The notes beneath the pieces were generated by a model that was given only the letters and a program-made list of their open reading frames with translations, ran no database searches and was not told the DNA's origin. Shown here piece after piece: positions 1 to 64,000 of a stretch of 64,000 nucleotides of DNA; position 1 is the stretch's first letter; the number at the start of each line of letters is the position of its first letter. The position numbers and the translations under genes are program-made. Source of the stretch: an uncultured Acidobacteriota bacterium (GTDB taxonomy: Bacteria > Acidobacteriota > Terriglobia > 20CM-2-55-15); the NCBI GenBank assembly GCA_963836435.1, contig CAWIJI010000006.1, positions 62,956 through 126,955 on the forward strand, in the 5' to 3' direction.

Positions 1-1
1 C

Positions 2-229
2 GGACACAAAACACTGGAACGGATCGGCCTGGTTCCTATCGACAGCCGCGTTTTAAATGACGCCGCCCTGCTCAAACCCGCGACACTGCGGTCACTCGAC
101 GCGATTCATCTGGCAACCGCAATCTCATTGCGCCATGAACTGGGTGGCGTTGTCACCTATGACGTTCGCTTATCGGCTGCCGCGTCAGCTTCCAAATTGA
201 CTGTTCTGGCTCCAGGCTCGGAGCCCTGA
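2..229 (+). CDS. PIN-domain (VapC-like) toxin, C-terminal fragment truncated by the window start
   Basis: Frame +2 translation ...LRSLDAIHLATAISLRHELGGVVTYDVRLSAAA... is typical of the C-terminal half of a VapC PIN domain. The 5' end lies outside the window. Confidence 0.45.
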   Translation, partial: GHKTLERIGLVPIDSRVLNDAALLKPATLRSLDAIHLATAISLRHELGGVVTYDVRLSAAASASKLTVLAPGSEP

Positions 230-427
230 CGTGTGCGCCCCCGTCGCCCCTCGTCTCCTCAGCGGTTGCACCGATTCCGGAGCATCGAGGGCGAACTGCA
301 GCGCCAGGTTCCCGCTATTGGAGTGACAAAAGATGCCGGCATGCACCAGCACGACCGGCTCCCCGTCTCCGCGCACGGCATATTCAAGTTCGATGTATTC
401 AAGCACCGCCCGCTCGATTCGGTTCAT
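185..427 (-). pseudogene. alpha/beta-hydrolase N-terminal remnant
   Basis: The ORF begins with ...PVVLVHAGIF..., which resembles an alpha/beta hydrolase N-terminus, but then degenerates after about 35 aa. It overlaps neighbouring genes. Confidence 0.2.
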
Positions 428-2010
428 CGGGCCCCACTCGCCTGGTCGTCGGCCACACGGACATCCACAACGAGCGGCTCCGTCTTCTCAATGCGGACAG
501 GCTTACCCGATGCTTCGTACTTCTTCATGAACTCCGCATTCAGATAGGCGGAGCCAGGCAGCTCGGTCCACGCGAATAAGTGATAGGTGCCTGGAGCGAT
601 GCCGCGCAGCTCGAAGAGGCCATTGATGTCTGTCGGCCCGGCTTTGTAGAGCGGTGCTGCACCGCGCAGGGGCGCATCCGGAACAAGAGCGACGACACCG
701 TGCGCCACTGCCTCGCCTTTCGAGTTGGTCGCGGTGCCGCGAAGTTCGGCGCCATGGCTTCCGAGTCGGATATCGAACTCGGTGTCGCTCGAGATCTGGA
801 TGCCATTGGCGAGGATGTCACGGCCTGCAACCGTTGCGGATTTGACGTACGCATCCGGCTGCATCCCCTGCAGTCCGAAGCTGAAATGGCCCGGGGCAAC
901 CGCGTTATTGTTGCATGCCGCCAGACTAAAAGGCTCGCTGCCAACGAGCCGGCACGCCAGCGGGCGAGGTTGCACCAACGGAACTTCATCCATGCTGAAA
1001 TTTCCCTTGAGCCTCACCCCAGGTCTCATTTCGACATCCTGTGTTACTTCCTCAGTTCCCACCACAACCTGGGTGCGGCCCCAGTCTCCGGCGGTACTAC
1101 CCAGCCCCGAGCTCACGACGACGTCGTAGGTCCCGGGAGCAAGCGTAAAGGAGAACTCACTCCTCTCGGAGGTGCCGAGGAGTAATCGGGACGGCAATAC
1201 GGTGACCTGAGAGATGCCCATGACGAACGGAGCGCCGTCGCGCACATAGTGCAGCGTCACTTTCGTTGTCAGCGGCGGTGGCGGCAACGCGATGGTGCCC
1301 AGCCGCATTTCTTCGCCCGATTCGACATGGATCGGAGTCGCGTGCGCCTCGTCCGTGTTCCCGGGCACGAAGGTAGTGGAGCCTCCGCCGGTGACGCTCA
1401 CGTAGTAGTCGCCGGGCGATAACCCATAGAGCCGGAACTCGCCGAGGTCGTTGCCGCGCGTGAAAGACCAGGCAGTTCCGGGATAGGAGAGGCCGGGGAC
1501 GCCGGCCAGGCTGCGCTTGCCGTAGTCGTCATACCTGTAGATCTGGAGGCTGACGCTCCCGGAGGTTCCCGGAAACGCGTTGCCTTTGCTGTCAATCACC
1601 CGCCCGCTGATAACGGCTTCGCGCTCTACCTGAAGTTGCAGATCTCGAATTGTCTGCTGCGCTGTCAAGTCCACCCAGGTGCCCGGCTCGCGCGGGTATT
1701 GCAGGGGCACAGGAGGCGCAAAAACGAAGCCGTCCTTTGAAGGGACAACGCGATAGCGCCCGGGTTTTGCCGCAACGGTGAAGCGCCCCTCCGCATCCGC
1801 TACACCTTCACCGGACGTTGGCAAGGCACCAAATTGAAACGTCGGCATCGACTCTGCATACAGCGTCACCTTCGCTCCCCCGACGGGCCGGGCGGTCCCT
1901 TTCTCCCGGACGATTCCCTCAATCGCTGAAGTGGATTCCGGGGTTTGAGCGCGAAACCGGGTCGGTTGAAGCGATAGAGCCAAAACGATTACAAGAGCTG
2001 AACGTTTCAC
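424..2010 (-). CDS. secreted carboxypeptidase regulatory-like (CarboxypepD_reg) domain protein
   Basis: It has a signal peptide (MKRSALVIVLALSLQ...AQT). It carries repeated CarboxypepD_reg motifs (GRYRVVPSKDGFVF, EFRLYGLSPGDYYVSV) and a conserved C-terminal ...YHLFAWTELPG... region. This family is heavily expanded in Acidobacteria. Confidence 0.75.
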   Translation of the reverse strand: MKRSALVIVLALSLQPTRFRAQTPESTSAIEGIVREKGTARPVGGAKVTLYAESMPTFQFGALPTSGEGVADAEGRFTVAAKPGRYRVVPSKDGFVFAPPVPLQYPREPGTWVDLTAQQTIRDLQLQVEREAVISGRVIDSKGNAFPGTSGSVSLQIYRYDDYGKRSLAGVPGLSYPGTAWSFTRGNDLGEFRLYGLSPGDYYVSVTGGGSTTFVPGNTDEAHATPIHVESGEEMRLGTIALPPPPLTTKVTLHYVRDGAPFVMGISQVTVLPSRLLLGTSERSEFSFTLAPGTYDVVVSSGLGSTAGDWGRTQVVVGTEEVTQDVEMRPGVRLKGNFSMDEVPLVQPRPLACRLVGSEPFSLAACNNNAVAPGHFSFGLQGMQPDAYVKSATVAGRDILANGIQISSDTEFDIRLGSHGAELRGTATNSKGEAVAHGVVALVPDAPLRGAAPLYKAGPTDINGLFELRGIAPGTYHLFAWTELPGSAYLNAEFMKKYEASGKPVRIEKTEPLVVDVRVADDQASGAR

Positions 2011-2117
2011 TGGAACTTCCTCTGGGCAATGCCGGGTTCAATCAGGTTTTTGACATTGTACGGCGGAATGTAACCGTTTGGAGGTAGTTGATTCGACAAT
2101 CGGACACTCTCGACCTA

Positions 2118-2933
2118 TTACTCCCCGGGCTTCAGCCCTGGCCGCTCCACAATCTCGATGCGAGTTCCGCCGGGCCCGAGGATAAAGAAGAAATTGGCGC
2201 CGGGGCCATTCGGCAGAGTGAGCGGACGCGGCTGGCTCGTGATTTGAACCTGCTTTCCCTCGAGCATCGTTTTCGTGTCGTTGATCGGCGCTGTTGAGCG
2301 CCAGCCGAGGTGATCGATCGTCCGTCCCTGGCTCGCCACGGATTCTCCGGGCGCAATCAGAACGTAGACCGTCGAGAAGCCGCCGCCACCATACTTCACA
2401 GCGTCCATCTGGCCTTTCAGCTTCGTGCGCTCGCCACCGAACTTGTCGAGAAGCCATGCGTAACCGGTCTCCGGGTCCGGCATGCGCAACTGCACATGGT
2501 GAAAGCCGAGCAAGTCCGGGTCCTGCACGAGCTGGATCTGGGTACCCCACGGATCCTCGATGAGAGCGGTTTTGTAGAGACCCGGCACATTCCTTACCGG
2601 CTCGACGACCTTCGTGTCGATCGCCGCAAGCTCCCGCATCTTTGCGTCGAGGTCCGCAACAGAAAAGCCGAGATGTTCGGTCACGGTGCCCTGACTGCCG
2701 CCGGTGGCACGCCCGCCCTGAAACAAAAGACGCACGGCGCCATAGATGAGGCGATCCGGACCTTCAGGATGGCGCCGGCCGCCCGGGATGTTCTTCTCCC
2801 ACCAGGCGCTGGCCTCGGCTGCCGGCTCGATCAGATGGATGTGGTCGTAGGGCATCATCGTCTTCGATTGCGCGGTGAGGCCGGCTACGGCGCCCACAAG
2901 CAGAACGACGGCAAACATGGAAGTGGATTTCAT
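2118..2933 (-). CDS. secreted VOC (glyoxalase/bleomycin-resistance fold) family protein, two tandem VOC domains
   Basis: Signal peptide MKSTSMFAVVLLVGAVAGLTAQS. Two glyoxalase-like halves are present (HIHLIEP..., HHVQLRMPDPE..., IDHLGWRS...). The start is taken at the Met preceding the signal peptide rather than the ORF-track start at 2984. Confidence 0.65.
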   Translation of the reverse strand: MKSTSMFAVVLLVGAVAGLTAQSKTMMPYDHIHLIEPAAEASAWWEKNIPGGRRHPEGPDRLIYGAVRLLFQGGRATGGSQGTVTEHLGFSVADLDAKMRELAAIDTKVVEPVRNVPGLYKTALIEDPWGTQIQLVQDPDLLGFHHVQLRMPDPETGYAWLLDKFGGERTKLKGQMDAVKYGGGGFSTVYVLIAPGESVASQGRTIDHLGWRSTAPINDTKTMLEGKQVQITSQPRPLTLPNGPGANFFFILGPGGTRIEIVERPGLKPGE

Positions 2934-3058
2934 GCGCGGAAGAATACTCCGTCTTCCCATCAAGTCCTCCGGAGAATTCGTCATCCCTTGAATTCGGATC
3001 CCCGAGTTCTGTTCGGTTCAGGCGAGTAGTCCCGGCTCCGAGCCGGATCTCGGCTAGA

Positions 3059-5341
3059 ATGGACCGCATGAAACCCGTGATCACGACGCTTTTTGGACTT
3101 GCACTCGCCCTGGCAGGCGCTGCGCAAAATACGTCGCCCGAATCGAACTTCGCGGCAACGCTGAGTTTCGAAAGCACTCCGCCCGGCGTGTATCCGAACG
3201 GATGGAGCGGCGGCCCGGCGGACACGATCCACCTGGATCAACAAATCGTTCACGAAGGGAAATCGGCGGTCCGGATCGAGCGAACTCCTTCCAGCGCGAA
3301 CGGGTTCAGCACGCTGACGCGAATGATTCCGCTGGACTTCAGTGGAACGCGACTCGAGTGGCGGGGTTTTCTGCGAACAGAGGGTGTGACCGGATACGTG
3401 GGACTGTGGATGCGCGAGGATGGCGAAACGCCGAATCTTGCATTCGACAACATGCAGCAGCGCCAGGTGAGTGGCACCCGCGACTGGAAAGAGTATTCCA
3501 TCACGCTGCCCATCCACCGCAACGCCCGCCAACTCTACTTTGGCGTTCTGCTTTCAGGCACCGGAAAGGCCTGGGCGGACGATCTGCAACTGCTTGTCGA
3601 TGGGAAACCCGTATGGGACGCGCCCAGAGCCGTTCGCCCGCTCACATCGATCGAGAAAGACCACGAGTTCGATTCGGGCTCCCGGATCGTGGTCACAGAC
3701 CTGTCGAAGAGTCAGATCGAGAACCTCAGCCTGTTGGGCAAGGTGTGGGGTTTCTTGAAATATCACCATCCCGCGGTCGTCGCAGGGGAGCGTCACTGGG
3801 ATTACGATTTGTTTCGCATCTTGCCGAAGGTGGTCGCGGCAAGCGACCGGCCGGCCGCCCAGCGCGTACTGGTCGACTGGATTCGCAGTCTTGGGGACAT
3901 CCCCGCGTGCAGCGCGTGCCTTGCCCTGCCCGCGGTCAACCTCCAAAAGGTTCCCTCGCTCGACTGGATCCGCCAGGAATCGCTCGTCGGGCGCGATCTC
4001 GCGGCATTGTTGTACCGGATCTACAGGGGCCGCACGCGCACGGAACAGTTCTACGTCTCTCTGGCGCCGAACGTCGGGAATCCGGTTTTCGATCACGAAT
4101 TGGGATACCTCGCGTTGCACTTCCCGGAGGCCGGATACCAGATTCTTTCTCTCTACCGCCTCTGGAATATCGTGGAGTATTGGTATCCGAACCGCGACAT
4201 TCTGGGCGAGAAATGGGATGACGTGCTGAGCGAGTTCATTCCCAGGATGGCGCTTGCGAAGACGCGCGAGGCCTATGAAATGGAAACCCTGCAGCTTATT
4301 GGCCGCATCACGGATACCCACGCCAACCTCTGGAGCTTGCCTGCGGCACGACGCCCGCCCGCGGGCCCTTGTCAACTCCCGGTGGTGACGCGGTTCGTCG
4401 AAGACACGGCCGTCGTCACAGGATTTTCGGAATCCGTCCTGGGTCCGGCCACTGGGCTGAAACGCGGCGACATCATTGAGAGTCTCGACGGCGCGTCCGT
4501 CAAGGACCTCGTCGAAAGGTGGATCCCCTACTATCCCGCCTCGAACCGCCCGACGCAGTTGCGCGATATCGGGCGGGCGCTGACACGCGGGAGCTGCGGC
4601 ACGGTACATGTCGGCATCCGACGCGAAAGTGAAGGCACGATGCTAGAGACATCGAGGGTGCCGGTCGCCGGTCTCGACGCCATGGCAGGGCTGACGCACG
4701 ATCTTCCCGGCGCCACATTCAGGTTATTCTCGAACGACGTCGCCTACCTGAAACTGTCTTCCGTCCAGGCCCAGCAAGCAAGATCGTACGTTCAGCAGGC
4801 GTTGGGAACCAAGGGTCTGATCGTCGACATACGCAACTATCCCGCCGAGTTTGTCGTCTTTGCCCTCGGAAGCCTTCTGGTCGACCGGCCCACGCCGTTC
4901 GTTCGTTTCTCATCCGCGGACCTGGAAAATCCCGGTGCTTTCGGGTGGGGCGCGCCTATTCAGCTCCTGCCGCAACAGCCCCATTACCCGGGCAAGATCG
5001 TCATCCTCACCGACGAAGTTTCCCAGAGTCAGGCCGAATACACCGCGATGGCCCTTCGGTCCGCGCGCAATGCCATCGTCGTGGGCAGCACCACGGCAGG
5101 AGCCGATGGCGATGTTTCGCAAATCCCGCTTCCCGGAGGGCTGACCACGATGATCAGCGGCCTGGGCGTGTTCTACCCGGATTTGAAACCGACACAGCGT
5201 GTCGGCATCATCCCGGACATTGAAGTCCGTCCGACCGCGGCAGGTCTGGGAGCCGGCCGGGACGAAGTCCTCGAGCGCGCACTGCGCGAGATCCTCGGCA
5301 CCGAGATTCCCGCTGCCGAGATCGAAAGACTGGCGCGCTGA
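3059..5341 (+). CDS. S41-family C-terminal processing peptidase with PDZ domain
   Basis: Signal peptide, a PDZ-like GLKRGDIIESLDGASVKDL segment, and an S41 core (IVDIRNYPAE...ILTDEVSQSQAEYTAMALRSARNAIVVGSTTAG). Confidence 0.8.
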   Translation: MDRMKPVITTLFGLALALAGAAQNTSPESNFAATLSFESTPPGVYPNGWSGGPADTIHLDQQIVHEGKSAVRIERTPSSANGFSTLTRMIPLDFSGTRLEWRGFLRTEGVTGYVGLWMREDGETPNLAFDNMQQRQVSGTRDWKEYSITLPIHRNARQLYFGVLLSGTGKAWADDLQLLVDGKPVWDAPRAVRPLTSIEKDHEFDSGSRIVVTDLSKSQIENLSLLGKVWGFLKYHHPAVVAGERHWDYDLFRILPKVVAASDRPAAQRVLVDWIRSLGDIPACSACLALPAVNLQKVPSLDWIRQESLVGRDLAALLYRIYRGRTRTEQFYVSLAPNVGNPVFDHELGYLALHFPEAGYQILSLYRLWNIVEYWYPNRDILGEKWDDVLSEFIPRMALAKTREAYEMETLQLIGRITDTHANLWSLPAARRPPAGPCQLPVVTRFVEDTAVVTGFSESVLGPATGLKRGDIIESLDGASVKDLVERWIPYYPASNRPTQLRDIGRALTRGSCGTVHVGIRRESEGTMLETSRVPVAGLDAMAGLTHDLPGATFRLFSNDVAYLKLSSVQAQQARSYVQQALGTKGLIVDIRNYPAEFVVFALGSLLVDRPTPFVRFSSADLENPGAFGWGAPIQLLPQQPHYPGKIVILTDEVSQSQAEYTAMALRSARNAIVVGSTTAGADGDVSQIPLPGGLTTMISGLGVFYPDLKPTQRVGIIPDIEVRPTAAGLGAGRDEVLERALREILGTEIPAAEIERLAR

Positions 5342-5873
5342 GCCCGGAGCGGACTGGTGAATTCGGGCCCGGGTTCATCTGGGTCATCAGGGAGATAACG
5401 CTACCTCACCCGAAATGAATCCAATGTCACCCGAATCAACGCCGCCCGAATCAAACGAATCGCGTGAACGGAGAACCGGGTTTTTGGTGCGGTTATCGGC
5501 TGTTACGTTGAATCCCGTAAGGTTTTCAGCCCACCGCGGAGCGGTGCCACGGGAAAAACCTTGTGGCATTGCCCTCGCCGCTAGCGGAAATCCTGCCACC
5601 GCGGCTGGCTGACAACTGCGGAGGTGACGAATTCCGAATAACTCCGAAGTCCGGCCGGCACAGCATTGGCCTTGAGATGGGCATCGAGAATGGCCGATTG
5701 GACATGGCCGGCGATCGGGATTTCGTTATCCCGAAGACGCTTCGCTACTCGCGATGTAGGTGAGCCACGGGGGGCAGGCAGAACCCGAGCGAAATTTCGG
5801 CAACACGCTGTTGATTATAAACGGCTCCGCGTGTTGCGCCTGATATCGACCGATTCCCAACCCTCCTGCGTTT

Positions 5874-6815
5874 TCAGCGGCGAATTTGAACGCGATAATC
5901 CGGCGGACCGGCTCGCACGCTGATCACCTTGGTCCCGGGATCGCCCGGCGTTGTGGAGTTATAGGTCAGGACATATTGGCCGCGAAGTTCGACGGCGATC
6001 TGCTGCACGAAATCGATCATGCGTTCAATGGTGTAATCGCTCAGCAAATCGGGAATATCGACCACGATCGAATACCCTCCGCTGTCTGCCGCAATCATCC
6101 GAAGAACGGACTCCTCGTAGGTGCTCTTGCCGGGCTCGGCGTCTTCACCCGGAACGCCCCACGCGTCCCATCGCATCCCAAAGGTATATACCGGGGTTTC
6201 CTGTTCGCGCACTATCGCCTGCAAGTCTTCGATCTTGTCGCCGCTCGTGTCGTGGACGTCCGTAATGACGACGAGAGCGCGGTTTCGATTCCTGGCCTTC
6301 CTGCGGATTTCTTTCAGCGCATCGCCGACGGCCTTGTAGAGATGTGTGGCGCCGCCAACGACGTTATTCCTGTTCAGCAGGTCGGTCACTTTCTTCTTGT
6401 CGGACGTGAATCCCTGTTTGACGGTCATCTTATCGTCGAACGTCATGAAGAGGTATTCGTCCCCGGGTTTCGTCAACGTCACGACGACCCGCGCCGCGCC
6501 GTCAGCGGCAAGCAAAGCTGCTGGAACCCTTTCTCTGCCTTGAACGGCGACGGGCAGCCTCATGCTCGTGCTCTTATCGAGAAGAATCCCCAGGCTGATC
6601 GGAATGTCCGGATCCGCGCTGAAGTTCGTCACCTGCTGCGCAACGCCGTTTTCTTCGATCGCGAAATCGGTTTGCGTCAGGTTCGCCACGTACTGTCCTG
6701 CGGGGTTGGTGACGGTGACGATCAGACTTTGCGGGACGCCCTGCGGCGTCGGCGCCGGTCTTGCAGCCTGCGCCAGGGTCGCCGCGAACATGAGGGTAAA
6801 CGCCGTCGATTTCAT
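5874..6815 (-). CDS. secreted VWA (von Willebrand factor A)-related domain protein, Acidobacterial type
   Basis: Signal peptide plus a VWA MIDAS-like ...ISLGILLDKSTSM... segment. The architecture matches Acidobacterial 'VWFA-related' proteins. Confidence 0.65.
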   Translation of the reverse strand: MKSTAFTLMFAATLAQAARPAPTPQGVPQSLIVTVTNPAGQYVANLTQTDFAIEENGVAQQVTNFSADPDIPISLGILLDKSTSMRLPVAVQGRERVPAALLAADGAARVVVTLTKPGDEYLFMTFDDKMTVKQGFTSDKKKVTDLLNRNNVVGGATHLYKAVGDALKEIRRKARNRNRALVVITDVHDTSGDKIEDLQAIVREQETPVYTFGMRWDAWGVPGEDAEPGKSTYEESVLRMIAADSGGYSIVVDIPDLLSDYTIERMIDFVQQIAVELRGQYVLTYNSTTPGDPGTKVISVRAGPPDYRVQIRR

Positions 6816-6893
6816 TGCGAGCGATCATACATGCTCCCGAATGACGACGCCAAGACGTCTCGAAGCAACGATTCGGGATAGAATACCGCCACC

Positions 6894-7943
6894 TTGAAGA
6901 CCACATCCGCACTACGGCTGGCAATCATTGTCCTTATCAGCGTCGACCTCACATGCGTTGTGCTATCTCAGGGACGCGGAGGCGGAGGCGGAGGCGGGGG
7001 CGGCGCGCGGGGGCAAGCGCCGGCGCGCGGCGCGGGGACGGCGCGCGGGGCCGCCCGGGGCGCGGCTGGAAACCGAGGCGGACCGGCTCGCGGAGAAAGG
7101 CGTGGGCCGAGGCCTCAGGAGCTTCGGCCGGACGACGGACTGGTGACGATGTACGTCACGGTGACCGGCAAGGATCATCGCGCAACCCCAGGGCTGGGGC
7201 GGTCGAATTTCCAGGTTCTTGAAGATGGCGTCGAACAGAAAATCGAGGCGTTTTCCGTGGAAGCCGGCACCATAACAGCTGGATTCATTGTCGGCGGCGA
7301 TCCGAGTGAATTTCGCGGCATCGCTCCCGCTTTCCTGAAAGCAACGCCCTGGGAAGACGAGTATTTCGTGCTGGTGGACACTGGGAGGCCGCCAGGGGGA
7401 ACGGTGATTCAGAACTTCACGACGGATGCGCAGAGGATTCCCCGTAATTTTTTTGTTGGGGGCGTCACGCCGGATTCCATCTACGTCGGCATCGACTACA
7501 TGAAGGAGGCGGCAAATCGCCGCAAGGTTTTGCTCCTGTTCGGTGGATCGTTGAATACGGACGGCTCTCCGCGAAACGGTCTGGACCCTAATTACGTTGT
7601 CCGGATGGCCACCAGGGAAGGCGTTCAGGTGTACTCGATTCTCACGAACAACGACGGGGGGACCACGTTCGACGACGGCGGAACGTCCGATATCGCGCCG
7701 CTTACCGGAGGGCGTTCCTACACAACGTACGCTTCTTCCGGCGCACTCGAAACCATCGCGGAAGAAATTGCTGCGGGACTCGGAGTGCAGTATTTCATCG
7801 CCTATCGCACCACGAATCCGGAGAAGGACGGAAAGTGGCGAAGCATCAAGGTTCAGTTAACCGGCGTCCCGGAGGAACTCGGAAAACTTGCTGTGCAAAC
7901 GCGGTCCGGCTACTACGCGGAAAAAGACAAGAAATCCAGATAG
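6894..7943 (+). CDS. secreted VWA-related domain protein with N-terminal Gly/Arg-rich low-complexity segment
   Basis: Signal peptide, then the low-complexity run QGRGGGGGGGGGARGQAPARGAGTARGAARGAAGNRGGPARGERRGP, then a VWA-like body (MYVTVTGKDH...LLLFGGS...). It is divergent from the 5874..6815 paralog. Confidence 0.55.
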   Translation: MKTTSALRLAIIVLISVDLTCVVLSQGRGGGGGGGGGARGQAPARGAGTARGAARGAAGNRGGPARGERRGPRPQELRPDDGLVTMYVTVTGKDHRATPGLGRSNFQVLEDGVEQKIEAFSVEAGTITAGFIVGGDPSEFRGIAPAFLKATPWEDEYFVLVDTGRPPGGTVIQNFTTDAQRIPRNFFVGGVTPDSIYVGIDYMKEAANRRKVLLLFGGSLNTDGSPRNGLDPNYVVRMATREGVQVYSILTNNDGGTTFDDGGTSDIAPLTGGRSYTTYASSGALETIAEEIAAGLGVQYFIAYRTTNPEKDGKWRSIKVQLTGVPEELGKLAVQTRSGYYAEKDKKSR

Positions 7944-8147
7944 GCCGGCCAGCCCGGAAAATAGCGTCCCCCGGCGTCATTTCGGAGACATCCTTCACGG
8001 AACGCCCCCCGGACTGAACATAACAGGCGTTGAACAATACCAACGCCAGAATGAGGGACGCCGCAAAGCAAAGAAGATTCCTATCTACGGTCCACCGAAG
8101 CCGCCTAATCGTGTAGTTGTGTCCACGACGAATTCCTGGATATTACA

Positions 8148-9368
8148 TTAGTTTTTTGGATAAGTCGGCAAAAGCACGCGATTACCAAACACGGCCTTCA
8201 AACCTTCGATTGCGCAATTCTCGTCAGCACCGGCGCCGGGTAGGCCGCCCACACCAATGGCTCCGATCATTTCGCCATCGACGACAATCGGAAGCCCGCC
8301 GGAGTTGGTGAAGAAACCGAATTGGACCAGCTGCCGCGGCAGTCCGCTCGGATCATTGCTCAGTTGGGCGTCGCGAATCGAAGTAGGTTGCCGGGTTTGC
8401 AGCGCGGTCTGGGCTTTGAGCATGCTCGTGTGCATGTTGTTATAGAGCATGCCGTCGCCGCGTTCCTGGTGGACGAGCGTGCCGTGAGTATCAAAGATAT
8501 AAATCGAAACGGCGCCGCCTCTTCCTGCGCCCCAATCGCGACAGGTTCGCGCGATCTTCCTGGCCGCTTCGCCTGAAATCTGATTGCCGTCAAAGATCGC
8601 GGCTGCAGCGCGGCCGGATACGACAAATTCCGGAGGAAGAGAAGATTTTGGCGTCGCATCTTGCGGCAGATTGAAGGTCGGAACCGGGGCGTTTCCGCGG
8701 TTGACTGGCGCGCGAGGCGGCAAATCTTGAATCAACGGCGGCTGAGGGCCTACCACTTCGGTGAGCGCTTTGTGAGCGCAAATCTCGTCGCTCCATCCTC
8801 CCTCCAGACGTGGCGGCGAGCCACCCACGCCGATCGCGCCGATCATCTGATCGTTGACAATAATCGGCAATCCCCCCGCGTTCGGGTACAACCCGATTTG
8901 TATTTGCTGCAGCTCGGTATCCGGATTCTGAACGACGCGATTCATGCGTGCCTTGCTCGGCTGGTGTGTCAGCACCGCCGTGCGCGCCTTCATTTCGGCA
9001 GTCACGATGCTGATGTAACCCTGACCATCCATGCGATGCATGTATACGTGATTGCCCTCGTTATCGAGGATGTAAATGCTGATCCCGACATTCTCTTTTC
9101 GCGCAAAATTCTCGCATGCTTCCACAATGCGCTCGGCAGTCGCAAGATTGATCATCGAGAAATCATGAATGCGCTTCGCTGCTTCGCCGCTGACGACAAA
9201 TGGTGACGTCGGTGCGGTCTGCGCGGAAGCGGTGGCAGTGAAAATCAACGCACCAAGCAAACTGGCAGCCCATCGTGGGAGGACCCGACACGTGTGAAAA
9301 GGCCGCCGAAGGCGGTGTACCGAACTGATGGGGACGGTGGGCCCGACGCCAAAATGGATACGTCTCAT
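8148..9368 (-). CDS. tandem GlcG/HbpS-like (DUF336) heme-binding domain protein, secreted
   Basis: Two DUF336 modules are present, each ending in ...MIGAIGVGG(S/L)P.... The start is placed at MRRIHF rather than the ORF-track Met at 9500. Confidence 0.6.
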   Translation of the reverse strand: MRRIHFGVGPTVPISSVHRLRRPFHTCRVLPRWAASLLGALIFTATASAQTAPTSPFVVSGEAAKRIHDFSMINLATAERIVEACENFARKENVGISIYILDNEGNHVYMHRMDGQGYISIVTAEMKARTAVLTHQPSKARMNRVVQNPDTELQQIQIGLYPNAGGLPIIVNDQMIGAIGVGGSPPRLEGGWSDEICAHKALTEVVGPQPPLIQDLPPRAPVNRGNAPVPTFNLPQDATPKSSLPPEFVVSGRAAAAIFDGNQISGEAARKIARTCRDWGAGRGGAVSIYIFDTHGTLVHQERGDGMLYNNMHTSMLKAQTALQTRQPTSIRDAQLSNDPSGLPRQLVQFGFFTNSGGLPIVVDGEMIGAIGVGGLPGAGADENCAIEGLKAVFGNRVLLPTYPKN

Positions 9369-9448
9369 CGATCCTCCTCTGGGCCGCCAGCAATCAGCAC
9401 CGGCGCAGTCCCGATCTTGGCCGCGCTGGGCATGCCCTCCGTGGCTGC

Positions 9449-11134
9449 TTAACGTTGGCCCGAGGTACCGAACTTCGCGCCCTCCGCCGTCCGCCGCCAC
9501 GTGAAGTATTCGTCGAGAACTTTCATCGACGGCAAGCTGGGCACCGATCCGACGTGCGCGGTCTGTGAGAAATACATGGACCGTGGATCGCGGTCGTCAT
9601 ACGCCGGCCATGCAGGCATACCCGGTCCGTTGGGGTCGCCGTTCTTCGCGAAGTTTGTCCAGTAGACCGCCATCGCCTCGGAGATCGCCTTGTCGGACTC
9701 TGTCGCGCTGGCAGGCAGATGCTGGAAAACATACGCAATCTCGGAACCGTGTGGGGAACCGCGGCCGGCGTTCGGGGAGTCCGCCGGGTAGTCCGGATGC
9801 TGATCGAAGTAGTAGAGGTACGCCTTGCCCTTGCCGTGACTGGCTTGCAGACGCGCCCAGCTCCAGGTCGCCCATCCGAAGGCGGCGTCACGCGTGAGAT
9901 CGCGCGCCGTCTTGGAGACTTTGTCGGGATCCGTGGGATAGGCAGTCAGCAGCCGGTCCGCGTACGGGCCGTAGCGCTGCCGCGTGGCCTGACGATACGC
10001 GTCCGGCGTGGGGGGTACGCCGAAGCTGAGACCCTCGTCGGAGTTGTAACCCACCAGGATGGGCGTGTCGTTGAAGCGCTTGGTCTCATACATCTTGTAC
10101 TGGTCATCGGGGAGCACATGTCCATCGATAACGGGCCAGGTGATACCTTCGCTGCCCGCGGCAGCGGCCACGACTTCCGCGGCGGAGAGCTTGCGCAGAT
10201 CCGCGACGGATGCCGCGCCCGCCTTGGCTGCAAACTCCTGGCCCAGCCGCTCGGCGTCTTTCATCAAGAGCATGTTCTCACCAGGCAACGCGGGCAGGCT
10301 CGGCGGGCCGAACGATCCGCCGCTTTCCGAGATCGCACCGTGAAACAATCCCTTGGCCAGAGGAGACGCCGACAGCATGCTGACCGCGATGCCTCCAGCG
10401 GATTCACCGAAGATGGTCACCTTTCCCGGATCGCCTCCAAAAGCAGCGATGTTTTTCTTCACCCATTGCAGGCCGGCGATCAAGTCCAGCACACCGTAGT
10501 TCCCGGAAACGCGATCCTTCGATTCCGCCGACAATCCAGGGTGGGCCAGGTAGCCCAAGGGGCCCACGCGATAGGCCACGCTCACCACAATGACGCCCTT
10601 GCTGGCCAACCGTTCTCCCGTGGTGAGAGCACCCGCTGTGGAGCCGCCAACAAAGCCTCCTCCATAGATCCACACCATCACCGGCAGCCGCTCGTTGGCC
10701 GCCTTGGCGGGAGTCCAAACGTTGAGGTACAGGCAGTCTTCGCTGCTACCTCCGCCCTGGGGGCCGCCTTGCCTTCCCCTCGCTTGGGCGGGAGCCGGTG
10801 TCGGCGCGGCGCCTCTCCCCCTCCCCCTCCCAGTGGCCTGCGTCCGAATGCCGGAAGGCGATCCGCCCCCGGTGCAGGCGGGCGCAAAGGCGCTCGCCGA
10901 CTTTACGCCGGTCCACTTGGCAGCGGCCTGGGGAGCCCGCCAGCGCAGATCCCCAACCGGGGGAGCAGCGAACGGGATCCCGAGGTAAACGGTCATGCCG
11001 TCGCGCGCCGTTCCTTCCAACTGACCCGTTTCAATCGTGATGGCCGCATTCGCGAGGCTGGCGCACAGTAGGCCGAGCAGCGCGGAAACCACAGCCTGCC
11101 GCCCAGCGCGCTTCCGTGTCATGAAGCGCTTCAT
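9449..11134 (-). CDS. type-B carboxylesterase/lipase family protein, secreted
   Basis: Oxyanion-hole and nucleophile motifs (VWIYGGGFVGGS, FGESAGG) and a signal peptide (MKRFMTRKRAGRQAVVSALLGLLCASLANA). A GR-rich insert GRGRGRGAAPTPAPAQARGRQGGPQGGG sits before the EDCLYLNV motif. Confidence 0.85.
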   Translation of the reverse strand: MKRFMTRKRAGRQAVVSALLGLLCASLANAAITIETGQLEGTARDGMTVYLGIPFAAPPVGDLRWRAPQAAAKWTGVKSASAFAPACTGGGSPSGIRTQATGRGRGRGAAPTPAPAQARGRQGGPQGGGSSEDCLYLNVWTPAKAANERLPVMVWIYGGGFVGGSTAGALTTGERLASKGVIVVSVAYRVGPLGYLAHPGLSAESKDRVSGNYGVLDLIAGLQWVKKNIAAFGGDPGKVTIFGESAGGIAVSMLSASPLAKGLFHGAISESGGSFGPPSLPALPGENMLLMKDAERLGQEFAAKAGAASVADLRKLSAAEVVAAAAGSEGITWPVIDGHVLPDDQYKMYETKRFNDTPILVGYNSDEGLSFGVPPTPDAYRQATRQRYGPYADRLLTAYPTDPDKVSKTARDLTRDAAFGWATWSWARLQASHGKGKAYLYYFDQHPDYPADSPNAGRGSPHGSEIAYVFQHLPASATESDKAISEAMAVYWTNFAKNGDPNGPGMPAWPAYDDRDPRSMYFSQTAHVGSVPSLPSMKVLDEYFTWRRTAEGAKFGTSGQR

Positions 11135-11654
11135 TTCCTCGATCGCTTTCCGTCCGGACATATCTTGCCCTCCTCCCGCGTATCCGAATACCCCTTCGTT
11201 AGCCAAAAGTCAATGAGGCTCCTTCGCGGTCCTGGATCGACGGCAGAGCTCTCAAGCAGCAATTGCACGTCGGGGCTTTTGGTTGTGCATCCTAATCACG
11301 ATCTGCGAAACCGCGGTCAATTTCGAGGGTGTACCGCCTAAAACGCGGGGATTGCCGACGCCGAAACGCGCCGGCAATTCTCCGCTCTTCCCTGCCCCCA
11401 CAACCGTTCGTTCAGAAGTGGATCGCCGCAACCGTCTAGCCGCTTGGATCCTTGTCGGACTCAAGGCGTTCTAAAACGGGCTGCGTTTGAGCAGCCGCGC
11501 TTTTCAGCGGCCCGTTCCAGCCGCTTGTTGAACTGCACCCCGGGCCAACTAACCGAAGAACAAGTGCGGGAGTATCTCGGAGAGTATCGACTCTTTTCTT
11601 TGGTTTGACGCCTGGCCGTTACTATGCTGCGGCGGCGCCGGAGAACTAGATGTC

Positions 11655-11692
11655 TTGACAGCGACGATTAATTCCTTACTATAGAATAAATG
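11655..11692 (+). promoter_or_regulatory. candidate sigma70-type promoter giving a leaderless padR transcript
   Basis: TTGACA at 11655-11660, a 17-nt spacer, then TACTAT at 11678-11683. The padR ATG lies at 11690, so the predicted start site coincides with the start codon. Confidence 0.3.
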
Positions 11693-12028
11693 CCGCGACC
11701 AAACGACGCATTAAGTAATTTCGAACTGATGGTAATGCTGGCTGTGATTCGCCTTGAAAGCAGCGCCTACGGCGTTCCGATCGCCGAGGAAATCGAAAGC
11801 CATAGAGGAAAGGCCGTGTCGATCGGTAGCGTTTACGCCGCGCTGGAGCGACTGGAAGCCAAAGCCTTTGTGAACTCCGAGTTGGGAGAATCGACGGCGG
11901 AACGTGGTGGCCGGGCCAAGCGATATTTCCGGATTACGAGTAAAGGGCTGAGCGAAGTTCAGGAAACGCGACGCACGTTGGTCGAGCTATGGAGCCGTTT
12001 GCCTCGCCTTCAGGGGAAGAAGGCATGA
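11690..12028 (+). CDS. PadR family transcriptional regulator
   Basis: Winged-helix PadR signature (...SNFELMVMLAVIRLESSAYGVPIAEEI...SIGSVYAALERLEAKAFV...). Confidence 0.85.
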   Translation: MPRPNDALSNFELMVMLAVIRLESSAYGVPIAEEIESHRGKAVSIGSVYAALERLEAKAFVNSELGESTAERGGRAKRYFRITSKGLSEVQETRRTLVELWSRLPRLQGKKA

Positions 12029-12711
12029 GCGCGAGGAGGCGCCCGTCGAAGATGGGCGAATGGTTATGGCGGCTTTTCAATGGCAGCCCTCACCGCGACG
12101 CAATCCTGGGAGACATAAACGAACGTTTCGGCCAAGGCAGGTCTCATCTCTGGTATTGGAAAGAGATCATCGTAGCCCTCGTCGCGGGAACCGGAAGTCT
12201 TCCGGGAAGATTCTTTCCTGGTTCGGGAGGACTGATGCTGAAGGACTGCCGCTATGGTTTGTGGATGGGCGCTTTCTTCGCGCCATGTGTTGTCTTTGTG
12301 ACGTTCGTCTTCCCCGCCAACCGCTCTGATGACGAATTCGGCGGGCTGATCCTCGCTGTGTATCTCGCGACGTTTGTGTATTACGCAGCAGCCGGTGTCT
12401 TTTCCGTCCGAAAAAGCAATCGCATACGCGACGGTGTGCGGGTCGGCGCCATCACGGCGGTGATCGGCATGGGCCTCATCTTGGCGGTCTTTGCGCTGAT
12501 GAACAACATCTTTCTGGAGACCGTGTCCCAGCAAGTGGATAAGATTCGCGGGTTTCAATTGCACCATAGCCAGTATTCATCGATGCGCGCCTATATCAAT
12601 TGGGGCATGCTGGGGGGCGCGGTCTTTGGGTTGCCTGTTTTCGGCCTGATCGGTGCCGCCTGCGGTGGACTCGGCGGCATTCTGGCAAAGAACACTGGTG
12701 TTCCAGAATAA
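12025..12711 (+). CDS. PadR-associated membrane protein with 'permease prefix'-like N-terminus
   Basis: ATGA overlap with the padR stop. The N-terminus (EWLWRLFNGSPHRDAILGDINERFGQ) resembles the prefix domain of Acidobacterial PadR-linked permeases. It is followed by 4-5 TM helices. Confidence 0.45.
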   Translation: MSARRRPSKMGEWLWRLFNGSPHRDAILGDINERFGQGRSHLWYWKEIIVALVAGTGSLPGRFFPGSGGLMLKDCRYGLWMGAFFAPCVVFVTFVFPANRSDDEFGGLILAVYLATFVYYAAAGVFSVRKSNRIRDGVRVGAITAVIGMGLILAVFALMNNIFLETVSQQVDKIRGFQLHHSQYSSMRAYINWGMLGGAVFGLPVFGLIGAACGGLGGILAKNTGVPE

Positions 12712-12719
12712 GATCGGAG

Positions 12720-12938
12720 ATCGGAGTTGCATTGAGCATCGAACGCTATATTCAGCAGTTGGACGACATCAAGCGCGACGCCGATGACTTGCTGTCCGAA
12801 ATGACGGATGACCAAGTCAACCGGCAGCCCCGTACAGGACAATGGTCGATCGGACAGTGCTTCAGCCACTTGGTTGTAAGCGGTCACCGCCTCGACACAC
12901 GAAGCGAAAGCCGGCCGCTCCGTGGTTCATGCAGATGA
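12720..12938 (+). pseudogene. DinB-family (DinB_2) protein, N-terminal fragment only
   Basis: ...IERYIQQLDDIKRDADDLLSEMTDDQVNRQPRTGQWSIGQCFSHLVVSGHRLD... matches the DinB_2 N-terminus. The ORF then hits a stop and no continuation is found. Confidence 0.35.
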
Positions 12939-13216
12939 CCGTCAATGTATGCCGCGACATCGGACGCCTCCGGCAGCGGCGGGAGCGGACGTTCCCCGCC
13001 ATCGAAATGGACTGCAAGGATCCCCGGGACGAATAAGTCTGAGCAGCACCGTCTGCTGTTGCGTGAAGCACTCGAGGCGCTTGCCGGCGCTGAACTGCTG
13101 CGCGTTCGGACAGGTATCTGCCAGGTATCAGACAGGTATCTTTTGGGGCATTCAAAAACCTGCCCAGCGACATTGTAGCGCCCAACCATCAACGGCAAAT
13201 CGCACGGAAGTTTGGA

Positions 13217-13657
13217 TTATTGACGGCGAACCGGAGCTGGCATATTGTAGATACAACGTATCTCTGCCTCGACAGTCTCCACAACCAAGTCCTCGCTGCG
13301 ATTGACGAATGATCGCGTTTTCGGATCGTAGCCCCCGAGCAGTTCTCCGATCCGGCGGTCTTGAAGGTTCGGGTCTTTTTCATAGTCGGACAGGCGTCCG
13401 CCCGGCAATCGTTCGAGCCGGTCGGTGGCAAAGGGAGGACGGGCCGCGTAACAGAGCAATCGTTCCAAACGAATCCGATCGTTTTGCGGGATAACAATGG
13501 CGGCATGGAGGGTTGAAACCGGCGGCGGCGGCGCACAACGAGAGGATCTCTCTTCGATCGCCTCCGGTTCAATTGCGCCTCCAGCCAGCGTGACGCGCCG
13601 GCCCAGCCCGGAAACGGGACGGCTCCAACGTGTCGCACTCGACGATTCTACAAGCAT
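13217..13657 (-). mobile_element. IS91-family transposase internal fragment
   Basis: The translation (...RVTLAGGAIEPEAIEERSS...NDRIRLERLLCYAARPPFATDRLERLPGGRL...) is near-identical to residues of the 45256..46521 IS91-family transposase. A second frame matches the neighbouring part of the same protein. Confidence 0.6.
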
Positions 13658-13918
13658 GCGTCAAGGCAAACCACACCGGCAGAAGTGCTCAAGATCGGGG
13701 AGCGCGTAATTCGTTGGCCGAATTGCGGTTTCGATAGACGCTGTGACGTTAGTCGAATGCTCAGAGGGGTTCGCGTATACTACTGAAACCAAGACAGACC
13801 AGATTCGGGTGTGTTTGGAGCGACCTTCCTTACCAACATGGTCGGCAAGACGATCGAAGTGGAGGGTGAAACCCAGAGCGGCGGGGATAAGTACGCCGCA
13901 GCCACCCTGACTTAACTC

Positions 13919-15047
13919 ATGAAGTGGAAACCAGTGAATTTCATCGTGATGATTTCGATCCTTCTGCCGTTGATCCTGTCGGCCCAGGAGGATCCGAATT
14001 CGCTTCCGCGGAGAGGTTACTTCGGCGTTGGACTGGAGCAAGGCGAGCACGCGCCCGGATCTTCAGCGTCGCTCCGGATTCCACGGCTGCCGCGGCAGGA
14101 ATCCTGATTGGCGATGCGATCATCAGCGTCGATGGTCGCGCAACGGAGACGCCCAATTCCGTTATCGCTGCCATTGGTCTCCACCGAGCCGGTGACACGG
14201 CCTCCATCGGCGTGATTCGGAACGGGGAGTCGCAAACAATCAGAGCCACTCTGAAGGAATATCCCCGCGAGCACATGTCGAATGCGACGGTGTACTACTC
14301 CTCAGTTGAAGCCCCGCCTGGCGTTCGCCTGGGACCATTCTTTCGGTACCGGCGGCTGCAGCAGACAAGCGGTTTCCGGCAGTGCTTCTGATTCAAGGTG
14401 GTGGTTGCGGCAGAATCGATACGCCGATCGGGCCTCAGGTGGCTCAGCCTGAACTCATGCATGCAACCGGATCCCAGGGCTTCGTTACCATGCGCGTCGA
14501 GAAGTCCGGTGTGGGTGACAGTGAGGGGCCTCCGTGCGCATCGATTGGCTTCAAAGAAGAATTCGAGGGGTACAAAGCCGCGTTCCAGGCTCTTCGATCT
14601 CATCCGGCCGTGGAGAAAGACCGTATCTACCTTCTCGGAATATCGTTGGGAGGCGTTTTTGCGCCACTCCTTGCGGCTGAGACCAGAGTCGCCGGCATCA
14701 TCGTCTATGGAACCTTGGATTCCGCACCCCCTCCCTACGCTGGGCGCAGCGACAGGTTCTTCGAGGAGTTTTCAACGGTTGATGTTGCTGCGGCGTGGAG
14801 GAGGGTGAGTACGCGAGTTCTTGTACTGCGCGGCGAGTACGATGCAGTCGCAAACCGGGCGGACCAGGAAGCCATCGCGAGAACGGTCAATGCGTCCCCG
14901 GGCGGGTCTGCGGAATTCGTCGAACTTCGCGGTCTGGATCACTGTTGGACGCGTCAGCCTTCGGCTACTGCAGGTGAAGAAGCTTGCGGCCGAGGGGAGC
15001 CGACGACGGACCTTGAGGAGACAATCCTCGCGTTCCTTCGATCGTAA
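13919..15047 (+). pseudogene. signal peptide-PDZ-alpha/beta hydrolase gene disrupted by two frameshifts
   Basis: The 13919 frame gives a signal peptide (MKWKPVNFIVMISILLPLILSAQ). The 13924 frame gives a PDZ domain (VAPDSTAAAAGILIGDAIISVDGR...). The 14382 frame gives an alpha/beta hydrolase with a GISLGG nucleophile elbow. The frames join at about 14050 and about 14385. Confidence 0.5.
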
Positions 15048-15204
15048 GGAGTAATGCCCCGCTGACCTGATGTGACCGTTCACACTTCCTGAAGCCAATC
15101 GGCTCGAACGCACTGTTCATGCGTCGATCGGCGCTGACGGCTCGCTGACGGCGTCCATTCTGGAGACATCGATTGGGAGCGGGGCGGCGGGTGTTCCGCT
15201 CCCT

Positions 15205-15966
15205 GTGATCGTTTCTCGACGCGCCTCCCTGTTCCTGACCGGCGCGGAGCGAAAGCATTCCATCGTGCTTTCCTCGCAGGCATACGGCAGCGTTCGTGAT
15301 CTCGAGGGCCGCGCCGTGCCAGGTATCAACGTCGCCGCCATGCGTCTGAGCTACTCCTACGGGCGTCCACAGTTTGCTGAGGCTCTTTCAAAGACGACGG
15401 ATGATCGAGGGGAGTTTCGGATCTTCCCTCTCCCACCCGGAGAGTACTACGTCGGTGTGACGCCCGCCGCGACAGCTGTGCTTCCCGGCCCTACGAATAA
15501 CTGGGTAAAGACTTTCTTCCCTGGTGTGACGGACCCTTTGGCAGCGGCGGCCCTTGTCGTGAGCGACGGAGCGGAAGTCCCTGGAATCGATTTTTCGATC
15601 CAGCCGATTGCCTCGATCCCCACGTTCAAAATCAGCGGTACGGCCACCAATCCACTCGCAGTGCCGGACGCGACAACAGGCGCAGTCAATCCATTCGTGA
15701 ACTATCGCCTTGTTCCAGCGCCCGCTCACGCTGAAATCCGGCGCGACACAGAATTCGCCCTGGGCTGGAAGGTTGACACGATTCCGCTTGCCGGCGCGCA
15801 GGTACGTGCCCTTCGCCATAGAGCGACTCCGTTTGGCGGCGCCGTCACCCTGACAATAATTCCACAGCGCAATCTGGTGTTCGCCGCGGAATCCAACGGT
15901 TCGGACCTCAGTACGATTGACCCCTTCGCCCTGAAGATCGTAGAAGCGTTCGCGTCGAGCCGTTAG
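15205..15966 (+). CDS. CarboxypepD_reg-like domain protein fragment, no signal peptide
   Basis: Motifs TDDRGEFRIFPLPPGEYYVGV and VPGINVAAMRL are present, but there is no signal peptide, so it is probably truncated. Confidence 0.4.
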   Translation: MIVSRRASLFLTGAERKHSIVLSSQAYGSVRDLEGRAVPGINVAAMRLSYSYGRPQFAEALSKTTDDRGEFRIFPLPPGEYYVGVTPAATAVLPGPTNNWVKTFFPGVTDPLAAAALVVSDGAEVPGIDFSIQPIASIPTFKISGTATNPLAVPDATTGAVNPFVNYRLVPAPAHAEIRRDTEFALGWKVDTIPLAGAQVRALRHRATPFGGAVTLTIIPQRNLVFAAESNGSDLSTIDPFALKIVEAFASSR

Positions 15967-16108
15967 TGCCGGCGCGCAAAAGTTTGTCACGCAAACGCCT
16001 GCTTCCCGGACATTCGTTCCAAATCACATAGGGACAAACTGGCACTCCAAGTTTCCCTCCGCGCTTAGTCCAATCGATTTTTAGCTCACCGCCGCGGCAC
16101 TCTACAAT

Positions 16109-16205
16109 TCGGCCCAGGTATGATTCTTCCGTTTTTTTGCTTCTTTCCCGGACTCCGGGGCGTCAGGTGTTTCCTTGTCGGGGGACCTCGCTTCCGAAGG
16201 AGCCC
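16109..16205. repeat. about 95-bp fragment of the IS91-family transposase 3' coding region (solo copy)
   Basis: It is near-identical to 33417-33515 and 45447-45540. The latter lies inside the IS91 tnpA C-terminus, encoding ...KEARKRKNHTWAELIQRVF. Confidence 0.55.
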
Positions 16206-16298
16206 CTCACGATTCTCATTCCTGCCGCCGGCGCGGCGGTCTGCGGCAAGAAAAAGGGTGCCTATGCTATTCTTCGCATCGTGAATATAGAGGAAACA

Positions 16299-16583
16299 AT
16301 GCGGTTCATCCTCGAAAGCCAGGCGCGAGCGGAAGCCCGTGCGGACAGAGCAGATGCCCGTATGGACAGGATGGAGAAAAAGGCCGAACGAGAGATGACG
16401 GCCATACGCAAACTTCTCCACCAGGGTATGAAATCTCTGGCGGAGTTGGCCGAGGCCCAGAAGGAGCTGGCGCAGGCGCAGAAGGAATTGGCCGAGGCGC
16501 AGAAGGATACAGACCGAACTTTGAAGGCGTTCATCAAGAGTCTGAATAACGGACGGCGCCACAATGGAAAGAGCGGCCACTGA
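16299..16583 (+). CDS. hypothetical coiled-coil protein
   Basis: MRFILESQARAEARADRADARMDRMEKK...QKELAQAQKELAEAQKD... A heptad-like low-complexity sequence. No recognisable family. Confidence 0.25.
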   Translation: MRFILESQARAEARADRADARMDRMEKKAEREMTAIRKLLHQGMKSLAELAEAQKELAQAQKELAEAQKDTDRTLKAFIKSLNNGRRHNGKSGH

Positions 16584-16918
16584 CTTTTTTCTCCCGCCCG
16601 GTATGTGGGCAATCCGGCCGCATCGTGCGTGCAGGTCCGAATCCCGCTGATGGATGAGAGCTTACGGACCGCGCAAAAATAACGCGGCATTTGGGGTTCT
16701 GCCGGCACCGCGGAGCGGAGAACGTGGCCGGCACAGCTTCGCCGCGCACTCCATATCGGTCTTGAGGAAGGCCTGCTATGCCTCCGAACCAGATTTACTG
16801 GAGTCGCGCCGCCGCCGGTGGCACCGTCCTTCTCCCTGTCGGCCGGGCGCGCCCGCCCGAAAGCTTCTACGTTCCGACGAAAAGGCACTCGATGTGCAAC
16901 AAGTATGGAGAGGGCACG

Positions 16919-17515
16919 ATGACGACTCAAATCTTTGCTTCCGGTGTGTTCTTCATCCTTGCCGGGCTTGTCGTTTGGCTGTTCGGCTACGGCATATGGC
17001 GCATTCTGCTGGCTTTGACGGGGGCGGTTTACGGGTTCGTGATTGGAACCACGCTTGTCGAGCCTGTACAAGGACTGCCATCTGTTGTCTTTGGAATCGC
17101 TGGAGCCATCCTTCTGGCGCTGCTTGCGTATTTTCTCTGGAGCGTGGCAGCCCTGATCTATGGAATGTTCCTGGGCGTCGGCCTCGGCGTGTGGGCCGCC
17201 AGGCTCTCGAACGCGCCGGAAAGCACCCAGACGATGACCGTGTTTGTGATCGCCGGTGCGATTGCCGGCATTGTTCTCGCATATTTCCTCAAAGACCAGG
17301 TCATCATGCTGGCAACCGCGCTCTCCGGCGCCGCCGCAATTCTCTATGGCGCACAGATGACAATGCCGGGCGCAGCCCGTCTCACGACCGGCAATAACGC
17401 GGTCCTCGGCTTTTTCATCTGGGTTGTCGGCGGACTCCTTGGTTATGCCATCCAGAACTCGATATTCAATCGACGTCTTACCGGTTCTCTTGGAGGCTAC
17501 CGGCGCGCCGCCTGA
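16919..17515 (+). CDS. integral membrane protein (DUF4203-like, 6-7 TM helices)
   Basis: Hydrophobic helices run from MTTQIFASGVFFILAGLVVWLFGYGIWRILLAL... to the C-terminus. The start is taken at the Met that precedes the first helix. Confidence 0.45.
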   Translation: MTTQIFASGVFFILAGLVVWLFGYGIWRILLALTGAVYGFVIGTTLVEPVQGLPSVVFGIAGAILLALLAYFLWSVAALIYGMFLGVGLGVWAARLSNAPESTQTMTVFVIAGAIAGIVLAYFLKDQVIMLATALSGAAAILYGAQMTMPGAARLTTGNNAVLGFFIWVVGGLLGYAIQNSIFNRRLTGSLGGYRRAA

Positions 17516-17516
17516 T

Positions 17517-17600
17517 GGTTAAGTTGGGGTGCTTTACCCTGAAGGATGGGCTCCGAAGCGGGCCGGGCAGGCCGCTATTTTTCCGGACTGGCGCATCGGC
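17517..17600. repeat. structured about 80-bp repeat family, copy A
   Basis: The core gttaagttggggtgcttcaccc.gaaggatgg.ctccgaagcgggccgggcaggccgctattttccgg.ctgg contains hairpins GGGTGcttCACCC and GGCCgggcaGGCC. Four copies occur in the window. Confidence 0.6.
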
Positions 17601-17780
17601 ATTTCGAATCACTCGATTCGAAATCTGTGGCGAAGCGCCACGAAGGAAGCGCCGCTCCTGCAAGTTCAGGATCGCCAATCAGCGGCAGATCGTCAAACTG
17701 GACAACCTCACCCTCTTTGATGGAGAACCGACGGCCTTGCGATGCGTACTGCAACGTAAACATTTGCTGGAAGGTGTGTG

Positions 17781-18230
17781 TCACTCAACCCAGAGGACTT
17801 CCAGCCCGAGTAGTTGAGCGACATCTCTCTGGCGGGAATCGGAGGTGATGAATGGCAGACCTCTGGGAAATCGATCGAGCAAGACGGTGGCGCTCGCGAG
17901 ATGTATTGCGTCGAGAGCGCGGACGTCAAAATCCGCCACGTAGCGTTCGGCTTTCTCCAGAACAGATTCGGCCAGCTCTACCAGGCGGAACTTCAAACGA
18001 TGCTGAGAGAATCGCTTCGCCAACGCCGCATGCGATCTTTCATCAATGGCGCCGGATGTCAGATTGCGGCGGAACGCGGACGTCAATTCCACGCCCGCTA
18101 TCGACGACGTCATTACCAGGTGCGTGCGAACAAGTCGCCGGGCTTTATCGGATCCAGCTTCACGGACATAGTTCTTTGCAAGAACGCTGCTGTCAAAGTA
18201 GGCGGCCGATGGGGCTTTCTCATTGATCAC
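17781..18230 (-). CDS. vapC: type II toxin-antitoxin system VapC-family toxin (PIN domain)
   Basis: PIN signature (AYFDSSVLAKNY...LDAIHLASA...) and an overlap with the upstream antitoxin gene. Confidence 0.8.
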   Translation of the reverse strand: MINEKAPSAAYFDSSVLAKNYVREAGSDKARRLVRTHLVMTSSIAGVELTSAFRRNLTSGAIDERSHAALAKRFSQHRLKFRLVELAESVLEKAERYVADFDVRALDAIHLASATVLLDRFPRGLPFITSDSRQRDVAQLLGLEVLWVE

Positions 18231-18498
18231 GCAGTTCCCTCAAGGTTTTTGACAGCAACACGCCCTTCAAACTCAGGGGCTTCCATGAGTCACGGATGAG
18301 CCCAGCCTTCATGTTCGGTCTTAATAGGCCTTCCTGCTCAAGCTCCAGCAGAGTTTCTTCCTCCGAAGCCGCTTTCGAATATGGTTGAATTGTCGCGATA
18401 GGATTGCCTCTCTCCGTTAAAACAACAATTTTCCCCGCTTTGACCGCTTTAATGGCCTTGGAAAAACTCTGATTGGCTTCCCGTAGCCCCATTCTCAT
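18220..18498 (-). CDS. type II antitoxin (Phd/YefM-like) partner of VapC
   Basis: A 92-aa protein whose gene overlaps vapC by 11 nt. The N-terminal ...LREANQSFSKAIKAVKAGKIVVLTERGNPIATIQPY is typical of Phd/YefM-type antitoxins. Confidence 0.65.
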   Translation of the reverse strand: MRMGLREANQSFSKAIKAVKAGKIVVLTERGNPIATIQPYSKAASEEETLLELEQEGLLRPNMKAGLIRDSWKPLSLKGVLLSKTLRELRDQ

Positions 18499-19210
18499 GT
18501 TTTCAACCTCACTACGTCACTACATTACCATTACAGCAGCAAAAGCTGAACTTGATTCCGGGGTTCGCACGATTCGGATCAATCGAAACTGGCTCCGGGC
18601 CGTAGATGGTGCCTTCCAGCGTGACCAGAGCGTTCCGCGCCTTCGTGATTCTCAGCAACTCCTTCATACGCACCTATGGATTCCGGGGATCATTCAACAA
18701 TTGTTCAGCACGTCAGTCATGCGGCCATCGGCCTTAATCGTTGCGACGAAATCCTGACGATCCGCGGCATGACTTCCTTCATGCGCTACCGTCTCTTTGT
18801 TCTTAATGTTGTCTCTTTGAATCCAAACCTTCATTGTGGCCGTGAAACAATCGTTAGCGAAAGCGAGCGGTCCGCGAACAACTTCTCCAGCTCGATCGCG
18901 CAATTTATCGGCGAAACCCACCGTTACCCCGTTGTCCTTCCCGCGCTCCCCATAAGCTCTCGCAAACAGGGAGGGCGGATTATTGAGACATGAGGAAACG
19001 GGCGGATTTCTGATGCTTTGGATTGAACCGTTTGCGGCCTCCGCCCTTCACCTTGTGGAAACATGTTGAAACATGGTGCTTTCGCATCTACAAATTTATC
19101 TACAGTCCGACTTCGTCAGCATCTACAAATTCGCCTACAGCCCAAAGAACGCAGGTAGAAAAAAACTCCAGGTTTTTTCTGGCTTATGCGCTAGGGAATG
19201 AACTCAGAAG

Positions 19211-19459
19211 TTACGTGTTCGAACGGCCGCGTCGCATCTTTTCAGCCTCTTCTTTCGTAAGCGCTATGGCCGGAGCACTCTGTCGTTCCTGCTCAACTTG
19301 AACAACCGTGAGTTGGCGGCCAAGCCTCTTTTCAATAGTAGGAATCATCTCGTCGAAGTCCGGCACTGTAACGATCTCAAGCCCTTCAGGGTTCGGCCTC
19401 GCCGTCAACTCTCCGTAGGCACCGACTTCATAAATCTCGATGGATTTGTTTGGCGGCAT
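19211..19459 (-). CDS. hypothetical small protein
   Basis: An 82-aa ORF between two TA modules with no recognisable family. It lies in a lower-GC stretch. Confidence 0.2.
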   Translation of the reverse strand: MPPNKSIEIYEVGAYGELTARPNPEGLEIVTVPDFDEMIPTIEKRLGRQLTVVQVEQERQSAPAIALTKEEAEKMRRGRSNT

Positions 19460-19528
19460 GACGGGAACCAGGATCGGCAGAAACTCATATCCGTCCCGAG
19501 GAGTTTTTCGGTCGCAGACCTTCCGCCT

Positions 19529-19942
19529 TTAAACCTTTCCCCAGTCTTCCCAATCGAGCCCCTTCACGCGGCTGAACTCTCTCGCGTTTGCGGTTACGAG
19601 CGTCACCCTGTGGCGTAGCGCCTGCCCTGCCATCAACAAATCGTAAGCACCGATGGGGCGGCCTGCTGATTCCAAAGACGCACGCACTGCCCCAGCCGTC
19701 TTAGCGTCTTCTTCCTCGAAGTTCATCAAAACCATCGGCCCTGAAAAAAACGTTCGCAGTCGGTCACGGTTTTGTTCCTTTTGAGTGCTCTTTTCGGCTC
19801 CGTACCAGAGTTCGAAAGCAGCGATCGAGGATACGTGCACAATATCTCCCGTATTAATTGCCTTTTGAAACCGGCTGCGTACGTTGGCAGGCTTACCGTT
19901 AATTAAAGCGATACACGCATTCGTATCGAGGAGATACCTCAA
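19529..19942 (-). CDS. vapC: type II toxin-antitoxin system VapC-family toxin (PIN domain)
   Basis: Begins (M/L)[13 protein letters not shown] with a TTG start. Classic VapC acidic residues are present. Confidence 0.85.
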
Positions 19943-20178
19943 TCGAATATCTCACGACGTGGCGGCGCTGGTTGCTTGCGGTTCCCTTTCTTCATGAACT
20001 CGCCCTTGAATTGATCAAGTTTGCCGAACCATTGACGGACATCTGTCAGCTTCGGCTCAAGAAGTACTCCATTACCCACTTGGCGGATGAGAACCTCATC
20101 CCCTTCAAACCGAAACTCACGAGGGAGCCGAACAGCTTGGCTACGACCGTTTCGAAACAGTTTTGCAGTTTTCGACAC
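19939..20178 (-). CDS. vapB: VapB antitoxin (AbrB/MazE/SpoVT fold)
   Basis: ...[41 protein letters not shown]... overlapping the vapC start. The start is moved to the in-frame GTG (V17 of the ORF-track translation). Confidence 0.75.
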
Positions 20179-20385
20179 AGGCACTCCTATGGTCGATATA
20201 TACCACAAATATATACCAGAACGCATCTTTGAGCAGCAAGTCGACCGAACTTTGAAGCATCGCGCCTCGCCCGACTTCTGGGCTTGTTTCTCCGCATTAC
20301 CTCAACACATCCAAGAACAGGCGCGAAAGAATTTCGAATTACTCAAACAGGATCTTCGGGCTGTGCCACCGCGTCTTTGGTAACT

Positions 20386-20700
20386 ATTGTGCGTACCGTA
20401 TCAGCACTTTTCCCATCGGCCCTTCGGCGAGCCGGGCGAAGGCGGCCGGAAGCTGATCGAAGGAAAACACATGGTCAATGAGCGGCCTCGCTCCGGTCTT
20501 GTTGAGAAGACCCAGCGATGCGTTCCAGGCCTGACGGCTCTCCGAATTCGTGTAGGCGCCGACGGCGACACCGCCGATGCGCAGGCGGCGGAAGAACAGC
20601 GTCGCGGTGTTGAATTGCGGGGCTTCACCGGCCAGACGCCCGACGACGCTGATGCGTCCATGGTCGGAACATAGCCAGTTAAGAGGCCGGTCGAGAGTAT
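20386..20700 (-). pseudogene. MDR-family Zn-dependent oxidoreductase (quinone oxidoreductase-like), C-terminal fragment
   Basis: The minus-strand translation ends ...NASLGLLNKTGARPLIDHVFSFDQLPAAFARLAEGPMGKVLIRYAQ*. The 5' part of the gene is replaced by repeat copy B at 20740. Confidence 0.45.
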
Positions 20701-20739
20701 CGGCTTGTAGAAACCGGGATTTCGGTGTCGTATAAGAGC

Positions 20740-20830
20740 GATTACGTTAAGTTGGGGTGCATCACCCTGAAGGATGGTCTCCGAGGCGGGCCGGGCAGGC
20801 CGCTATTTTCCGGGCTGGCGGCCGAACAAC
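20740..20830. repeat. structured repeat family, copy B
   Basis: Same core as copy A, with the upstream extension tgtcgtataagagcgattac shared with copy D. Confidence 0.6.
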
Positions 20831-20854
20831 CGATACTCCCCGCGATCATCCGTG

Positions 20855-21370
20855 ATCCTGGGAGCCGGAACGACAAAGGCTGTCGCGGCCGACACTGCCA
20901 GAAGGCTGAACAATGGCCCACACGCTCGCATTGGCCAGCAAATTTCCGTCCGCATCACGCACGCGGCCTGAAATCGCCCCGCCACGAACCCACGACAGGG
21001 AGACATCGGCGGCCGGCGGCCGCGGATCGACCGTCACCGTTTGAGTAACGAAGGCCGGATAGACTCCGTTTGAGAGCGCGCCGAAATAACCTTCCAGCTC
21101 CGTCCCGAGGCCGCGGCGGCCTCATGTCGGTGTTCCGCGAGAATTGGCGGATCCAGACACAATGTGGCACGATGTCCCCCACGAAGGAGGGATCTCCCTG
21201 AACTCCAACTCCGGCTCTAATTGCTGAAAGGGTTCCGCCTCACCGAAAAGAATACGCCGTCCCCCAAAGATCGACGGTTCCGTCTGGGCCACTCTATAAC
21301 GGAACACCCGTTATACCGCCCCATCGGTCATACTCTCTCGACACCGCGGTTAAACCGCTTATCCGTCCTA
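20855..21370. repeat. segmental duplication copy 1 (about 510 bp, near-identical to 24233-24745)
   Basis: Aligns base-for-base with 24233-24745 apart from a few mismatches. It contains a CarboxypepD_reg N-terminal remnant (MTVDPRPPAADVSLSWVRGGAISGRVRDADGN). Confidence 0.75.
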
Positions 21371-21382
21371 CAGGCTCCTAGA

Positions 21383-22932
21383 CTAGAAGGCCGTAACGTC
21401 AATCGACCGTCGACCGAGTTCCTCAATTCTCACAGCCTGACCTTTATCTTCGAAGTCTCTAAGAAACAGCTCATTGCGGTAAGCGGCTCCTGCAAGTTCA
21501 CTCCATGCGAACAAGTGATAGGAACCGGGCGCTATACCGCGAAGCTGATACCGCCCGTTGATATCGCTGACAATTGACCGATACAAAACCCCTGCCGATC
21601 GAAGCGGAGCATCAGGCACTAGGGCAACAACAGCGTTTGATAGTTTCTCACCGCTCGAGTTGCGTACCAGCCCCTCGATGACACTGCCCGGCGTGCGAAG
21701 CACGATCTTGAGTTCGGTATCCGTCGTCAACTGCAGACCAGCCGCACGCACATCTTGTCTGTCAGCCTGCGCAGATTCGACATAGGCATCCGGCGGCATA
21801 CCGACAATCTCCAGTTCATAGAGCGCCGGCGAGAATAGCCCGCCAAAGCAACTATAATTCGTGAAAGCTCCGACTCTTTCGGCATGTGGGGCGTCCGTGT
21901 AGAGCTTGCACAGCAGGTCAGGAGGGTCGGAATGGTTGCCGGACGCATCCTCTAATTCAAGGCCCCCTGTTATGCGTAACCCGGGTGACACAGGTATATC
22001 TACCTTGACGTCAGCGTTTCCCACATCGAACGTGGCATGACCGTAATATAGCTCGGCGCTGCCCGCCACGGCGAAAACCTGATCATACCGCCCAAGAGTC
22101 AGTTCCACTGAGGTGCGACCTGGCCCCAGGGTCAGGTCCAGGTTGGGCAAAGCGACCAAAAACGAGCGAGCGATAGTTTCTCCCAGATCTTTTCCATCCG
22201 TGTCGAGAAAACGAAAACTAACCTTCACTGGATTCTGCACCGGCGCAGGCAGCGTGATAGTTGAGAGGCGCATCTCCTCGCCGGCATTTACATGGATGGG
22301 CTGCGCCAGACTTTCGTCCTCTGTTCCCGGATAAAACAGGCGCACCCGACCGACGCGCCCAGAAACGTAGTAGTCTCCTGGCTGTAATCCATAAAGGCGA
22401 TAGGTTCCGCGATCATCCATGCGCCCAAACACTCCGGAGTGTCGGTCACCACCGGCACGCTAATAAGCTTTCGTTTGCCGTGTTCGTCATAGCCGGAACG
22501 AAACAAGTCGACCTTCGCTTGCGTGCCTGGAAACACTTTGCCATTGGAATCCATGACCTGTCCGGTAATGACGGCCTCTCGGCTCATCCGAAGTTCCACA
22601 TCCTGAACAGGTTCAGAAGAAAGTTCCACCCACACCCCCGGTTCACTAGGGAACTTTAGGGCCGCGGGCCTCGAATAAACCATACCGTTACGGGCGGGCC
22701 TGAAGAAGTACCGACCGGGAGGAACGTCAACCGTAAAGTGTCCAGCGGAATCCGTCAGAGCCTGGTAACTGTACCCCGATGAAACAGCGGAGACAGACAC
22801 GCCTTCGAGCGGCAGACCTTTGTCGGCCTCGACAACGACTCCTTGAACTGAACGGATGGTTTGCGCGAAGTTGGATCGCGGCAGCATGAAAATCGCAGTC
22901 GTCAACGTAACTATGAAAATAACTAACCGCAA
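21383..22932 (-). pseudogene. secreted CarboxypepD_reg-like protein (paralog of 424..2010) disrupted by a frameshift near 22400-22440
   Basis: The N-terminal ORF 22288..22932 has a signal peptide and the motif ...DLFRSGYDEHGKRKLISVP.... The C-terminal ORF 21383..22432 has ...DDRGTYRLYGLQPGDYYVSGRV.... The two are collinear with the 424..2010 protein but lie in different frames. Confidence 0.6.
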
Positions 22933-22994
22933 ACTTCCTCCTGGTCACATGGGCTACAATTCACGTTGGTGCCGCCAACTTGAGCGTCTAAATC

Positions 22995-24235
22995 AACACG
23001 ATAAAATCTTAAATGTACTTTCCAAACCGGACAGGCGTGAGTTTGGCGCGGTCGCAACTAACTTCATCATAGAGATCAACTTGTCTAACATCTCATGGAT
23101 CACACTATCCGTGAATTTATTGGTATGGAATGCTCCTCCAACATTTATTGAGCCGTCCCTGAAATCAAGACACAAGATCCTTAAGGGGCGCGGAAACTCA
23201 GGAAGGTGATCAAGCAACCCCATGCGGCTAATGGTTAGATCATTAACTACATCGGGATTCTCGTTCGTCATCAATTCACATGTTACGACCGGGGTTGAGA
23301 ACTCTTGGATAACGTCTGTTTTCGCCGGGTCGACTGCCGTATTATGAGGTCGCTTAGCATACTCCATGGCATCTCTTGAAAAATACTTGCCTCGGATATG
23401 GCATCCTTAACTCGCACGGTAATGTCTCCTAAGGTTTCACGCGATGAAATATCGACTCCCAGGACGCGGAAAGTCGAAAAATCGCCAATCAACAATTCAG
23501 TATGCCTCTGATCGCGATTTGCAAAATAGACGCCAAACGTGGACTCGTGGAATTGCCGACCAAAGATGAAATAGACAGACCGTAGCGGTGGCGAGCACGG
23601 TATACAAAGTCGACTTGTTGCCTGCAATGGCGTTGCGAAGATTCTCGCAGTCGAAGCTTGAAAGTGCTTTCCGTATGACTCTCCCACTCCCATTTCGGTC
23701 TGCTGGTCTTGAATAGAAAGACCGAATCCGGTCGCCCCTACTATGGTCGGTGATCGCCTGATTTCGTTTCGCAGCTGGGCTAGAGGTAGCGCCTCTTGGC
23801 TGATTGAAGGAAACAATATACCGCTTCGGGCCACTTCCGGAATCGATACAATGGGATCAGGATTTTGGAGCGATCGTAACTCAACGATTCTCGCGGCAAG
23901 TGTCTTGATAGTTGGCGTTTTTGAGAATTGCGCCGGGCTCACACTCACGGCAAAGTGTTCTTCCACGAGGTGAAGAAGTTGCGTGAGAAGCAAAGAGTCG
24001 CCCTCAAGTTCCCAGAACCCGTCGTCGCCCCCCAGTTGATCCTTCTTCAGTATTTCTTCCCAGATTCGCGCAAGCTTGAACTCTTCAGGCGTACTACAAG
24101 GTTTGTAGGCCGCATCCAAATTGGGGCGACTCCGACTCTCGGCAGGCAAGGCCGCTGTATTCACCTTGCCATTAAAACCTCGGGGGATCTCGTTCAGAAC
24201 AATGAAGGAAGCGGGAATCATGTGACTTGGAAGTC
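22995..24235 (-). pseudogene. decayed NRPS fragment: adenylation-domain A10 motif, a PCP (thiolation) domain, and condensation-domain pieces
   Basis: A10-like motif LPSHMIPASFIVLNEIPRGFNGKVNTAALP. PCP core DDGFWELEGDSLLLTQL with the Ser attachment site. A C-domain segment FGVYFANRDQRHTELLIGDFSTFRVLGVDIS...ASIFQEMPWSML. The C-domain C-terminus (HTNKFTDSVIHEMLDKL) lies in another frame, so the gene has internal deletions and frameshifts. Confidence 0.55.
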
Positions 24236-24745
24236 TGGGAGCCGGAACGACAAAGGCTGTCGCGGCCGACACTGCCAGAAGGCTGAACAATGGCCCACAC
24301 GCTCGCATTGGCCAGCAATTTCCGTCCGCATCACGCACGCGGCCTGAAATCGCCCCGCCACGAACCCACGACAGGGAGACATCGGCGGCCGGCGGCCGCG
24401 GATGGACCGTCACCGTTTGAGTAACGAAGGCCGGATAGACTCCGTTTGAGAGCGCGCCGAAATAACCTTCCAGTTCCGTCCCGAGGCCGCGGCGGCCTCA
24501 TGTCGGTGTTCCGCGAGAATTGGCGGATCCAGACACAATGTCGCACGATGTCCCCCACGAAGGAGGGATCTCCCTGAACTCCAACTCCGGCTCTAATTGC
24601 TGAAAGGGTTCCGCCTCACCGAAAAGAATACGCCGTCCCCCAAAGATCGACGGTTCCGTCTGGGCCACTCTATAACGGAACACCCGTTATACCGCCCCAT
24701 CGGTCATACTCTCGACACCGCGGTTAAACCGCTTAGACATCGGCC
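24233..24745. repeat. segmental duplication copy 2 (see 20855-21370)
   Basis: Near-identical to 20855-21370. Here its CarboxypepD remnant is fused in-frame to the NRPS fragment. Confidence 0.75.
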
Positions 24746-24786
24746 TTCTCGCATTCATGCTTCGACAGGGGATGCCTGGCTTCAGG

Positions 24787-25326
24787 CTAGGGAATAACCT
24801 CAGCAGCGAGCAGGTTCTCGAGCACGGCGGTTTCACTGATTCCCTCTTTACGTGCCAGTGCTCGCAGCCGCTCAATCGAGCGTGGCGTCAAGCGGAATGT
24901 CTTGGGTACTTTTTTTTCGCCCACCGGTTTCACACGGCGATCACTCAACGGAATGTCCGCCCAAAGCCTGATCTTTGCGTAAGGAACTCCCCTGAATTCG
25001 TTTCCGTCGGCTTTGGAAGCCCGGAGATTGGCGACAACATGCGCCAGATCCTTGTGTCGTTCGGGGTCCAGATCGAAGTGGCGGCCCAGGCGAAGAACCG
25101 CAGCGGGCAGGACTTCCAGAATTCGAGGCTCCACATGCTCCCCCGCCCACAACGCATCATCGAGCCTCAGTCGCTTGTTCGGTTCCGGGCGCAGAGGCAG
25201 GTTCGTCTTGAGAAGACCCTTGGCAACAAGGAACCCCATCGTGTCCAGATAACGCGGATCTTTCCGATTGTTCTCGTCCGTTTTGGCCCGCTTTCGAATC
25301 TGGGCCAGAAGCGCCGCTCGATTCAT
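24787..25326 (-). CDS. hypothetical protein with C-terminal ribbon-helix-helix-like segment
   Basis: The C-terminus KKVPKTFRLTPRSIERLRALARKEGISETAVLENLLAAE resembles an RHH/CopG-like segment. The gene is translationally coupled (ATGA) to the upstream gene. Confidence 0.4.
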   Translation of the reverse strand: MNRAALLAQIRKRAKTDENNRKDPRYLDTMGFLVAKGLLKTNLPLRPEPNKRLRLDDALWAGEHVEPRILEVLPAAVLRLGRHFDLDPERHKDLAHVVANLRASKADGNEFRGVPYAKIRLWADIPLSDRRVKPVGEKKVPKTFRLTPRSIERLRALARKEGISETAVLENLLAAEVIP

Positions 25327-25823
25327 GCGAACTCCTCCAACGTGCCTCCATGTTTGACGATCCGATCCACCAGCGAAGGGAATTGATTCGAAGCAATTGC
25401 CTGACGCAGCAGTTGACGATTCTTCTGTGGCGCCTTCACAGCCTTGCTGACCAGCGCCGACTCGGGATCTAGAACTTCGACTGTCAGGTGTGGAAGGTCC
25501 ATCAATAACAAAAACTTGGCGCCATCCGGAATCCAGATGAGATGACTGTCCTCGTCATAGACAAGCCCGTCGTTTCTCAAGAGCACCTTCAATTCTTCTT
25601 TGACCAGGTAATCCATGACGAGCTCTGCATCAACGTCTACGGTTTGCGTCAAGGCGAGAGAAACCGACTCCTGAACCAGCAAACTAATTTGCCCGAGAAG
25701 CCGAATCCTTGACTTCGGCAAAGGAACCAATCCGTCCATCCGCAGTTTGTGGTTCATCGCCTCGATTCGAGCATCCAAGGCTTGAAACAGTGAAAGAAAG
25801 CGGTCCCTGTGCGACTCCATCAT
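25323..25823 (-). CDS. hypothetical protein (possible nucleotidyltransferase-fold), first gene of a two-gene module
   Basis: A 166-aa protein with a ...LTQTVDVDAELVMDYLV... segment that is weakly reminiscent of minimal nucleotidyltransferase motifs. No confident family assignment. Confidence 0.35.
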   Translation of the reverse strand: MMESHRDRFLSLFQALDARIEAMNHKLRMDGLVPLPKSRIRLLGQISLLVQESVSLALTQTVDVDAELVMDYLVKEELKVLLRNDGLVYDEDSHLIWIPDGAKFLLLMDLPHLTVEVLDPESALVSKAVKAPQKNRQLLRQAIASNQFPSLVDRIVKHGGTLEEFA

Positions 25824-25966
25824 TTAAGTCATTGCATTTAAACATATTTAAATCGTACATACAATGACTATTTTGGGAAAATCGCAGTCGGGTGAATTCG
25901 ATGGGGACGCCCCAAAGACCTCGAAGACGCCTGCGATGTCCTGCGGTCCAGGGGGACGATCTCGAA

Positions 25967-26221
25967 ATGAAATATATAAAGAGGTGGTGCCAGGAGCAGG
26001 GCACACTCGAATCGGCAAAGTTGACGACCACCGTCGAACGGGTCACGACCGAGAACCTCAAGGCAGGATTCATTTTGAAAGTGGATGCAGACACCACGAT
26101 CCGCCTGGCGCGATATTCGGGGATTGGGCGTCTCGACAGCGCGCCGCAATTTCGGCGTGTCGTGCCAATTCCGGTTGAACCTCCGGCCGGCATGGAAGGT
26201 CTTTCAAGGAGACAAACATGA
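25967..26221 (+). CDS. hypothetical small protein
   Basis: MKYIKRWCQEQGTLESAKLTTTVERVTTENLKAGFILKVDADTTIRLARYSGIGRLD... The start is chosen at an internal Met. No family assignment. Confidence 0.2.
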   Translation: MKYIKRWCQEQGTLESAKLTTTVERVTTENLKAGFILKVDADTTIRLARYSGIGRLDSAPQFRRVVPIPVEPPAGMEGLSRRQT

Positions 26222-26586
26222 GCGTCCCCTTCGGCAATCTCGCGACCCTGGTCTTCTTTCTGATTCTCGTCCGAGTGTGGTTTCGGTTCGCCCCAAGGTT
26301 CCTGTCACGTTCATCGCCATGTGGATCGTGCTGTACTTCACGGCTCCCCTGTTGCCGAAAGTCCATATTCCGTTCGGGTTGTACGTCTGCTTCCTGGCGC
26401 TCGCTCTGCTGCTGGTGGAGCGCGTGAAATCCACACCCTGGCACAAATGACACTGGCGCTGAATTCGTCCTACGCCGCGGGTCTCCGCATCGACACTCAC
26501 TCAGCCCTTCTCTCCTCAATGAAGACCCGGGGACGCCGCGACAATCCTCGGCCACCTCGCCGAGTACTTCGGGAAAGAGACGCAGG

Positions 26587-26730
26587 ATGACAAACCCCAC
26601 GACGACCGCAGAGCCTGACTTCGAAAAAATCGAAAGAACCTGCCCGAATTGCGGGGCACGTCTCGAAGAGCGCAAGTGCGAGCTCAAGTGCCCCGTCTGC
26701 TCTTATTTCAAGTCCTGCAGCGACTATTGA
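26587..26730 (+). CDS. 47-aa zinc-ribbon protein (CxxC-x12-CxxC)
   Basis: MTNPTTTAEPDFEKIERTCPNCGARLEERKCELKCPVCSYFKSCSDY. Two CxxC pairs are spaced as in a zinc ribbon. It is below the ORF-track length cutoff, so coordinates were derived by hand. Confidence 0.35.
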   Translation: MTNPTTTAEPDFEKIERTCPNCGARLEERKCELKCPVCSYFKSCSDY

Positions 26731-26900
26731 AGGAGGGCTGACGCACCGCTATCGTGCGAGCCCCTGAATTCGAGCACGTCTTCCGGGAACACCATCACAT
26801 GGTGTACCGGACCGCCTAGGGCATCATGGGAACGCCGAAGATGCGGAGGACGTGGTTCAGGCCATCTTTCTCCGGCGTGCCGAATTCCGGCCTGATACTC

Positions 26901-28301
26901 CTACCTGGCGCGCGCGGCGCACGCCTCACCGACCAGCCAGGTTCGCCAACCCTGAACAAGGCCCTGGATTTCGGAGTCGCCGGGGCCCAGAGGGCGATTG
27001 GCACGACGACAGGCGCGATCGCGGAGGGCCGCCGGTTCAATGTGCCACGTGTAGTATCGCGCGAGAGGCTCGTTAGAGTCGGATGCCAGCGTGACGAGGT
27101 CGCCGTCGGGAGTGAACCGGTTGGCAAGCGTTTCTCTCGGGATTGCCCGCTGGGTGACATCTTCCAGCGAGCCGATGACTTCGTGGGTTGCACGACTCTG
27201 GAGCGTGAGCGTGGTTTTCAGTTCGCAGCCGGGCGCGAGAACTGCGTCTTCACACCCGGATGATTGCTCCGACACCGTGGCGGTAATCTGCCCATTCGGG
27301 CTGACAGCTTCCTTTTCGGCAGCTTCCGAGGCGACAACGGCTTCGGCCTTTTCGTCAGACGCGGCCCGCTCAACCAGCGGCGCGCCCTTAACGTCCCACA
27401 CCATGACCTTGCCCTGGGCGTCCGCAGTTGCAAGCATGCTGTTGTCCGCACTGAATTGCAGAAACTGCGGCGCTCCGGCATGGCCCGTGAGGCGCAGAGG
27501 CTTGAGCAGGCCAAGTTGGAAACGGAGGTCCTCTTCCTCGATGAGGTTGTCTCCTTCGCGAATCAGTTGGAAGAGATTCCGGCGCTCCGAGACATTGGTC
27601 AGGAGAACATCCGTTCCATCCTGCGATGCGAGATACGCCGCGTCAAAACTCAGCTTGTGCAGGTAACCGTTGACCGGTGCTGTCAGGACCTGGAGCGGCC
27701 GGCGCTCCGGGACGCCCAGGGACAAGTCCCATTCCGATGTCGTGCTGTCCGCCATGATCGCAATCAGGAACTGCCCGGAGGCGTCGAAAGCGACGTCCTG
27801 GCTTTCCTGGTAGTAGAACTGCCGGGTATTGCAGTCGGCCGTATCGACGACGTAGATCCGGCCGGATCCCGTGGCCAGCGCAAGGCGTCGTCCGTCCGCC
27901 GAGAAGCGTATCGCCAGGATCGGGGAATTCCAGATATCGCCGCAGCGGCGTCCCGCGCCCCTGGCGAACAGCTTGAACTCGCTACTGGGCCGGTCACCGT
28001 CACGTAGTGCGACAACATAGAGCCCTCCATGGCGGCTTACCGCGACACCGGTGATGGTTTGGTTGCCACTATAGAGTTGCTCGGGCTCGGGGGAGGCCTG
28101 GGCGAGATCGAGCGAAACCAGCTTGTGCTCGCGTTCGGTCGAAAGAACGGCTAAAAGGCGTTCCGTTGCGGGATAGAAGTGGAGGTCGGTGACTTGTCCC
28201 GAATGGAGCGCGATCGGGGCGCGGCTCAAACGATTCGCTTCGAGGTCGTAGACCAGGATCGACGGTTCCGCGCATCCTGCAGGCCTGCAGCCCGCGACGG
28301 C
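26901..28301 (-). pseudogene. WD40 beta-propeller portion of an IS-split TIR-TM-WD40 gene
   Basis: WD40 blades are present (e.g. GHAGAPQFLQFSADNSMLATADAQGKVMVWDV). The open frame runs up to the IS1182 left inverted repeat at 28302 with no start codon. It is collinear and apparently in frame with the 29979..30905 fragment on the far side of the IS. Confidence 0.6.
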
Positions 28302-29978
28302 TAGGAGCCTGTAGGGGATAGATTTCTAGATTTCGATCAAAAACGGGACCAGTGTTGACGGGCGGGCAGGTAAAAGACGAAGGCATGACCAAATGCTTTG
28401 TTGATGACGAAATCGATCAGATATTGATGATGCCGCCGTCGCTGCACGATTGGCTCCCGGAAGACCATTTGGCGCGATTCGTGGCGGATTTGGTGCCGAG
28501 CCTAGATCTGTCGGCGTTCTACGCTTCCTATGAAGAGAAAGATGGACGAGGCAATGCTGCCTATCATCCGGTGATGATGGTGCGGTTGCTGGTCTATGGC
28601 TACTGCATCGGAGTCGTGAGTTCGCGGCAGATCGAGAAACGGACATACGAGGATGTGGCGTTCCGGTATTTGAGCGCGGATGAACATCCGCACTACACGA
28701 CGATCAACGAATTTCGGAAACGGCATTTGAAAGCATTGGAGGGATTGTTCCTGCAGGTGCTGGAGCTATGTCAGGCAGCGGGTCTGGTGAAGATGGGGCA
28801 TGTGGCCCTGGACGGGACGAAGAAGCAGGCGAACGCCAGCAAGCACAAGGCGATGAGCTATGGGCGGATGGGAGAAGCGGAAGAAAGGCTCAGAGCGCAG
28901 GTGAAGGAACTGCTCGATCGCGCTGAAGCCGTCGACGCGGCCGAAGATGAAATGGAGCGGCAAGGTTACAGCGACAAGTTGCCTGCGGAATTGGCGCGGC
29001 GGGAGAGCCGGTTGAAAAAAATCGCCGAGGCGAAGGCGGCGCTGGAAGCGGAAGCGCGGCGGAAAGCGGAAGAGAAGAAAGCTCAAGCCGAGGCGCGAAT
29101 TGCCGAGCGGCAGCAGCAGGAGCAGGAGACGGGAAAGAAGATCGGCGGGCGGGCGCCGCAGATTCCCGATCCGGAGCAGGCCAAGCCAGAGGATTGCGCG
29201 CAACGCAATTTCACCGATCCTGACAGCCGGATTATGGTCGACGGAGCGAACAAAGGCAGCTTCGTACAAGCCTACAACGCGCAGATCGCGGTGGATGCCG
29301 AAGCGCAAATCATCGTTGCCGCCGACGTCACGCAGGAAGTCAACGACAAGCAGCAATTGGCGCCGATGTTCGAGCAGGTCGAAAAGAATACAGGAGCCAA
29401 ACCAGTGGCGGGCAGCGCCGATAATGGTTATTGGGCTCCAGAACAAATTGCCGACAAGCACGTCGAAGGCATCGATCTCCACATAGCCACCGGGCGGGAT
29501 AAGCATGGAGCATCGGAGCAAACCGCGCCGTCAGCGGAGTCCGCAAAAGCGGCGACAGCTCTGGAGCAGATGAAGCAGAAACTGCAAACGGAGGCGGGGC
29601 GCGCCATTTACAAAATGCGCAAGGCGATCGTCGAACCAGTGTTTGGCCAGATCAAGGAATGCCGTCATTTTCGACGCTTCAGTCTTCGAGGCTTGGAAAA
29701 CGTCAGAGCGGAGTGGAAACTTGTCTGCGCGACACACAACCTTCTGAAGTTATTTCGATCGGGACGCGGATTTCAGGCTGCGGCGGCATGAAGAGGATGC
29801 AGGAACCTCAGAAAACATGATGAGACCGAACTTCTCTCGCCAGTCTCCCCGTGTTCTCGTGCGTCAAGCCTCAAACGCAATGTCGACGGTTCCCGAACGG
29901 CGACCTGCGGAATTTTTCGACACGGAAAATTTCGAATTTTGGGAACGGCGACCTGCCTTATCCCCTACAGGCTCCTAG
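28302..29978 (+). mobile_element. IS1182-family (IS5-like) insertion sequence with about 20-bp terminal inverted repeats
   Basis: Perfect inverted repeats CTAGGAGCCTGTAGGGGATA at 28302-28321 and its reverse complement at 29959-29978. Between them lies a single transposase gene. Confidence 0.75.
28385..29791 (+). CDS. IS1182-family transposase (DDE)
   Basis: N-terminal MTKCFVDDEIDQILMMPPSLHDWLPEDHLARFV... and the DDE region (...VALDGTKKQANASKHKAMSY...FVQAYNAQIAVDAEAQII...) are typical of IS1182-family transposases. The start is taken at M12 of the ORF-track translation. Confidence 0.8.
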   Translation: MTKCFVDDEIDQILMMPPSLHDWLPEDHLARFVADLVPSLDLSAFYASYEEKDGRGNAAYHPVMMVRLLVYGYCIGVVSSRQIEKRTYEDVAFRYLSADEHPHYTTINEFRKRHLKALEGLFLQVLELCQAAGLVKMGHVALDGTKKQANASKHKAMSYGRMGEAEERLRAQVKELLDRAEAVDAAEDEMERQGYSDKLPAELARRESRLKKIAEAKAALEAEARRKAEEKKAQAEARIAERQQQEQETGKKIGGRAPQIPDPEQAKPEDCAQRNFTDPDSRIMVDGANKGSFVQAYNAQIAVDAEAQIIVAADVTQEVNDKQQLAPMFEQVEKNTGAKPVAGSADNGYWAPEQIADKHVEGIDLHIATGRDKHGASEQTAPSAESAKAATALEQMKQKLQTEAGRAIYKMRKAIVEPVFGQIKECRHFRRFSLRGLENVRAEWKLVCATHNLLKLFRSGRGFQAAAA

Positions 29979-30905
29979 TTTCTTTCCGTCGCCCCTAAGC
30001 GTCAGGGCGCGGACTTCGGACAGGTCATGAAAGCTGGTCGCAAGATGTTCCGTGGCGTTGACTGCGGCCAGCAGACTGCCGTAAGCCGCCGCAGTCGGCG
30101 AGGTGTTATAGGCTGCAACGCTCAACAGCAGCGCCGTGTCGGGCGCACTGCGCAACGCGACCGTGGCTTGTTGGGCCAGGCGCGCCGACAACTCGATGCG
30201 AGTGGCATTGATGCCGGTCCTGATGAGGCTGAAGAGAACCATCGCGGCTACCAGAGCGGCCGTGCCCACCGCAAGCCGTTGCCGGCGGCGTCTTTGTCTA
30301 TCCCGCTGCCAGAGTTCGTCGAATTCGACATCGATAATTCGCGCGATGAGCTTCAGCAGCGCCTTGCGGCGCGCAACGCGCGGCCGGCTGTCCTCGCGCA
30401 GGAGGTCGGCCGCAACGGGCTCGACGCGCTTGTCCGTGATCTGGCCTGCCGCATCGACTTCATAGCGGAGCGCTTTGGGGAAACATTCCTGCGCTTCGTC
30501 GCCCGGATGATCCGAGGCGTGAGGCGCCCCGCCGACGATCAGTGCCAGGATATCCGTTTCCCGGCCGGATGCCTTGAACTTCACGACCTCCTTGTTGACC
30601 CACGAGTCAGGCCGCGCGGAGTTCGGCGAACAGAGGACGATCAGGTTGCGCGCCTGGTCCAGTGCATGGCCCAGCGCTGCTTCCAGATTGGGGTCCGAAC
30701 GTAATTCGTCGCGATCGCGGAATACAGGTTCCAGGCGCTTCGGCACGGGGCCCCGACCGGTTTGCCGGCCCACGAGGTTCGAGGGAATGCGGTAGGTCTC
30801 CAGCGCCCCGATCAACCATTTCGCGTGCTTCTGGTCCCGGCTGCTGTAGCTGATGAACGCCCAGTATTTGCGGGTCATCCTGCTGCGGGAATCTTCCGAA
30901 GACAT
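29979..30905 (-). pseudogene. TIR domain plus transmembrane helix: N-terminal part of the IS-split TIR-TM-WD40 gene
   Basis: Bacterial TIR signature (KYWAFISYSSRDQKHAKWLIGALE...LEPVFRDRDEL...LIVLCSPNSARPDSWVNKEV). One TM helix follows (LAVGTAALVAAMVLFSLI). The reading frame then runs straight into the IS1182 right inverted repeat. Confidence 0.65.
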
Positions 30906-31086
30906 GGTCAGATACCTTCGTTCAGATCAGAAAATACGTCCGGATACCGGTTTGCTGAAAACCTCGAAGCGTAACTATCACCCTAAGAACTCATCCGCGC
31001 AGATTTGAAGCCTTCAAACTATCAATTCAGGCGGACTAAATGGAAGTTCGAAGAAATTTAGTAATGAGGCTCGCCGCAACCCACAC

Positions 31087-33237
31087 GTGTGTGAAATCCA
31101 TCATCCTGCGTTTATCAACGTCCCGCAAATTGGCTATGATGTCCACTCCATGCAACAGGCGCTGCTGAAATCAGCCCGTGAATGCCGGTTTTTTCGCGCC
31201 AGCCTTTCCCGGCTTGCGGAAGAACTGCCGGCTGACGACGAGGCGCTCGACGAACTGATTGCTGCGGCGGTTGCCGAGCGGGACAATGACGCTTTTGTCC
31301 GGATCGTTTTCGCGGCTCTGGGCGCAGGACGGCGCGTCGATGCCCGCCACCTCGAGCAGGGTGCTCTTCTTTTTGATGGTCCCGACCAGTTGTCGGCCGC
31401 CGCTCTGCATGCGTCGGGAGATGTTGCGGGATCCCTGATCGCGGCCGTCCAACGCGAGGGTTTGGGCGATGAGCGGGCCGCGGGAGCCCTGCTCCTGGCG
31501 GGTGTGTGGTGCAAGGACCATGGTGTTGAACCGGTTCCATCCGAATTGATCGCGCAGGCTCGGATCCGGGCGCGCCGATTTGGGCGAAGCCTTTTGGTGG
31601 ATCTTCAGATCGCGCTGCTGTCCGACTTGCTTCACGACGAAGGACTCACCACGCTGCTCCAGTCGCTGGGTGTTGCCCCGCCTCCAGCCGCCCTGGCAAA
31701 GAGCTTCCTCGATGGCTTCGTCGACGCCATGAGGGCATCGCCTCTGGCCGTTGTTCCTGAGCGGCCGGGCCCGATTATCCATTCCGGATTCACTTTGCGG
31801 CGGGCGGTCGCGCGAGTTGGACGGAACGAACCCTGCCCGTGTGGAAGCGGCAAGAAATACAAGAAGTGCTGCATGGAAAGGGACGAGGAACGGCTACAGG
31901 CATCTTCGTCAATCGCGGGTATGACCGTCGGCGAACTTCGCGAGCAACGAGAGCGTTTTCTGACCAGTGACGAACTGCTTCAGATGCGTTCCCATGAACT
32001 GGCCCGTCTCGATCCGGCGAAGGTGGCGGCATCTCTCCGGCCGCTTCTGATCAACCGCCTGTTGCTCTTCGGCGAGCGCGAAGCCGCAGTGGAGTTATTC
32101 GAGAAGACTGGCGTACCGGAGGAACTACGCGGTCATTGGCTGGATTGCATCGACACCGTGGTCGCCGCAGGCCGGAAAGATCTGCTGGCACGCCTCCAGC
32201 CGCTTCGTGACCCCTCCGAACTCCAATCCGAGGACTTCCCCTTGGCTGCGAAACTTCTCACGGCAGATCCGGCCGACGTCCTTCACCTGATCGAAAAGGC
32301 TGCCCGGACGCGGCTGGAGCGTGCGGATCAAAGCGACGCCATCGATCTGGCGTATGCACTCCTGGACAGCCCATGGCGCGCGTTGGGGATCCTGGTGGCG
32401 CGAGGATTGATCGCCCACTGCGGATTGTTTGACGCCGAGACCCTGCTGGACGCGATACTGGAAACACGGGATAAGCTGCATGTGCCTCCGGGCGATCCGA
32501 TTCAGGCGGTATTCGACGCGCGGCTCGAAACCTCGCTCGAAGCCCATCGCGATTCCACTGAGCTTCAGGACGCGCACGAAAAACTCCTTGCCAGCGGCGA
32601 GGAACTGAACGCTGCTCGATCGAAGCTGGCGCGCCTGCAGGCCGAACTGGATAAGGCCGAACGCGAGAAGAAGGATCGAGAGCAGCAGACCGTCCCGCTA
32701 TCCTCGGTCAATTCCGCTCCGGTCCAGCCCCTCATCGACGAATCGGCCCTTCAGGAGTTAAGACGCCGCGTCGCTTTCCTGCGCGACGAACTGCAGGAGA
32801 GGCACAGGGAACGGAATCAACTGAGAGGCGACTTGAATCTGGCCCTTGACCGGCTTGAAGAACTGAGCCGAAAAGAACCGGTTCCCGTGGCCGTGGACGA
32901 AATCGAGGACTCGGAGACGGACTGGAGCGACGAGGCGGAACCATCGGGAACACAACCCGTTCGCATCCCCGAGTTTTCCTCGAAGTTCAGGTCATCGCTC
33001 GAGGAGTTGCCCGCACGGATCGTTCGCCAGGCCATGTTATCGATCGGACGGATGGCGGCCGGGGAAAGCGGCGCGTTCGTGGGAATCAAACGATTGACGA
33101 GAAGTCGTGATATCGTCCGGCAGCGGATAGCGGACCATCGCCTCCTGTTCCGCCTTCACCCCCAAGCGATCGAACTCCTGGCTCTGATCCCCCGTCGCGA
33201 CCTCGAGCGAAGAATCAAAAGCCTGATCTCAAGCTGA
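31087..33237 (+). CDS. large SEC-C-motif, coiled-coil protein with C-terminal RelE/ParE-like toxin fold
   Basis: SEC-C metal-binding motif [17 protein letters not shown] at about residue 250. A long helical and coiled-coil region (...[24 protein letters not shown]...[21 protein letters not shown]). An acidic linker. A C-terminal roughly 90 aa ([81 protein letters not shown]) matching the ParE/RelE pattern. The start may instead be the Met at 31150. Confidence 0.5.
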
Positions 33238-33416
33238 GAACGACTATTGCTTTGAAGGCGGCTGCTGAAGGTTTTGGAGTTCGATTCCCTCACACGCGTG
33301 ACCAGAGCCTGAAAAAGCTGTTGGAGATGGGGAAGGTCGCTGCATCACCGCGCTTGAGACGGGTTCAGGACCTAGAATCCCGATGTCGATGTCCGAGCAG
33401 CGATCCGTTGGATCAA

Positions 33417-33515
33417 TTCGGCCCAAGTATGATTCTTCCGTTTTCTTGCTTCTTTCCCGGACTCCGGGGCGCCAGGTGTTTCCTTGTCGGGGGACCTCGC
33501 TTCCGAGCGTCAGTT
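33417..33515. repeat. about 95-bp IS91-transposase 3' fragment (solo copy)
   Basis: Near-identical to 16109-16205 and 45447-45540. Confidence 0.55.
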
Positions 33516-33549
33516 ATTCTCTTTGGCAGGCTTCGTGGGAGGGATTCCG

Positions 33550-34252
33550 ATGAAATACGCCAACCTCGGTGGCACCGGTATCAGCGTGTCGCGCATCTGC
33601 CTCGGCATGATGACGTATGGTTCCAGGCAATGGCGCGACTGGGTTCTGGAGTACCCGGAGGCGAAACCGTTCGTCACACGCGCGCTCGAAGCCGGCGTCA
33701 ATTTCTTTGACACGGCGGACGTCTATTCCAACGGCGCGTCGGAGGAAGTATTGGGCCGCGCACTGCGGGAGATCGGCGTGGACCGTAACGACGTCGTCAT
33801 CGCGACGAAATGCAACTTCGGTGCAGAACCACTACAACCTGCTGTACCGCGAAGAGGAGCGGGAAATGATTCCGCTGTGCGCCGATCAGAAGGTGGGGCT
33901 GATCCCGTGGAGTCCTCTTGCCCGCGGATACCTGGCACGTGATCGCGGGACGCTGAAGGCGACCACGCGTGCGAACTCCGATGAGTTCACGAAGGTCCTG
34001 TATGACCCGGAGTTCGATGGCGCCCTCATCCAGCGCAATGCCGAAACGGCGGCGCGGCTGGGCGTCAAGCCGGCGCAGACGGCGCTCGCCTGGCTGCTCG
34101 CCAAACCCGGTGTGGTCGCCCCGATTGTCGGCGCTTCCAAGCTCCCGCATCTGGATGACGCGATCGCCGCCGTCGATCTGGAACTCTCCGCAGACGACGT
34201 TAAACAACTTGAATCGCTGTACGCGCCGCGCGCCGTTGCCGGACATTCGTAG
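33550..34252 (+). pseudogene. aldo/keto reductase with internal deletion and frameshift
   Basis: AKR N-terminus (MKYANLGGTGISVSRICLGMMTYG...NFFDTADVYSNGASEEVLGRAL...VIATK). It then jumps at about 33820 into a different frame carrying the AKR C-terminal half (QNHYNLLYREEERE...LIPWSPLARGYL...IVGASKLPHLDDAI). The central catalytic part is missing. Confidence 0.55.
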
Positions 34253-34373
34253 TAAACCGCTGACGCAGTAGTTGCAGCCCACAACGTTTGTAGCCCGCAC
34301 AGGCAGGAAGAGCGCTCTTTGGCTGAAGGATACAGACCGGAGATCTCAATAGGGACACTGGATGGGGGCTTTT

Positions 34374-34529
34374 TTACGGTTTCTTCGCGACAACCTTCCC
34401 GTTTTCCCAGACGATGAGCCGCGTGCCGTGCATGCGGGCTGCTTTTCTGGCAGCGCGAGGGACGCGTTTCATTGCCCTGGCAACGGATTCGAAGAACCGT
34501 TTGTCTTCAGCAGACATCTTCTTTTTCAT
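34374..34529 (-). CDS. 51-aa basic protein translationally coupled downstream of the zeta-like ATPase gene
   Basis: MKKKMSAEDKRFFESVARAMKRVPRAARKAARMHGTRLIVWENGKVVAKKP. Its ATG overlaps the ATPase stop (ATGA). Coordinates were derived by hand. Confidence 0.3.
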   Translation of the reverse strand: MKKKMSAEDKRFFESVARAMKRVPRAARKAARMHGTRLIVWENGKVVAKKP

Positions 34530-35053
34530 GTGCGGCCTTGATCGATCAGCTTCGGTGCTCCGGCATTATCGTAAACCATCCAGGCATCGGCCAGGGGGCG
34601 ATAAACGTCTACAAAGTTGTCCCAGCTTCGCTGAAATCTGCGAACGACATCTTCTGCAGCGACATTGTGGCCTCCCTGTTGAACCCGTGCAGCAATGCGC
34701 CGGAGTGCTACTTGAGGTGAGGGAATCGTCAGGTAGATGATTTCGACGCGATATCCTTGAGCCTTCCAGCGCTGCAGACGAAACGCATAGGTCCGTCCGC
34801 TCAACGTGCTTTCGAAGGCGAAGCTGGCGCCACTCGTCGCCAGGCGATCCATCTCTCGAAGGAATAACCGGCCCGCCGCGACGGCCGCCAGTTCAGGGCG
34901 CAGGGGGGAAAGCCCCCCTGCAATCAGATCGGCGTTAACAAAGTGAACGATATTTGATTCCCGCGTGAGGTACTCGCGGGCAAAGGTTGTCTTGCCCGCT
35001 CCATTTGGACCCGCAATGACAAGACATCGCGGTTGTCCATTTCCCTTGGACAT
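34526..35053 (-). CDS. zeta-toxin-like / AAA_33 P-loop kinase-fold ATPase
   Basis: Walker A GPNGAGKTT near the N-terminus. A 175-aa protein with overall similarity to zeta toxin / UNAG-kinase-fold proteins. Confidence 0.55.
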   Translation of the reverse strand: MSKGNGQPRCLVIAGPNGAGKTTFAREYLTRESNIVHFVNADLIAGGLSPLRPELAAVAAGRLFLREMDRLATSGASFAFESTLSGRTYAFRLQRWKAQGYRVEIIYLTIPSPQVALRRIAARVQQGGHNVAAEDVVRRFQRSWDNFVDVYRPLADAWMVYDNAGAPKLIDQGRT

Positions 35054-35309
35054 AGGGAGATGTTACGGGAATTGAGGGACCTTGACCGATTTTTTCCAAA
35101 CAACTTGAATCGCTGTAGGCGCCGCGCGCCGTTGCCGGACATTCGTAGTCTCGGAACGTTGGAGCTGAATCGTTACTGCACGGACTGGGGCACGCCTGTC
35201 TCGAAGAACTTCACCAGCGCATTCTGGCTGGCGGATTGGTCGCCGGCCTCGTGATGGACGTTGGAGAAGCTGCGACGCAGGAAAGGGGGCCCGCGCTTCC
35301 CTATGCCCG

Positions 35310-36935
35310 CTAACGCGCGTTGCTGCTCTTCAGCGACACCGTTGCCGCCGCCCGGGGTTTGATCTCGATCGGCGTGCCCTGGCCGCGATTGGCCAGGAAG
35401 AACTCCACCCAGTCCGCCGTTCCGGCAGGCATCGCCACAGCAAAGTATCGGTCCGGCCGCAGCAGGATCGAAGCGGACGTTGTTCCGGGCTCGATGGGTG
35501 AACACGTTCCTGTCAAAGCGATCTCTTCACGAGTTACCGAAGAACTGGAAGCCACACACACCGAGGCGTTCACTTCGTTCCTGTTGTCCTTGTCGAGAAC
35601 GGTAGCGGTCAGTTTTCCCATGTCGGTACCCACAGTGATGCGAAGCCCGCAATCGCTGTTGTCCAGTTTCAGGGTGTTGCGGGAGACCGTGCCGCCACAG
35701 GAAACATCCTTGAGATACCCATCCGAAGGGCCGCTGAACCTGCCCAGGTTGATCCTGTAGTCTGTGGAGGGCAGCAGGGAAACCGAAAACCGCGAAGGCA
35801 CGGCCACATCCATCGCGTTCAGCAGGAACGGCTGGCTTTCGAAAGCGACCCGGTTCAACGGAGTGAACGACAAGCGATAGGTGTTTTGCGGCGGTGTTTC
35901 TCCGCCGTCGTAGCGAATCTCCGCAGCCAGACTCACGGGGGAGTGCACACTCAACTTCAAGTCATGCACGTCGCGATCGAGAACGGAAAGGGTCGTGCGT
36001 CCATACGAATCCGCAGTAAACAGGAACTGAGTTGTCCGGGGCTCGGGGCCCGGATTGTTCATCCCCGCAGCAAGCAGGAACTCGCCCGGCCAAAGCCCGC
36101 ATGCTTGAAAATGACCCGACGCATCGGATTCTCCGCGGGCAATCACTCCCTGGGTGCCTCCCGTGGTTCCCCGGTATCCCGCGACTTCAGGAATCGCGAT
36201 CTCAAAGCCGCGAACGGCCAGTTCGCCGCCGGCGGTCAGCATTCCGTCGACGCAGTAGCTCGGCTTTCTTTCCATCATGAAGTCGAGATGCTTCTTTTCG
36301 GCGGAGCGGATCACGAAGGGTTGCGCGAGGCCGGGACGGCCGGGATACCAAATCGCCTCCAACGTCGGCGTGCCGGATAAGGTCGGCCGGGGCGTCGCGG
36401 GAGGTAAAACCAGCACGTAATACGGCAGCCCGGTTTCCACTCTGGCCGAAAGGTTGTAACGGCCGCGGTCATCGGTCGGTCTTGCGGCGGTGAAGACCCT
36501 GTACGGTTTCTGTCCCGGGAGATACTCCATGGTGACCAGCAACACATCGGCGCCTTGTACGGGTTCGCCGGCCTCGTCGAGAACGGCGCCCGTGATCTCA
36601 CCCGGGATCCGTAGAAAAATGTCAGCGGGAGTTGCCGGCGGCGGATCGGTAATCTGGACGAAGCGGAGAGTCCCGGTTTCTATCCCCTTGTACCGAAACT
36701 GGATCTGATATCGTCCCGGCGTCAGATCCGAGACAACGAATTCTCCTTTAACGTCGATCACCCGGCGTGTTGCGGCGGACGCCCCTTCCTTCGTGACGAC
36801 GATCGTGACTTCCTCGGTGGCCGTCTGTCCCGTGTCCGCATCGACGATTCGGCCGTGGAACGATACCGGGGTCTGTGCAACGGACGTGACCGCGATCGCA
36901 GCGAGAGCCACTAAGGACGCCAATGAGAGTCTCAT
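35310..36935 (-). CDS. secreted CarboxypepD_reg-like domain protein
   Basis: Signal peptide MRLSLASLVALAAIAVTSVAQ. Repeated CarboxypepD_reg motifs (FHGRIVDADTGQ..., GAVLDEAGEPVQGADVLL). The start is moved to the Met before the signal peptide. Confidence 0.7.
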   Translation of the reverse strand: MRLSLASLVALAAIAVTSVAQTPVSFHGRIVDADTGQTATEEVTIVVTKEGASAATRRVIDVKGEFVVSDLTPGRYQIQFRYKGIETGTLRFVQITDPPPATPADIFLRIPGEITGAVLDEAGEPVQGADVLLVTMEYLPGQKPYRVFTAARPTDDRGRYNLSARVETGLPYYVLVLPPATPRPTLSGTPTLEAIWYPGRPGLAQPFVIRSAEKKHLDFMMERKPSYCVDGMLTAGGELAVRGFEIAIPEVAGYRGTTGGTQGVIARGESDASGHFQACGLWPGEFLLAAGMNNPGPEPRTTQFLFTADSYGRTTLSVLDRDVHDLKLSVHSPVSLAAEIRYDGGETPPQNTYRLSFTPLNRVAFESQPFLLNAMDVAVPSRFSVSLLPSTDYRINLGRFSGPSDGYLKDVSCGGTVSRNTLKLDNSDCGLRITVGTDMGKLTATVLDKDNRNEVNASVCVASSSSVTREEIALTGTCSPIEPGTTSASILLRPDRYFAVAMPAGTADWVEFFLANRGQGTPIEIKPRAAATVSLKSSNAR

Positions 36936-36939
36936 CCTT

Positions 36940-38367
36940 CTAAAATCCTTTCGACTCGCCGGGTGCGAGTTCGATCGCGGTTTGCTCACAATCGGCCGCG
37001 GAGAGCCAGCGTGGACTAAGATCCGTTGCGGATTTTTTCGTGAAGCAATACCGGCCGGGCGTGAGGCCCTCGAAGCGAAACTCCGGCGAGCCTGGAAACA
37101 CGGCCTGCACCGGCGCTTCACGACCCGGAGTCACGTCACGCAGCAGGATCACGTTCGCGCCTCGAGCGTCGCCATGAATCATGCCGGGCGGCTGAAATCC
37201 CAGGATCACGCGCTGCGGAGGAACGTTGCCCCGCATATCGAACAGGGGCTCGGTCACGCCCGTGCATCCGCCGCTCGTGCTTTGCGCGCTGACGGCGAAC
37301 AACGTCGGTCCGACGTTCTCGATGCGCGTGGGAGCCTGCTGCGTAGCAATGTGCGCGATGATCTTCTGATCGCGGACGAGCGGCCAGAATCCGAGAGACT
37401 GAAGCGTCAGGGTCCCGTCCGGGGAGCAGCCGGCATGGGGGCTGTCTGGTGCCACCACGAACTCCACGGTACGCCCCGGTTGCAGTCGAATATCCAGGTT
37501 CTCGACGTTCTGGCCATGCAGATCCAGGTGCACGTGTTCAAAGAACGACGGCGGCATGACCGGCCCTGATGCGTACAACTCGTAGGCGCCGGGTTGGAAG
37601 TTATCCAGCTTGAAGGCGCCGTCTGCAGCCGTCAGCGTGAGTTGCGCCCGGACTGACGGATAGTCCGAGGGCGTGATCGTCAGGGTGTAAGTCTGCTGGC
37701 CCGCCGGCGAAGAGATCCTGCCGCTGATCGTGGACGTTCCTTGAGGCTGCACGACAAAGTCAGGAACGTCGTATTGCTCACCCCCGGCGATTTCAAACTC
37801 GCGAGGCCGTGCGTTGGCCGGATAGAGCGCGAATCCGCGGGCCACGCCCGGAAGTGTATTCGCACTGATGAACGGCGCGGACAGCACGTAACGGCCGGGA
37901 GGAATGCCGTAGACACGGAAGTCGCCGGCCGCGTCGATCATTCCCGAATAGGTGCGCGGGATCCGATGCAGCGGCACCTGTTCAATGACGAGCACGGCGC
38001 CGCCGTTTCGGGGAGGGGTGATGTGTCCGGCGATAACGCCGTATTTGACGAGACGCAAAACGGGAATTGCCGTTGAAGCCTGGGTCGCCGTCATAGCCGC
38101 GTCCAGGCTCGCGTAGTTTGCCTTGGTGATGCTGACCCGATAGACGCCGGCAGCGACGTCCAGGAATTCGAAACCGCCGCTTCGGCCGGTTTGCGTTTCC
38201 TTCACGGTGACTCCGGCGGCGGTCTTCAATCGCACGGACGCTGCGAGCACCGCGGCGTCCGAGTGGTCTTCGAGAACTGTGCCGCGAAGCACTTCAGCGC
38301 GCGCGACTCCGGTCCAGGTGGTCAGGAAACTCAGGGCCAATAGACATCGGGCGTTCACGGTTTTCAA
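36940..38367 (-). CDS. secreted CarboxypepD_reg-like domain protein (tandem with 35310..36935)
   Basis: Signal peptide MKTVNARCLLALSFLTTWTGVARA and CarboxypepD_reg modules (LRGTVLEDHSDAAVLAASVRLKT...). Confidence 0.7.
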   Translation of the reverse strand: MKTVNARCLLALSFLTTWTGVARAEVLRGTVLEDHSDAAVLAASVRLKTAAGVTVKETQTGRSGGFEFLDVAAGVYRVSITKANYASLDAAMTATQASTAIPVLRLVKYGVIAGHITPPRNGGAVLVIEQVPLHRIPRTYSGMIDAAGDFRVYGIPPGRYVLSAPFISANTLPGVARGFALYPANARPREFEIAGGEQYDVPDFVVQPQGTSTISGRISSPAGQQTYTLTITPSDYPSVRAQLTLTAADGAFKLDNFQPGAYELYASGPVMPPSFFEHVHLDLHGQNVENLDIRLQPGRTVEFVVAPDSPHAGCSPDGTLTLQSLGFWPLVRDQKIIAHIATQQAPTRIENVGPTLFAVSAQSTSGGCTGVTEPLFDMRGNVPPQRVILGFQPPGMIHGDARGANVILLRDVTPGREAPVQAVFPGSPEFRFEGLTPGRYCFTKKSATDLSPRWLSAADCEQTAIELAPGESKGF

Positions 38368-38747
38368 ACACTATAACCGCCAGCCGGGATCCTGCAATGT
38401 TATTTTTATAACGGATGTGTTGTCACGCCGCTGCTTAACTCGGTTTACCTTTCACCGCCCGCAATCCCCCAGATCCGGCGCCGCGATGGCACCCTCCGAA
38501 CATCCTGAGCCTCGGGAGTAAGTGTCGCATAAAGCAGAACGTTTTTAGCGTAGCGACGCGGCGAGTCAAGATCAGCATGGAAAGCTCCTTTGCGAATTGG
38601 AATTTGCTGCGATCAGCAGCCTCCATGGTTTCGCAAGGAACTTGTACGAGGAAGAACTCCGTTAGATTCTCATGACGCGGGAAACTGGCAGGCCCATCGA
38701 CAACCCATCGGCCAGCAACCTACCGCAGCAGCGGTTTAGTCCAAGAG

Positions 38748-38830
38748 CGATTACGTTAAGTTGGGGTGCTTCACCCTTGAAGGATGGTCTCCGAAGCGGG
38801 CCGGGCAGGCCGCTATTTTCCGGGCTGGGC
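38748..38830. repeat. structured repeat family, copy C
   Basis: Same core as copies A, B and D. Confidence 0.6.
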
Positions 38831-38926
38831 TTCTGGTGACGTTGACATCAGCGGGTTGCGGGACGACGTTGGCGGAGGCCTTTTGCCTTGCACGGCTCGC
38901 GCGTACGCACCTATATTGGGCCGTCC

Positions 38927-39448
38927 ATGAATCCTGTGGATAACCTTCACGTTTTGGCGTTCCTCTGGTTCGCGGGCGCGGCGACCTTTTTTTTCATAAT
39001 CGCTCAGCGCTTCTTCGCCCGGTCGCAGGAGACCTGGCTGGTGGCTGTTGTGCTGGCCGTGCTGCCTGGCCTCCTGATCCCGCTCATGTGTCACTACAGT
39101 TTGCTGCTTGGCCGCACGCCCGCCTTGATCTACCTCGGATTTGCGGGGCTCGTGACACTCTGGGGCGTCTTGCGAAACGGCAAGACACCTGGTAACCCGC
39201 CTGCAATCCCTCCGGGGACACTCGTCAGTCTGGCTGCGATACCGCTTTCCGGAACACTGGTAGCGTTCATCCTCATGGAGGACGACGTCAGCCAGTGGTG
39301 GAGCTGGCTTCCTTTCGTGATGACGCTCGCTCATGGAGTTGCGATCGGGATTGCGCGGCTGGTGGTGGGACGGCGCGCGCCGGCTGCGGGGGAATCCTCA
39401 GACATGGTTGCAGCGCCCCATGCATCCGTTTGCGAAGGTCTTGCTTGA
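38927..39448 (+). CDS. hypothetical integral membrane protein (4-5 TM)
   Basis: A hydrophobic ORF with TM segments (LHVLAFLWFAGAATFFFII..., WLVAVVLAVLPGLLIPL...). It overlaps the decayed RT fragment on the opposite strand. Confidence 0.3.
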   Translation: MNPVDNLHVLAFLWFAGAATFFFIIAQRFFARSQETWLVAVVLAVLPGLLIPLMCHYSLLLGRTPALIYLGFAGLVTLWGVLRNGKTPGNPPAIPPGTLVSLAAIPLSGTLVAFILMEDDVSQWWSWLPFVMTLAHGVAIGIARLVVGRRAPAAGESSDMVAAPHASVCEGLA

Positions 39449-39722
39449 TCCGTAGCAGCGTCCTCTGTATCCGCTTCCTATCCGTCCGACGTAGTATCGT
39501 GAACGCCCCCGTTTTCGCGTTCTTCCCACAGATATGCGTGAAGCCGAGAAAGGTGAACGATTCCGGTTTTCCTTCTCCACGTTTGGCGCGGTTCGCTTCG
39601 GCGAACCGACCAAACTCGATGAGCCGGGTTTTCTCGCCATGAAGCTCCAGTCCAAACTTCGCCAGCCGTTCCTTGAACTCCGTCAGGAACTGCTCGGCTT
39701 CCTGCTTGTGCTGAAATCCCAC
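39400..39722 (-). pseudogene. group II intron reverse-transcriptase fragment (RT domains 6-7) lying 3' of another intron's domain V
   Basis: ...LELHGEKTRLIEFGRF...ESFTFLGFTHICGKNAKTGAF... carries the FLGF signature of the group II intron-encoded protein RT domain 7. The sequence degenerates after about 39400. Confidence 0.5.
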
Positions 39723-39768
39723 GACAAGGTGAGTAAGGCCCGGGGAGTTTCACCCCGAGCCTCTCGCA

Positions 39769-39802
39769 GAACCGTACTTGAACGTCTCCGCTCATACGGC
39801 TC
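39769..39802 (-). ncRNA. group II intron catalytic domain V
   Basis: The minus-strand sequence is GAGCCGTATGAGCGGAGACGTTCAAGTACGGTTC. It matches the group II domain-V consensus GAGCCGUAUG...CGUACGGUUC, including the AGC triad and the bulged stem. Confidence 0.55.
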
Positions 39803-40787
39803 CCGCCATGGAACCTCTCCGCACGCCCATAGTCCAATGGGCAAACACCTGCGGAGCGCGCCGTGAAATTCGGGCGATCCAATGTGCGGCGCGCCGCTTG
39901 TGACGGCGCAGTTTCTTGTATTTCCGTGACGCCCAGCGCGTCAACGCGCGGTCCAGCGTGCGCATGGACGGATACATTGCCGAGCGGTAGTACCGCCCGT
40001 AGTACTGGAGCCAACCTCGAACGATCGGGTTAAACATCCGGGAGAGATCTTCGATGGACTTATCACTGCATCTGGCCAGGTGCCAGCTCCGAATCTCCGA
40101 CCGTATGGCTTTCGCGGCTTTGTTTGAAACCGCCGGCGTGAAATTGATGAAGAACTTTCCCGCTCCAGTATCCAGTTCACTCGCTTGCTCGCGATTCCCA
40201 CGCTTAACGCATCCAGCGCTCGATGGAAATTTCTTCCGGGACGAAACCCATAGGAGAATCCCGGAAACTCGGCCTCGTAGATTTCGTTGAGGATTGACGC
40301 CACTGCCTGTTGAACAAAATTTGTCCGCCAGTGCAGCAATGCCAATCGGACGTTTCCGTCCGTCCGGCTTTGGGATGTAAATTCTCAGTGAGGATTGTGC
40401 CCGCTAGGCTCCGCGATGCACTCGGCCGTGTAGATCCTTCAAGCGATCTTCCACTCCTTTTTCGTACTCCCTCCACGTCATCTCATCGACTCCCGCGGCT
40501 GCTGTCTTCTTCAGATGCAGAAAACTGCTCCGCAGCAAATCGACCGTCAGGTGGTGGAGTAGGCTCGTGAACCGTTCCTGCTTCTTTTCCTTTGCAGTAC
40601 GGCGCACACGTTGAAGCCCCGTTGACACGTCTTTGTCCCCGCTCGGCGTCGTGGACGTGTGTTGCTCCATCATGTTCTCCTTGTTCGGCGGCCTTCCCTC
40701 CGGACTTCTCCTCCCGTGCTTCATGCCACGTTCGTTCGAATCCTTCATCGGTACTACGCCGCTGTCCGACTCCTCGCCTCCGTTCAT
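39792..40787 (-). pseudogene. group II intron-encoded RT/maturase (IEP), nonsense- and frameshift-disrupted
   Basis: RT domain 0/1 (40404..40787: ...FTSLLHHLTVDLLRSSFLHLKKTAAAGVDEMTWREY...) ends at an in-frame TAG. RT domains 1-2 (39941..40345: QQAVASILNEIYEAEFPGFSYGFRPGRNFHRALDAL) lie in another frame. Maturase domain X (39792..40037: ...IVRGWLQYYGRYY...) is in a third frame. RT domains 3-7 are missing. Confidence 0.6.
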
Positions 40788-41173
40788 GTCCGTCGTGCGG
40801 CCTTGGCCTTCACGGACCGGCCTGATCTCTCAGGCGGCGACGAGGCCTCCCGGTTCTCGTGCATGTTGTTTCTTTGCGTGCGCGGGGTCTACGACTACGG
40901 AGGACTCGACCGACGCTCGCTTAGCGCGCCAGCCAATGGTGCCTTCTCCCTCAGCCTAAAAGATCGGCGTCCCCAATTGGGTTTTCGAAGCTCAATACCC
41001 GGCCCGCAAATGCCTCTGTCTACGCTTCAGTTCTGGCCTCGCGGCCAGCGCTGCAAGACTCAAGGTCAGGATGGTTTGCTACTCCTTTCCTGTAGGACTC
41101 TTTCATTCCCTACAAGATGCCGGTTTATCCCGGCGCACAGGCTGTCCCCAGAACTCCAACTTGAACTGGGAAC

Positions 41174-41533
41174 TTATTTGGCGTCTCTGCCGGAAACCCC
41201 TGAGGATTGCCGAATCCAGCCTAGTAGGGCGGCACGCATCGCTTGGTGAACGTTGAGAGACTTCTTGCGAGCGATGTTTTCCAGGTCTTTCCAAAGGGCC
41301 TCAGGCAATCGGACCGATCGCACCGTTGAAGTTTGCTTCCTGCCTTTGCGGGGTCGTCCGCGGCGGAGTAGTACCGCATCCGTGGTGAGCTCAGGCATTT
41401 CCCAAAGGGCTAGCAGTCCTGGACCGCCTTCTTCTCCAGATCCGGCGAACGCATTGCGGCGTACCGGTCCGAAGCGAGTGAAATCGATTTGTCGATCCAG
41501 AGGATCAGTCGTTTTCGTAGTGGCTTTTTTCAT
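41174..41533 (-). CDS. brnA: BrnA-like ribbon-helix-helix antitoxin
   Basis: ...RGRPRKGRKQTSTVRSVRLPEALWKDLENIARKKSLNVHQAMRAALLGWI... immediately downstream of and overlapping brnT. Confidence 0.55.
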   Translation of the reverse strand: MKKATTKTTDPLDRQIDFTRFGPVRRNAFAGSGEEGGPGLLALWEMPELTTDAVLLRRGRPRKGRKQTSTVRSVRLPEALWKDLENIARKKSLNVHQAMRAALLGWIRQSSGVSGRDAK

Positions 41534-41771
41534 GTTTCGTTGCCCGTCTCGCGCTGATTATCCGAATTTCATTCTGCAAAACTTCGGCATGGACGACATA
41601 GAGAAGCCGGCCTTGCTCTGAGTATCCGATCAGGATGAAGCGATCCTTGTGCAGCGTATCGGGATAGTAGGCGCCTAAGGGATCGCCGAATGCGGATGAA
41701 GCCTCGTCAAACGACACTCCATGTTTCCTGAGATTCGATTTGGCTTTTCTTTCGCTCCAGACAAATCGCAC
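41505..41771 (-). CDS. brnT: BrnT-family toxin
   Basis: (V/M)RFVWSERKAKSNLRKHGVSFDEASSAFGDPLG...EDRFILIGYSEQGRLLYVVHAEV...IRIISARRATKHEKSHYE matches the BrnT signature. The start is taken at the internal GTG, residue 48 of the ORF-track translation. Confidence 0.7.
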   Translation of the reverse strand: MRFVWSERKAKSNLRKHGVSFDEASSAFGDPLGAYYPDTLHKDRFILIGYSEQGRLLYVVHAEVLQNEIRIISARRATKHEKSHYEND

Positions 41772-41844
41772 GCAGAATATTGTATTACATTTATAAGTTC
41801 GAGCGATGATGAGATGAAGATGAGACGGACTCCATGCGGAATTC

Positions 41845-43062
41845 TTAAACAGAAGCGACCGGTGTGTCGAAGTAATGGATCGTTCGATGCTCGGTGCACC
41901 AGATCTGGCCATCGGGCGCTGTAACGATCTTTTCGATCCAGTTGCCGTGGTTGTCGTATTTATAGCGGGTCAGAGTTTCCGAATGACGGCCGCGCGCACT
42001 CTCAGGCGCGGTTACAAGAGAGCCGTCTTCGGCCAAAGTGTATTCGCTGTTTAAGGCTTCGGAGATCTCCAGAACGACGTCGCCATGATCGTTGTATGCG
42101 AAGGTGGTGTTGTCGTGATCGTTCGCAACCCGGCGTCCGGACGTTTCGATGCGGCGGTTATGATCGTCGTATCGATGGCGTCGGCCGAAGATAAAAAACT
42201 GGGTCAATGCAGCCACCTGCTCCGCATTACACTGCGCCACGATCTCTGGAGGGAGTCTCTGCGGAATCGAAGTTTCTTCGATGAGATTGCCCCGATCGTC
42301 ATAGAGAAGATCAATCCGCGAGATCCGCTCGCCGCTGCTGTCGTAGGCGAGATGTTCGGCCGGCCGGCCAAGTTCGTCGTAATTGCAAGTGATGCTCACG
42401 ACGCCGGGCATCCCGAAACCCATCTCCGATCCTTCGACTCCGATAAAGACGCCGCAGTTTTCGCGTGCCGGAATTGGTTCGAGGTGAACTACTTTGTGTT
42501 TCTTGCCGTCAGGATTGTAACTGTAGGCCTCCGCGACGCGCGAAAAGCCGTCTTTGTCCGGCACGTTGACACGAACGAGTCTACCCGTAGAGTCGTATTC
42601 AAGTTTTCTCACGACTGTCGACTTTCCGTCCTGTTCGATGCGTTCCGCAATCAAACGATCGCTGTCGTTGTCGTATTCGTAGAAGCAGGTCCATTCAGGG
42701 TGCGGAGGCGGGTCTTTGTGATACCGCCGGTAGAGCAGACCATCCGGACGGAACTCCACCGTCGTCCAATCGATTCGCTCGGTTGTGTCGCACGCTTGCG
42801 GACCGCATCCCCGCGAATACGAGACCCGTTGAAGTTCGCAGAGTTTTACAGCGCCACGTAACGAGAATCGGTGACGATCCGTCATGTTCTCGGAGTCTTG
42901 CATCAATAGGGAGAGGCCGTCAAACGATTCAGTTTGCTGTTTTTCATGCGGGATCGGTCGCGCTGGAAGACGTGATGAAATCCACAAGACCAGGGTGAGC
43001 GTTGGACTCTCCGGGCGCCGGGAAAGAAAGCGGATCTCTCCCGGTTGCGGGAGGTCTGGCAT
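41845..43062 (-). CDS. YD-repeat (RHS-like) protein, no signal peptide
   Basis: Multiple YD-type repeats (YEYDNDSDRLIAE, EYDSTGRLVRV, YSYNPDGKK, YDSSGERISRIDLLYDDRGNLIEE, AYNDHGDVV, YKYDNHGNWIEK). The start is uncertain (internal Mets at about 42885-42900). There is no RHS core or toxin tip. Confidence 0.45.
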   Translation of the reverse strand: MPDLPQPGEIRFLSRRPESPTLTLVLWISSRLPARPIPHEKQQTESFDGLSLLMQDSENMTDRHRFSLRGAVKLCELQRVSYSRGCGPQACDTTERIDWTTVEFRPDGLLYRRYHKDPPPHPEWTCFYEYDNDSDRLIAERIEQDGKSTVVRKLEYDSTGRLVRVNVPDKDGFSRVAEAYSYNPDGKKHKVVHLEPIPARENCGVFIGVEGSEMGFGMPGVVSITCNYDELGRPAEHLAYDSSGERISRIDLLYDDRGNLIEETSIPQRLPPEIVAQCNAEQVAALTQFFIFGRRHRYDDHNRRIETSGRRVANDHDNTTFAYNDHGDVVLEISEALNSEYTLAEDGSLVTAPESARGRHSETLTRYKYDNHGNWIEKIVTAPDGQIWCTEHRTIHYFDTPVASV

Positions 43063-43204
43063 ATGTCACATTGTGCATGTAGATCGGGGCCGGATTACCC
43101 CGAAGCTTCGAGAGCACGTGCCGAAGTTAAATGCTGCTGGTGTCATCTATCTATTTCTACATGGCCCTTATGCTCGCGGCACGACAGTTTGTGACGAGAC
43201 GCGA

Positions 43205-43262
43205 GAACATAGGAGTTTTAAGAGGCCGGTCGGGAGTGTACTCCGATGCGCGATCCCGGCCT
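43205..43262. repeat. about 55-bp direct repeat (copy 1) derived from a tyrosine-integrase coding segment; left boundary of a low-GC island
   Basis: ataggagttttaagaggccggtcgggagtgtactccgatgcgcgatcccgg recurs at 45025-45080. It encodes NIGVLR(G/D)RSGV(Y/C)SDARSR. Confidence 0.5.
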
Positions 43263-43391
43263 GACTCAACGTCGTACATGCCAATTGCGTTGTTTTTTTC
43301 ATCTGTAACCGCTACAGCTCTCCCGGAAAAGATGAACTGTGGAATCGCATCGCTGGAGACTGAAAGCGTGCGCTTTGGTATTAGTTTCAAA

Positions 43392-43736
43392 TCACTCCCT
43401 CCTGTGCCTTGGGCAAAGTGATAGAGCAGTAATTGCAAAGAGCACTCCGAATAGCCTCACCATGAGATCCCCTTCCTTTAGTAGCCGCATGAGTAGAGCC
43501 GCACCCATTTTAGCCTTATCCATCATTTGTCGTACTTGGTAGGGATTACTGCCTCCTCTTACAACGTCAATGATATGGCCTAGACCGCGATGAGGGTCGA
43601 TATCGACATCGACTCGCTTGCCATCTGCGCTGAATGAAAACTGAAGAGACCCGCCCCCGAAGTTTTTCTTGAAACTCTTGGTGTATCCCGGATGTAATCC
43701 CCCGCTGACCTTGCTGAAGCCGTTCTTCTTGGTCAT
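43392..43736 (-). CDS. hypothetical protein in low-GC island
   Basis: A 114-aa ORF (…FGGGSLQFSFSADGKRVDVDIDPHRGLGHIIDVV…) in a stretch of about 50% GC. No family assignment. Confidence 0.25.
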   Translation of the reverse strand: MTKKNGFSKVSGGLHPGYTKSFKKNFGGGSLQFSFSADGKRVDVDIDPHRGLGHIIDVVRGGSNPYQVRQMMDKAKMGAALLMRLLKEGDLMVRLFGVLFAITALSLCPRHRRE

Positions 43737-43867
43737 CTGGTGTGTGTTGCATTGGAGTTTGTGGCGGGAGGAGTAATCGATATAACGATTCCAATGGGCG
43801 TTGTGGGAATCCAGAGTTACGATGCCGGACGCAGGTCAGAGTCTTCACCACGACGCGGAGCAAGGAT

Positions 43868-44287
43868 ATGGACTGGGAAACTGTGATTAAAATCGCGGTA
43901 GCTGTCGTACCGGTTGTGATCGCGTGGGCGGCCAACGAATTCAGCAAACGACGTTCGGAAGAATATCTACGCAGAGAAGCAAACTACAGAGCACTCGTAC
44001 TTGCGCTCAAGGGCTTCTACGTTGGTGGAAGTGAGGAGGACAAGGCGGCATTTCTGGAGCAGCTAAACCTTGGCTGGCTTTACTGCCCTGATGATGTCAT
44101 TCGTAAAGCCTACTCATTCCTCGATACGGTGCACACTGACGCAGGTATAAACGATGATGGCGCTAAGGAGCGTGCGCTGGGCGATTTCGTTGCCGCCGTT
44201 CGGGAGGATCTGATCTCACGCGAGCCTGTCAGAGAAACTGGCCTGACTGGTCGTGACTACAGACTTCTCACAGTTAATCGTCGTTGA
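43868..44287 (+). CDS. hypothetical membrane-anchored protein in low-GC island
   Basis: MDWETVIKIAVAVVPVVIAWAANEF... One N-terminal TM helix followed by a soluble domain. The start is taken at M43 of the ORF-track translation. Confidence 0.25.
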   Translation: MDWETVIKIAVAVVPVVIAWAANEFSKRRSEEYLRREANYRALVLALKGFYVGGSEEDKAAFLEQLNLGWLYCPDDVIRKAYSFLDTVHTDAGINDDGAKERALGDFVAAVREDLISREPVRETGLTGRDYRLLTVNRR

Positions 44288-44513
44288 AGGCGGAACCGAG
44301 AGCGACCGCCTGCAATCACTTTCGTAGCTATCCCCCATGTAACTGAGGTGTTGGACACAGCTTTGTCTAAGACATGAACTGCAACATCCCCTTACAGGAT
44401 TCGAACCCGCGTCTTCCGGTGTTACCCGGAGATCCTGACCACCCTCTGTGCCAATGTAGCTGAGACACCTTACCCCTGATAATTACTGAGCAGGGCGGAA
44501 GGAAAAAAACAAA

Positions 44514-45092
44514 ATGCAGAACGAAGTTCAACCACTGTCCCCGACCCCTCTTTCGGCCTTGGTTGAGGCGGGACGGAGTGAGGGCGAGCATAGCGAGACC
44601 GAGCGGAGTGCCGCCTCAACCAAAGCCGGCGCCGACGCGGCCGGCGTGGCCCGGCCCGATCCGGAGGTCGTCGCGAAAGCAAAGCGGCGGCGATTCACCG
44701 CCAAGTACAAGCAGCAGGTTTTGGCAAAGGCCGACGCGGCGGCGTCTGACCCTGGCGCCATCGGAGCGCTGTTGCGGCGCGAGAGACTCTACTCCTCGCA
44801 CCTGGTAGCGTGGCGTCGACAACGGGACGCCAGCACTCGACAAGGCCTCGAGCCCCGGAGACGCGGCCCGAAGCCGAAGCGGAATCCCATGGCTGAACAA
44901 ACGGGGGATTTGATCGGAAAAATCCGCGTCATGAAGGTTAGGGTGATGGTCGCGATGGCGATCACGGTCGGCCTTCGCCGCGGAGAATTGATCGGCCTTT
45001 GTTGGAGGCATCTCGACCTGAACATAGGAGTTTTAAGAGACCGGTCGGGCGTATGCTCCGATGCGCGATCCCGGGTTTTCAGTGTCGTATAA
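44514..45092 (+). mobile_element. composite remnant: IS3-family OrfA-like transposase N-terminal fragment fused to a tyrosine-integrase fragment
   Basis: ...PDPEVVAKAKRRRFTAKYKQQVLAKADAAASDPGAIGALLRRERLYSSHLVAWRRQRDAS... is IS3/IS911 OrfA-like. The tail ...ITVGLRRGELIGLCWRHLDLNIGVLRDRSG... resembles a tyrosine-recombinase catalytic-domain segment and runs into the 55-bp direct repeat. Confidence 0.5.
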
Positions 45093-45094
45093 GA

Positions 45095-45180
45095 GCGATT
45101 ACGTTAAGTTGGGGTGCTTCACCCGGAAGGATGGTCTCCGAAGCGGGCCGGGCAGGCCACTATTTTCCGGGCTGGCGGCG
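45095..45180. repeat. structured repeat family, copy D (immediately 3' of the IS91 tnpA stop)
   Basis: Same core as copies A-C. It sits between the integrase fragment and the IS91 transposase stop at 45256, so it may be the IS91 oriIS-side terminus. Confidence 0.55.
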
Positions 45181-45255
45181 AAAACAAGAGCCGTGGTGTT
45201 TGTTTTTTCGCTCTGGCGTGCAGACGAATCCTTCGGTCGCGCAGAAGCGGCCAAG

Positions 45256-46521
45256 TCAGGCCCAGTCGAAAGTGCTGGCGAGGTCGGCGCTGCGCGCCGC
45301 GGGAGCGAGCGGCGGCGGTCGGCAGGGCAAGCCGAGGTGGTCAAGAATCTTCCGGGTGGCGGCCGGCGGATGGATCGGGGAAATCAGGCGCAGCTTGCCG
45401 CCGCATTTTCCGCAGACGGTCGCATCCGCTGCGAACACGCGTTGGATCAATTCGGCCCAAGTATGATTCTTCCGTTTTCTTGCTTCTTTCCCGGACTCCG
45501 GGGCGCCAGGTGTTTCCTTGTCGGGGGACCTCGCTTCCGAAGGAGCGGATTTGGCCTCCTCAAAAGAAAGTGTGGCCGCGGTCGTCTCCGAACTGGATTC
45601 GGCGGCAGGCACGATCTGGGCCCGCCATTTCGCGGCGGGGCCAAGCACGCCGGAGAACCGAATCAAATGAGCGCGGGGCGTGGGGATCAGCGCCGCAAGA
45701 CGTTCAATAAATTCCAGCGGGGTAAATACGGCGTGCGTCGTGCCGTCACGCCACGGCGTCTTCAGGCGGTAGCAGAGGCGTCCGTCCGGCAATCGTTCGA
45801 GCCGGTCGGTGGCAAAGGGAGGACGGGCCGCGTAACGGAGCAATCGCTCCAAACGAATCCGATTGTTTTGCGGGACAACAACGGCGGCATGGAGGTTGAA
45901 ACCGTCGACGGCGGCGCACAGCGGAGAGGATCTCTCTTCGATCGCCTCCGGTTCAATTGCGCCTCCAGCCAGCGTGACGCGCCGGCCGGCGTTCGGGCCG
46001 TCAGCGATCCGGTTCGAGACGGAAGCCGCATAAAGTCCCGCCAGCCAGGGTTGCTCCCGCGACAGCGGGTCTTCTTCACCACAAGATTCTCCGAACCGGC
46101 GCTGGACCAGGGTCGTGATTCGAGAAGCCAGCGTCTCGGTCAGTTGCCGAATTTCGCTGTCCTCAATGCGCCTCAACGGATAAAAACGCGGACGGCCGTC
46201 CACATCCGGAGCATATACCCCATCGATGCAAACCATGTGGATATGAACATTAAGATTGAGGCTCCCTCCATAGCGCTGTACGAACGAGACCGCGCCGCAT
46301 TGCGTTTGATGGATGCCGCACGCCAATATGCCGCATTCGAGGACCCCGCGAAGTTCGAGTTCCACGAATCTGGGCACATCTCTCCCCTTCTCTTTCTGCC
46401 GAGCCAGAAACGTTTCGAGATTCTCCTGAAGCAGGCGGTAGACGAGCGATTGCCCGGGATCACGCGGGCGATACTCTCCGGCCGGATTGTTTCTCGCACC
46501 ACATCCGGCGTGGTTCAACAC
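45256..46521 (-). CDS. IS91-family (rolling-circle, HUH) transposase, possibly internally deleted
   Basis: N-terminal zinc-finger region (...RPRDPGQSLVYRLLQENLETFLARQKE...LECGILACG...). HUH region (LNLNVHIHMVCIDGVY). C-terminal ...HTWAELIQRVFAADATVCGKCGGKLRLISPIHPPAATRKILDHLGLP typical of IS91 TnpA. The 491-aa ORF on the opposite strand is taken as an antisense artefact. Confidence 0.7.
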   Translation of the reverse strand: MLNHAGCGARNNPAGEYRPRDPGQSLVYRLLQENLETFLARQKEKGRDVPRFVELELRGVLECGILACGIHQTQCGAVSFVQRYGGSLNLNVHIHMVCIDGVYAPDVDGRPRFYPLRRIEDSEIRQLTETLASRITTLVQRRFGESCGEEDPLSREQPWLAGLYAASVSNRIADGPNAGRRVTLAGGAIEPEAIEERSSPLCAAVDGFNLHAAVVVPQNNRIRLERLLRYAARPPFATDRLERLPDGRLCYRLKTPWRDGTTHAVFTPLEFIERLAALIPTPRAHLIRFSGVLGPAAKWRAQIVPAAESSSETTAATLSFEEAKSAPSEARSPDKETPGAPESGKEARKRKNHTWAELIQRVFAADATVCGKCGGKLRLISPIHPPAATRKILDHLGLPCRPPPLAPAARSADLASTFDWA

Positions 46522-46840
46522 GGAGTTCGTCCATGACCGTCATGCCGCACACGTGGTCGTGCGCAAACGCGCCGCCAAAGACGCTCCAAGGGAAACGAAA
46601 ACACTTACGGCGGCGGCTTTCCGGAACTGCGCAAAAGGTCCAGCAAAACACGGAAATGTTTGTCGCGTTTTCTACGACATCCTTCTAATCCCGCTGACTG
46701 CGGTATGCCTGCGACGAATAAAGGTCCGCGAAGTCGACCTTGTTCTATATGCAGAACCTTCAGCGACCCGGAAACCGCGGCAGCAATGCTGCAACGATGG
46801 TGATAAGCTGCGGGACCGCCGCCCGCAGGCGGGTCAAGCC

Positions 46841-48145
46841 ATGAAGATCACCAATGTTGTCGTACGCGACATCCGGTTTCCGACATCTCTGCGGCAGGAC
46901 GGGTCCGACGCCCTCAACCTCGGCGACTACTCCGCCACCTACGTCGTGCTCGAAACGGGAACGGGCCTCGAGGGGCACGGTCTGACGTTCACCAACGGCC
47001 GCGGCAACGAAATCGTCGTGGCCGCCGTTCACGCCTTGAAGCATCTGGTCCTCGATAGAAGACTCGACGACATCGTGGCAGACATGCGGTCGTTCTATCG
47101 CGACCTTGCGGTCGACAAACAACTGCGCTGGCTCGGGCCGGAGAAAGGGGTTCTTCATATGGCGACCGGCGCGCTCCTGAACGCGGTCTGGGACCTATGG
47201 GCCAAGCGCAAGAGCAAACCGATGTGGAAGCATCTGGTGGACCTTTCGCCCGAAGACCTCGTCTCCACGATCGACTTCTCTTACATCACGGACGCCCTCA
47301 AGCCTGAGGAAGCGATCGAAATGCTGCGGGCATGCCGCGCGGGCAGGGATGTGCGCGAGGCGGAAATCCGCGCGGAAGGTTACCCCGCCTACACGACCTC
47401 CACCGGCTGGCTGGGCTATCCCGACGAAAAAGTGCGGCGCCTGTGCAGAGAAGCGATCGCCGAAGGCTGGACCGCCTTCAAGATGAAGGTCGGACCGAAT
47501 CTCGAAGACAACATCCGCCGCGCCGCAATTATGCGCGAGGAAATCGGCCCGGAACGCAAGCTGATGATGGATGCCAATCAATGCTGGGACGTGGACGAGT
47601 CCATCACACAGATGAAGGTTCTGGCCCGCTTCGATCCCTGGTGGATCGAAGAGCCGACGAGCCCTGATGACGTGCTGGGCCACGCGCGGATTGCCCGGGA
47701 AATCTCCCCCATCGCGGTCGCCACCGGCGAAGTCTGCCAGAACCGCGTGATGTTCAAACAATTCCTGCAGGCCGACGCGCTTCGCTACGTTCAAGTCGAC
47801 TCGTGCCGCATGGGCGGCGTGAACGAAGCGGTCGCCGTGATCCTGATGGCCAACAAGTTCAGGAAGGCGGTGTGTCCGCACGCCGGCGGCGTCGGTCTGT
47901 GCGAGTACGTCCAGCACCTCGCAATCTTCGACTACATTGCGGTCAGCGGGTCGCTGGAAAACCGGCTGTGCGAGTACGTCGATCACCTTCACGAGCACTT
48001 CGTCGATCCCTGCATCACGAGGAACGCTCGCTACGTGACGCCGCTCCGTCCGGGCTACAGTATCGACATCAAGCCGGAGTCGATCGCAGAGTTTGAGTTC
48101 CCGGGCGGCGGATTCTGGCGACAGCCGGAGCGACACTCGAGATGA
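46841..48145 (+). CDS. fucD: L-fuconate dehydratase (enolase superfamily, mandelate racemase subgroup)
   Basis: Begins MKITNVVVRDIRFPTS.... Enolase-superfamily metal ligands are in context (KMKVGPNLEDN..., MMDANQCWD..., WIEEPTSPDD..., RMGGVNE...). The start is taken at M119 of the ORF-track translation. Confidence 0.65.
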   Translation: MKITNVVVRDIRFPTSLRQDGSDALNLGDYSATYVVLETGTGLEGHGLTFTNGRGNEIVVAAVHALKHLVLDRRLDDIVADMRSFYRDLAVDKQLRWLGPEKGVLHMATGALLNAVWDLWAKRKSKPMWKHLVDLSPEDLVSTIDFSYITDALKPEEAIEMLRACRAGRDVREAEIRAEGYPAYTTSTGWLGYPDEKVRRLCREAIAEGWTAFKMKVGPNLEDNIRRAAIMREEIGPERKLMMDANQCWDVDESITQMKVLARFDPWWIEEPTSPDDVLGHARIAREISPIAVATGEVCQNRVMFKQFLQADALRYVQVDSCRMGGVNEAVAVILMANKFRKAVCPHAGGVGLCEYVQHLAIFDYIAVSGSLENRLCEYVDHLHEHFVDPCITRNARYVTPLRPGYSIDIKPESIAEFEFPGGGFWRQPERHSR

Positions 48146-49416
48146 CGGAAAAAATGATCGGGAAAATCGGTCGTGTCCGGTGGGGCATCTGCGCTCTGCT
48201 GTTCTTCGCCACGACGATTAACTATGTGGATCGCTCGGTCCTCGGCATTCTTGCGCCAACCCTGCGGACGGAGATTGGATGGACCGATGGGCAGTACGGC
48301 GAGATCAGTGCGGCGTTCACGCTCGCCTATGCCATCGGTTTCCTGTTTGCAGGCTGGTTCATTGATCGGTTCGGAACCCGTATCGGCTACGCCTTGTACC
48401 TGATCGTTTGGTCGCTGGCAGCCGCAGGTCATGCCCTGGTCGCAACGGCATTCGGTTTCGGCGCTGCGCGGTTCGCCCTGGGTCTCGGCGAGTCGGGCAA
48501 CTTCCCTGCCGCAATCAAGACCGTCGCAGAATGGTTCCCGCGCCGGGAGAGGGCCTTTGCAACCGGTATCTTCAATGCCGGATCGAACGTCGGGGCCGTC
48601 GTAGCCCCACTGGTCGTGCCCTGGCTGACCCTCTATTGGAGCTGGCGGGCTTCCTTCGCGATCACCGGCCTGATCGGACTCGTGTGGGTGCTGTTCTGGT
48701 GGCCCCTTTACCGCAAACCCGCAGAACATCCGAACCTCAGCCGTGAGGAACTGAAGTACATTGAGAGCGACCCGCCTGAACCGGCCATCGTGGTTTCCTG
48801 GCTTGAATTGCTGCAGCACCGCCAGGCCTGGGCCTTCGCCGTGGGCAAGTTCCTGACCGACTCGGTGTGGTGGTTCTACCTGTTCTGGTTTCCCCTGTTC
48901 ATGGCCGACACCTTCGGATTCGATTTGAGGAACATCGGCTTGCCGCTGATCACCGTCTACCTGCTCGCCGATGTGGGCTCGGTTGCCGGGGGGTGGCTGA
49001 GTTCAAATCTCCTGAAGCGAGGCTGGACGCCCAACGCCGCACGCAAGACCGCGATGCTCGTATGTGCGGTATTGATCCTCCCGGTCGCGATGGCGCCTCG
49101 AGTCCTGAATCCATGGATTGCGGTCTGGCTTGTGGGAATCGCAGCGGCAGCCCACCAGGGTTTCTCCGCCAACATCTTCACGATCACCTCCGACATGTTC
49201 CCGAAAAATGCCATCGGGTCCGTGGTCGGCTTTGGCGGTTTCGCAGGCGCGATCGGAGGATTCCTCATGAATCTGGGCGCCGGCTGGTTTCGAGAGAATC
49301 AGGGAAGTTACGTCACCATGTTTGCGATCGCCGGAGCGGCCTACCTGGTGGCCCTGGCAGCGATTCACATACTTGCACCGCGCCTCGCCCCCGTACGCCT
49401 GCGTGCCGCATCTTGA
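48142..49416 (+). CDS. MFS transporter (hexuronate/sugar-acid type)
   Basis: 12 TM helices with an ACS-family-like N-terminus (...INYVDRSVLGILAPTLRTEIGWTDGQYGEISAAFTLAYAIGFLFAGWFIDRFGTR...). ATGA overlap with fucD. Confidence 0.8.
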   Translation: MTEKMIGKIGRVRWGICALLFFATTINYVDRSVLGILAPTLRTEIGWTDGQYGEISAAFTLAYAIGFLFAGWFIDRFGTRIGYALYLIVWSLAAAGHALVATAFGFGAARFALGLGESGNFPAAIKTVAEWFPRRERAFATGIFNAGSNVGAVVAPLVVPWLTLYWSWRASFAITGLIGLVWVLFWWPLYRKPAEHPNLSREELKYIESDPPEPAIVVSWLELLQHRQAWAFAVGKFLTDSVWWFYLFWFPLFMADTFGFDLRNIGLPLITVYLLADVGSVAGGWLSSNLLKRGWTPNAARKTAMLVCAVLILPVAMAPRVLNPWIAVWLVGIAAAAHQGFSANIFTITSDMFPKNAIGSVVGFGGFAGAIGGFLMNLGAGWFRENQGSYVTMFAIAGAAYLVALAAIHILAPRLAPVRLRAAS

Positions 49417-49429
49417 TTAAAGCGGGCAG

Positions 49430-50134
49430 TCACTTTGGGGGCGCTGCCACCTTTTTCTGCGCCGCGATGACGGCGGTCATGTTTGCAGATTCGACCTGGT
49501 TCCTCTCCACGCGGAAAGTGCTGCAACCAGAGCCAAGGACTGTGCCGGTCAGGGTGTTGGAATCAAACACTCCATCCAACCCCACCATGCTGAAATTCGC
49601 GGGATGTTCGGTCTCCCATCGCACGGGCACCAGAGAGAATTTCTCCGTCTGAGGAACGAACTGGCCGTGAAGGCTGTAGGTGTATCCCTGCTTCCCGGTG
49701 CCCGCCGGAAGATAAAAAGTGAAGAGCGCGGAAATCTGGGTACCGGTCACCACGAGCGAGAGCTTCAGATCTGTGCTCCCTTGTCCGCAGTTGTACGTGC
49801 CATTGAATACGCCGTTCAGCGCTGCTGCGCTCTGTTGCGCACCTGCCTCGGGAACAAAGGCAAACACCATCCACAGCGCGAGAAGAAACCCGGAAGGTCC
49901 AGGTTGGAGATTTGAGAGCAACTTAGTTAGACGGGGCTCTGCCCCGGTCCCCGGCTCGGGCGCTTGCGCGGCCACGCCAGCGGCGCCTGGGGAGGATCGC
50001 TCACGCCAGGGGGCGTCGAAGACTTCATTTGCCGAGAAGTTCCGGCTTCGAGCCAAAGCCTGTGCGCGCTCCCTTGTTATCGCGCTCCAGGACGCGATCC
50101 GTGCTCGCGATGGAGAAACCTGTTTCATAGACAA
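49430..50134 (-). CDS. hypothetical secreted protein (true start probably internal, about 49900)
   Basis: The signal-peptide-like FLLALWMVFAFVPEAGAQQ precedes a Gly/Thr/Asn-rich beta-type domain. The upstream 90 aa of the ORF-track call look non-coding. Confidence 0.3.
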   Translation of the reverse strand: MSMKQVSPSRARIASWSAITRERAQALARSRNFSANEVFDAPWRERSSPGAAGVAAQAPEPGTGAEPRLTKLLSNLQPGPSGFLLALWMVFAFVPEAGAQQSAAALNGVFNGTYNCGQGSTDLKLSLVVTGTQISALFTFYLPAGTGKQGYTYSLHGQFVPQTEKFSLVPVRWETEHPANFSMVGLDGVFDSNTLTGTVLGSGCSTFRVERNQVESANMTAVIAAQKKVAAPPK

Positions 50135-51998
50135 GCTGGGCGATCCGGGTCATCTTCGGGAACTTGATCTTGTCCACCGTGTCGGTGATGCGGTGATAGT
50201 CCGGATGCAAGCCGGTGGTGAAGAACGCAATGGGAATGCCTTTCGACGCATAGCTGTAATGATCGCTGCGCGTGTAGACGCCTTCCGGGTCATTGACGTC
50301 GTTCAATTCATAGTCCAGGGTCAGCGGTTCCGCAAGCATGGCATTTTGCTCGATGATGAGGTTGTGAAGATCCGTGCTGATTCTGTCGGCGCCGACGAGA
50401 AAGAGCGTATTACTGAAGTCGCCTTCGATATCGTCGCAGTCATCGCGGCCGACCATGTCCATGTTGAGTTGCACCTGAACTTTGTCGAGCGGCACAATCG
50501 GGAAATCGGCATTGTAGCGCGAGCCGTAGAGACCGGCCTCTTCGCCCGCGTGCCACACAAACACGACCGATCTCCTGGGTTTCGGCCCCAACGCGAAAGC
50601 CTTGGCGACCCCAAGCAGCGCTGTGCTTCCGGAACCATCGTCATCTGCGCCGTTGCTGATGAGGTCGCGTTCGTCGATCGGCCCGGTCGGGACGGCTCCC
50701 CGCCCACCAGGCGGTGTTCCGCGCGTGGGTCGCTGAACCACTTTGCCTGCAGCGACGATTGCGGCTTGCGCTGCAGGGCTGCGCCGCCGGCATGCATCCG
50801 TGGATCCTCCGCGTCCGGTTCCGGTCGTGCTGTACCCCACATGATCGAGGTGGGCGCCCAACAGCACATAGGTATCTTTCAGCATCGGATCGCTGCCCTC
50901 GATCATTCCGACCACGTTGTGCGTGATCTGTTCTGAAGCGACTTCATATGTGTTATCGATGTTGACCGTGACCTTCGCGGGAATCGACATCGGCGGCACC
51001 GCCTCTCCTCTGTCGACCTTGTCGCGAATCGCCTCAAAAGTGGTGCCGCTTCCGGCAAACAAGGCCTCATAGAAGGTTTCGTCTCCGGAAAACTGCGGGC
51101 TGACCTTCGCCCCGATGTTCTGAACGGTGGTGAAAGTGGGGAGTTGGGGACCGCCACGTCCTGCTGCCGGGGCGCCCCCTCTGCCACGGTTGTTCCCGCC
51201 GCGGGCATTGTTCCCGTTGTTTCCCCGCAGAGCAGCCTGCGCCTGTGTGACCGCCTGCGTCGCCTCAGTCAAAGCGGTTTGCGCCTGAGCCAATGCCCGT
51301 TCCGCCGTTGTCGGAGGCGCCGGTGCCGCAACGAAGGCAATGATGGTCTGGGCTCCCGCCGAAAGAATGGACGCCGGAGTCCCTCGCGCCGGCGCAGGCG
51401 CTGCCTCCGCTGCAGGCGCTCCCCGCCCGCCGCCTCCCCCGCGCGCGGGCGCCCGGGGTGGAACGGTAAGTACCAGCTTGCCCTTCAGATCGCGCCCCTG
51501 AATATCGGAATCCAGCGCGTATCCCAAAAATTCAACGCTGTCGAACGTCAATGTCTGCCGGGCGCCAGCATTCGAGGCAAAGGTAACGTGATCCCCATGC
51601 TTGAAAGTCTTCGTTTGCCCGTTGGTTTCAACCGTGACGGAGGAATTGATTGTCGAACGGTAAGTCTTCACCTGTACAGGCTGAAAATAGGTTCCTTCAG
51701 CACCGAGGGGTTTCACACCAAAGTCCTTCAGAAGGCCCGCGACGTATTGCGTTGCCCGGCCGTATCCCTCCGTGAAGACCTGCCGTCCCTGCATCTGGTC
51801 CGACGACAGATAGGTGAGCCATTCCATCAGATCCGATTCCTTCACCTCGGAATAGCGCACACCCGTGGCAGGTTCAACGGCGGTGGATGCCGGCGACGAC
51901 TGGGCCGCGAGCTTCAGGGATTGCGCCCCGATCACTGTCAGAATTCCCACAATCAGCGCCAGACAGGCTATGGACCGTCGCGAAAATGCCATCTTCAT
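50025..51998 (-). CDS. M28-family metallopeptidase (aminopeptidase) with PA-like domain and Gly/Arg-rich inserts
   Basis: Signal peptide MKMAFSRRSIACLALIVGILTVIGAQS. M28 metal-binding blocks (LLGAHLDHVG, GADDDGSGSTALLGVAKAF, VWHAGEEAGLYGSRYNA). Low-complexity inserts PPRAPARGGGGGRGAPAAEAAPAPARG and NNARGGNNRGRGGAPAAGRGGPQ. Confidence 0.75.
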   Translation of the reverse strand: MKMAFSRRSIACLALIVGILTVIGAQSLKLAAQSSPASTAVEPATGVRYSEVKESDLMEWLTYLSSDQMQGRQVFTEGYGRATQYVAGLLKDFGVKPLGAEGTYFQPVQVKTYRSTINSSVTVETNGQTKTFKHGDHVTFASNAGARQTLTFDSVEFLGYALDSDIQGRDLKGKLVLTVPPRAPARGGGGGRGAPAAEAAPAPARGTPASILSAGAQTIIAFVAAPAPPTTAERALAQAQTALTEATQAVTQAQAALRGNNGNNARGGNNRGRGGAPAAGRGGPQLPTFTTVQNIGAKVSPQFSGDETFYEALFAGSGTTFEAIRDKVDRGEAVPPMSIPAKVTVNIDNTYEVASEQITHNVVGMIEGSDPMLKDTYVLLGAHLDHVGYSTTGTGRGGSTDACRRRSPAAQAAIVAAGKVVQRPTRGTPPGGRGAVPTGPIDERDLISNGADDDGSGSTALLGVAKAFALGPKPRRSVVFVWHAGEEAGLYGSRYNADFPIVPLDKVQVQLNMDMVGRDDCDDIEGDFSNTLFLVGADRISTDLHNLIIEQNAMLAEPLTLDYELNDVNDPEGVYTRSDHYSYASKGIPIAFFTTGLHPDYHRITDTVDKIKFPKMTRIAQLVYETGFSIASTDRVLERDNKGARTGFGSKPELLGK

Positions 51999-52111
51999 TC
52001 CATCTCCCACAGATGAGGTTGATCCACGGAACAGAAATCCTACCCCAGTTGGCACGTGTATTCCACTTGCGAGAGGGATTTCGGTCTTATATAAAGTCCG
52101 CACGTGAAGCG

Positions 52112-53470
52112 ATGTCAAACGTCGATTTAACACGCCGCGCCTTTCTGAAAACGGCTGCCGCGCTGCCGTTGCTCCAACAGCGGCTCGTTCAGAAACGCCT
52201 TGCGGCTGCGGACCCCTGGGATGAGACGCGCACGATTCTGGGCCGGATTCAGGAACCTTCGTTTCCCGACCGCGACTTCGACGCCAAACGTCACGCCTCG
52301 CTTAACGAGGCCATTGCAGCATGCAACGCAGCCGGTGGCGGACGCGTGGTCGTCCCTGAGGGAAATTTCCCGACTGGTCCGATACGCCTCCGAAGCAGGG
52401 TCAATCTGCATCTGTCCGAAGGCGCGGTCCTGAAGTTTTCGACGGATCCCAAAGCCTACCTGCCCGTGGTTTTCACCCGCTATGAAGGCACCGATCTGAT
52501 GAACTACTCCCCGTTCGTCTACGCGCTCGACGAACAGGACATCGCCATCACCGGGCCTGGAACGCTCGACGGTCAGGCCGACGACGCCCATTGGTGGGAC
52601 TGGACACGGAATATGGGCGCATCGCGGCGGCGGCTGGTGGATTTTGGAGCGGACGGGACGCCGGTCGCCCGGCGTGTTTTTGGCGATGGCGCCTTCATGC
52701 GGCCCAATTTTATTCAGCCCTACCGCTGCCGGAACGTCTACATCGAAGGGATCACGGTCAGGAATTCTCCGATGTGGGAGATCCATCCGGTTCTGTGCAC
52801 CAACGTCATCGTCCGCGGCGTCACGATCGACAGCCACGGCCCCAACAACGATGGCTGCGACCCGGAATCCTGCCGCGATGTGTTGATCGAACGCTGCACC
52901 TTCGATACCGGCGATGACTGCATTGCGCTGAAATCAGGCCGCAACAACGACGGCCGCCGTGTTGGTGTCCCCATCGAAAATGTCATTGTCCGCGATTGCA
53001 CCATGAAGGACGGCCACGGCGGCTTAACGATTGGGAGCGAAATCTCCGGTGGCGCACGGAATATCTTCGCGGAGCGCTGCCGGATGGACAGCCCCAACTT
53101 GAACATCGCGCTGCGCCTGAAGACCAACTCGGTGCGCGGCGGCGTAATCGAACATGTGTTTATGCGAGACGTTACCATCGGACAGGTCAGCCAGGCCGTG
53201 GTGACCGTGGACTTCCTCTACGAGGAGGGAGACGCCGGAAAATTTCCGCCGGTGGTCCGCGACATTGAAGTGCGCAACGTCACGAGCCAGAGAAGCCGCA
53301 ACGCAGTTTCGCTCCGCGGCTACGCGCACACTCCGGTGACGAACGTACGGCTGCGCGACTGCAGGTTCGAAAACGTCGCTCAGCCGGATGTGCTGGAAAA
53401 CGTCAAGGATGTCGTGCTGACCAACGTCTCGGTGAATGGCATCGTCCGCAACGAGACGATCACGAAGTGA
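52112..53470 (+). CDS. glycoside hydrolase family 28 (polygalacturonase-like, right-handed beta-helix)
   Basis: Tat-like signal (MSNVDLTRRAFLKTAAALPLLQQ). GH28 catalytic blocks (NDGCDPESCRDVLIERCTFDTGDDCIALKSGR, GHGGLTIGSEISGG, RLKT). The start is taken at M76 of the ORF-track translation. Confidence 0.75.
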   Translation: MSNVDLTRRAFLKTAAALPLLQQRLVQKRLAAADPWDETRTILGRIQEPSFPDRDFDAKRHASLNEAIAACNAAGGGRVVVPEGNFPTGPIRLRSRVNLHLSEGAVLKFSTDPKAYLPVVFTRYEGTDLMNYSPFVYALDEQDIAITGPGTLDGQADDAHWWDWTRNMGASRRRLVDFGADGTPVARRVFGDGAFMRPNFIQPYRCRNVYIEGITVRNSPMWEIHPVLCTNVIVRGVTIDSHGPNNDGCDPESCRDVLIERCTFDTGDDCIALKSGRNNDGRRVGVPIENVIVRDCTMKDGHGGLTIGSEISGGARNIFAERCRMDSPNLNIALRLKTNSVRGGVIEHVFMRDVTIGQVSQAVVTVDFLYEEGDAGKFPPVVRDIEVRNVTSQRSRNAVSLRGYAHTPVTNVRLRDCRFENVAQPDVLENVKDVVLTNVSVNGIVRNETITK

Positions 53471-53546
53471 AACCGGTCGGCTTCGGCAGTCCCCTCCTCT
53501 GGAGACTGGGAGGACGGTGTCGTCACGATTCGGATGACGCTTCGTC

Positions 53547-54902
53547 ATGGATGCTCAAGGAGTTCCAGTGAAGATTGCAAAAACTCTGGTGATCGGCACA
53601 GTCCTGGTGGGTGCAGTGTCGGCATTGCTGGGGATCCCACAAGGCCCTGCTCCAGTCCCGCCGGCACTCTTGTTCGAGGGCGCCCGCCTGATTCCCGGCG
53701 ACGGCAGCCCCCCCGTGGAGAACTCCGCGTTCCTTGTCGAAGGCGATCGCTTTCGCCTTGTCGACAGGAAAGGAGGAATTCGCGCGACGGCCGGAGTTGT
53801 TCGAGTGAACCTCAGCGGCAAGACGGTCATGCCCGCCATCGTCGATCTACACACCCACCTTGGATACACGGTCGTTCGCACGAACCGCACGGAGAAGGAA
53901 ACCTACACGCGGAATAACCTCGAAGACCACCTGAAGCGGCTTGCCTATTACGGCGTCGCCGCGACACTGAGCATGGGTGTTGATCGCGGAGATATTCCCT
54001 TTCAAGTGCGCGCCAACCCACTTCCCGGCGCCGCCCTTTTTTTTACCGCCGGCCAGGGGATCGCGCTGCCCGCCATGGGGCCCGGGGCCGACTATCGCAA
54101 GGATGCGGCGCTGGGAGTGACAACGGAAGCGGAAGCACGAAAGGCTGTTCAGGAACTCGCCGCGAAGAAAGTCGATATCGTGAAGTTCTGGGTGGATGAC
54201 CGGAATGGAACAGTGCAGAAGCTGCCACCCCATCTCTATCGCGCCTTGATCGATGAAGCGCATAAGAACAACCTGCGCGCTGTCGCTCACATCTATTACC
54301 TCGAAGATGCAAAGGAATTGATGCGCGCCGGAGTCGATGGTTTCGCTCACGGCGTACGGGACAAGGATGTCGATGACGAATTCATGGAAATGCTGCGCCA
54401 GAGGAGGGTCTTTTTCACACCGAACCTTCCGGATCGACCGCTGACCTCTGCCGATCTGCCCCTGCTTGCCGAAAGCCTGCCTCCCGATCAGATGCAGCGG
54501 GTGCGCACCGAAATCGCAACCGGCAACCCCAACGCCAATGCCGACCTGTTCGCGATTCAGGCGCGCAATTTGAAGAAGATCAGCGACGCCCGCGTGGCAC
54601 AGATCGGTTTCGGCACGGATTCGGGAGTTTCGATTGGCTGGACCGTTCACGTGGAGATGGCCGACATGGTCGCCGCCGGCATGAGTCCGGATCAGGTGAT
54701 CACGGCCGCCACAAGGACTTCCGCGGATATCCTGAAGCAGCCTGCACTGGGAATGGTCGCCGCCGGACGCAGCGCGGACTTCATCGTCCTCGATGCAAAT
54801 CCCCTGGAGAACATTTTGAATACACGGAAAATCTCACGCGTTTATATCCGCGGCAAGGAAGTGGACCGCCAGGCCCTCAAAGCGGAGTTCACTCGAAAGT
54901 AG
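53547..54902 (+). CDS. amidohydrolase-family protein, secreted
   Basis: Signal peptide. Metal-binding HxH (PAIVDLHTHLGYT). Later ...AHIYYLEDAKELMRAGVDGFAHGVRD... and ...GTDSGVSIGWTVHVEMA... typical of the amidohydrolase superfamily. Confidence 0.7.
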   Translation: MDAQGVPVKIAKTLVIGTVLVGAVSALLGIPQGPAPVPPALLFEGARLIPGDGSPPVENSAFLVEGDRFRLVDRKGGIRATAGVVRVNLSGKTVMPAIVDLHTHLGYTVVRTNRTEKETYTRNNLEDHLKRLAYYGVAATLSMGVDRGDIPFQVRANPLPGAALFFTAGQGIALPAMGPGADYRKDAALGVTTEAEARKAVQELAAKKVDIVKFWVDDRNGTVQKLPPHLYRALIDEAHKNNLRAVAHIYYLEDAKELMRAGVDGFAHGVRDKDVDDEFMEMLRQRRVFFTPNLPDRPLTSADLPLLAESLPPDQMQRVRTEIATGNPNANADLFAIQARNLKKISDARVAQIGFGTDSGVSIGWTVHVEMADMVAAGMSPDQVITAATRTSADILKQPALGMVAAGRSADFIVLDANPLENILNTRKISRVYIRGKEVDRQALKAEFTRK

Positions 54903-54973
54903 ATCAGAAAAACAGCTACTCTTGCATCTTGGCGGATTCTTGAATAGATTCCCCGCAGACTTCGGAGGCGAAA

Positions 54974-55933
54974 ATGAAGATGTTGCTCAACGTGGTCGGC
55001 AGGATTGCCGTCCTCACCGCATTGTCACCGGTACTATTGGCGCAATGGGCGCCTTTCCCCACGCCAGGTGTTCCCAAATTGGCGAATGGAGAACCGGACC
55101 TGAACGCGCCTGCTCCGCGAACTGCCGACGGTAAACCGGATTTTTCCGGAATCTGGCAGAACGGGCGTGGTGGAGGAGGAGCTCCGCGGGGAGGAAACGC
55201 CGCGGCTCCCAATGGCCCCCGCGGGCAACGTGGCGCTGGCGGCCCCAATGGGCAACGCGGGCAGCGCGGTGCCGGACCGGCCGGGCCCAACGCGCAGCGC
55301 GGTACCGGACCGGCCGCAGCGCCGGCCGAGAGCGGCCCTCCCGCGGCAAGTTTCCCAAATGTCGGTCAGGGATTTCCAGGTGGCCAGCTTCCCTATCAAC
55401 CCTGGGCCGCGGAGCTGGTGGCGAAACGCAAGGCGGATAACAGCAAAGACAATCCGGACGCGCATTGCCTTCCCATGGGCTTCATGCAGTTCCATACGCA
55501 TCCGGAACCGCGGAAAATCCTCCAATTGCCCGGCGAGATTGTCATCATCTATGAAGCGAACAACGGGCTCCGGCAAATATTCACCGACGGGCGCTCCCTC
55601 CCAGGCAAGGATGCCGATCCGTGGTGGTATGGCTACTCGGTCGGAAAGTGGGAGGGCGATACCCTGGTCGTCGAAACCACCGGTTTCCTCGACAGAGAAC
55701 CCGGCTGGCTCGACGTTCAGGGCAGTCCCTTCACCGAGGAAGCGAAAGTGACGGAAAAGTTCCGGCGGCCCAACTTCGGTACGCTAGAAATCGAAGTCAC
55801 GGTGGACGACCCCAAGGCCTACACCAAACCATGGACCGTCAAGGTGACCCAGCGCATCATGCTCGACACCGAACTCATCGAATTCATCTGTGAAGACCGA
55901 GACGCCACGCACTACGTCGGCGCAGCCCAGTAA
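54974..55933 (+). CDS. hypothetical secreted protein with long Gly/Arg/Pro/Asn-rich insert
   Basis: Signal peptide MKMLLNVVGRIAVLTALSPVLLAQ. A roughly 90-aa low-complexity run (NGRGGGGAPRGGNAAAPNGPRGQRGAGGPNGQRGQRGAGPAGPNAQRG...). A folded C-terminal domain follows (...HCLPMGFMQFHTHPEPRKILQLPGEIVIIYE...WWYGYSVGKWEGDTLVVETTGF...). Confidence 0.45.
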   Translation: MKMLLNVVGRIAVLTALSPVLLAQWAPFPTPGVPKLANGEPDLNAPAPRTADGKPDFSGIWQNGRGGGGAPRGGNAAAPNGPRGQRGAGGPNGQRGQRGAGPAGPNAQRGTGPAAAPAESGPPAASFPNVGQGFPGGQLPYQPWAAELVAKRKADNSKDNPDAHCLPMGFMQFHTHPEPRKILQLPGEIVIIYEANNGLRQIFTDGRSLPGKDADPWWYGYSVGKWEGDTLVVETTGFLDREPGWLDVQGSPFTEEAKVTEKFRRPNFGTLEIEVTVDDPKAYTKPWTVKVTQRIMLDTELIEFICEDRDATHYVGAAQ

Positions 55934-55952
55934 CGGGATGAAAGGAGCAGTT

Positions 55953-56363
55953 ATGAGAGCAAGAGCCGTCGTTCTTATCGCAGCGGGAATGGCCATAGCT
56001 TGGTGCGCTGTGCCGGTCATGGCACACCATTCTTTCGCCGCTCAGTACGACCGCAACAAGCCGATCACCCTCGTTGGACCGGTGACAAAAGTCGACTGGA
56101 TCAATCCACACGCCCGAATCTTCATGGATGCGAAAGACGCCAGCGGCAACACCGCCAACTGGGAAATCGAACTGGCCGCGCCGGCGATGCTGATCCGGCG
56201 CGGCTGGTCGAAAAGTGCCGTAAAGGTTGGAGAGGTGGTGACCGTCAATGCCTCCCTCGCCAAGGACGGCTCCAGACTTGCCAACGCCAGTACCGTGACG
56301 CTGGCCAATGGGAAACGCGTTTTCGCAGGGTCCTCCGGCGACGACGGCAGTGCGACACCATGA
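55953..56363 (+). CDS. DUF6152-family secreted protein
   Basis: Signal peptide then HHSFAAQYDRNKPITLVGPVTKVDWINPHARIFMDAKDASGNTANWEIELAAPAMLIRRGWSK... (HHSF...W.NPH motif). It lies 20 nt downstream of the previous gene, so it is probably co-transcribed. Confidence 0.5.
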   Translation: MRARAVVLIAAGMAIAWCAVPVMAHHSFAAQYDRNKPITLVGPVTKVDWINPHARIFMDAKDASGNTANWEIELAAPAMLIRRGWSKSAVKVGEVVTVNASLAKDGSRLANASTVTLANGKRVFAGSSGDDGSATP

Positions 56364-56395
56364 AGACCGCCTGTACTGCAAGTGTTTCCTGACCT

Positions 56396-56436
56396 TTGTA
56401 TTCATAAATTATTGATTATTAAAATGTTAAAGTCAT
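56396..56436 (+). promoter_or_regulatory. AT-rich promoter-like leader upstream of the repeat array
   Basis: TTGTAT at 56396-56401, a 17-18 nt spacer, then TTAAAAT at 56419-56425. This sits in a roughly 60-bp stretch of about 25% GC inside a roughly 63% GC region. Confidence 0.3.
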
Positions 56437-56448
56437 TTTTAGAAGCGA

Positions 56449-56960
56449 ATGGGGGTGCGAGGAATCCCTGCACCCCTGCCGGGGTGCAAACCTCTCCGTT
56501 ACGGTAACCCCGGGTTGCGCTCGCTTCGCTCGCTTAACCCGGGGCTAAATTCTCAGCACGCCTCCGGCGTGCTCTGGAGTTTGGACCGAAGTTTAGACAT
56601 TTTCCACGCCGGAGGCGTGAAAGGAATTTAGCCCCGGTGGAGCGCAGCGACACCCGGGGTTCATCTCACCAGCGGCTTGCACCCCGGAGGGGACCCCTGC
56701 CGGGGTGCAACATTCCCGTTACGGTAACCGAAGTTTAGACATTTTCCACGCCGGAGGCGTGAAAGGAATTTAGCCCCGGGTGGAGCGCAGCGACACCCGG
56801 GGTTCATCTCACCAGCGGCTTGCACCCCGGCAGGGGTGCGAGGAATCCCTGCACCCCGGAGGGGACCCCTGCCGGGGTGCAACATTCCCGTTACGGTAAC
56901 CCCGGGTTGCGCCCGCTTCGCTCGCTTAACCCGGGGCTAAATTCTCAGCACGCTCCGGCG
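56449..56960. repeat. about 510-bp intergenic array of nested direct and inverted repeats (non-CRISPR)
   Basis: Unit S (ccgggttgcgc.cgcttcgctcgcttaacccggggctaaattctcagcacgc.tccggcgtg) occurs twice (56502.., 56901..). Unit T (gaagtttagacattttccacgccggaggcgtgaaaggaatttagccccgg.tggagcgcagcgacacccggggttcatctcaccagcggcttgcaccccgg) occurs twice in tandem (56581.., 56730..) and contains an inverted copy of S. Unit R (ccctgccggggtgcaa..t.cccgttacggtaacc) occurs three times. There are no unique spacers. Confidence 0.6.
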
Positions 56961-57019
56961 TGCGATCCGATCGATTGGCGCTGGTGGCGAATCCCCTCCC
57001 CCGATCCTCACCCGGGCCT

Positions 57020-59713
57020 TTAATCCCCTTTTGGTCCGGCCTTCTTCAGTTCGGCGGACCAGTTGAGCACGATGTCGATCTCGTTGGCGGGTCGAGCGGA
57101 TTCAGCGGGCTGGACCATCAGAAAACGTTTGCCGTCTGCAGTAACGTCGTAGCCGGACACCGTGGTGCCGCTGAACTTGTACTTTCCTTCGAAGAGCAAT
57201 CGCGGCAGGGTCGCCGAAAAGTCGGCGGTGGCGGAAATTCCCACCGCCATCATCCTGTCGTTGTTCCTGTAGAACAATTCGTCGCGAGACCATACGGGCT
57301 CGGTCCCGCCGTCGGTGGAAATCTTCCACTTGCCATCGAGCTTCGGAAACGGCCGGACGTAGACTTCTTCGCTGCCCGACTCCGTGGAAACGTACGCAAG
57401 CCATCGGCCGTCACGCGAGATGTGAGGATTCCATTCTCGATAAACCGTGTTCAGGAGCGGCTCGATATTGTGTACGCCTTCCATGGACAGCAGCAGGATA
57501 TCCGTACTGGTCTTGGAGTCCGAAGCCGTAAAGGCGAACAGCCTTCCGTCGGGCGAGAAGGCGCCGGGCGTCTGCAGGCCGTCGCCCATGCTTAATCGCT
57601 CTTCGTCCCTGCTGCCATCGGCCATCCTCTGAAAGATGTTGCGAAAGCCCTTGCGCGTCCCGCGATACACAACGCGTGTTCCATCGGGCGTCCACATGGG
57701 CGCCTGGCTGCTGCCGCTCGAGGTCAGGGGAGTCAACGTCGGCCGCGCCAGATCGAAAATCCACGCGCTGAACGAAGGGCCCGCGATGCTGATGGCGAAA
57801 CGCCGGCCATCCGGAGATAGTACCGGCTCCTGGTAGTCCCGAAGGGGTGCCGACAATGGCTCGATGACGCCGTGCCGGTCCACCCAAACCAGACGGGACT
57901 CGTACCATTCGGGGCTGCTCGGGGTGTAGATGAGCGCGCCGGAATCTGAAAGCGCGAATTCCCCGCCCTCGCTCGTGTCCCGAACCCGTGGAGTGAGTGC
58001 CACTGGCGGGCCTCCGGCAAGTTGCAGGCGATCCAGGTCAAAAGGCGCCGCCAACAAAGAATCGGTGCCCTGACGGTAATAGACCAGGTGACCGCTTTCC
58101 TGGTCGTACCGCCCGTTGCGCGACCCGTGAACGACGGACCGCCGCTCGCCCGTCACCAGATTCACCACTTGCAGTTCTGTTTCTTCCCAACCCGGACCTG
58201 TCCAAACCGTGAACAGTACAGCCCTGGCTCCAGGCAAAACCTGCGGCCAGCGGTGGCTCACTTCGCCTTTATCACGGTCCAGGGTTGTAATTTGCTGCGG
58301 CGTTCCTCCCGCAGCAGAAACTTTCGACAAGCCGGAAGTGTTGAGGGGCGCAAAATAAATAACGTCGTCCGCAGACCAGCTCCCACCCGTTCCACGCGCA
58401 GCATCACACACCGTCTCCACCGCTCCGCCGGTTACAGGGGATTTCTTCAACTTCCCCTGAGCAAAGAACGCAACCCACTGCCCGCTGGGGGAAAAAAAAG
58501 GAAGGGAGGCGCCTTCGGATCCCGTGACCAGCTTCGGCTCCGGGTTGTCCATTGCCCGGAGATACAGCTGGGCAGAACTTCCCGGGCGTGCGCTCACATA
58601 CGCCAGGAGTCTGCCATCCGGAGACAGCGCGGCCGGAGGACCCGGGAAACTGTCCAGCTCGTCTCCGGGCGGCAGGGTGACACTCAACTGAACCAGCTCG
58701 GCTTGCGGTGCTGACGCGTTGGGCTTGAGTGTCCACACCGCGGCCGCACCGATGAGGATCGCGAGTAATGCGATCGTCGCCGCAAGTTCGAGGGATATCC
58801 CTTGCCGCCGTCTCTGTGTGACGAGCCTGGCCTCATGAGGGTCGTTCGAGGCGCCTGGTTCAGCGTCCGCCACCCACTTGAGCTCGCGATACAAATCCCG
58901 CGACGATTGCCAGCGTTCTTCCGGGTCCTTGGCCAGACACGTTGCGATGATACGATCGAGCGATTGTGGCGCCACCGGCAGGACTTCTCTGATGGGCCTG
59001 GGCGTGTCCTTCAAAATCGCGCTCATCAGGCTGACGGAACTCTTCCCCTCAAACGCCTTCTTTCCGGTTACCATTTCGTACAGCGTCGCGCCGAATGCGA
59101 ACAGATCTGTGCGCGCGTCTGCTTCTCGGCCTTCCAGCTGTTCGGGCGCCATATACTGCAGACTGCCGATGATCACTCCCTCCGCCGTCACATCGTGCCG
59201 CGTCGGTGCTTGAGAAAGCGTGGAAGGATCCTTGTTCCCCCGCAGCTTGGCCAGACCGAAATCAAGCAGCTTCACTCCGTTGCCGGTAATCATGATGTTT
59301 CCCGGCTTCAGATCCCGATGGGTCACGCCGCTTCGATGAGCCTTGTCGAGCGCGTCCGCAATCGCCATCGCATATTTCAGCGCCCGATCCAGCGGCAGCG
59401 GCCCCCGTTCAAGCTGTCGCGCCACCGTCTCGCCTTCGATGAGCTCCATCACGAGGAAGTCGATCTGGCCGCTGCAACCGACGTCATAGACCACGCAAAT
59501 GTTCGGATGGTTGAGGGAGGCGATAGTCTGCGTTTCGCGTTCAAACCGCGCGCGTGCATCCGGTCTTCCCGATACGTCCTCCCGCAGCACCTTCACGGCA
59601 ACGGTGCGGTTCAGCCGCGGATCCCTGGCTTTGTACACTTCTCCCATCCCGCCTGAGCCAATCAGTTCGATGATTTCGTAGTGACCTAAGCGGGTTCCGG
59701 GCGTCAATGACAC
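57020..59713 (-). CDS. serine/threonine protein kinase with TM helix and C-terminal TolB-like (PD40/WD40) beta-propeller
   Basis: Hanks kinase motifs (GSGGMGEVYKA, VAVKVL, HRDLKPGNIMI, DFGLAK, APE). One TM helix (ATIALLAILIGAAAVWTL). Repeated SPDG(R/T) PD40-type blades. Confidence 0.85.
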   Translation of the reverse strand: MSLTPGTRLGHYEIIELIGSGGMGEVYKARDPRLNRTVAVKVLREDVSGRPDARARFERETQTIASLNHPNICVVYDVGCSGQIDFLVMELIEGETVARQLERGPLPLDRALKYAMAIADALDKAHRSGVTHRDLKPGNIMITGNGVKLLDFGLAKLRGNKDPSTLSQAPTRHDVTAEGVIIGSLQYMAPEQLEGREADARTDLFAFGATLYEMVTGKKAFEGKSSVSLMSAILKDTPRPIREVLPVAPQSLDRIIATCLAKDPEERWQSSRDLYRELKWVADAEPGASNDPHEARLVTQRRRQGISLELAATIALLAILIGAAAVWTLKPNASAPQAELVQLSVTLPPGDELDSFPGPPAALSPDGRLLAYVSARPGSSAQLYLRAMDNPEPKLVTGSEGASLPFFSPSGQWVAFFAQGKLKKSPVTGGAVETVCDAARGTGGSWSADDVIYFAPLNTSGLSKVSAAGGTPQQITTLDRDKGEVSHRWPQVLPGARAVLFTVWTGPGWEETELQVVNLVTGERRSVVHGSRNGRYDQESGHLVYYRQGTDSLLAAPFDLDRLQLAGGPPVALTPRVRDTSEGGEFALSDSGALIYTPSSPEWYESRLVWVDRHGVIEPLSAPLRDYQEPVLSPDGRRFAISIAGPSFSAWIFDLARPTLTPLTSSGSSQAPMWTPDGTRVVYRGTRKGFRNIFQRMADGSRDEERLSMGDGLQTPGAFSPDGRLFAFTASDSKTSTDILLLSMEGVHNIEPLLNTVYREWNPHISRDGRWLAYVSTESGSEEVYVRPFPKLDGKWKISTDGGTEPVWSRDELFYRNNDRMMAVGISATADFSATLPRLLFEGKYKFSGTTVSGYDVTADGKRFLMVQPAESARPANEIDIVLNWSAELKKAGPKGD

Positions 59714-59902
59714 AGCACTCTCCTAAGAGCCGTCATTATGTGCTATTTGGTTGAGGTGCGCCGGACTTCTTCGCGGCGGCGAACCTTTAGCCTGGGCGCT
59801 TGCCAAGCCTTGAAGGGGCGACAACGTGGTTAATCCCGGCGACTTCCAGGACGTTCCGGACCTGAACCGGTTATCTGCCGCCTAAAATGGTGCCGGGGAA
59901 AC

Positions 59903-60622
59903 ATGTATAAAGAAACGGCGGGACGTTCCATAGCCAAGGCTCTTTCTTATCGTTTGTCCGGCAGCCTTACCACGGTTCTGATTGCCTACCTCTTCATAGG
60001 CCGCGCGGGAATTGCATTCACGATTGGCGCACTGGACGTGGCTTTCAAGTTAACGGTCTATTTCCTTCACGAACGGGTCTGGGACAGAATCCGCTTTGGC
60101 AAGCACGAGGTGAAGCCCGTGGTGATCTGGATCACGGGACTTTCGGGCTCCGGCAAGACGTCCCTTGCGGCGGAAGTCACGCGACGGCTGCAGAGCATGC
60201 ACTACCACGTCGAACATCTCGACGGCGATACCGTCCGTCAACTTTTCCCAGATACAGGTTTCACCAGGCACGACGTCGAAGAACACATTCGTCGCGTGGG
60301 CTATCTGGCGAGCAAGCTGGAACAGCACGGCGTGTTTGTGGTGGCTTCGTTCATCTCTCCTTATCACGAATCGCGCGCTTTTGTGCGGAGCCTGTGCCGC
60401 AACTTTATTCTTGTCCACCTTTCAACTCCGGTCGAGGTCTGCGAACTGCGTGAAACGCGGGGACTTTTCGCGAAGGCGCGCCGCGGCGAACTCTCGAATT
60501 TCCCCGGCGTTGACCTGCAATACGAAACCCCGCCCGATGCCCATCTTGTACTGGACACCTCAAATGTTTCTCTGGGGGATGCCGTCAATAGCCTCATGAA
60601 TGCGGTAACACTCCGGATCTAG
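59903..60622 (+). CDS. cysC: DUF2061 membrane domain fused to adenylyl-sulfate (APS) kinase
   Basis: The N-terminal roughly 65 aa are hydrophobic (DUF2061-like). Then an APS-kinase core: ITGLSGSGKTS P-loop, LDGDTVRQLF, FISPYHESR, ARRGELSNFPGVDLQYETP. Confidence 0.75.
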   Translation: MYKETAGRSIAKALSYRLSGSLTTVLIAYLFIGRAGIAFTIGALDVAFKLTVYFLHERVWDRIRFGKHEVKPVVIWITGLSGSGKTSLAAEVTRRLQSMHYHVEHLDGDTVRQLFPDTGFTRHDVEEHIRRVGYLASKLEQHGVFVVASFISPYHESRAFVRSLCRNFILVHLSTPVEVCELRETRGLFAKARRGELSNFPGVDLQYETPPDAHLVLDTSNVSLGDAVNSLMNAVTLRI

Positions 60623-60687
60623 AAAACGTTTCGCTTGGGCCAGCGTTTTGCTCAAATCCTCGCTTGCCCGCAACCCGCGGGAAACAT

Positions 60688-62538
60688 ATGCTCAGCCACG
60701 TGGCACGTTCGATCAATCGTCGTGAAGCCCTGGCGGCACTGTCTTCGATCACCACGATCCCCTTGATGTCTGCCTGCACCCGGGACACCCAGCCGGCCGC
60801 GATCACGACCACGGCCGACGCGAACGCGCTGCTGGACGATGTTGCCAACAATCTGCTGCGGCTTTCGCCGGAGAGCGCAACGTCGTTGGGCATCGACACG
60901 GGTGCAAGAGCGCCCCTTCGCTCTCAACTTGGCGACCGATCGATTCCAGGGCAGCGCCAAATTGCCGCCCAGCTTCGCAGCGACCTGCAGCGGCTCGATA
61001 CTCTCGAGGCGTTGGATCTCCCACATGCCGCACAAACGACTGTCGAGGTCGTACGAAGTGCTTATGCGAGGGCCATCGAGGGATTCTCGCTGCCTTACGG
61101 CGACGTTGCTGTCGGTGGCTGGCGGAACACGCCCTATGTTGTGATCCAAAACGTCGGCGCCTACCTCGACATCCCGCGTTTTCTCGACAGCGACCATCCC
61201 ATCGAAAACGGCACCGATGCCGAAGCGTATCTCGCGCGGCTGGAGTCGTATCCGAGGCAGCTCGATGGAGAACTCGAACGTATCCAGGCTGCGCGCAGTA
61301 CGGGACTCATCGCTCCGTCTTTCCTGATCGACAAGGCCATCGCACAGATGGCCCTGTCCGTGGAGACCGCCCGAAACGGCGGCTCGCTCGTTGAATCGAT
61401 CGAACGGCGGACGAAAAACATTCCCGGGAATTGGTCCGGGCGCGCCCTCATGATCACCAGACAGAACGTTGCTCCCGCGCTGGATCGTCAACTGCAGGAA
61501 CTGATGGCACAGCGTGCCGTCGCAACAGAAGACGCCGGGATGTGGGCGCGCCCTCACGGCGAAGACTACTACCGATGGGCGCTCCAGGCATCGACCACCA
61601 CGGCCATGTCGCCCGACGAAGTCCACCAAATGGGCCAGGACGAACTGCAGCGCCTGCAGGCGCAGATGGACGACGTGCTCAAGCAGATCGGTTACTCGCA
61701 GGGAAGCGTCGGCGACCGCATGAAAGCACTCGCAAAGGATCCACGATATCAGTTCAGCAAAGGCGACAAGGGCCGCGCCGAGATCATCGACTTCATCCAG
61801 AATCGGCTGGCGTGGATTCGTTCGCAGATGCCGCGAGCTTTCAACACGATCGTGAATCCAAACATGGAAGTGAAGCGGCTCCCGCCCGAAGAAGAACCCG
61901 GCGCACCCGCCGCGTACGGAGGCGCGGGATCCATCGACGGCAAGATCCCGGGAAAGTTCTGGATCAACCTTCGAACCACAAGCCTGCACAGCAAGTACAG
62001 CTTGGCCGATCTGGCGTTTCACGAATCCATTCCTGGACACATATGGCAGGGGGAATACACGCACGACATGCCGCTTATCCGTCAGTTGCTCACGTTCAAC
62101 GCCTTTTCCGAAGGCTGGGCATTGTACGCGGAACAACTCGCTGACGAACTCGGCGCTTACATCGATGACCCTGTAGGCCGGGTCGGCTACTTGCAGTCGA
62201 TTGCTTTCCGCGCCTGCCGTTTGGTCGTGGACACGGGAATCCACGCGAAGCGCTGGACTCGTGAACAGGCCGTCCAGTTTTTTGTCGATGTGAACGGATC
62301 GAATCCGCTGGAAGTCGCCAGCGAAGTCGATCGTTACTGCTCCTGGCCCGGTCAGGCCTGCGGCTATAAGGTTGGACACAGCGAGATCAACCGGCAGCGC
62401 GAGAAAAGTCAAAAGGCGTTAGGCCCGGCATTCGACGTCAAGGCTTTCAATGACACCATGGTGCTCGGCGGGAATGTGCCGCTCGACGTTCTTAGCAAGA
62501 ACGTCGAGGAATATATCCGCAGACTCCAGCCCCGCTGA
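60688..62538 (+). CDS. DUF885-family protein (Tat-signal, HExxH-like motif)
   Basis: Tat-like signal MLSHVARSINRREALAALSSITTIPLMSAC. A DUF885-type body including AFHESIPGHIWQGEY. The 586-aa ORF on the opposite strand is taken as an antisense artefact. Confidence 0.65.
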   Translation: MLSHVARSINRREALAALSSITTIPLMSACTRDTQPAAITTTADANALLDDVANNLLRLSPESATSLGIDTGARAPLRSQLGDRSIPGQRQIAAQLRSDLQRLDTLEALDLPHAAQTTVEVVRSAYARAIEGFSLPYGDVAVGGWRNTPYVVIQNVGAYLDIPRFLDSDHPIENGTDAEAYLARLESYPRQLDGELERIQAARSTGLIAPSFLIDKAIAQMALSVETARNGGSLVESIERRTKNIPGNWSGRALMITRQNVAPALDRQLQELMAQRAVATEDAGMWARPHGEDYYRWALQASTTTAMSPDEVHQMGQDELQRLQAQMDDVLKQIGYSQGSVGDRMKALAKDPRYQFSKGDKGRAEIIDFIQNRLAWIRSQMPRAFNTIVNPNMEVKRLPPEEEPGAPAAYGGAGSIDGKIPGKFWINLRTTSLHSKYSLADLAFHESIPGHIWQGEYTHDMPLIRQLLTFNAFSEGWALYAEQLADELGAYIDDPVGRVGYLQSIAFRACRLVVDTGIHAKRWTREQAVQFFVDVNGSNPLEVASEVDRYCSWPGQACGYKVGHSEINRQREKSQKALGPAFDVKAFNDTMVLGGNVPLDVLSKNVEEYIRRLQPR

Positions 62539-62613
62539 GATCTCATCTGCCCTGGCTCCAGCCGGACGCGGCCGAGAAATAAATTCCGACGAAAGCTCAC
62601 CAAAAACCAGCGC

Positions 62614-63489
62614 TTAACGGCCCTTCAGGTCCTTCGAAGAAGCTCGAGGCACACGAACAAGGCTTCCGTCGGCGCGACGACGCCACCGGATGCCTGCAAC
62701 CGTGAAAGACATCTCCGTCACCGGCCGGTCTCCTTCAGGATCGAAGGAGTCTCGCTCCTCGTTCAGGATATATGGTGTGCTCGTCACGTCGCGTGCCGGA
62801 AGGGTCCCCATGTCGATCTCGTAATCTTTGCCGCCGTTATTGGAGTGGACGCGGACCATCAGATTGTAGGCTGGATACGGGCTTCCATTGCGGGCGTAGA
62901 CTCCCCACCGACGTTCATAGGGCGGAACTCCGATGGAGGCGAGTTCGGCCGGCGCCGCCCACTCGACATGACAAGACACATGTTCCGACTCGCGCGGCTG
63001 GAATGCGGCCAGCGCATTTTCCAGAGCGAGTCGAAGATCGCCCACATTGGTGAAGGGCGCGAAGACGATCTCCTGTGTCTCGCCCAGGCGCGCGCGAAAT
63101 GAGGACTGCGATTGCGCAACGTTATCGCGGGCCTTTCCCGGCGCATTCCACACCAGCAGGATTCGTGGCAGGCAAAACTCACGGGCTACATCGAATTCAA
63201 ACTCCACGAACGAACGGTTGGCAGAGTCGCCACCTACGGGCGTGCCCGGTGCATACCCGATGATTCCGACATAGATGTTGCACGCCGCAAGCCTCCGCCG
63301 ACAAACTTCTGCCGGAGTCCCGTCTTCCGCGGCAAATGTGGTCGTCTGCTCCTCTACCGAAAAACCTGGCAACGCGGCAATCGTACGAATCGCGGCACCG
63401 ACGAAATTCCTCGATGGATCCGAGGGCGTATCCAGGTCACTGGTATGGCTGAGGAACACTCGCAGGTGGTCCATCTCGCTTTTCCCCAT
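62614..63489 (-). CDS. DUF4062-domain protein (TIR-like Rossmann N-domain) with uncharacterised C-terminal domain
   Basis: N-terminus MDHLRVFLSHTSDL...AAIRTIAALPGFSVEEQTTTFAAEDGTPAEVCRRRLAACNIYVGIIGYAPG matches the DUF4062 signature (LSHTS...C...D.YVGI.G.RYG). The C-terminal roughly 150 aa have no recognisable family. Confidence 0.5.
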   Translation of the reverse strand: MGKSEMDHLRVFLSHTSDLDTPSDPSRNFVGAAIRTIAALPGFSVEEQTTTFAAEDGTPAEVCRRRLAACNIYVGIIGYAPGTPVGGDSANRSFVEFEFDVAREFCLPRILLVWNAPGKARDNVAQSQSSFRARLGETQEIVFAPFTNVGDLRLALENALAAFQPRESEHVSCHVEWAAPAELASIGVPPYERRWGVYARNGSPYPAYNLMVRVHSNNGGKDYEIDMGTLPARDVTSTPYILNEERDSFDPEGDRPVTEMSFTVAGIRWRRRADGSLVRVPRASSKDLKGR

Positions 63490-63520
63490 TCCGCGTCGAG
63501 AAGCGGTCGCCCGCCGATTT

Positions 63521-63805
63521 TCAGGAGACGCGCAAGATCTCGCGGCCGCCCGTGATCCAGAGGTCGGTGTAGCCGGCCATTTTCTCGCGATACTCCGGAC
63601 TGGCCATCACCTCCTGGAATCTCTTCTCGAACTCGGCGAGGCTTTCGGCCGAGTGTTCCATGATCACCCGGTTAAAGTCGCCGGTAAGGTCGGTCAAGAT
63701 TCGAGCCCCGGGCATTTGAAACGCCGCAACGGCGACCTTGAGCTGGGCTGCGAGTTTGCCGGCGCATCCCGGTTTTGCAACGAACGTATTTCTGATAACA
63801 AACAT
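63521..63805 (-). CDS. small hypothetical protein (ferredoxin-like alpha+beta barrel, Dabb/NIPSNAP-like guess)
   Basis: A 94-aa protein, MFVIRNTFVAKPGCAGKLAAQLK.... The family assignment is tentative. Confidence 0.25.
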   Translation of the reverse strand: MFVIRNTFVAKPGCAGKLAAQLKVAVAAFQMPGARILTDLTGDFNRVIMEHSAESLAEFEKRFQEVMASPEYREKMAGYTDLWITGGREILRVS

Positions 63806-64000
63806 GGATTTCTCCTTTCAAAAGAGGTGACGATCATAGCCTTGTCCACTGTTCTAGTGCCGAAATTTCCGCTCTGATGGCCCCAGGGTTTACACGTCCC
63901 TGCAAACCAGCTCGGCCCGGCCTCCGGATGACGTTCCCTTCTTCGCAAAGAAGAAGGATGACCTGCCTCCCCTGTTCGACTATCGGTGACCGGGAAAGCC

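What the first reader, a model, noticed from the sequence alone, without database searches (positions are those of the whole stretch)
34202..35148. Mini-cassette (zeta-toxin-like ATPase plus a 51-aa basic protein) inserted at the 3' end of a decayed AKR gene, flanked by 51-bp direct repeats
aaacaacttgaatcgctgta(c/g)gcgccgcgcgccgttgccggacattcgtagt occurs at 34202-34252 (the last codons and stop of the AKR pseudogene) and again at 35098-35148. Between the repeats lie only the AAA_33/zeta-like P-loop gene (GPNGAGKTT) and a translationally coupled tiny basic ORF. No integrase or transposase is present. A duplication this long suggests site-specific integration (att duplication), or a replicative insertion mechanism that I cannot name.
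Basis: seen in the sequence. Interest (0 to 1): 0.55.

Follow-up and report, generated by a model that had tools for sequence, protein, structure and literature searches.

The report
Toxin cassette inserted with long target duplication
A tiny two-gene toxin-antitoxin-like cassette with no mobility gene sits behind a decayed reductase gene between two copies of that gene's last 52 bases, and relatives of the cassette show the same anatomy at other genes, so this family offers many cases for studying how such "addiction" genes move.

Summary
A 52-nt direct repeat (51/52 identical) lies at 34202-34253 and 35098-35149. It brackets 844 bp that hold only a zeta-toxin-fold P-loop kinase gene and a translationally coupled 51-aa ORF. 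The left copy is the true 3' end of an aldo-keto-reductase pseudogene.

The two genes are a conserved unit in a very large, cross-phylum family. Four independent contexts out of about 45 carry the same two-gene unit tightly bracketed by different 52-77-nt repeats. Each repeat copies the end of the neighbouring gene: AKR 3' end, tRNA-Phe 3' part, vapC 3' end, and the 5' end of an unnamed gene. A control found none in 508 pseudo-cassettes of the same geometry.

No integrase lies in the insert or in the 64-kb window. The four repeats are unrelated in sequence. The cassette ends lie 0-44 nt from the ORFs on one side and 0-120 nt on the other.

The closest known phenomenon is "insertion with long target duplication", described for restriction-modification modules, whose mechanism is unknown. 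The main rival is a decayed integrase-type element, because one clade of the family sits beside classical tRNA-Phe att-like scars. No clean empty site was found. This is a new member of a known but unexplained kind of event. Interest is moderate.

The parts
33550..34252 (+). Aldo-keto-reductase pseudogene (the target gene). It reads in two frames, with an internal deletion of about 275 nt and a frameshift near 33819-33822.
   Evidence: Pfam Aldo_ket_red matches 33550-33822 (profile 1-71, E 4e-20) and 33818-34252 (profile 159-290, E 5e-26). The ortholog L065 (84-87% nt identity) carries the missing stretch.
34202..34253 (.). Left copy of the 52-nt direct repeat: the last 16 AKR codons, TAG and 1 nt. 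It is contiguous with the AKR gene.
   Evidence: Homology with the AKR ortholog in L065 runs through this copy and stops at 34254.
34254..34373 (-). 120-nt tail of the insert, between the small-ORF stop and the left repeat. It shows no similarity to the tails of related cassettes.
34374..34529 (-). 51-aa basic ORF, the putative partner or antitoxin. Its start overlaps the toxin stop (ATGA).
   Evidence: It is conserved just 3' of the toxin gene in related loci. 67 homologs were found, all unnamed. No Pfam, NCBIfam, PADLOC or PDB match. The AF2 model shows a helix at 7-34 plus a beta-hairpin at 38-49, pLDDT 87, with no significant fold match.
34526..35053 (-). 175-aa zeta-toxin-fold P-loop kinase (GPNGAGKTT).
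   Evidence: Pfam Zeta_toxin 2.6e-11 and AAA_33. More than 7,900 homologs, about 70% identical across phyla. The AF2 model (pLDDT 85) best matches PezT 2p5t and zeta 1gvn/3q8x (TM 0.73-0.78, E about 1e-7), then AvrRxo1.
35054..35097 (-). 44-nt leader of the insert. A TAACAT box (35065..35060) ends 6 nt before the ATG. The box is shared with the closest relatives L058 and L059 and may be a -10 element for a near-leaderless mRNA (inference).
   Evidence: The sigma-70 consensus scan found no canonical promoter.
35098..35149 (.). Right copy of the repeat: a displaced relic of the AKR 3' end. The Tyr codon TAC has become TAG.
   Evidence: This copy also aligns to the AKR end in L065 at positions 1003-1055.

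Best explanation
The 844-bp segment is a horizontally acquired, addiction-type (toxin-antitoxin-like) two-gene cassette. It entered the chromosome without a dedicated recombinase, by the class of event called "insertion with long target duplication".

In this event the two ends of a short incoming DNA, or of a copied template, were joined to the chromosome at two points 52 bp apart. One point lies just behind the AKR stop codon and the other 52 bp upstream. The AKR 3' end therefore now stands on both sides of the insert.

The joining was done by host repair or replication functions. The candidates are:
- microhomology-mediated template switching;
- end joining to two sister duplexes;
- capture through one homologous anchor in the conserved flanking gene plus one illegitimate join.

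The insert persists because losing it would release the zeta-type kinase from its partner. The insertions we see are those whose duplication leaves the neighbouring gene end intact.

Shown: the anatomy, its recurrence in the family, the absence of a recombinase, and the zeta fold.
Inferred: the joining mechanism, the toxin-antitoxin function, and the direction of the event (insertion rather than loss).
For: 1. The repeat is exact target sequence. The left copy is contiguous with AKR and colinear with the ortholog in L065, and the right copy aligns to the same AKR end.
2. The anatomy recurs with different targets:
   - L024: 60/60 nt of the tRNA-Phe 3' part. The toxin ATG is 29 nt after copy 1, and the small-ORF stop abuts copy 2.
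   - L011: 73/76 nt, plus 11 more across an indel of about 23 nt. The repeat covers the RBS and the first 23 codons of the downstream gene.
   - P0098 loci L082 and L084-L089: a 58-nt core of the vapC (PIN) 3' end. The PIN stop overlaps the toxin ATG.
3. Flank-to-flank alignment scores are bimodal. Four contexts have z above 28 and all others z of 5 or less. None of 508 control pseudo-cassettes reached a score of 25.
4. The four repeats share no sequence. Cassette ends are not conserved and lie 0-44 nt from the toxin start and 0-120 nt after the small-ORF stop. DNA similarity between relatives stops at or within about 20 nt of the ORF ends.
5. The same cassette sits in different contexts: L092 and L094 share 894 nt at 98.8% identity, and L108, L109 and L110 share it at 97-98%.
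6. No integrase was found in the insert or in the 64-kb window, and there are no terminal inverted repeats.
7. The L084 junction shows patchy microhomology: GAAAAACCCTGAAC against target GAAAAAGGCCGAAC.
8. The anatomy matches published cases for restriction-modification modules. Those have repeats of more than 30 bp that are variable in length, carry no mobility genes, and often span the start or stop of a gene so that the target stays intact (PMC2853133).
Against: - No clean empty site was found. The best AKR ortholog (84% aa identity) has a different downstream neighbour.
[quoted passage not shown] A random staggered event does not predict this. An att-type identity block, or a limit of donor-recipient homology, does.
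- One clade of the family sits beside classical tRNA-Phe scars. A roughly 173-nt "tail plus tRNA-Phe 3' half" unit occurs both with and without the cassette (L092, L044), and homology between related genomes breaks exactly at the CCA end (L016, L018, L019).
- Only about one context in ten shows repeats.
- Toxicity and neutralisation are untested. The partner gene lies downstream, unlike epsilon/zeta.
- Most evidence comes from short metagenome contigs.
Confidence: 0.5

Rival explanations
1. This is an att duplication from site-specific recombination. On this reading the cassette is the last remnant of a decayed integrative element, a CIME-like scar that kept attL and attR. Alternatively it is an integrase-less satellite made of attP plus the toxin-antitoxin pair, moved by an integrase supplied in trans.
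For: [quoted passage not shown]
- The repeat boundary falls at the gene end in AKR (+1 nt), tRNA-Phe (+2 nt) and vapC (inside the stop codon).
- The family is recurrently linked to tRNA-Phe. L114 has an intact tRNA-Phe 46 nt before the toxin. L112 and L113 have a tRNA-Phe fragment there. L092 and L016-L019 have a relic after a conserved tail. L044 has two cassette-free copies of that tail-plus-relic unit.
- The window's 44-nt leader and 120-nt tail could hold arm sites.
- Addiction would protect the toxin-antitoxin pair from the deletions that removed the rest of the element.
Against: - Four closely related cassettes would need four different recombinase specificities.
- L024, L011 and L084 leave only 0-29 nt on either side of the ORFs, with no room for arm sites.
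- Independent deletions would have to trim four elements down to the same two ORFs, including an ATGA overlap with the vapC stop.
- The L024 repeat starts in the D arm, 13 nt further 5' than the att-type relics of related loci.
- No integrase and no remnant of one was found in the window.
Confidence: 0.27
2. This is local rearrangement rather than insertion. On this reading the cassette already lay behind AKR, and the second 52-nt copy arose later. The route would be tandem duplication of the 896-bp unit followed by loss of one cassette copy, or ectopic gene conversion.
For: - The window holds other long direct repeats, such as 504 nt at 20858-21361 and 24235-24735, so segmental duplication does occur here.
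- Repeat-flanked modules are known to amplify (statement in PMC2853133).
Against: - It needs two precise steps.
- It does not explain why the same anatomy recurs at four unrelated targets in one gene family, with none among 508 controls.
- No second cassette copy or fragment is present in the window.
Confidence: 0.08
3. This is an assembly artefact. On this reading a separate roughly 0.9-kb circle or another strain's contig shared a k-mer with the AKR 3' end and was threaded into the chromosome by the assembler.
For: The Logan unitig starts and ends with the same 30-mer, which fits either a repeat-flanked insert or a circle.
Against: - The right copy extends 21 nt beyond the mismatch into AKR sequence. 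Any circle would therefore itself carry all 52 nt of AKR, which is still the same biology.
- The same anatomy is seen in contigs from other projects and assemblers (L011, L024, and 7 contigs of the P0098 group).
- An 896-bp circle has no replication gene.
Confidence: 0.03

Closest known systems
Insertion with long target duplication of restriction-modification gene complexes (Nobusato et al. 2000, Gene 259:99; Furuta, Abe and Kobayashi 2010, PMC2853133)
   Same: - A small addiction-type gene module is inserted with no mobility gene.
- It is flanked by direct repeats of more than 30 bp that copy a single-copy target sequence.
- Repeat length and sequence differ from case to case.
- Repeats often span the start or stop of a neighbouring gene, so the target gene stays intact.
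   Different: - The cargo here is a zeta-type kinase pair, not a nuclease and methyltransferase. The authors' idea that the restriction enzyme's own DNA breakage drives the event cannot apply.
- One family shows the anatomy at four or more targets.
- The repeats here end within 0-2 nt of the gene end.
- No empty-site genome was available here, whereas those papers had one.
CIMEs and decayed integrative elements that keep attL and attR (definition in Guedon et al. 2017, PMC5704250)
   Same: - There is no integrase.
- Direct repeats include the 3' end of the target gene.
- The cargo is a stabilising module.
- Relatives sit in arrays of tRNA-Phe relics.
   Different: - Nothing links the window's cassette to a parent ICE or IME.
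- The repeats differ among close relatives.
- The units are under 1 kb, and most have no space for arm sites.
Epsilon/zeta and PezAT toxin-antitoxin systems, and AvrRxo1-Arc1
   Same: The toxin has the zeta fold and a Walker A motif. As in AvrRxo1-ORF2, the small partner gene lies downstream. That last point rests on my own knowledge and on the title of PDB entry 4z8q.
   Different: - The partner has no detectable similarity to epsilon, PezA or Arc1.
- The toxin is 175 aa against 240-270 aa.
- The substrate and toxicity are unknown.
Homology-facilitated illegitimate recombination and microhomology-mediated template switching. This comparison rests on my own knowledge (de Vries and Wackernagel 2002; the MMBIR models) and was not checked in the paper library.
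   Same: One conserved flank (AKR, tRNA-Phe or vapC) could serve as the homologous anchor. The other junction shows patchy microhomology in L084.
   Different: As far as I recall, the described events usually delete recipient DNA rather than duplicate it. No donor sequence is known here.
Integron gene cassettes
   Same: Both are compact units, mostly without a promoter, that end close to the ORF boundaries and often carry toxin-antitoxin pairs.
   Different: There is no attC, no attI and no intI, and the repeats are host gene ends.

Membership tests
Insertion with long target duplication (criteria of Furuta et al. 2010) | The inserted segment is flanked by direct repeats longer than 30 bp. | tested here: met
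   52 nt, 51/52 identical.
Insertion with long target duplication (criteria of Furuta et al. 2010) | The repeat corresponds to one copy of the sequence at an empty site in a related genome. | tested here: inconclusive
   L065 carries a single AKR 3' end that aligns to both copies. However, its downstream flank is unrelated, so it is not a clean empty site.
Insertion with long target duplication (criteria of Furuta et al. 2010) | The insert is under 20 kb, holds the complete module and has no mobility gene. | tested here: met
   The insert is 844 bp with two intact ORFs only.
Insertion with long target duplication (criteria of Furuta et al. 2010) | The repeat is not a dispersed multi-copy element. 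| tested here: met
   Only two copies occur in the 64-kb window with up to 3 mismatches. The genome-wide count could not be tested.
Site-specific integrative element or CIME | [quoted passage not shown] | tested here: met
   The repeat ends 1 nt after the AKR stop codon.
Site-specific integrative element or CIME | The unit descends from an element with an integrase. Evidence would be remnant genes, arm sites, or a related full element at the same site. | tested here: not met
   No integrase or remnant was found in the window. The closest relatives L058, L059 and L060 lie at other sites without repeats.
Site-specific integrative element or CIME | The same att sequence is used by independent elements in other genomes. 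| not tested
Epsilon/zeta (PezAT) type II toxin-antitoxin | The toxin has the zeta kinase fold and a P-loop. | tested here: met
   Pfam Zeta_toxin 2.6e-11. Foldseek best hits are PezT and zeta, TM 0.73-0.78.
Epsilon/zeta (PezAT) type II toxin-antitoxin | An epsilon- or PezA-type antitoxin is encoded upstream. | tested here: not met
   The partner lies downstream and matches no known family or fold.
Epsilon/zeta (PezAT) type II toxin-antitoxin | The toxin is toxic and the partner neutralises it. | not testable with these tools
   This needs expression assays.
DNA transposon or insertion sequence | A transposase, terminal inverted repeats and a short target duplication. | tested here: not met
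   There is no transposase in the insert and no inverted repeat at its ends. The duplication is 52 nt.
Integron cassette | An attC site at the 3' end, in an array next to intI and attI. | tested here: not met
   No imperfect-palindrome repeat is shared between cassettes. The tails are unrelated. No intI was found in the window (Pfam calls).
Diversity-generating retroelement (VR/TR pair) | A reverse transcriptase nearby, and repeat copies that differ at adenines. | tested here: not met
   No reverse transcriptase gene lies between or beside the repeats. The single difference is C against G.

The most novel reading that the evidence does not exclude
The zeta-like kinase and small-ORF pair is the cargo of a widespread family of sub-kilobase, recombinase-less mobile cassettes. 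These use a copy of the end of a conserved host gene as their own attachment sequence.

On this reading, repeat-by-repeat recombination releases a circle, or a repeat-cassette-repeat fragment. That molecule can re-enter any genome with the same gene end, by host homologous recombination or with a borrowed integrase, and addiction then fixes it. This would make it a minimal selfish element made only of a toxin-antitoxin pair and about 50-80 bp of host gene.
Probability: 0.2. Interest if true: 0.8.

Novelty: new member of a known kind. Interest (0 to 1): 0.55.

Why it matters
How toxin-antitoxin and restriction-modification modules spread between genomes without mobility genes has been an open question for more than twenty years. 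"Insertion with long target duplication" has been described only for restriction-modification genes, and its mechanism is unknown.

Here a non-nuclease module shows the same anatomy. That removes the proposed role of the module's own DNA cleavage. The family is also very abundant: more than 7,900 relatives were scored in the search, and identity is about 70% across phyla. About one context in ten carries a fresh footprint. This supplies many independent events for working out the junction rules, and a concrete unit of about 0.9 kb to test in the laboratory.

If the rival explanation is right, the locus is an ordinary scar of a decayed integrative element, and its interest is low.

Tried and rejected
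- **Empty-site search.** AKR homologs reach at best 84% aa identity. L065 is an ortholog with its own nonsense codon and a different downstream gene. L066 is unrelated downstream.
- **Plasmids and viral contigs.** Plasmid tblastn gave 533 hits, all below 50% identity, annotated "zeta toxin family protein". Viral contigs gave 8 distant loci with no repeats.
- **Conserved cassette termini.** I looked for terminal inverted repeats, shared leaders and shared tails. I found only a TAACAT box 6 nt before the ATG in the closest relatives, and a loose ATCGG motif. These are too weak to call an end-recognition site.
- **Junction microhomology in the window.** The only match is a 4-nt AAAC shared by the start of the insert and the start of the repeat. 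It is not significant on its own. L084 shows better patchy homology.
- **Donor or recipient origin of the relic.** Between L082 and L084 the relic differs at 7 of 58 positions, against 1.35% in the genes, and it stays in frame. The excess over a neutral rate is only marginal (about p = 0.05), so this is not decisive.
- **Small protein.** No match in Pfam, NCBIfam, PADLOC, a PDB profile search or Foldseek.
- **Promoter scan.** No canonical sigma-70 site.
- **Rejected classes.** DGR, integron cassette, transposon and CRISPR-like repeat duplication were considered and rejected on their defining features.
Full report
**1. The observation**

The repeat exists and is 52 nt long. It lies at 34202-34253 and 35098-35149, is 51/52 identical, and the copies start 896 nt apart. 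With up to three mismatches it has only these two copies in the window, and none appeared in 100 shuffles.

A Logan unitig from run ERR11718635 (L001, 925 nt) is identical to window 34224-35148. It starts and ends in the shared 30-mer. The sequence of the insert and of the G-variant right copy is therefore reproduced by a second assembler.

The left copy is the true end of an aldo-keto-reductase pseudogene. Pfam Aldo_ket_red covers profile positions 1-71 at 33550-33822 and positions 159-290 at 33818-34252 in another frame. The ortholog on L065 (84-87% nt identity) carries the roughly 275 nt that the window lacks.

**2. The insert**

The 844 bp between the copies comprise four parts:
- a 44-nt leader;
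- a 175-aa ORF on the minus strand;
- a 51-aa ORF that overlaps it by ATGA;
- a 120-nt tail.

The large protein matches Pfam Zeta_toxin (2.6e-11) and AAA_33. Its AlphaFold model (pLDDT 85) is closest to PezT and zeta toxin (TM 0.73-0.78), then AvrRxo1. A sequence-only search of the PDB finds nothing close.

The small protein has no match in Pfam, NCBIfam, PADLOC or the PDB. It is predicted as one long helix plus a beta-hairpin, with no significant fold neighbour.

The pair is a conserved operon:
- tblastn finds the small ORF directly 3' of the toxin gene in most related loci.
- Gene calls on independent contigs show a 50-58-aa gene overlapping the toxin stop.

The toxin family is very large. 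7,995 of the 8,000 scored candidates passed the E-value cut-off, and the best are about 70% identical in Verrucomicrobia, Betaproteobacteria and Acidobacteria. That pattern points to frequent horizontal transfer. The toxin-antitoxin function is inferred from fold and gene organisation, not shown.

**3. The surroundings**

The cassette lies between the convergent 3' ends of the AKR pseudogene and a CarboxypepD_reg gene (35310-37121, minus strand).

It sits inside a variable stretch of about 12-46 kb. That stretch holds other toxin-antitoxin genes (PIN and Phd at 17781-18498, PIN at 19529-19942), an IS4-type transposase, TIR, WD40, SEC-C and RHS proteins, and a group II intron remnant. Ordinary metabolic genes flank it.

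No integrase was found among the 47 ORFs scanned with Pfam. The insert's GC content is 56%, against 59% for the whole window.

**4. Related loci**

I collected 114 loci.

I aligned the 300 nt before each toxin gene against the 430 nt behind each small ORF. The scores are bimodal. Four independent contexts score z above 28, and every other context z of 5 or less. None of 508 pseudo-cassettes of the same geometry, placed elsewhere in the window and in the long loci, reached a score of 25.

The four contexts:

| Context | Repeat | What is duplicated | Junction details |
|---|---|---|---|
| Window | 52 nt, 51/52 | AKR last 16 codons, stop, +1 nt | 44-nt leader, 120-nt tail |
| L024 | 60 nt, 60/60 | 3' 58 nt of an intact tRNA-Phe, +2 nt | toxin ATG 29 nt after copy 1; small-ORF stop directly abuts copy 2 |
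| L011 | 76 nt, 73/76, plus 11 nt more across an indel of about 23 nt | RBS and first 23 codons of the downstream gene | the truncated upstream copy ends in a TGA that overlaps the toxin GTG |
| P0098 group (L082, L084-L089; soil metagenomes from several projects) | 58-nt core | last 58 nt of a vapC (PIN) gene | the functional copy ends in ATGA, so the PIN stop overlaps the toxin start; the relic ends in TAA, 3 nt before the next gene |

L108 may be a fifth case. It has sigma-ECF gene fragments on both sides of the cassette, but the contig ends inside the upstream copy.

The four repeats share no sequence.

**5. The mobile unit is essentially the two ORFs**

- DNA similarity between the window and its closest relatives (79-84% aa identity; L058, L059, L060) starts 0-18 nt before the ATG and ends at the small-ORF stop.
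- L092 and L094 share 894 nt at 98.8% identity in otherwise unrelated, IS-rich contexts. The shared block has a 43-nt leader and a 165-nt tail.
- L108, L109 and L110 share the cassette at 97-98% identity in three contexts. In L110 a PemK module is inserted beside it.
- L113 and L112 diverge 7 nt before the small-ORF stop.
- The only conserved non-coding feature I found is a TAACAT or TAGACT box that ends 6 nt before the ATG in some lineages.

**6. Comparison with what is known**

The anatomy matches "insertion with long target duplication". That phenomenon was found by genome comparison for restriction-modification modules of all types, including an orphan methylase and an mcrA gene. Its features are:
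- repeats longer than 30 bp, of variable length and sequence;
- no mobility gene;
- repeats that often span a start or stop codon, so that the target gene survives (PMC2853133).

The authors guessed that DNA breakage by the restriction enzyme drives the event. A kinase-type module showing the same anatomy argues that breakage by the cargo is not needed.

In my text searches I found no report of this anatomy for toxin-antitoxin cassettes. The paper library is incomplete, however.

**7. The rival: an att scar**

Three observations keep this rival alive.

[quoted passage not shown] In L011 it lies at the RBS. This is what att identity blocks look like, because only the gene part needs to be restored. 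A random staggered event would give it with a probability of about 0.05 per case. Selection for expression could explain L011 and L084 (translational coupling) and perhaps L024. It cannot explain the window, where the cassette is convergent with AKR.

*The link to tRNA-Phe*:
- L114 has an intact tRNA-Phe 46 nt before the toxin gene.
- L112 and L113 have a tRNA-Phe 3' fragment in that position.
- L092 and the L016-L019 group have a relic behind a conserved tail (GCAAGTGATTGA...).
- That roughly 173-nt tail-plus-relic unit occurs twice in L044 without any cassette beside it.
- Homology between 91%-identical genomes (L016, L018, L019) stops exactly at the CCA end.

These are classical signs of integrase-type islands accreting at a tRNA gene.

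*The CIME definition.* CIMEs are defined as decayed elements that keep attL and attR (PMC5704250).

Against this rival for the mini-cassettes:
- Four specificities would be needed for close relatives.
- There is no room for arm sites in L024, L011 and L084.
- Independent deletions would have had to trim different islands to exactly the same two ORFs.
- The L024 repeat begins in the D arm, 13 nt beyond the start of the att-type relics in related loci.
- No integrase is present in the window.

**8. Mechanism**

I favour a recombinase-free event carried out by host repair or replication. The two ends of a short DNA, or of a copied template, are joined 52 bp apart.

Two variants fit the data. I cannot separate them.

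*Variant a: capture through a homologous anchor.*
- A homologous anchor in the conserved flanking gene is combined with an illegitimate, microhomology-guided join slightly upstream of the anchor's end.
- This explains the gene-end boundary as the limit of donor-recipient homology.
- It also explains why most contexts have no repeat: the join fell downstream of the gene end instead.
- It further explains the roughly 23-nt indel between the L011 copies and the TGA/TAA difference in L084.
- Donor-type arrangements, with tRNA-Phe followed directly by the cassette and no relic, do exist (L114).

*Variant b: de novo duplication by template switching.*
- This fits the near-identity of the copies: 51/52, 60/60, and 58/58 at the inferred time of insertion in L084.

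The relic in L082 differs from that in L084 at 7 of 58 positions, against 1.35% in the genes, and it stays in frame. That hints at different recipient alleles, but it is only marginally above a neutral rate.

Retention by addiction, and survival only of insertions that keep the neighbouring gene intact, are inferences from what is known of such modules.

**9. Verdict**

- The finding is real and more than chance.
- It is a horizontally acquired zeta-type two-gene cassette, inserted behind the AKR stop codon with a 52-bp duplication of the target.
- It is one of at least four such events in its family.
- It belongs to a known but mechanistically unexplained kind of event, with a new type of cargo.
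- The att-scar reading remains a serious rival, at about one chance in four.
- A clean empty site, read-level evidence for excision, and a family-wide junction survey would settle it.

Noticed in passing
window 20858-21361 and 24235-24735: A 504-nt direct repeat (98.8% identical) brackets about 2.9 kb. The bracketed stretch holds two CarboxypepD_reg-like ORFs and an NRPS-like carrier-domain fragment. It may be a second, larger insertion or duplication flanked by long repeats in the same region.
   Followed up: partly
window 45020-45987, with partners at 13392-13603, 16105-16203, 17518-17593, 20714-20830, 33406-33506, 38743-38828 and 43205-43259: Apart from the 52-nt cassette repeat, the 504-nt pair and the 56.4-57.0 kb block, every long repeat of the window has one copy inside a 1-kb mosaic at 45.0-46.0 kb. 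All partners are in direct orientation and lie in a nested order. The outermost pair (213 nt, 95% identical) brackets the whole variable region of about 32 kb. The 101-nt copy at 33406-33506 (100% identical to its partner) ends 43 nt before the AKR start codon. This suggests growth of the region by repeated insertions at one locus. It remains unexplained.
   Followed up: partly
window 17518-17593, 20746-20820, 38755-38828, 45103-45177: An approximately 80-nt element is conserved in four direct copies. It contains two hairpins, the second followed by a T-run (GCGGGCCGGGCAGGCCGCTATTTT). It has no Rfam match at gathering score. It could be a terminator-bearing small RNA or a repeat element.
   Followed up: partly
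window 39728-39804 and 40885-41101 (minus strand): Rfam finds group II intron domains D1-D4 (173 bits) and D5/D6 (54 bits) only about 1.1 kb apart. No reverse transcriptase ORF was detected between them. This is an ORF-less or decayed intron.
   Followed up: no
window 56452-56963: A dense block of direct and inverted repeats of 50-120 nt at spacings of 142-392 nt. Its nature is unknown.
   Followed up: no
L065 1-1518: The AKR ortholog on this contig is also a pseudogene, through a different lesion: a TAG where DLYQIHR is expected. The gene is therefore decaying independently in two related lineages.
   Followed up: partly
L044 207-377 and 3298-3470; L092 2147-2320: A roughly 173-nt unit, made of a conserved tail with GCAAGTG(A/G)TTGAT plus a tRNA-Phe 3' half, recurs at 80-83% identity with or without the cassette next to it. 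It looks like the attR arm and core of a family of tRNA-Phe-specific islands.
   Followed up: partly
L082-L091; L110 822-1413; L114 899-1578: Toxin-antitoxin modules stack directly against the zeta cassette. VapBC lies upstream, overlapping it by 4 nt (a four-gene operon on 13 contigs). PemK lies beside it in L110, and HepT/MNT in L114.
   Followed up: partly
L019 1143-3239 (minus strand): A 698-aa TIR-TPR protein and a DUF433 protein lie just upstream of the cassette. The cassette therefore sits in a defence-island-like context there, as it does in the window (TIR protein at 29958-30905).
   Followed up: no

Follow-up and report, generated by a model that had tools for sequence, protein, structure and literature searches.

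A repeat lattice between convergent acidobacterial genes is probably a BIME-like cluster of an Acido-Lenti-1-related unit

What fills the gap between two convergent genes of an uncultured Acidobacteriota bacterium? In a 64,000-nt stretch of contig CAWIJI010000006.1 (the window), a DUF6152 protein gene (55953–56363, + strand, 136 aa; Pfam PF19649, E 7e-30) and a gene for a Ser/Thr protein kinase with PD40 repeats (57020–59713, − strand, 897 aa; Pfam Pkinase E 6e-46, PD40 E 2e-23) flank a dense lattice of repeats. A sequence-only reading had offered a structured RNA driven by a strong promoter, an attenuation or insulation element, or a pile of mobile elements. The lattice sits between convergent stop codons, one ending at 56363 and the other starting at 57020, and not upstream of a gene. 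We give a rough probability of 0.65 to the view that a dispersed, REP/REPIN-like repeat of extragenic DNA forms a BIME-like cluster here, as opposed to an RNA gene with its own promoter.

Layout of the lattice

The nested direct and inverted repeats described earlier lie far beyond chance expectation, and their edges were refined to 56452–56968 (517 bp). Direct repeats of 73 nt (56489–56561 and 56881–56953, 95% identical), 61 nt (56632–56692 and 56775–56835, 95%), 53 nt (56585–56637 and 56727–56779, 100%), 52 nt (56678–56729 and 56850–56901, 100%) and 32 nt (56452–56483 and 56833–56864, 91%) interleave with 19 inverted pairs. The longest gapless inverted arms measure 44 nt (84%), 41 nt (85%) and 33 nt (88%), which makes the earlier description of near-perfect hairpins of about 60 bp an overstatement. 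The short palindromes are real: two copies of CACGCCGGAGGCGTG lie at 56605 and 56747, with the variant CACGCCTCCGGCGTG found at 56557. Probes of 18–33 nt derived from the units match solely within the lattice, with 0 matches expected from shuffles. Either strand folds far below shuffles (−323 kcal/mol, z = −12.0, and −320 kcal/mol, z = −13.4).

The repeats named S and T in the sequence-only reading proved to be two subtypes of one ~100-nt family, arranged as G1(+), H1(−), truncated G(+), H2(−) and G2(+), or 4.5 copies in 517 nt. Unit G1 (56464–56577, +) is complete, with all three hairpins, and belongs to the long-H2 subtype (covariance model, CM, R1 89.6 bits, E ~1e-17; alignments A1 and A2). 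Overlapping its start, module a copy 1 (GGGGTGCGAGGAATCCCTGCACCCC, 56452–56476) is a head-to-head junction sequence whose 25 nt recur exactly at 56833–56857. By comparison with the H2/G2 junction, its left half is a relic of a truncated (−) unit (reverse complement TTCCTCGCACCCC), and its right half supplies hairpin H1 of unit G1 with its 5′ arm. On its left side the lattice begins with a truncated unit and has no defined 5′ end. Unit H1 (56599–56702, −; full, short-H2 subtype, CM R1 75.8 bits) is ~70% identical to the G subtype and forms a tail-to-tail dimer with G1; linker module e copy 1 (ACCGAAGTTTAGACATTTTC, 56585–56604), part of the 53-nt exact repeat, lies in the spacer between them.

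The truncated G unit (56693–56729, +) retains hairpin H1 and the linker only. It is part of the 52-nt exact repeat, gives a weak CM match at 56685–56767 (19.7 bits) and is cut at GGTAACC, the start of module e copy 2; the duplication junction shows an ACC microhomology. Unit H2 (56741–56845, −; full, CM R1 90.1 bits) is near-identical to unit H1 and meets unit G2 (56857–56968, +; full, CM R1 83.3 bits) head to head through module a copy 2 (56833–56857), the second instance of the 25-nt exact repeat. G2, which contains the 73-nt repeat, is 95% identical to G1, has a 1-nt deletion in hairpin H3 and lies 52 nt from the kinase stop codon (57020–57022). A tandem duplication with a period of 143 nt × 2.0 spans 56585–56869 (TRF score 363; direct repeats at 142/143-nt spacing), the second copy differing by an inserted stretch of ~30 nt (module a) and by a 1-nt indel. 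A CM scan for the ~100-nt unit revealed no further cluster elsewhere in the 64-kb window; a weak match at 37405–37490 falls within a coding ORF and lacks the unit motifs.

Could this order be a product of repeat mis-assembly in the MAG? A separate, independent assembly of short reads from this organism fails to span the lattice: the contig with an identical DUF6152 gene (L001) ends at 56468, and the contig with an identical kinase gene (L042) ends at ~56927, inside a 40-nt exact G1/G2 repeat. Because the independent assembly breaks at these two points, internal order and copy number come from the window assembly alone. However, independent sequence confirms the outer junction on each side and the outermost units, unrelated contigs contain the same types of unit and the G/H dimer, and the copies differ by discrete indels and are not collapsed. 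We consider an assembly artefact extremely improbable; at worst the tandem copy number would be wrong, not the nature of the element.

Several other identities fail on layout or content. The earlier dismissal of CRISPR was right: a CRISPR array has identical direct repeats and unique spacers of uniform length, whereas here regular spacers are absent, the orientation of the units alternates and the 'spacers' too are repeats. Three ORFs in the lattice (60, 74 and 67 aa) are built from repeat units and match nothing in Pfam even at E ≤ 1. No tRNA or tmRNA was found. Integron attC sites carry the R″/R′ consensus RYYYAAC...GTTRRRY, and this consensus is absent, by eye, from the hairpin feet.

A conserved unit at unrelated loci

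Across the family, the unit is ~100 nt long with three covarying hairpins (H1, H2 and H3). Alignment A1 holds 23 invariant columns (11 copies from 5 sources), and CM R1 finds 30 units at E ≤ 1e-5. The modelled pairs are paired in 96.8% of cells, with compensatory changes in 11/16 of them; 0/500 shuffles attain these figures, and pairing in slid controls stays at ≤60%. The 8-bp stem (A2 columns 65–72 and 102–109) is 99% paired, and hairpin H3 shows compensatory changes at 3/3 modelled pairs. The proposal of a structured nucleic acid is thus correct for the family, because its hairpins are evolutionarily conserved structures.

Among the matches listed, homologous units lie at no fewer than four genome loci (Thermoanaerobaculia, Chthoniobacterales, Verrucomicrobia and Frigoriglobus), and the spread beyond the window includes Verrucomicrobiota and Planctomycetota genomes. 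Eleven metagenome contigs also carry units and show no synteny to the window. Inverted unit pairs are present at nine other loci (L004, L010, L013, L015, L020, L021, L023, L025 and L028), with the G/H dimer itself in L020, L023 and L028. Three loci of one sample have dimer segments of 127–189 nt in common at 95–96% identity, between unrelated flanks, and the dimer ends are inverted H1 hairpins (alignment A3). No unit was found at three orthologous DUF6152 loci (~72% aa identity), whose downstream gaps measure 16–130 nt, or in ~78 kb of other acidobacterial loci. The conserved core had 0 matches in 2.9 million viral contigs, and blastn against plasmids gave no match. Dispersed inverted dimers, unrelated flanks and absence from orthologous DUF6152 loci favor the branch of the sequence-only reading that proposed stacked REP-like elements or a MITE cluster.

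MITEs are non-autonomous inverted-repeat elements, Correia/NEMIS being an example. The dispersed object here resembles them: it is a ~310-nt dimer, terminal inverted repeats (ATCCTCGCACCCC...GGGGTGCGAGGAT) bound it, and its copies at unrelated loci are 95–96% identical. Its internal hairpins, however, covary across phyla, which is unexpected for a decaying MITE. No target-site duplication was recognized at the L020, L023 and L028 junctions, and no parent insertion sequence was identified. Sequence conservation across phyla is also unusual for a purely selfish repeat.

The units also resemble REP, BIME and REPIN elements (PMC3733652; PMC3116915). They are extragenic and palindromic, with an NTAG foot, in part comparable to that of GTAG-tagged REPs, unpaired under a GC-rich stem; they pair as inverted dimers, either head to head or tail to tail, and build mosaic clusters that contain specific linker motifs; they favor gaps between convergent genes; and tandem duplication enlarges their clusters, as it does those of BIME-2. 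Spacers are short and uniform between head-to-head units (0–17 nt) and variable between tail-to-tail units (33–100 nt), matching the rule of thumb in PMC3733652. The unit differs from REP in its size, ~100 nt with three hairpins versus a single stem-loop of 20–40 nt, in its foot, TTAG in the window, and in its low copy number within the 64-kb window. Dispersal was seen in other genomes and in metagenomes, the source genome being represented by 64 kb with one cluster. Counted against the REP/BIME reading were this single cluster in 64 kb, the lack of a transposase partner, and the fact that neither a target-site duplication nor an empty site was demonstrated.

Relation to Acido-Lenti-1 and the strand of folding

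Acido-Lenti-1 (Rfam RF01687) was published in 2010 as a candidate sRNA of unknown function, 'probably RNA, not cis-regulatory' (Weinberg et al. 2010, PMC2864571). According to the seed coordinates, its copies are multiple and clustered, in tandem and alternating in orientation. The H2–linker–H3 part of our unit (its 3′ two-thirds) is a divergent relative of this motif. One homologue, L010 7715–7759, scores 39.4 bits against the RF01687 gathering score of 37 and is alone above threshold; eleven other units align end to end at sub-threshold scores of 22.6–34.8 bits. The best match in the window, 56747–56780(−), reaches 13.5 bits (E = 8), below gathering. An Rfam scan of 55500–57800 by E-value gave chance-level matches only, and at gathering score the whole window yields a group II intron alone, 15 kb away.

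The shared anatomy comprises an 8-bp hairpin followed directly by GGCUA(A/C/U), with CTA after the stem in 27/28 units, then an unpaired linker of ~12 nt and a 5–6-bp hairpin with a 3-nt loop. Both occur as clustered multi-copy elements, tandem or alternating, in Acidobacteria and PVC-group hosts. They differ at the first hairpin: the C-UNNC-G tetraloop of the Acido-Lenti-1 consensus is absent from the window units, which have a stem-extending insertion of 13 nt (H subtype) or 23 nt (G subtype) in place of the 4-nt loop. Short first-hairpin loops were seen only in the L010, L013 and L025 homologues. UNCG tetraloops on the Rfam strand were also considered and rejected, as the register yields 3-nt UNC loops. 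Our unit further reaches ~45 nt more in the 5′ direction, where a third conserved hairpin (H1) lies outside the Rfam model, and loop and mismatch counts suggest a functional strand opposite to the Rfam annotation.

Loops read on the Rfam strand are bounded by U..C in 65/85 cases and by G..A in 4/85, so that G..A bounds 65/85 on the reverse strand. In the Rfam seed, reverse-strand loops are GNRA in 47/70 sequences and GNA in 56/70, and A.C mismatches outnumber G.U pairs by 38 to 8, the A.C cells being dominated by one Lentisphaera lineage. The reverse-strand foot is TTAG in 22/28 units, those of the window included, and GTAG in 5/28; the seed has NTAG in 44/70 and NCAG in 18/70. For the foot of GTAG-tagged REPs, GYAG or GYRG degeneracy is allowed but a variable first base is not (PMC3733652). 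The reverse strand is the more stable in 20/28 units (mean 3.4 kcal/mol, p = 0.002). Base-pair statistics of the 28 units show no strand preference, and the strand call therefore draws on the loops and the Rfam seed. With its G..A loops and conserved NTAG foot, the unit appears REP-like on the strand that Rfam does not annotate, and the Rfam annotation may be on the wrong one.

A regular-expression search for HuH-Y1 motifs returned none in the window or the unit-bearing loci. Two RAYT loci, L037 (aba1552-type) and L040 (ote2468-type), are flanked by other REPs, with no R1 match. From rough position estimates, the K. versatilis and R. baltica seed copies would not adjoin the Y1 genes named in PMC3733652. 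Class 3 HuH-Y1 enzymes go with CnGA-footed hairpins, about 600 copies of them in Solibacter (PMC6006769). These hairpins are probably a different repeat from Acido-Lenti-1, because Solibacter is absent from its seed.

The AT-rich leader, the convergent gap and a possible origin

If the lattice were a dedicated non-coding RNA gene, an AT-rich promoter would drive a multi-hairpin RNA of ~530 nt rightwards from ~56435, acting in trans as a protein or RNA sponge or antisense to the 3′ end of the kinase mRNA. The AT-rich leader that had been reported before the lattice is there (56395–56448), and its 50-mer at 56395–56444, with 14% GC, is the lowest in GC of the whole 64 kb. Promoters in the window do look AT-rich, because an AT-rich spot at 11642 bears a classical TTGACA/TATAGA-type promoter. 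The very stable fold, the covariation of the hairpins across phyla and the Rfam listing of a related motif as a candidate sRNA speak for an RNA gene as well. The boxes of the proposed promoter, TTGTAT-18-TAAAAT (56397–56426, +), are present at the stated spacing. They match the sigma-70 consensus at 8/12 positions, however, under the scan threshold: the scan reports no site on the + strand and one on the − strand, where ATGACT-17-AATAAT is equally good. A comparable AT-rich flank accompanies 0 of 17 other clusters, the scan found no terminator, and the array is absent from orthologous loci. Since a single cluster holds both orientations, any one transcript would mix sense and antisense units. 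Reverse-strand loop triplets are GGA in the window but commonly GAA, GUA and GCA elsewhere, which leaves a GGA-specific binder such as CsrA unsupported and a CsrB/Rsm-like sponge with family-conserved GGA loops rejected. Together with the truncated left edge, the weak promoter match, the lack of an AT-rich flank across the family and the missing terminator, these points leave the strong-promoter sRNA or attenuator unsupported, and we judge a dedicated RNA gene highly unlikely.

The position between convergent stop codons suggests another role. The hairpin stack could have been retained as a domesticated bidirectional terminator or insulator that prevents collision of transcription from the DUF6152 operon and the kinase gene and guards the two transcripts against 3′ exonucleases. 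Roles of this kind are reported for REP/BIME elements of E. coli and for conserved terminator hairpins of mycobacteria. All units are intergenic, and 6 or 7 of ~13 family clusters occupy convergent gaps, several filling the entire gap and some coming within 6–17 nt of both stop codons. Inverted dimers offer the same hairpins to both directions, and the predicted structure is extremely stable. On the other hand, U-tracts are absent and the scan shows no terminator-like site, other clusters are found between divergent or co-directional genes (L004 3733–3839, L010 and L028 7580–7801), and the orthologous loci manage without the element. A selfish repeat also does least harm when it lands in a convergent gap, so location alone shows no function. 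We regard such domestication as unlikely, though less so than an RNA gene.

A BIME-like cluster would have arisen as follows. The unit would normally travel as a dimer of inverted copies, with an H1 hairpin at each outer end, and one such dimer, G1 and H1 facing each other, may have entered the gap between the convergent genes. It was then enlarged locally, as the 143-nt tandem duplication at the ACC microhomology and the small indels show. Loop composition and the NTAG foot suggest that the functionally folding strand is the reverse complement of the Rfam orientation. Read on that strand, the unit would consist of a GNA-loop hairpin, ~10 nt, a [T/G]TAG foot, an 8-bp hairpin, a spacer and a GNA/GGCA-loop hairpin, an anatomy of the kind recognized by single-strand-specific HuH/Y1 enzymes in REP systems. 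Spread would involve such an enzyme or recombination. The settled cluster would lack a promoter of its own and, at most, act passively: its very stable hairpins would lie in transcripts that read through the 3′ ends of the two genes, where they might form a barrier to exonucleases or read-through.

A wider proposal is speculative, and we hold it to be doubtful. The Acido-Lenti-1 superfamily, including the three-hairpin form, might be a cross-phylum REPIN-like element (Acidobacteriota, Verrucomicrobiota, Planctomycetota and Lentisphaerota) with its functional strand opposite to Rfam. It might be processed by a single-strand-specific enzyme or be co-opted as a bidirectional RNA hairpin module, with the NTAG foot and the G..A-capped hairpins as recognition code, and at this locus the AT-rich segment might drive transcription.

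These comparisons place the Acido-Lenti-1 motif as the 3′ part of a larger three-hairpin unit that reaches further phyla than previously listed and behaves like REP/REPIN elements in its inverted dimers, mosaic clusters, convergent-gene gaps and near-identical copies at unrelated loci. Genome annotation should avoid labelling arrays of this kind as RNA genes or small ORFs; the arrays also account for places where contigs assembled from short reads break off. REP biology is nearly unexplored in Acidobacteria and the PVC group. If confirmed, our reading would turn an orphan 'sRNA' family into a repeat family and would point to an undiscovered mobilizing enzyme or host function in these bacteria.

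A mosaic of one repeat unit between convergent genes

The repeat lattice described in the sequence-only reading is real: repeat search, TRF and folding against shuffles recover a compact repeat mosaic at 56452–56968. Its repeats comprise five direct families (32–73 nt, 91–100% identity) and 19 inverted pairs, among which the longest arms without gaps span 33–44 nt at 84–88%, shorter and less perfect than the ~60-bp near-perfect hairpins first proposed. TRF returns a period of 143 nt × 2.0 at 56585–56869, and both strands fold ~12–13 SD better than shuffles. As for dispersal, which that reading had proposed to check, unit-derived probes match only the lattice within the 64 kb, with 0 matches expected in shuffles.

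With module edges set by exact-match mapping, the lattice resolves into one ~100-nt unit in two subtypes, G and H, which are ~70% identical. From left to right, it comprises module a, unit G1 (56464–56577, + strand), a spacer with module e, unit H1 (56599–56702, −), a truncated G (56693–56729, +), module e, unit H2 (56741–56845, −), module a, and unit G2 (56857–56968, +). Read in the same direction as the related Rfam model, each unit carries three hairpins: hairpin H1 (GCACCCC-UGCC/UCC-GGGGUGC) and a ~15-nt linker; hairpin H2 (AACCCCGGGU...ACCCGGGGCUAA, enlarged by an insertion of 13 or 23 nt) and AUUC plus 4 nt; and hairpin H3 (CACGCC-UCC-GGCGUG). Two units meet head to head in module a (GGGGTGCGAGGAATCCCTGCACCCC), of which the left edge (56452) keeps just a relic half, so the lattice starts with a truncated unit abutting an AT-rich segment. 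The second half is a tandem duplicate of 56585–56726, joined at an ACC microhomology (GGTAACC to GAAGTTT); because 52–53-nt blocks are still 100% identical, the duplication is recent.

An assembly artefact could in principle have generated the lattice interior. In the independent Logan assembly of ERR11718635, both flanking genes are present at 100% identity, and contigs end at 56468 (L001) and ~56927 (L042), the latter break falling within the 40-nt exact G1/G2 repeat, as a k-mer graph would predict. This confirms the flanks together with the outermost units; the order between them is that given by the window assembly, and an artefact there is highly improbable.

The lattice occupies the 3′–3′ gap between the DUF6152 gene (+ strand, stop ending at 56363) and an 897-aa Pkinase + PD40 gene (− strand, stop at 57020), a setting that replaces the leader previously assigned to the AT-rich segment. 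The segment itself stands: 56395–56444, at 14% GC, is the window's most AT-rich 50-mer. The proposed promoter, TTGTAT-18-TAAAAT, is weak (8/12 match), with a scan giving 0 + strand sites and one − strand site, and no AT-rich promoter-like flank accompanies the other unit clusters. Among the options originally offered, stacked REP-like elements are favored; a promoter-driven sRNA, for which the AT-rich stretch and stable fold would speak, is retained as a rival but is distinctly improbable.

Other repeats and AT-rich sites occur in the window. A different dispersed ~100-nt repeat, CGGTGTCGTATAAGAGCGATTACGTTAAGTTGGGGTGC...GGGCCGGGCAGGCCGCTATTTTCCGGGCTGG, unrelated to the lattice units, has 3–4 copies at 87–100% identity (17486–17594, 20714–20822, 38732–38828, 45071–45179). 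A 101-nt repeat has three copies (16097, 33406, 45440; 89–100%), and a 220-nt repeat has two (13385–13603, 45769–45987; 90–100%). ORFs between the copies of a ~500-nt duplication (20858–21361 and 24235–24735; 99% identity, spacing 3376 nt) encode no transposases; their domains are CarboxypepD_reg and PP-binding. At 25804–25890 (22% GC), which ranks second in the window for AT-richness, there is a palindromic ATTTAAGTCATTGCATTTAAACATATTTAAAT....

Homologous units and the Acido-Lenti-1 family

A loose-pattern scan of GTDB genomes identified, among the matches listed, true homologues in MAGs of Thermoanaerobaculia (L004), Chthoniobacterales (L010), Verrucomicrobia (L013) and Frigoriglobus (L015); L-numbers denote loci or contigs fetched from other genomes, metagenomes or assemblies. 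An 11-copy unit alignment has 23 invariant columns. The covariance model built from it, R1, finds four full units and a partial one in the window and nothing else, even with filters off, as well as additional copies in L004 and L013. It also finds units in 11/11 contigs from a specific metagenome scan, which have nothing else in common with the window. A 30-copy alignment (A2) backs all three hairpins, with 96.8% of cells paired and compensatory changes in 11/16 pairs; 0/500 shuffles do as well, and pairing in slid controls stays at ≤60%.

Hairpins of the form CCCGGGGT-G(C/T)AA-ACCCCGGG in unrelated genomes (L002, L008, L012, and L017, where they form a tandem array at about 3370–3600) were chance matches of the first genome scan. 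The covariance model ruled them out as homologues (16–19 bits), and the palindrome is widely recurrent. Short tandem oligonucleotides (GGCGAAAGGCGA..., CTCAATT ×4, GAATGAAGAATG...) lie beside units in L004 (3640–3730, 3840–3930, 6260–6300) and L013, and long near-perfect hairpins (L004 6207–6314 and 7106–7214; L015 5147–5242) yield spurious miRNA-family matches.

Acido-Lenti-1 (RF01687) is a 46-nt Rfam family with two hairpins. Its model aligns end to end with the H2-linker-H3 part of homologous units, scoring 39.4 and 34.3 bits in L010, 34.8 bits in L018 and 22.6–31.2 bits in other units (gathering 37). The window copy scores just 13.5 bits because of its H2 insertion; the homologous intermediates place the window units in the Acido-Lenti-1 superfamily, though below the formal Rfam threshold. 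Two features set the window units apart: hairpin H1, which the Rfam model lacks, and a longer H2. Weinberg et al. (2010, PMC2864571) described Acido-Lenti-1 from Acidobacteria and Lentisphaerae; they considered it probably an RNA that is not cis-regulatory, its function unknown, and noted that some copies in Lentisphaerae lie close to group II introns. The published seed holds ~60 copies from Lentisphaera araneosa, a dozen from Koribacter versatilis, and one or two in Rhodopirellula and Geobacter (PMC2864571). Seed copies are frequently clustered, in tandem (periods 69–200 nt) or in alternating orientation, as in the window lattice.

A group II intron lies on the − strand 15 kb from the lattice (39728–39804 and 40885–41101; Intron_gpII 54 bits, group-II-D1D4-6 173 bits, both above gathering). 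Its D1–D4 and D5–D6 matches are ~1.1 kb apart, amid only short, fragmentary ORFs (38–46 kb). Weak anti-hemB matches (RF02837; 22–28 bits vs gathering 49.5) on the reverse strand of units (L020 1611–1705, L023 5005–5098, L025 1018–1089) probably reflect generic GC-rich hairpins.

Dispersed dimers, folding strand and transposase search

In a rough gene annotation, for which long ORFs were screened on their third-position GC, all unit clusters are intergenic. Six to seven of ~13 lie between convergent genes, those of L015, L023 and L025 filling the gap to within 6–17 nt of both stop codons; the rest occupy co-directional or divergent gaps. Units typically come as inverted pairs (L004, L010, L013, L015, L020, L021, L023, L025, L028), with spacers of 0–17 nt head-to-head and 33–100 nt tail-to-tail, in agreement with the REP-dimer rule of thumb (PMC3733652). 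Three loci from one sample (L020, L023, L028) have common dimer segments of 127–189 nt at 95–96% identity within unrelated flanks. The dimer alignment (A3) defines the dispersed object as a tail-to-tail H/G dimer ending in inverted H1 hairpins (ATCCTCGCACCCC...GGGGTGCGAGGAT), and the window pair G1/H1 is the same dimer. Homology establishes family membership, and the conserved hairpins and the dimer organization are likewise established. Orthologous DUF6152 operons (L029, L032, L034; ~72% amino acid identity) carry no unit, their downstream genes differ, and their gaps are 16–130 nt; the unit is not tied to this operon. The repeat is dispersed in other genomes, absent from orthologous loci and locally duplicated.

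Loops on the Rfam strand are U..C in 65/85 and G..A in 4/85; their reverse-strand equivalents are C-G-closed GNA triloops and GNNA/GNRA tetraloops. Loops of this kind stabilize hairpins in RNA and single-stranded DNA. The reverse strand is more stable in 20/28 units (p = 0.002). On it, the G-subtype H2 insertion reads GCGAGCGAAGCGAGC, a GCGAAGC mini-hairpin between tandem G.A, and the invariant CUA that follows H2 forms a 5′ [T/G]TAG foot to a GC-rich stem of 8 bp in 27/28 units, resembling the foot that marks GTAG-tagged REPs (PMC3733652). Stems in the RF01687 seed (PMC2864571 supplementary file 183; 70 distinct sequences) hold 38 A.C vs 8 G.U cells, the A.C cells mostly from one Lentisphaera lineage. 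Read in reverse, the non-Watson-Crick cells are G.U-rich, with GNRA loops in 47/70 and GNA loops in 56/70. Pair statistics of our own unit set give no strand bias after removal of two alignment artefacts. The loops, the seed counts and the foot suggest that the unit functions on the reverse of the annotated strand, and RF01687 may be annotated on the wrong one.

No HuH-Y1 signature was found in the window or any unit-bearing locus. Using RAYT queries from the PMC3733652 supplement, we fetched relatives of two RAYT genes, covering the aba1552 and ote2468 types; class 3 of PMC6006769 is one of the further Y1 lineages. L037, with a RAYT of the K. versatilis aba1552 type, is bracketed by its own composite REP (GTATCAGG-GCACGGC-TTCC-AGCCGTGC + GGGCTTTAGCCC), and the Rariglobus locus (L040; Opitutus ote2468 type) by canonical GTAGGGCCTGAC...GTCAGGCC REPs. 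Neither R1 nor RF01687 matches L037 or L040, and hence these two RAYT lineages are not the unit's partner. The acidobacterial L037 has two Y1_Tnp genes, in the regions 2638–2976 and 4830–5550. The complete one (5001–5486) has a two-hairpin composite REP in tandem (83–84 nt) upstream and inverted downstream, and L037 looks like a clear REPtron with a non-canonical GTAT foot.

A probable REP-like origin and its meaning

The best-supported reading, at a probability of roughly 65%, is that the lattice is a REP/BIME-like pile-up. On this view, a repeat that belongs to the Acido-Lenti-1 superfamily and is dispersed as inverted dimers, perhaps mobilized by a single-strand-specific enzyme, would have landed between two convergent genes and then been enlarged by tandem duplication. 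There, it may act passively as a hairpin barrier for both convergent transcripts. Domestication as a bidirectional terminator or insulator, consistent with the convergent setting and two-strand folding, is compatible with the REP/BIME-like reading; the orthologous operons dispense with the unit, and such a role seems rather unlikely.

The lattice by itself makes no long-standing question testable. With its relatives, it extends the anatomy and taxonomic range of Acido-Lenti-1, calls the annotated strand into question, and suggests that this orphan Rfam 'sRNA' be reclassified as a REP-like repeat.
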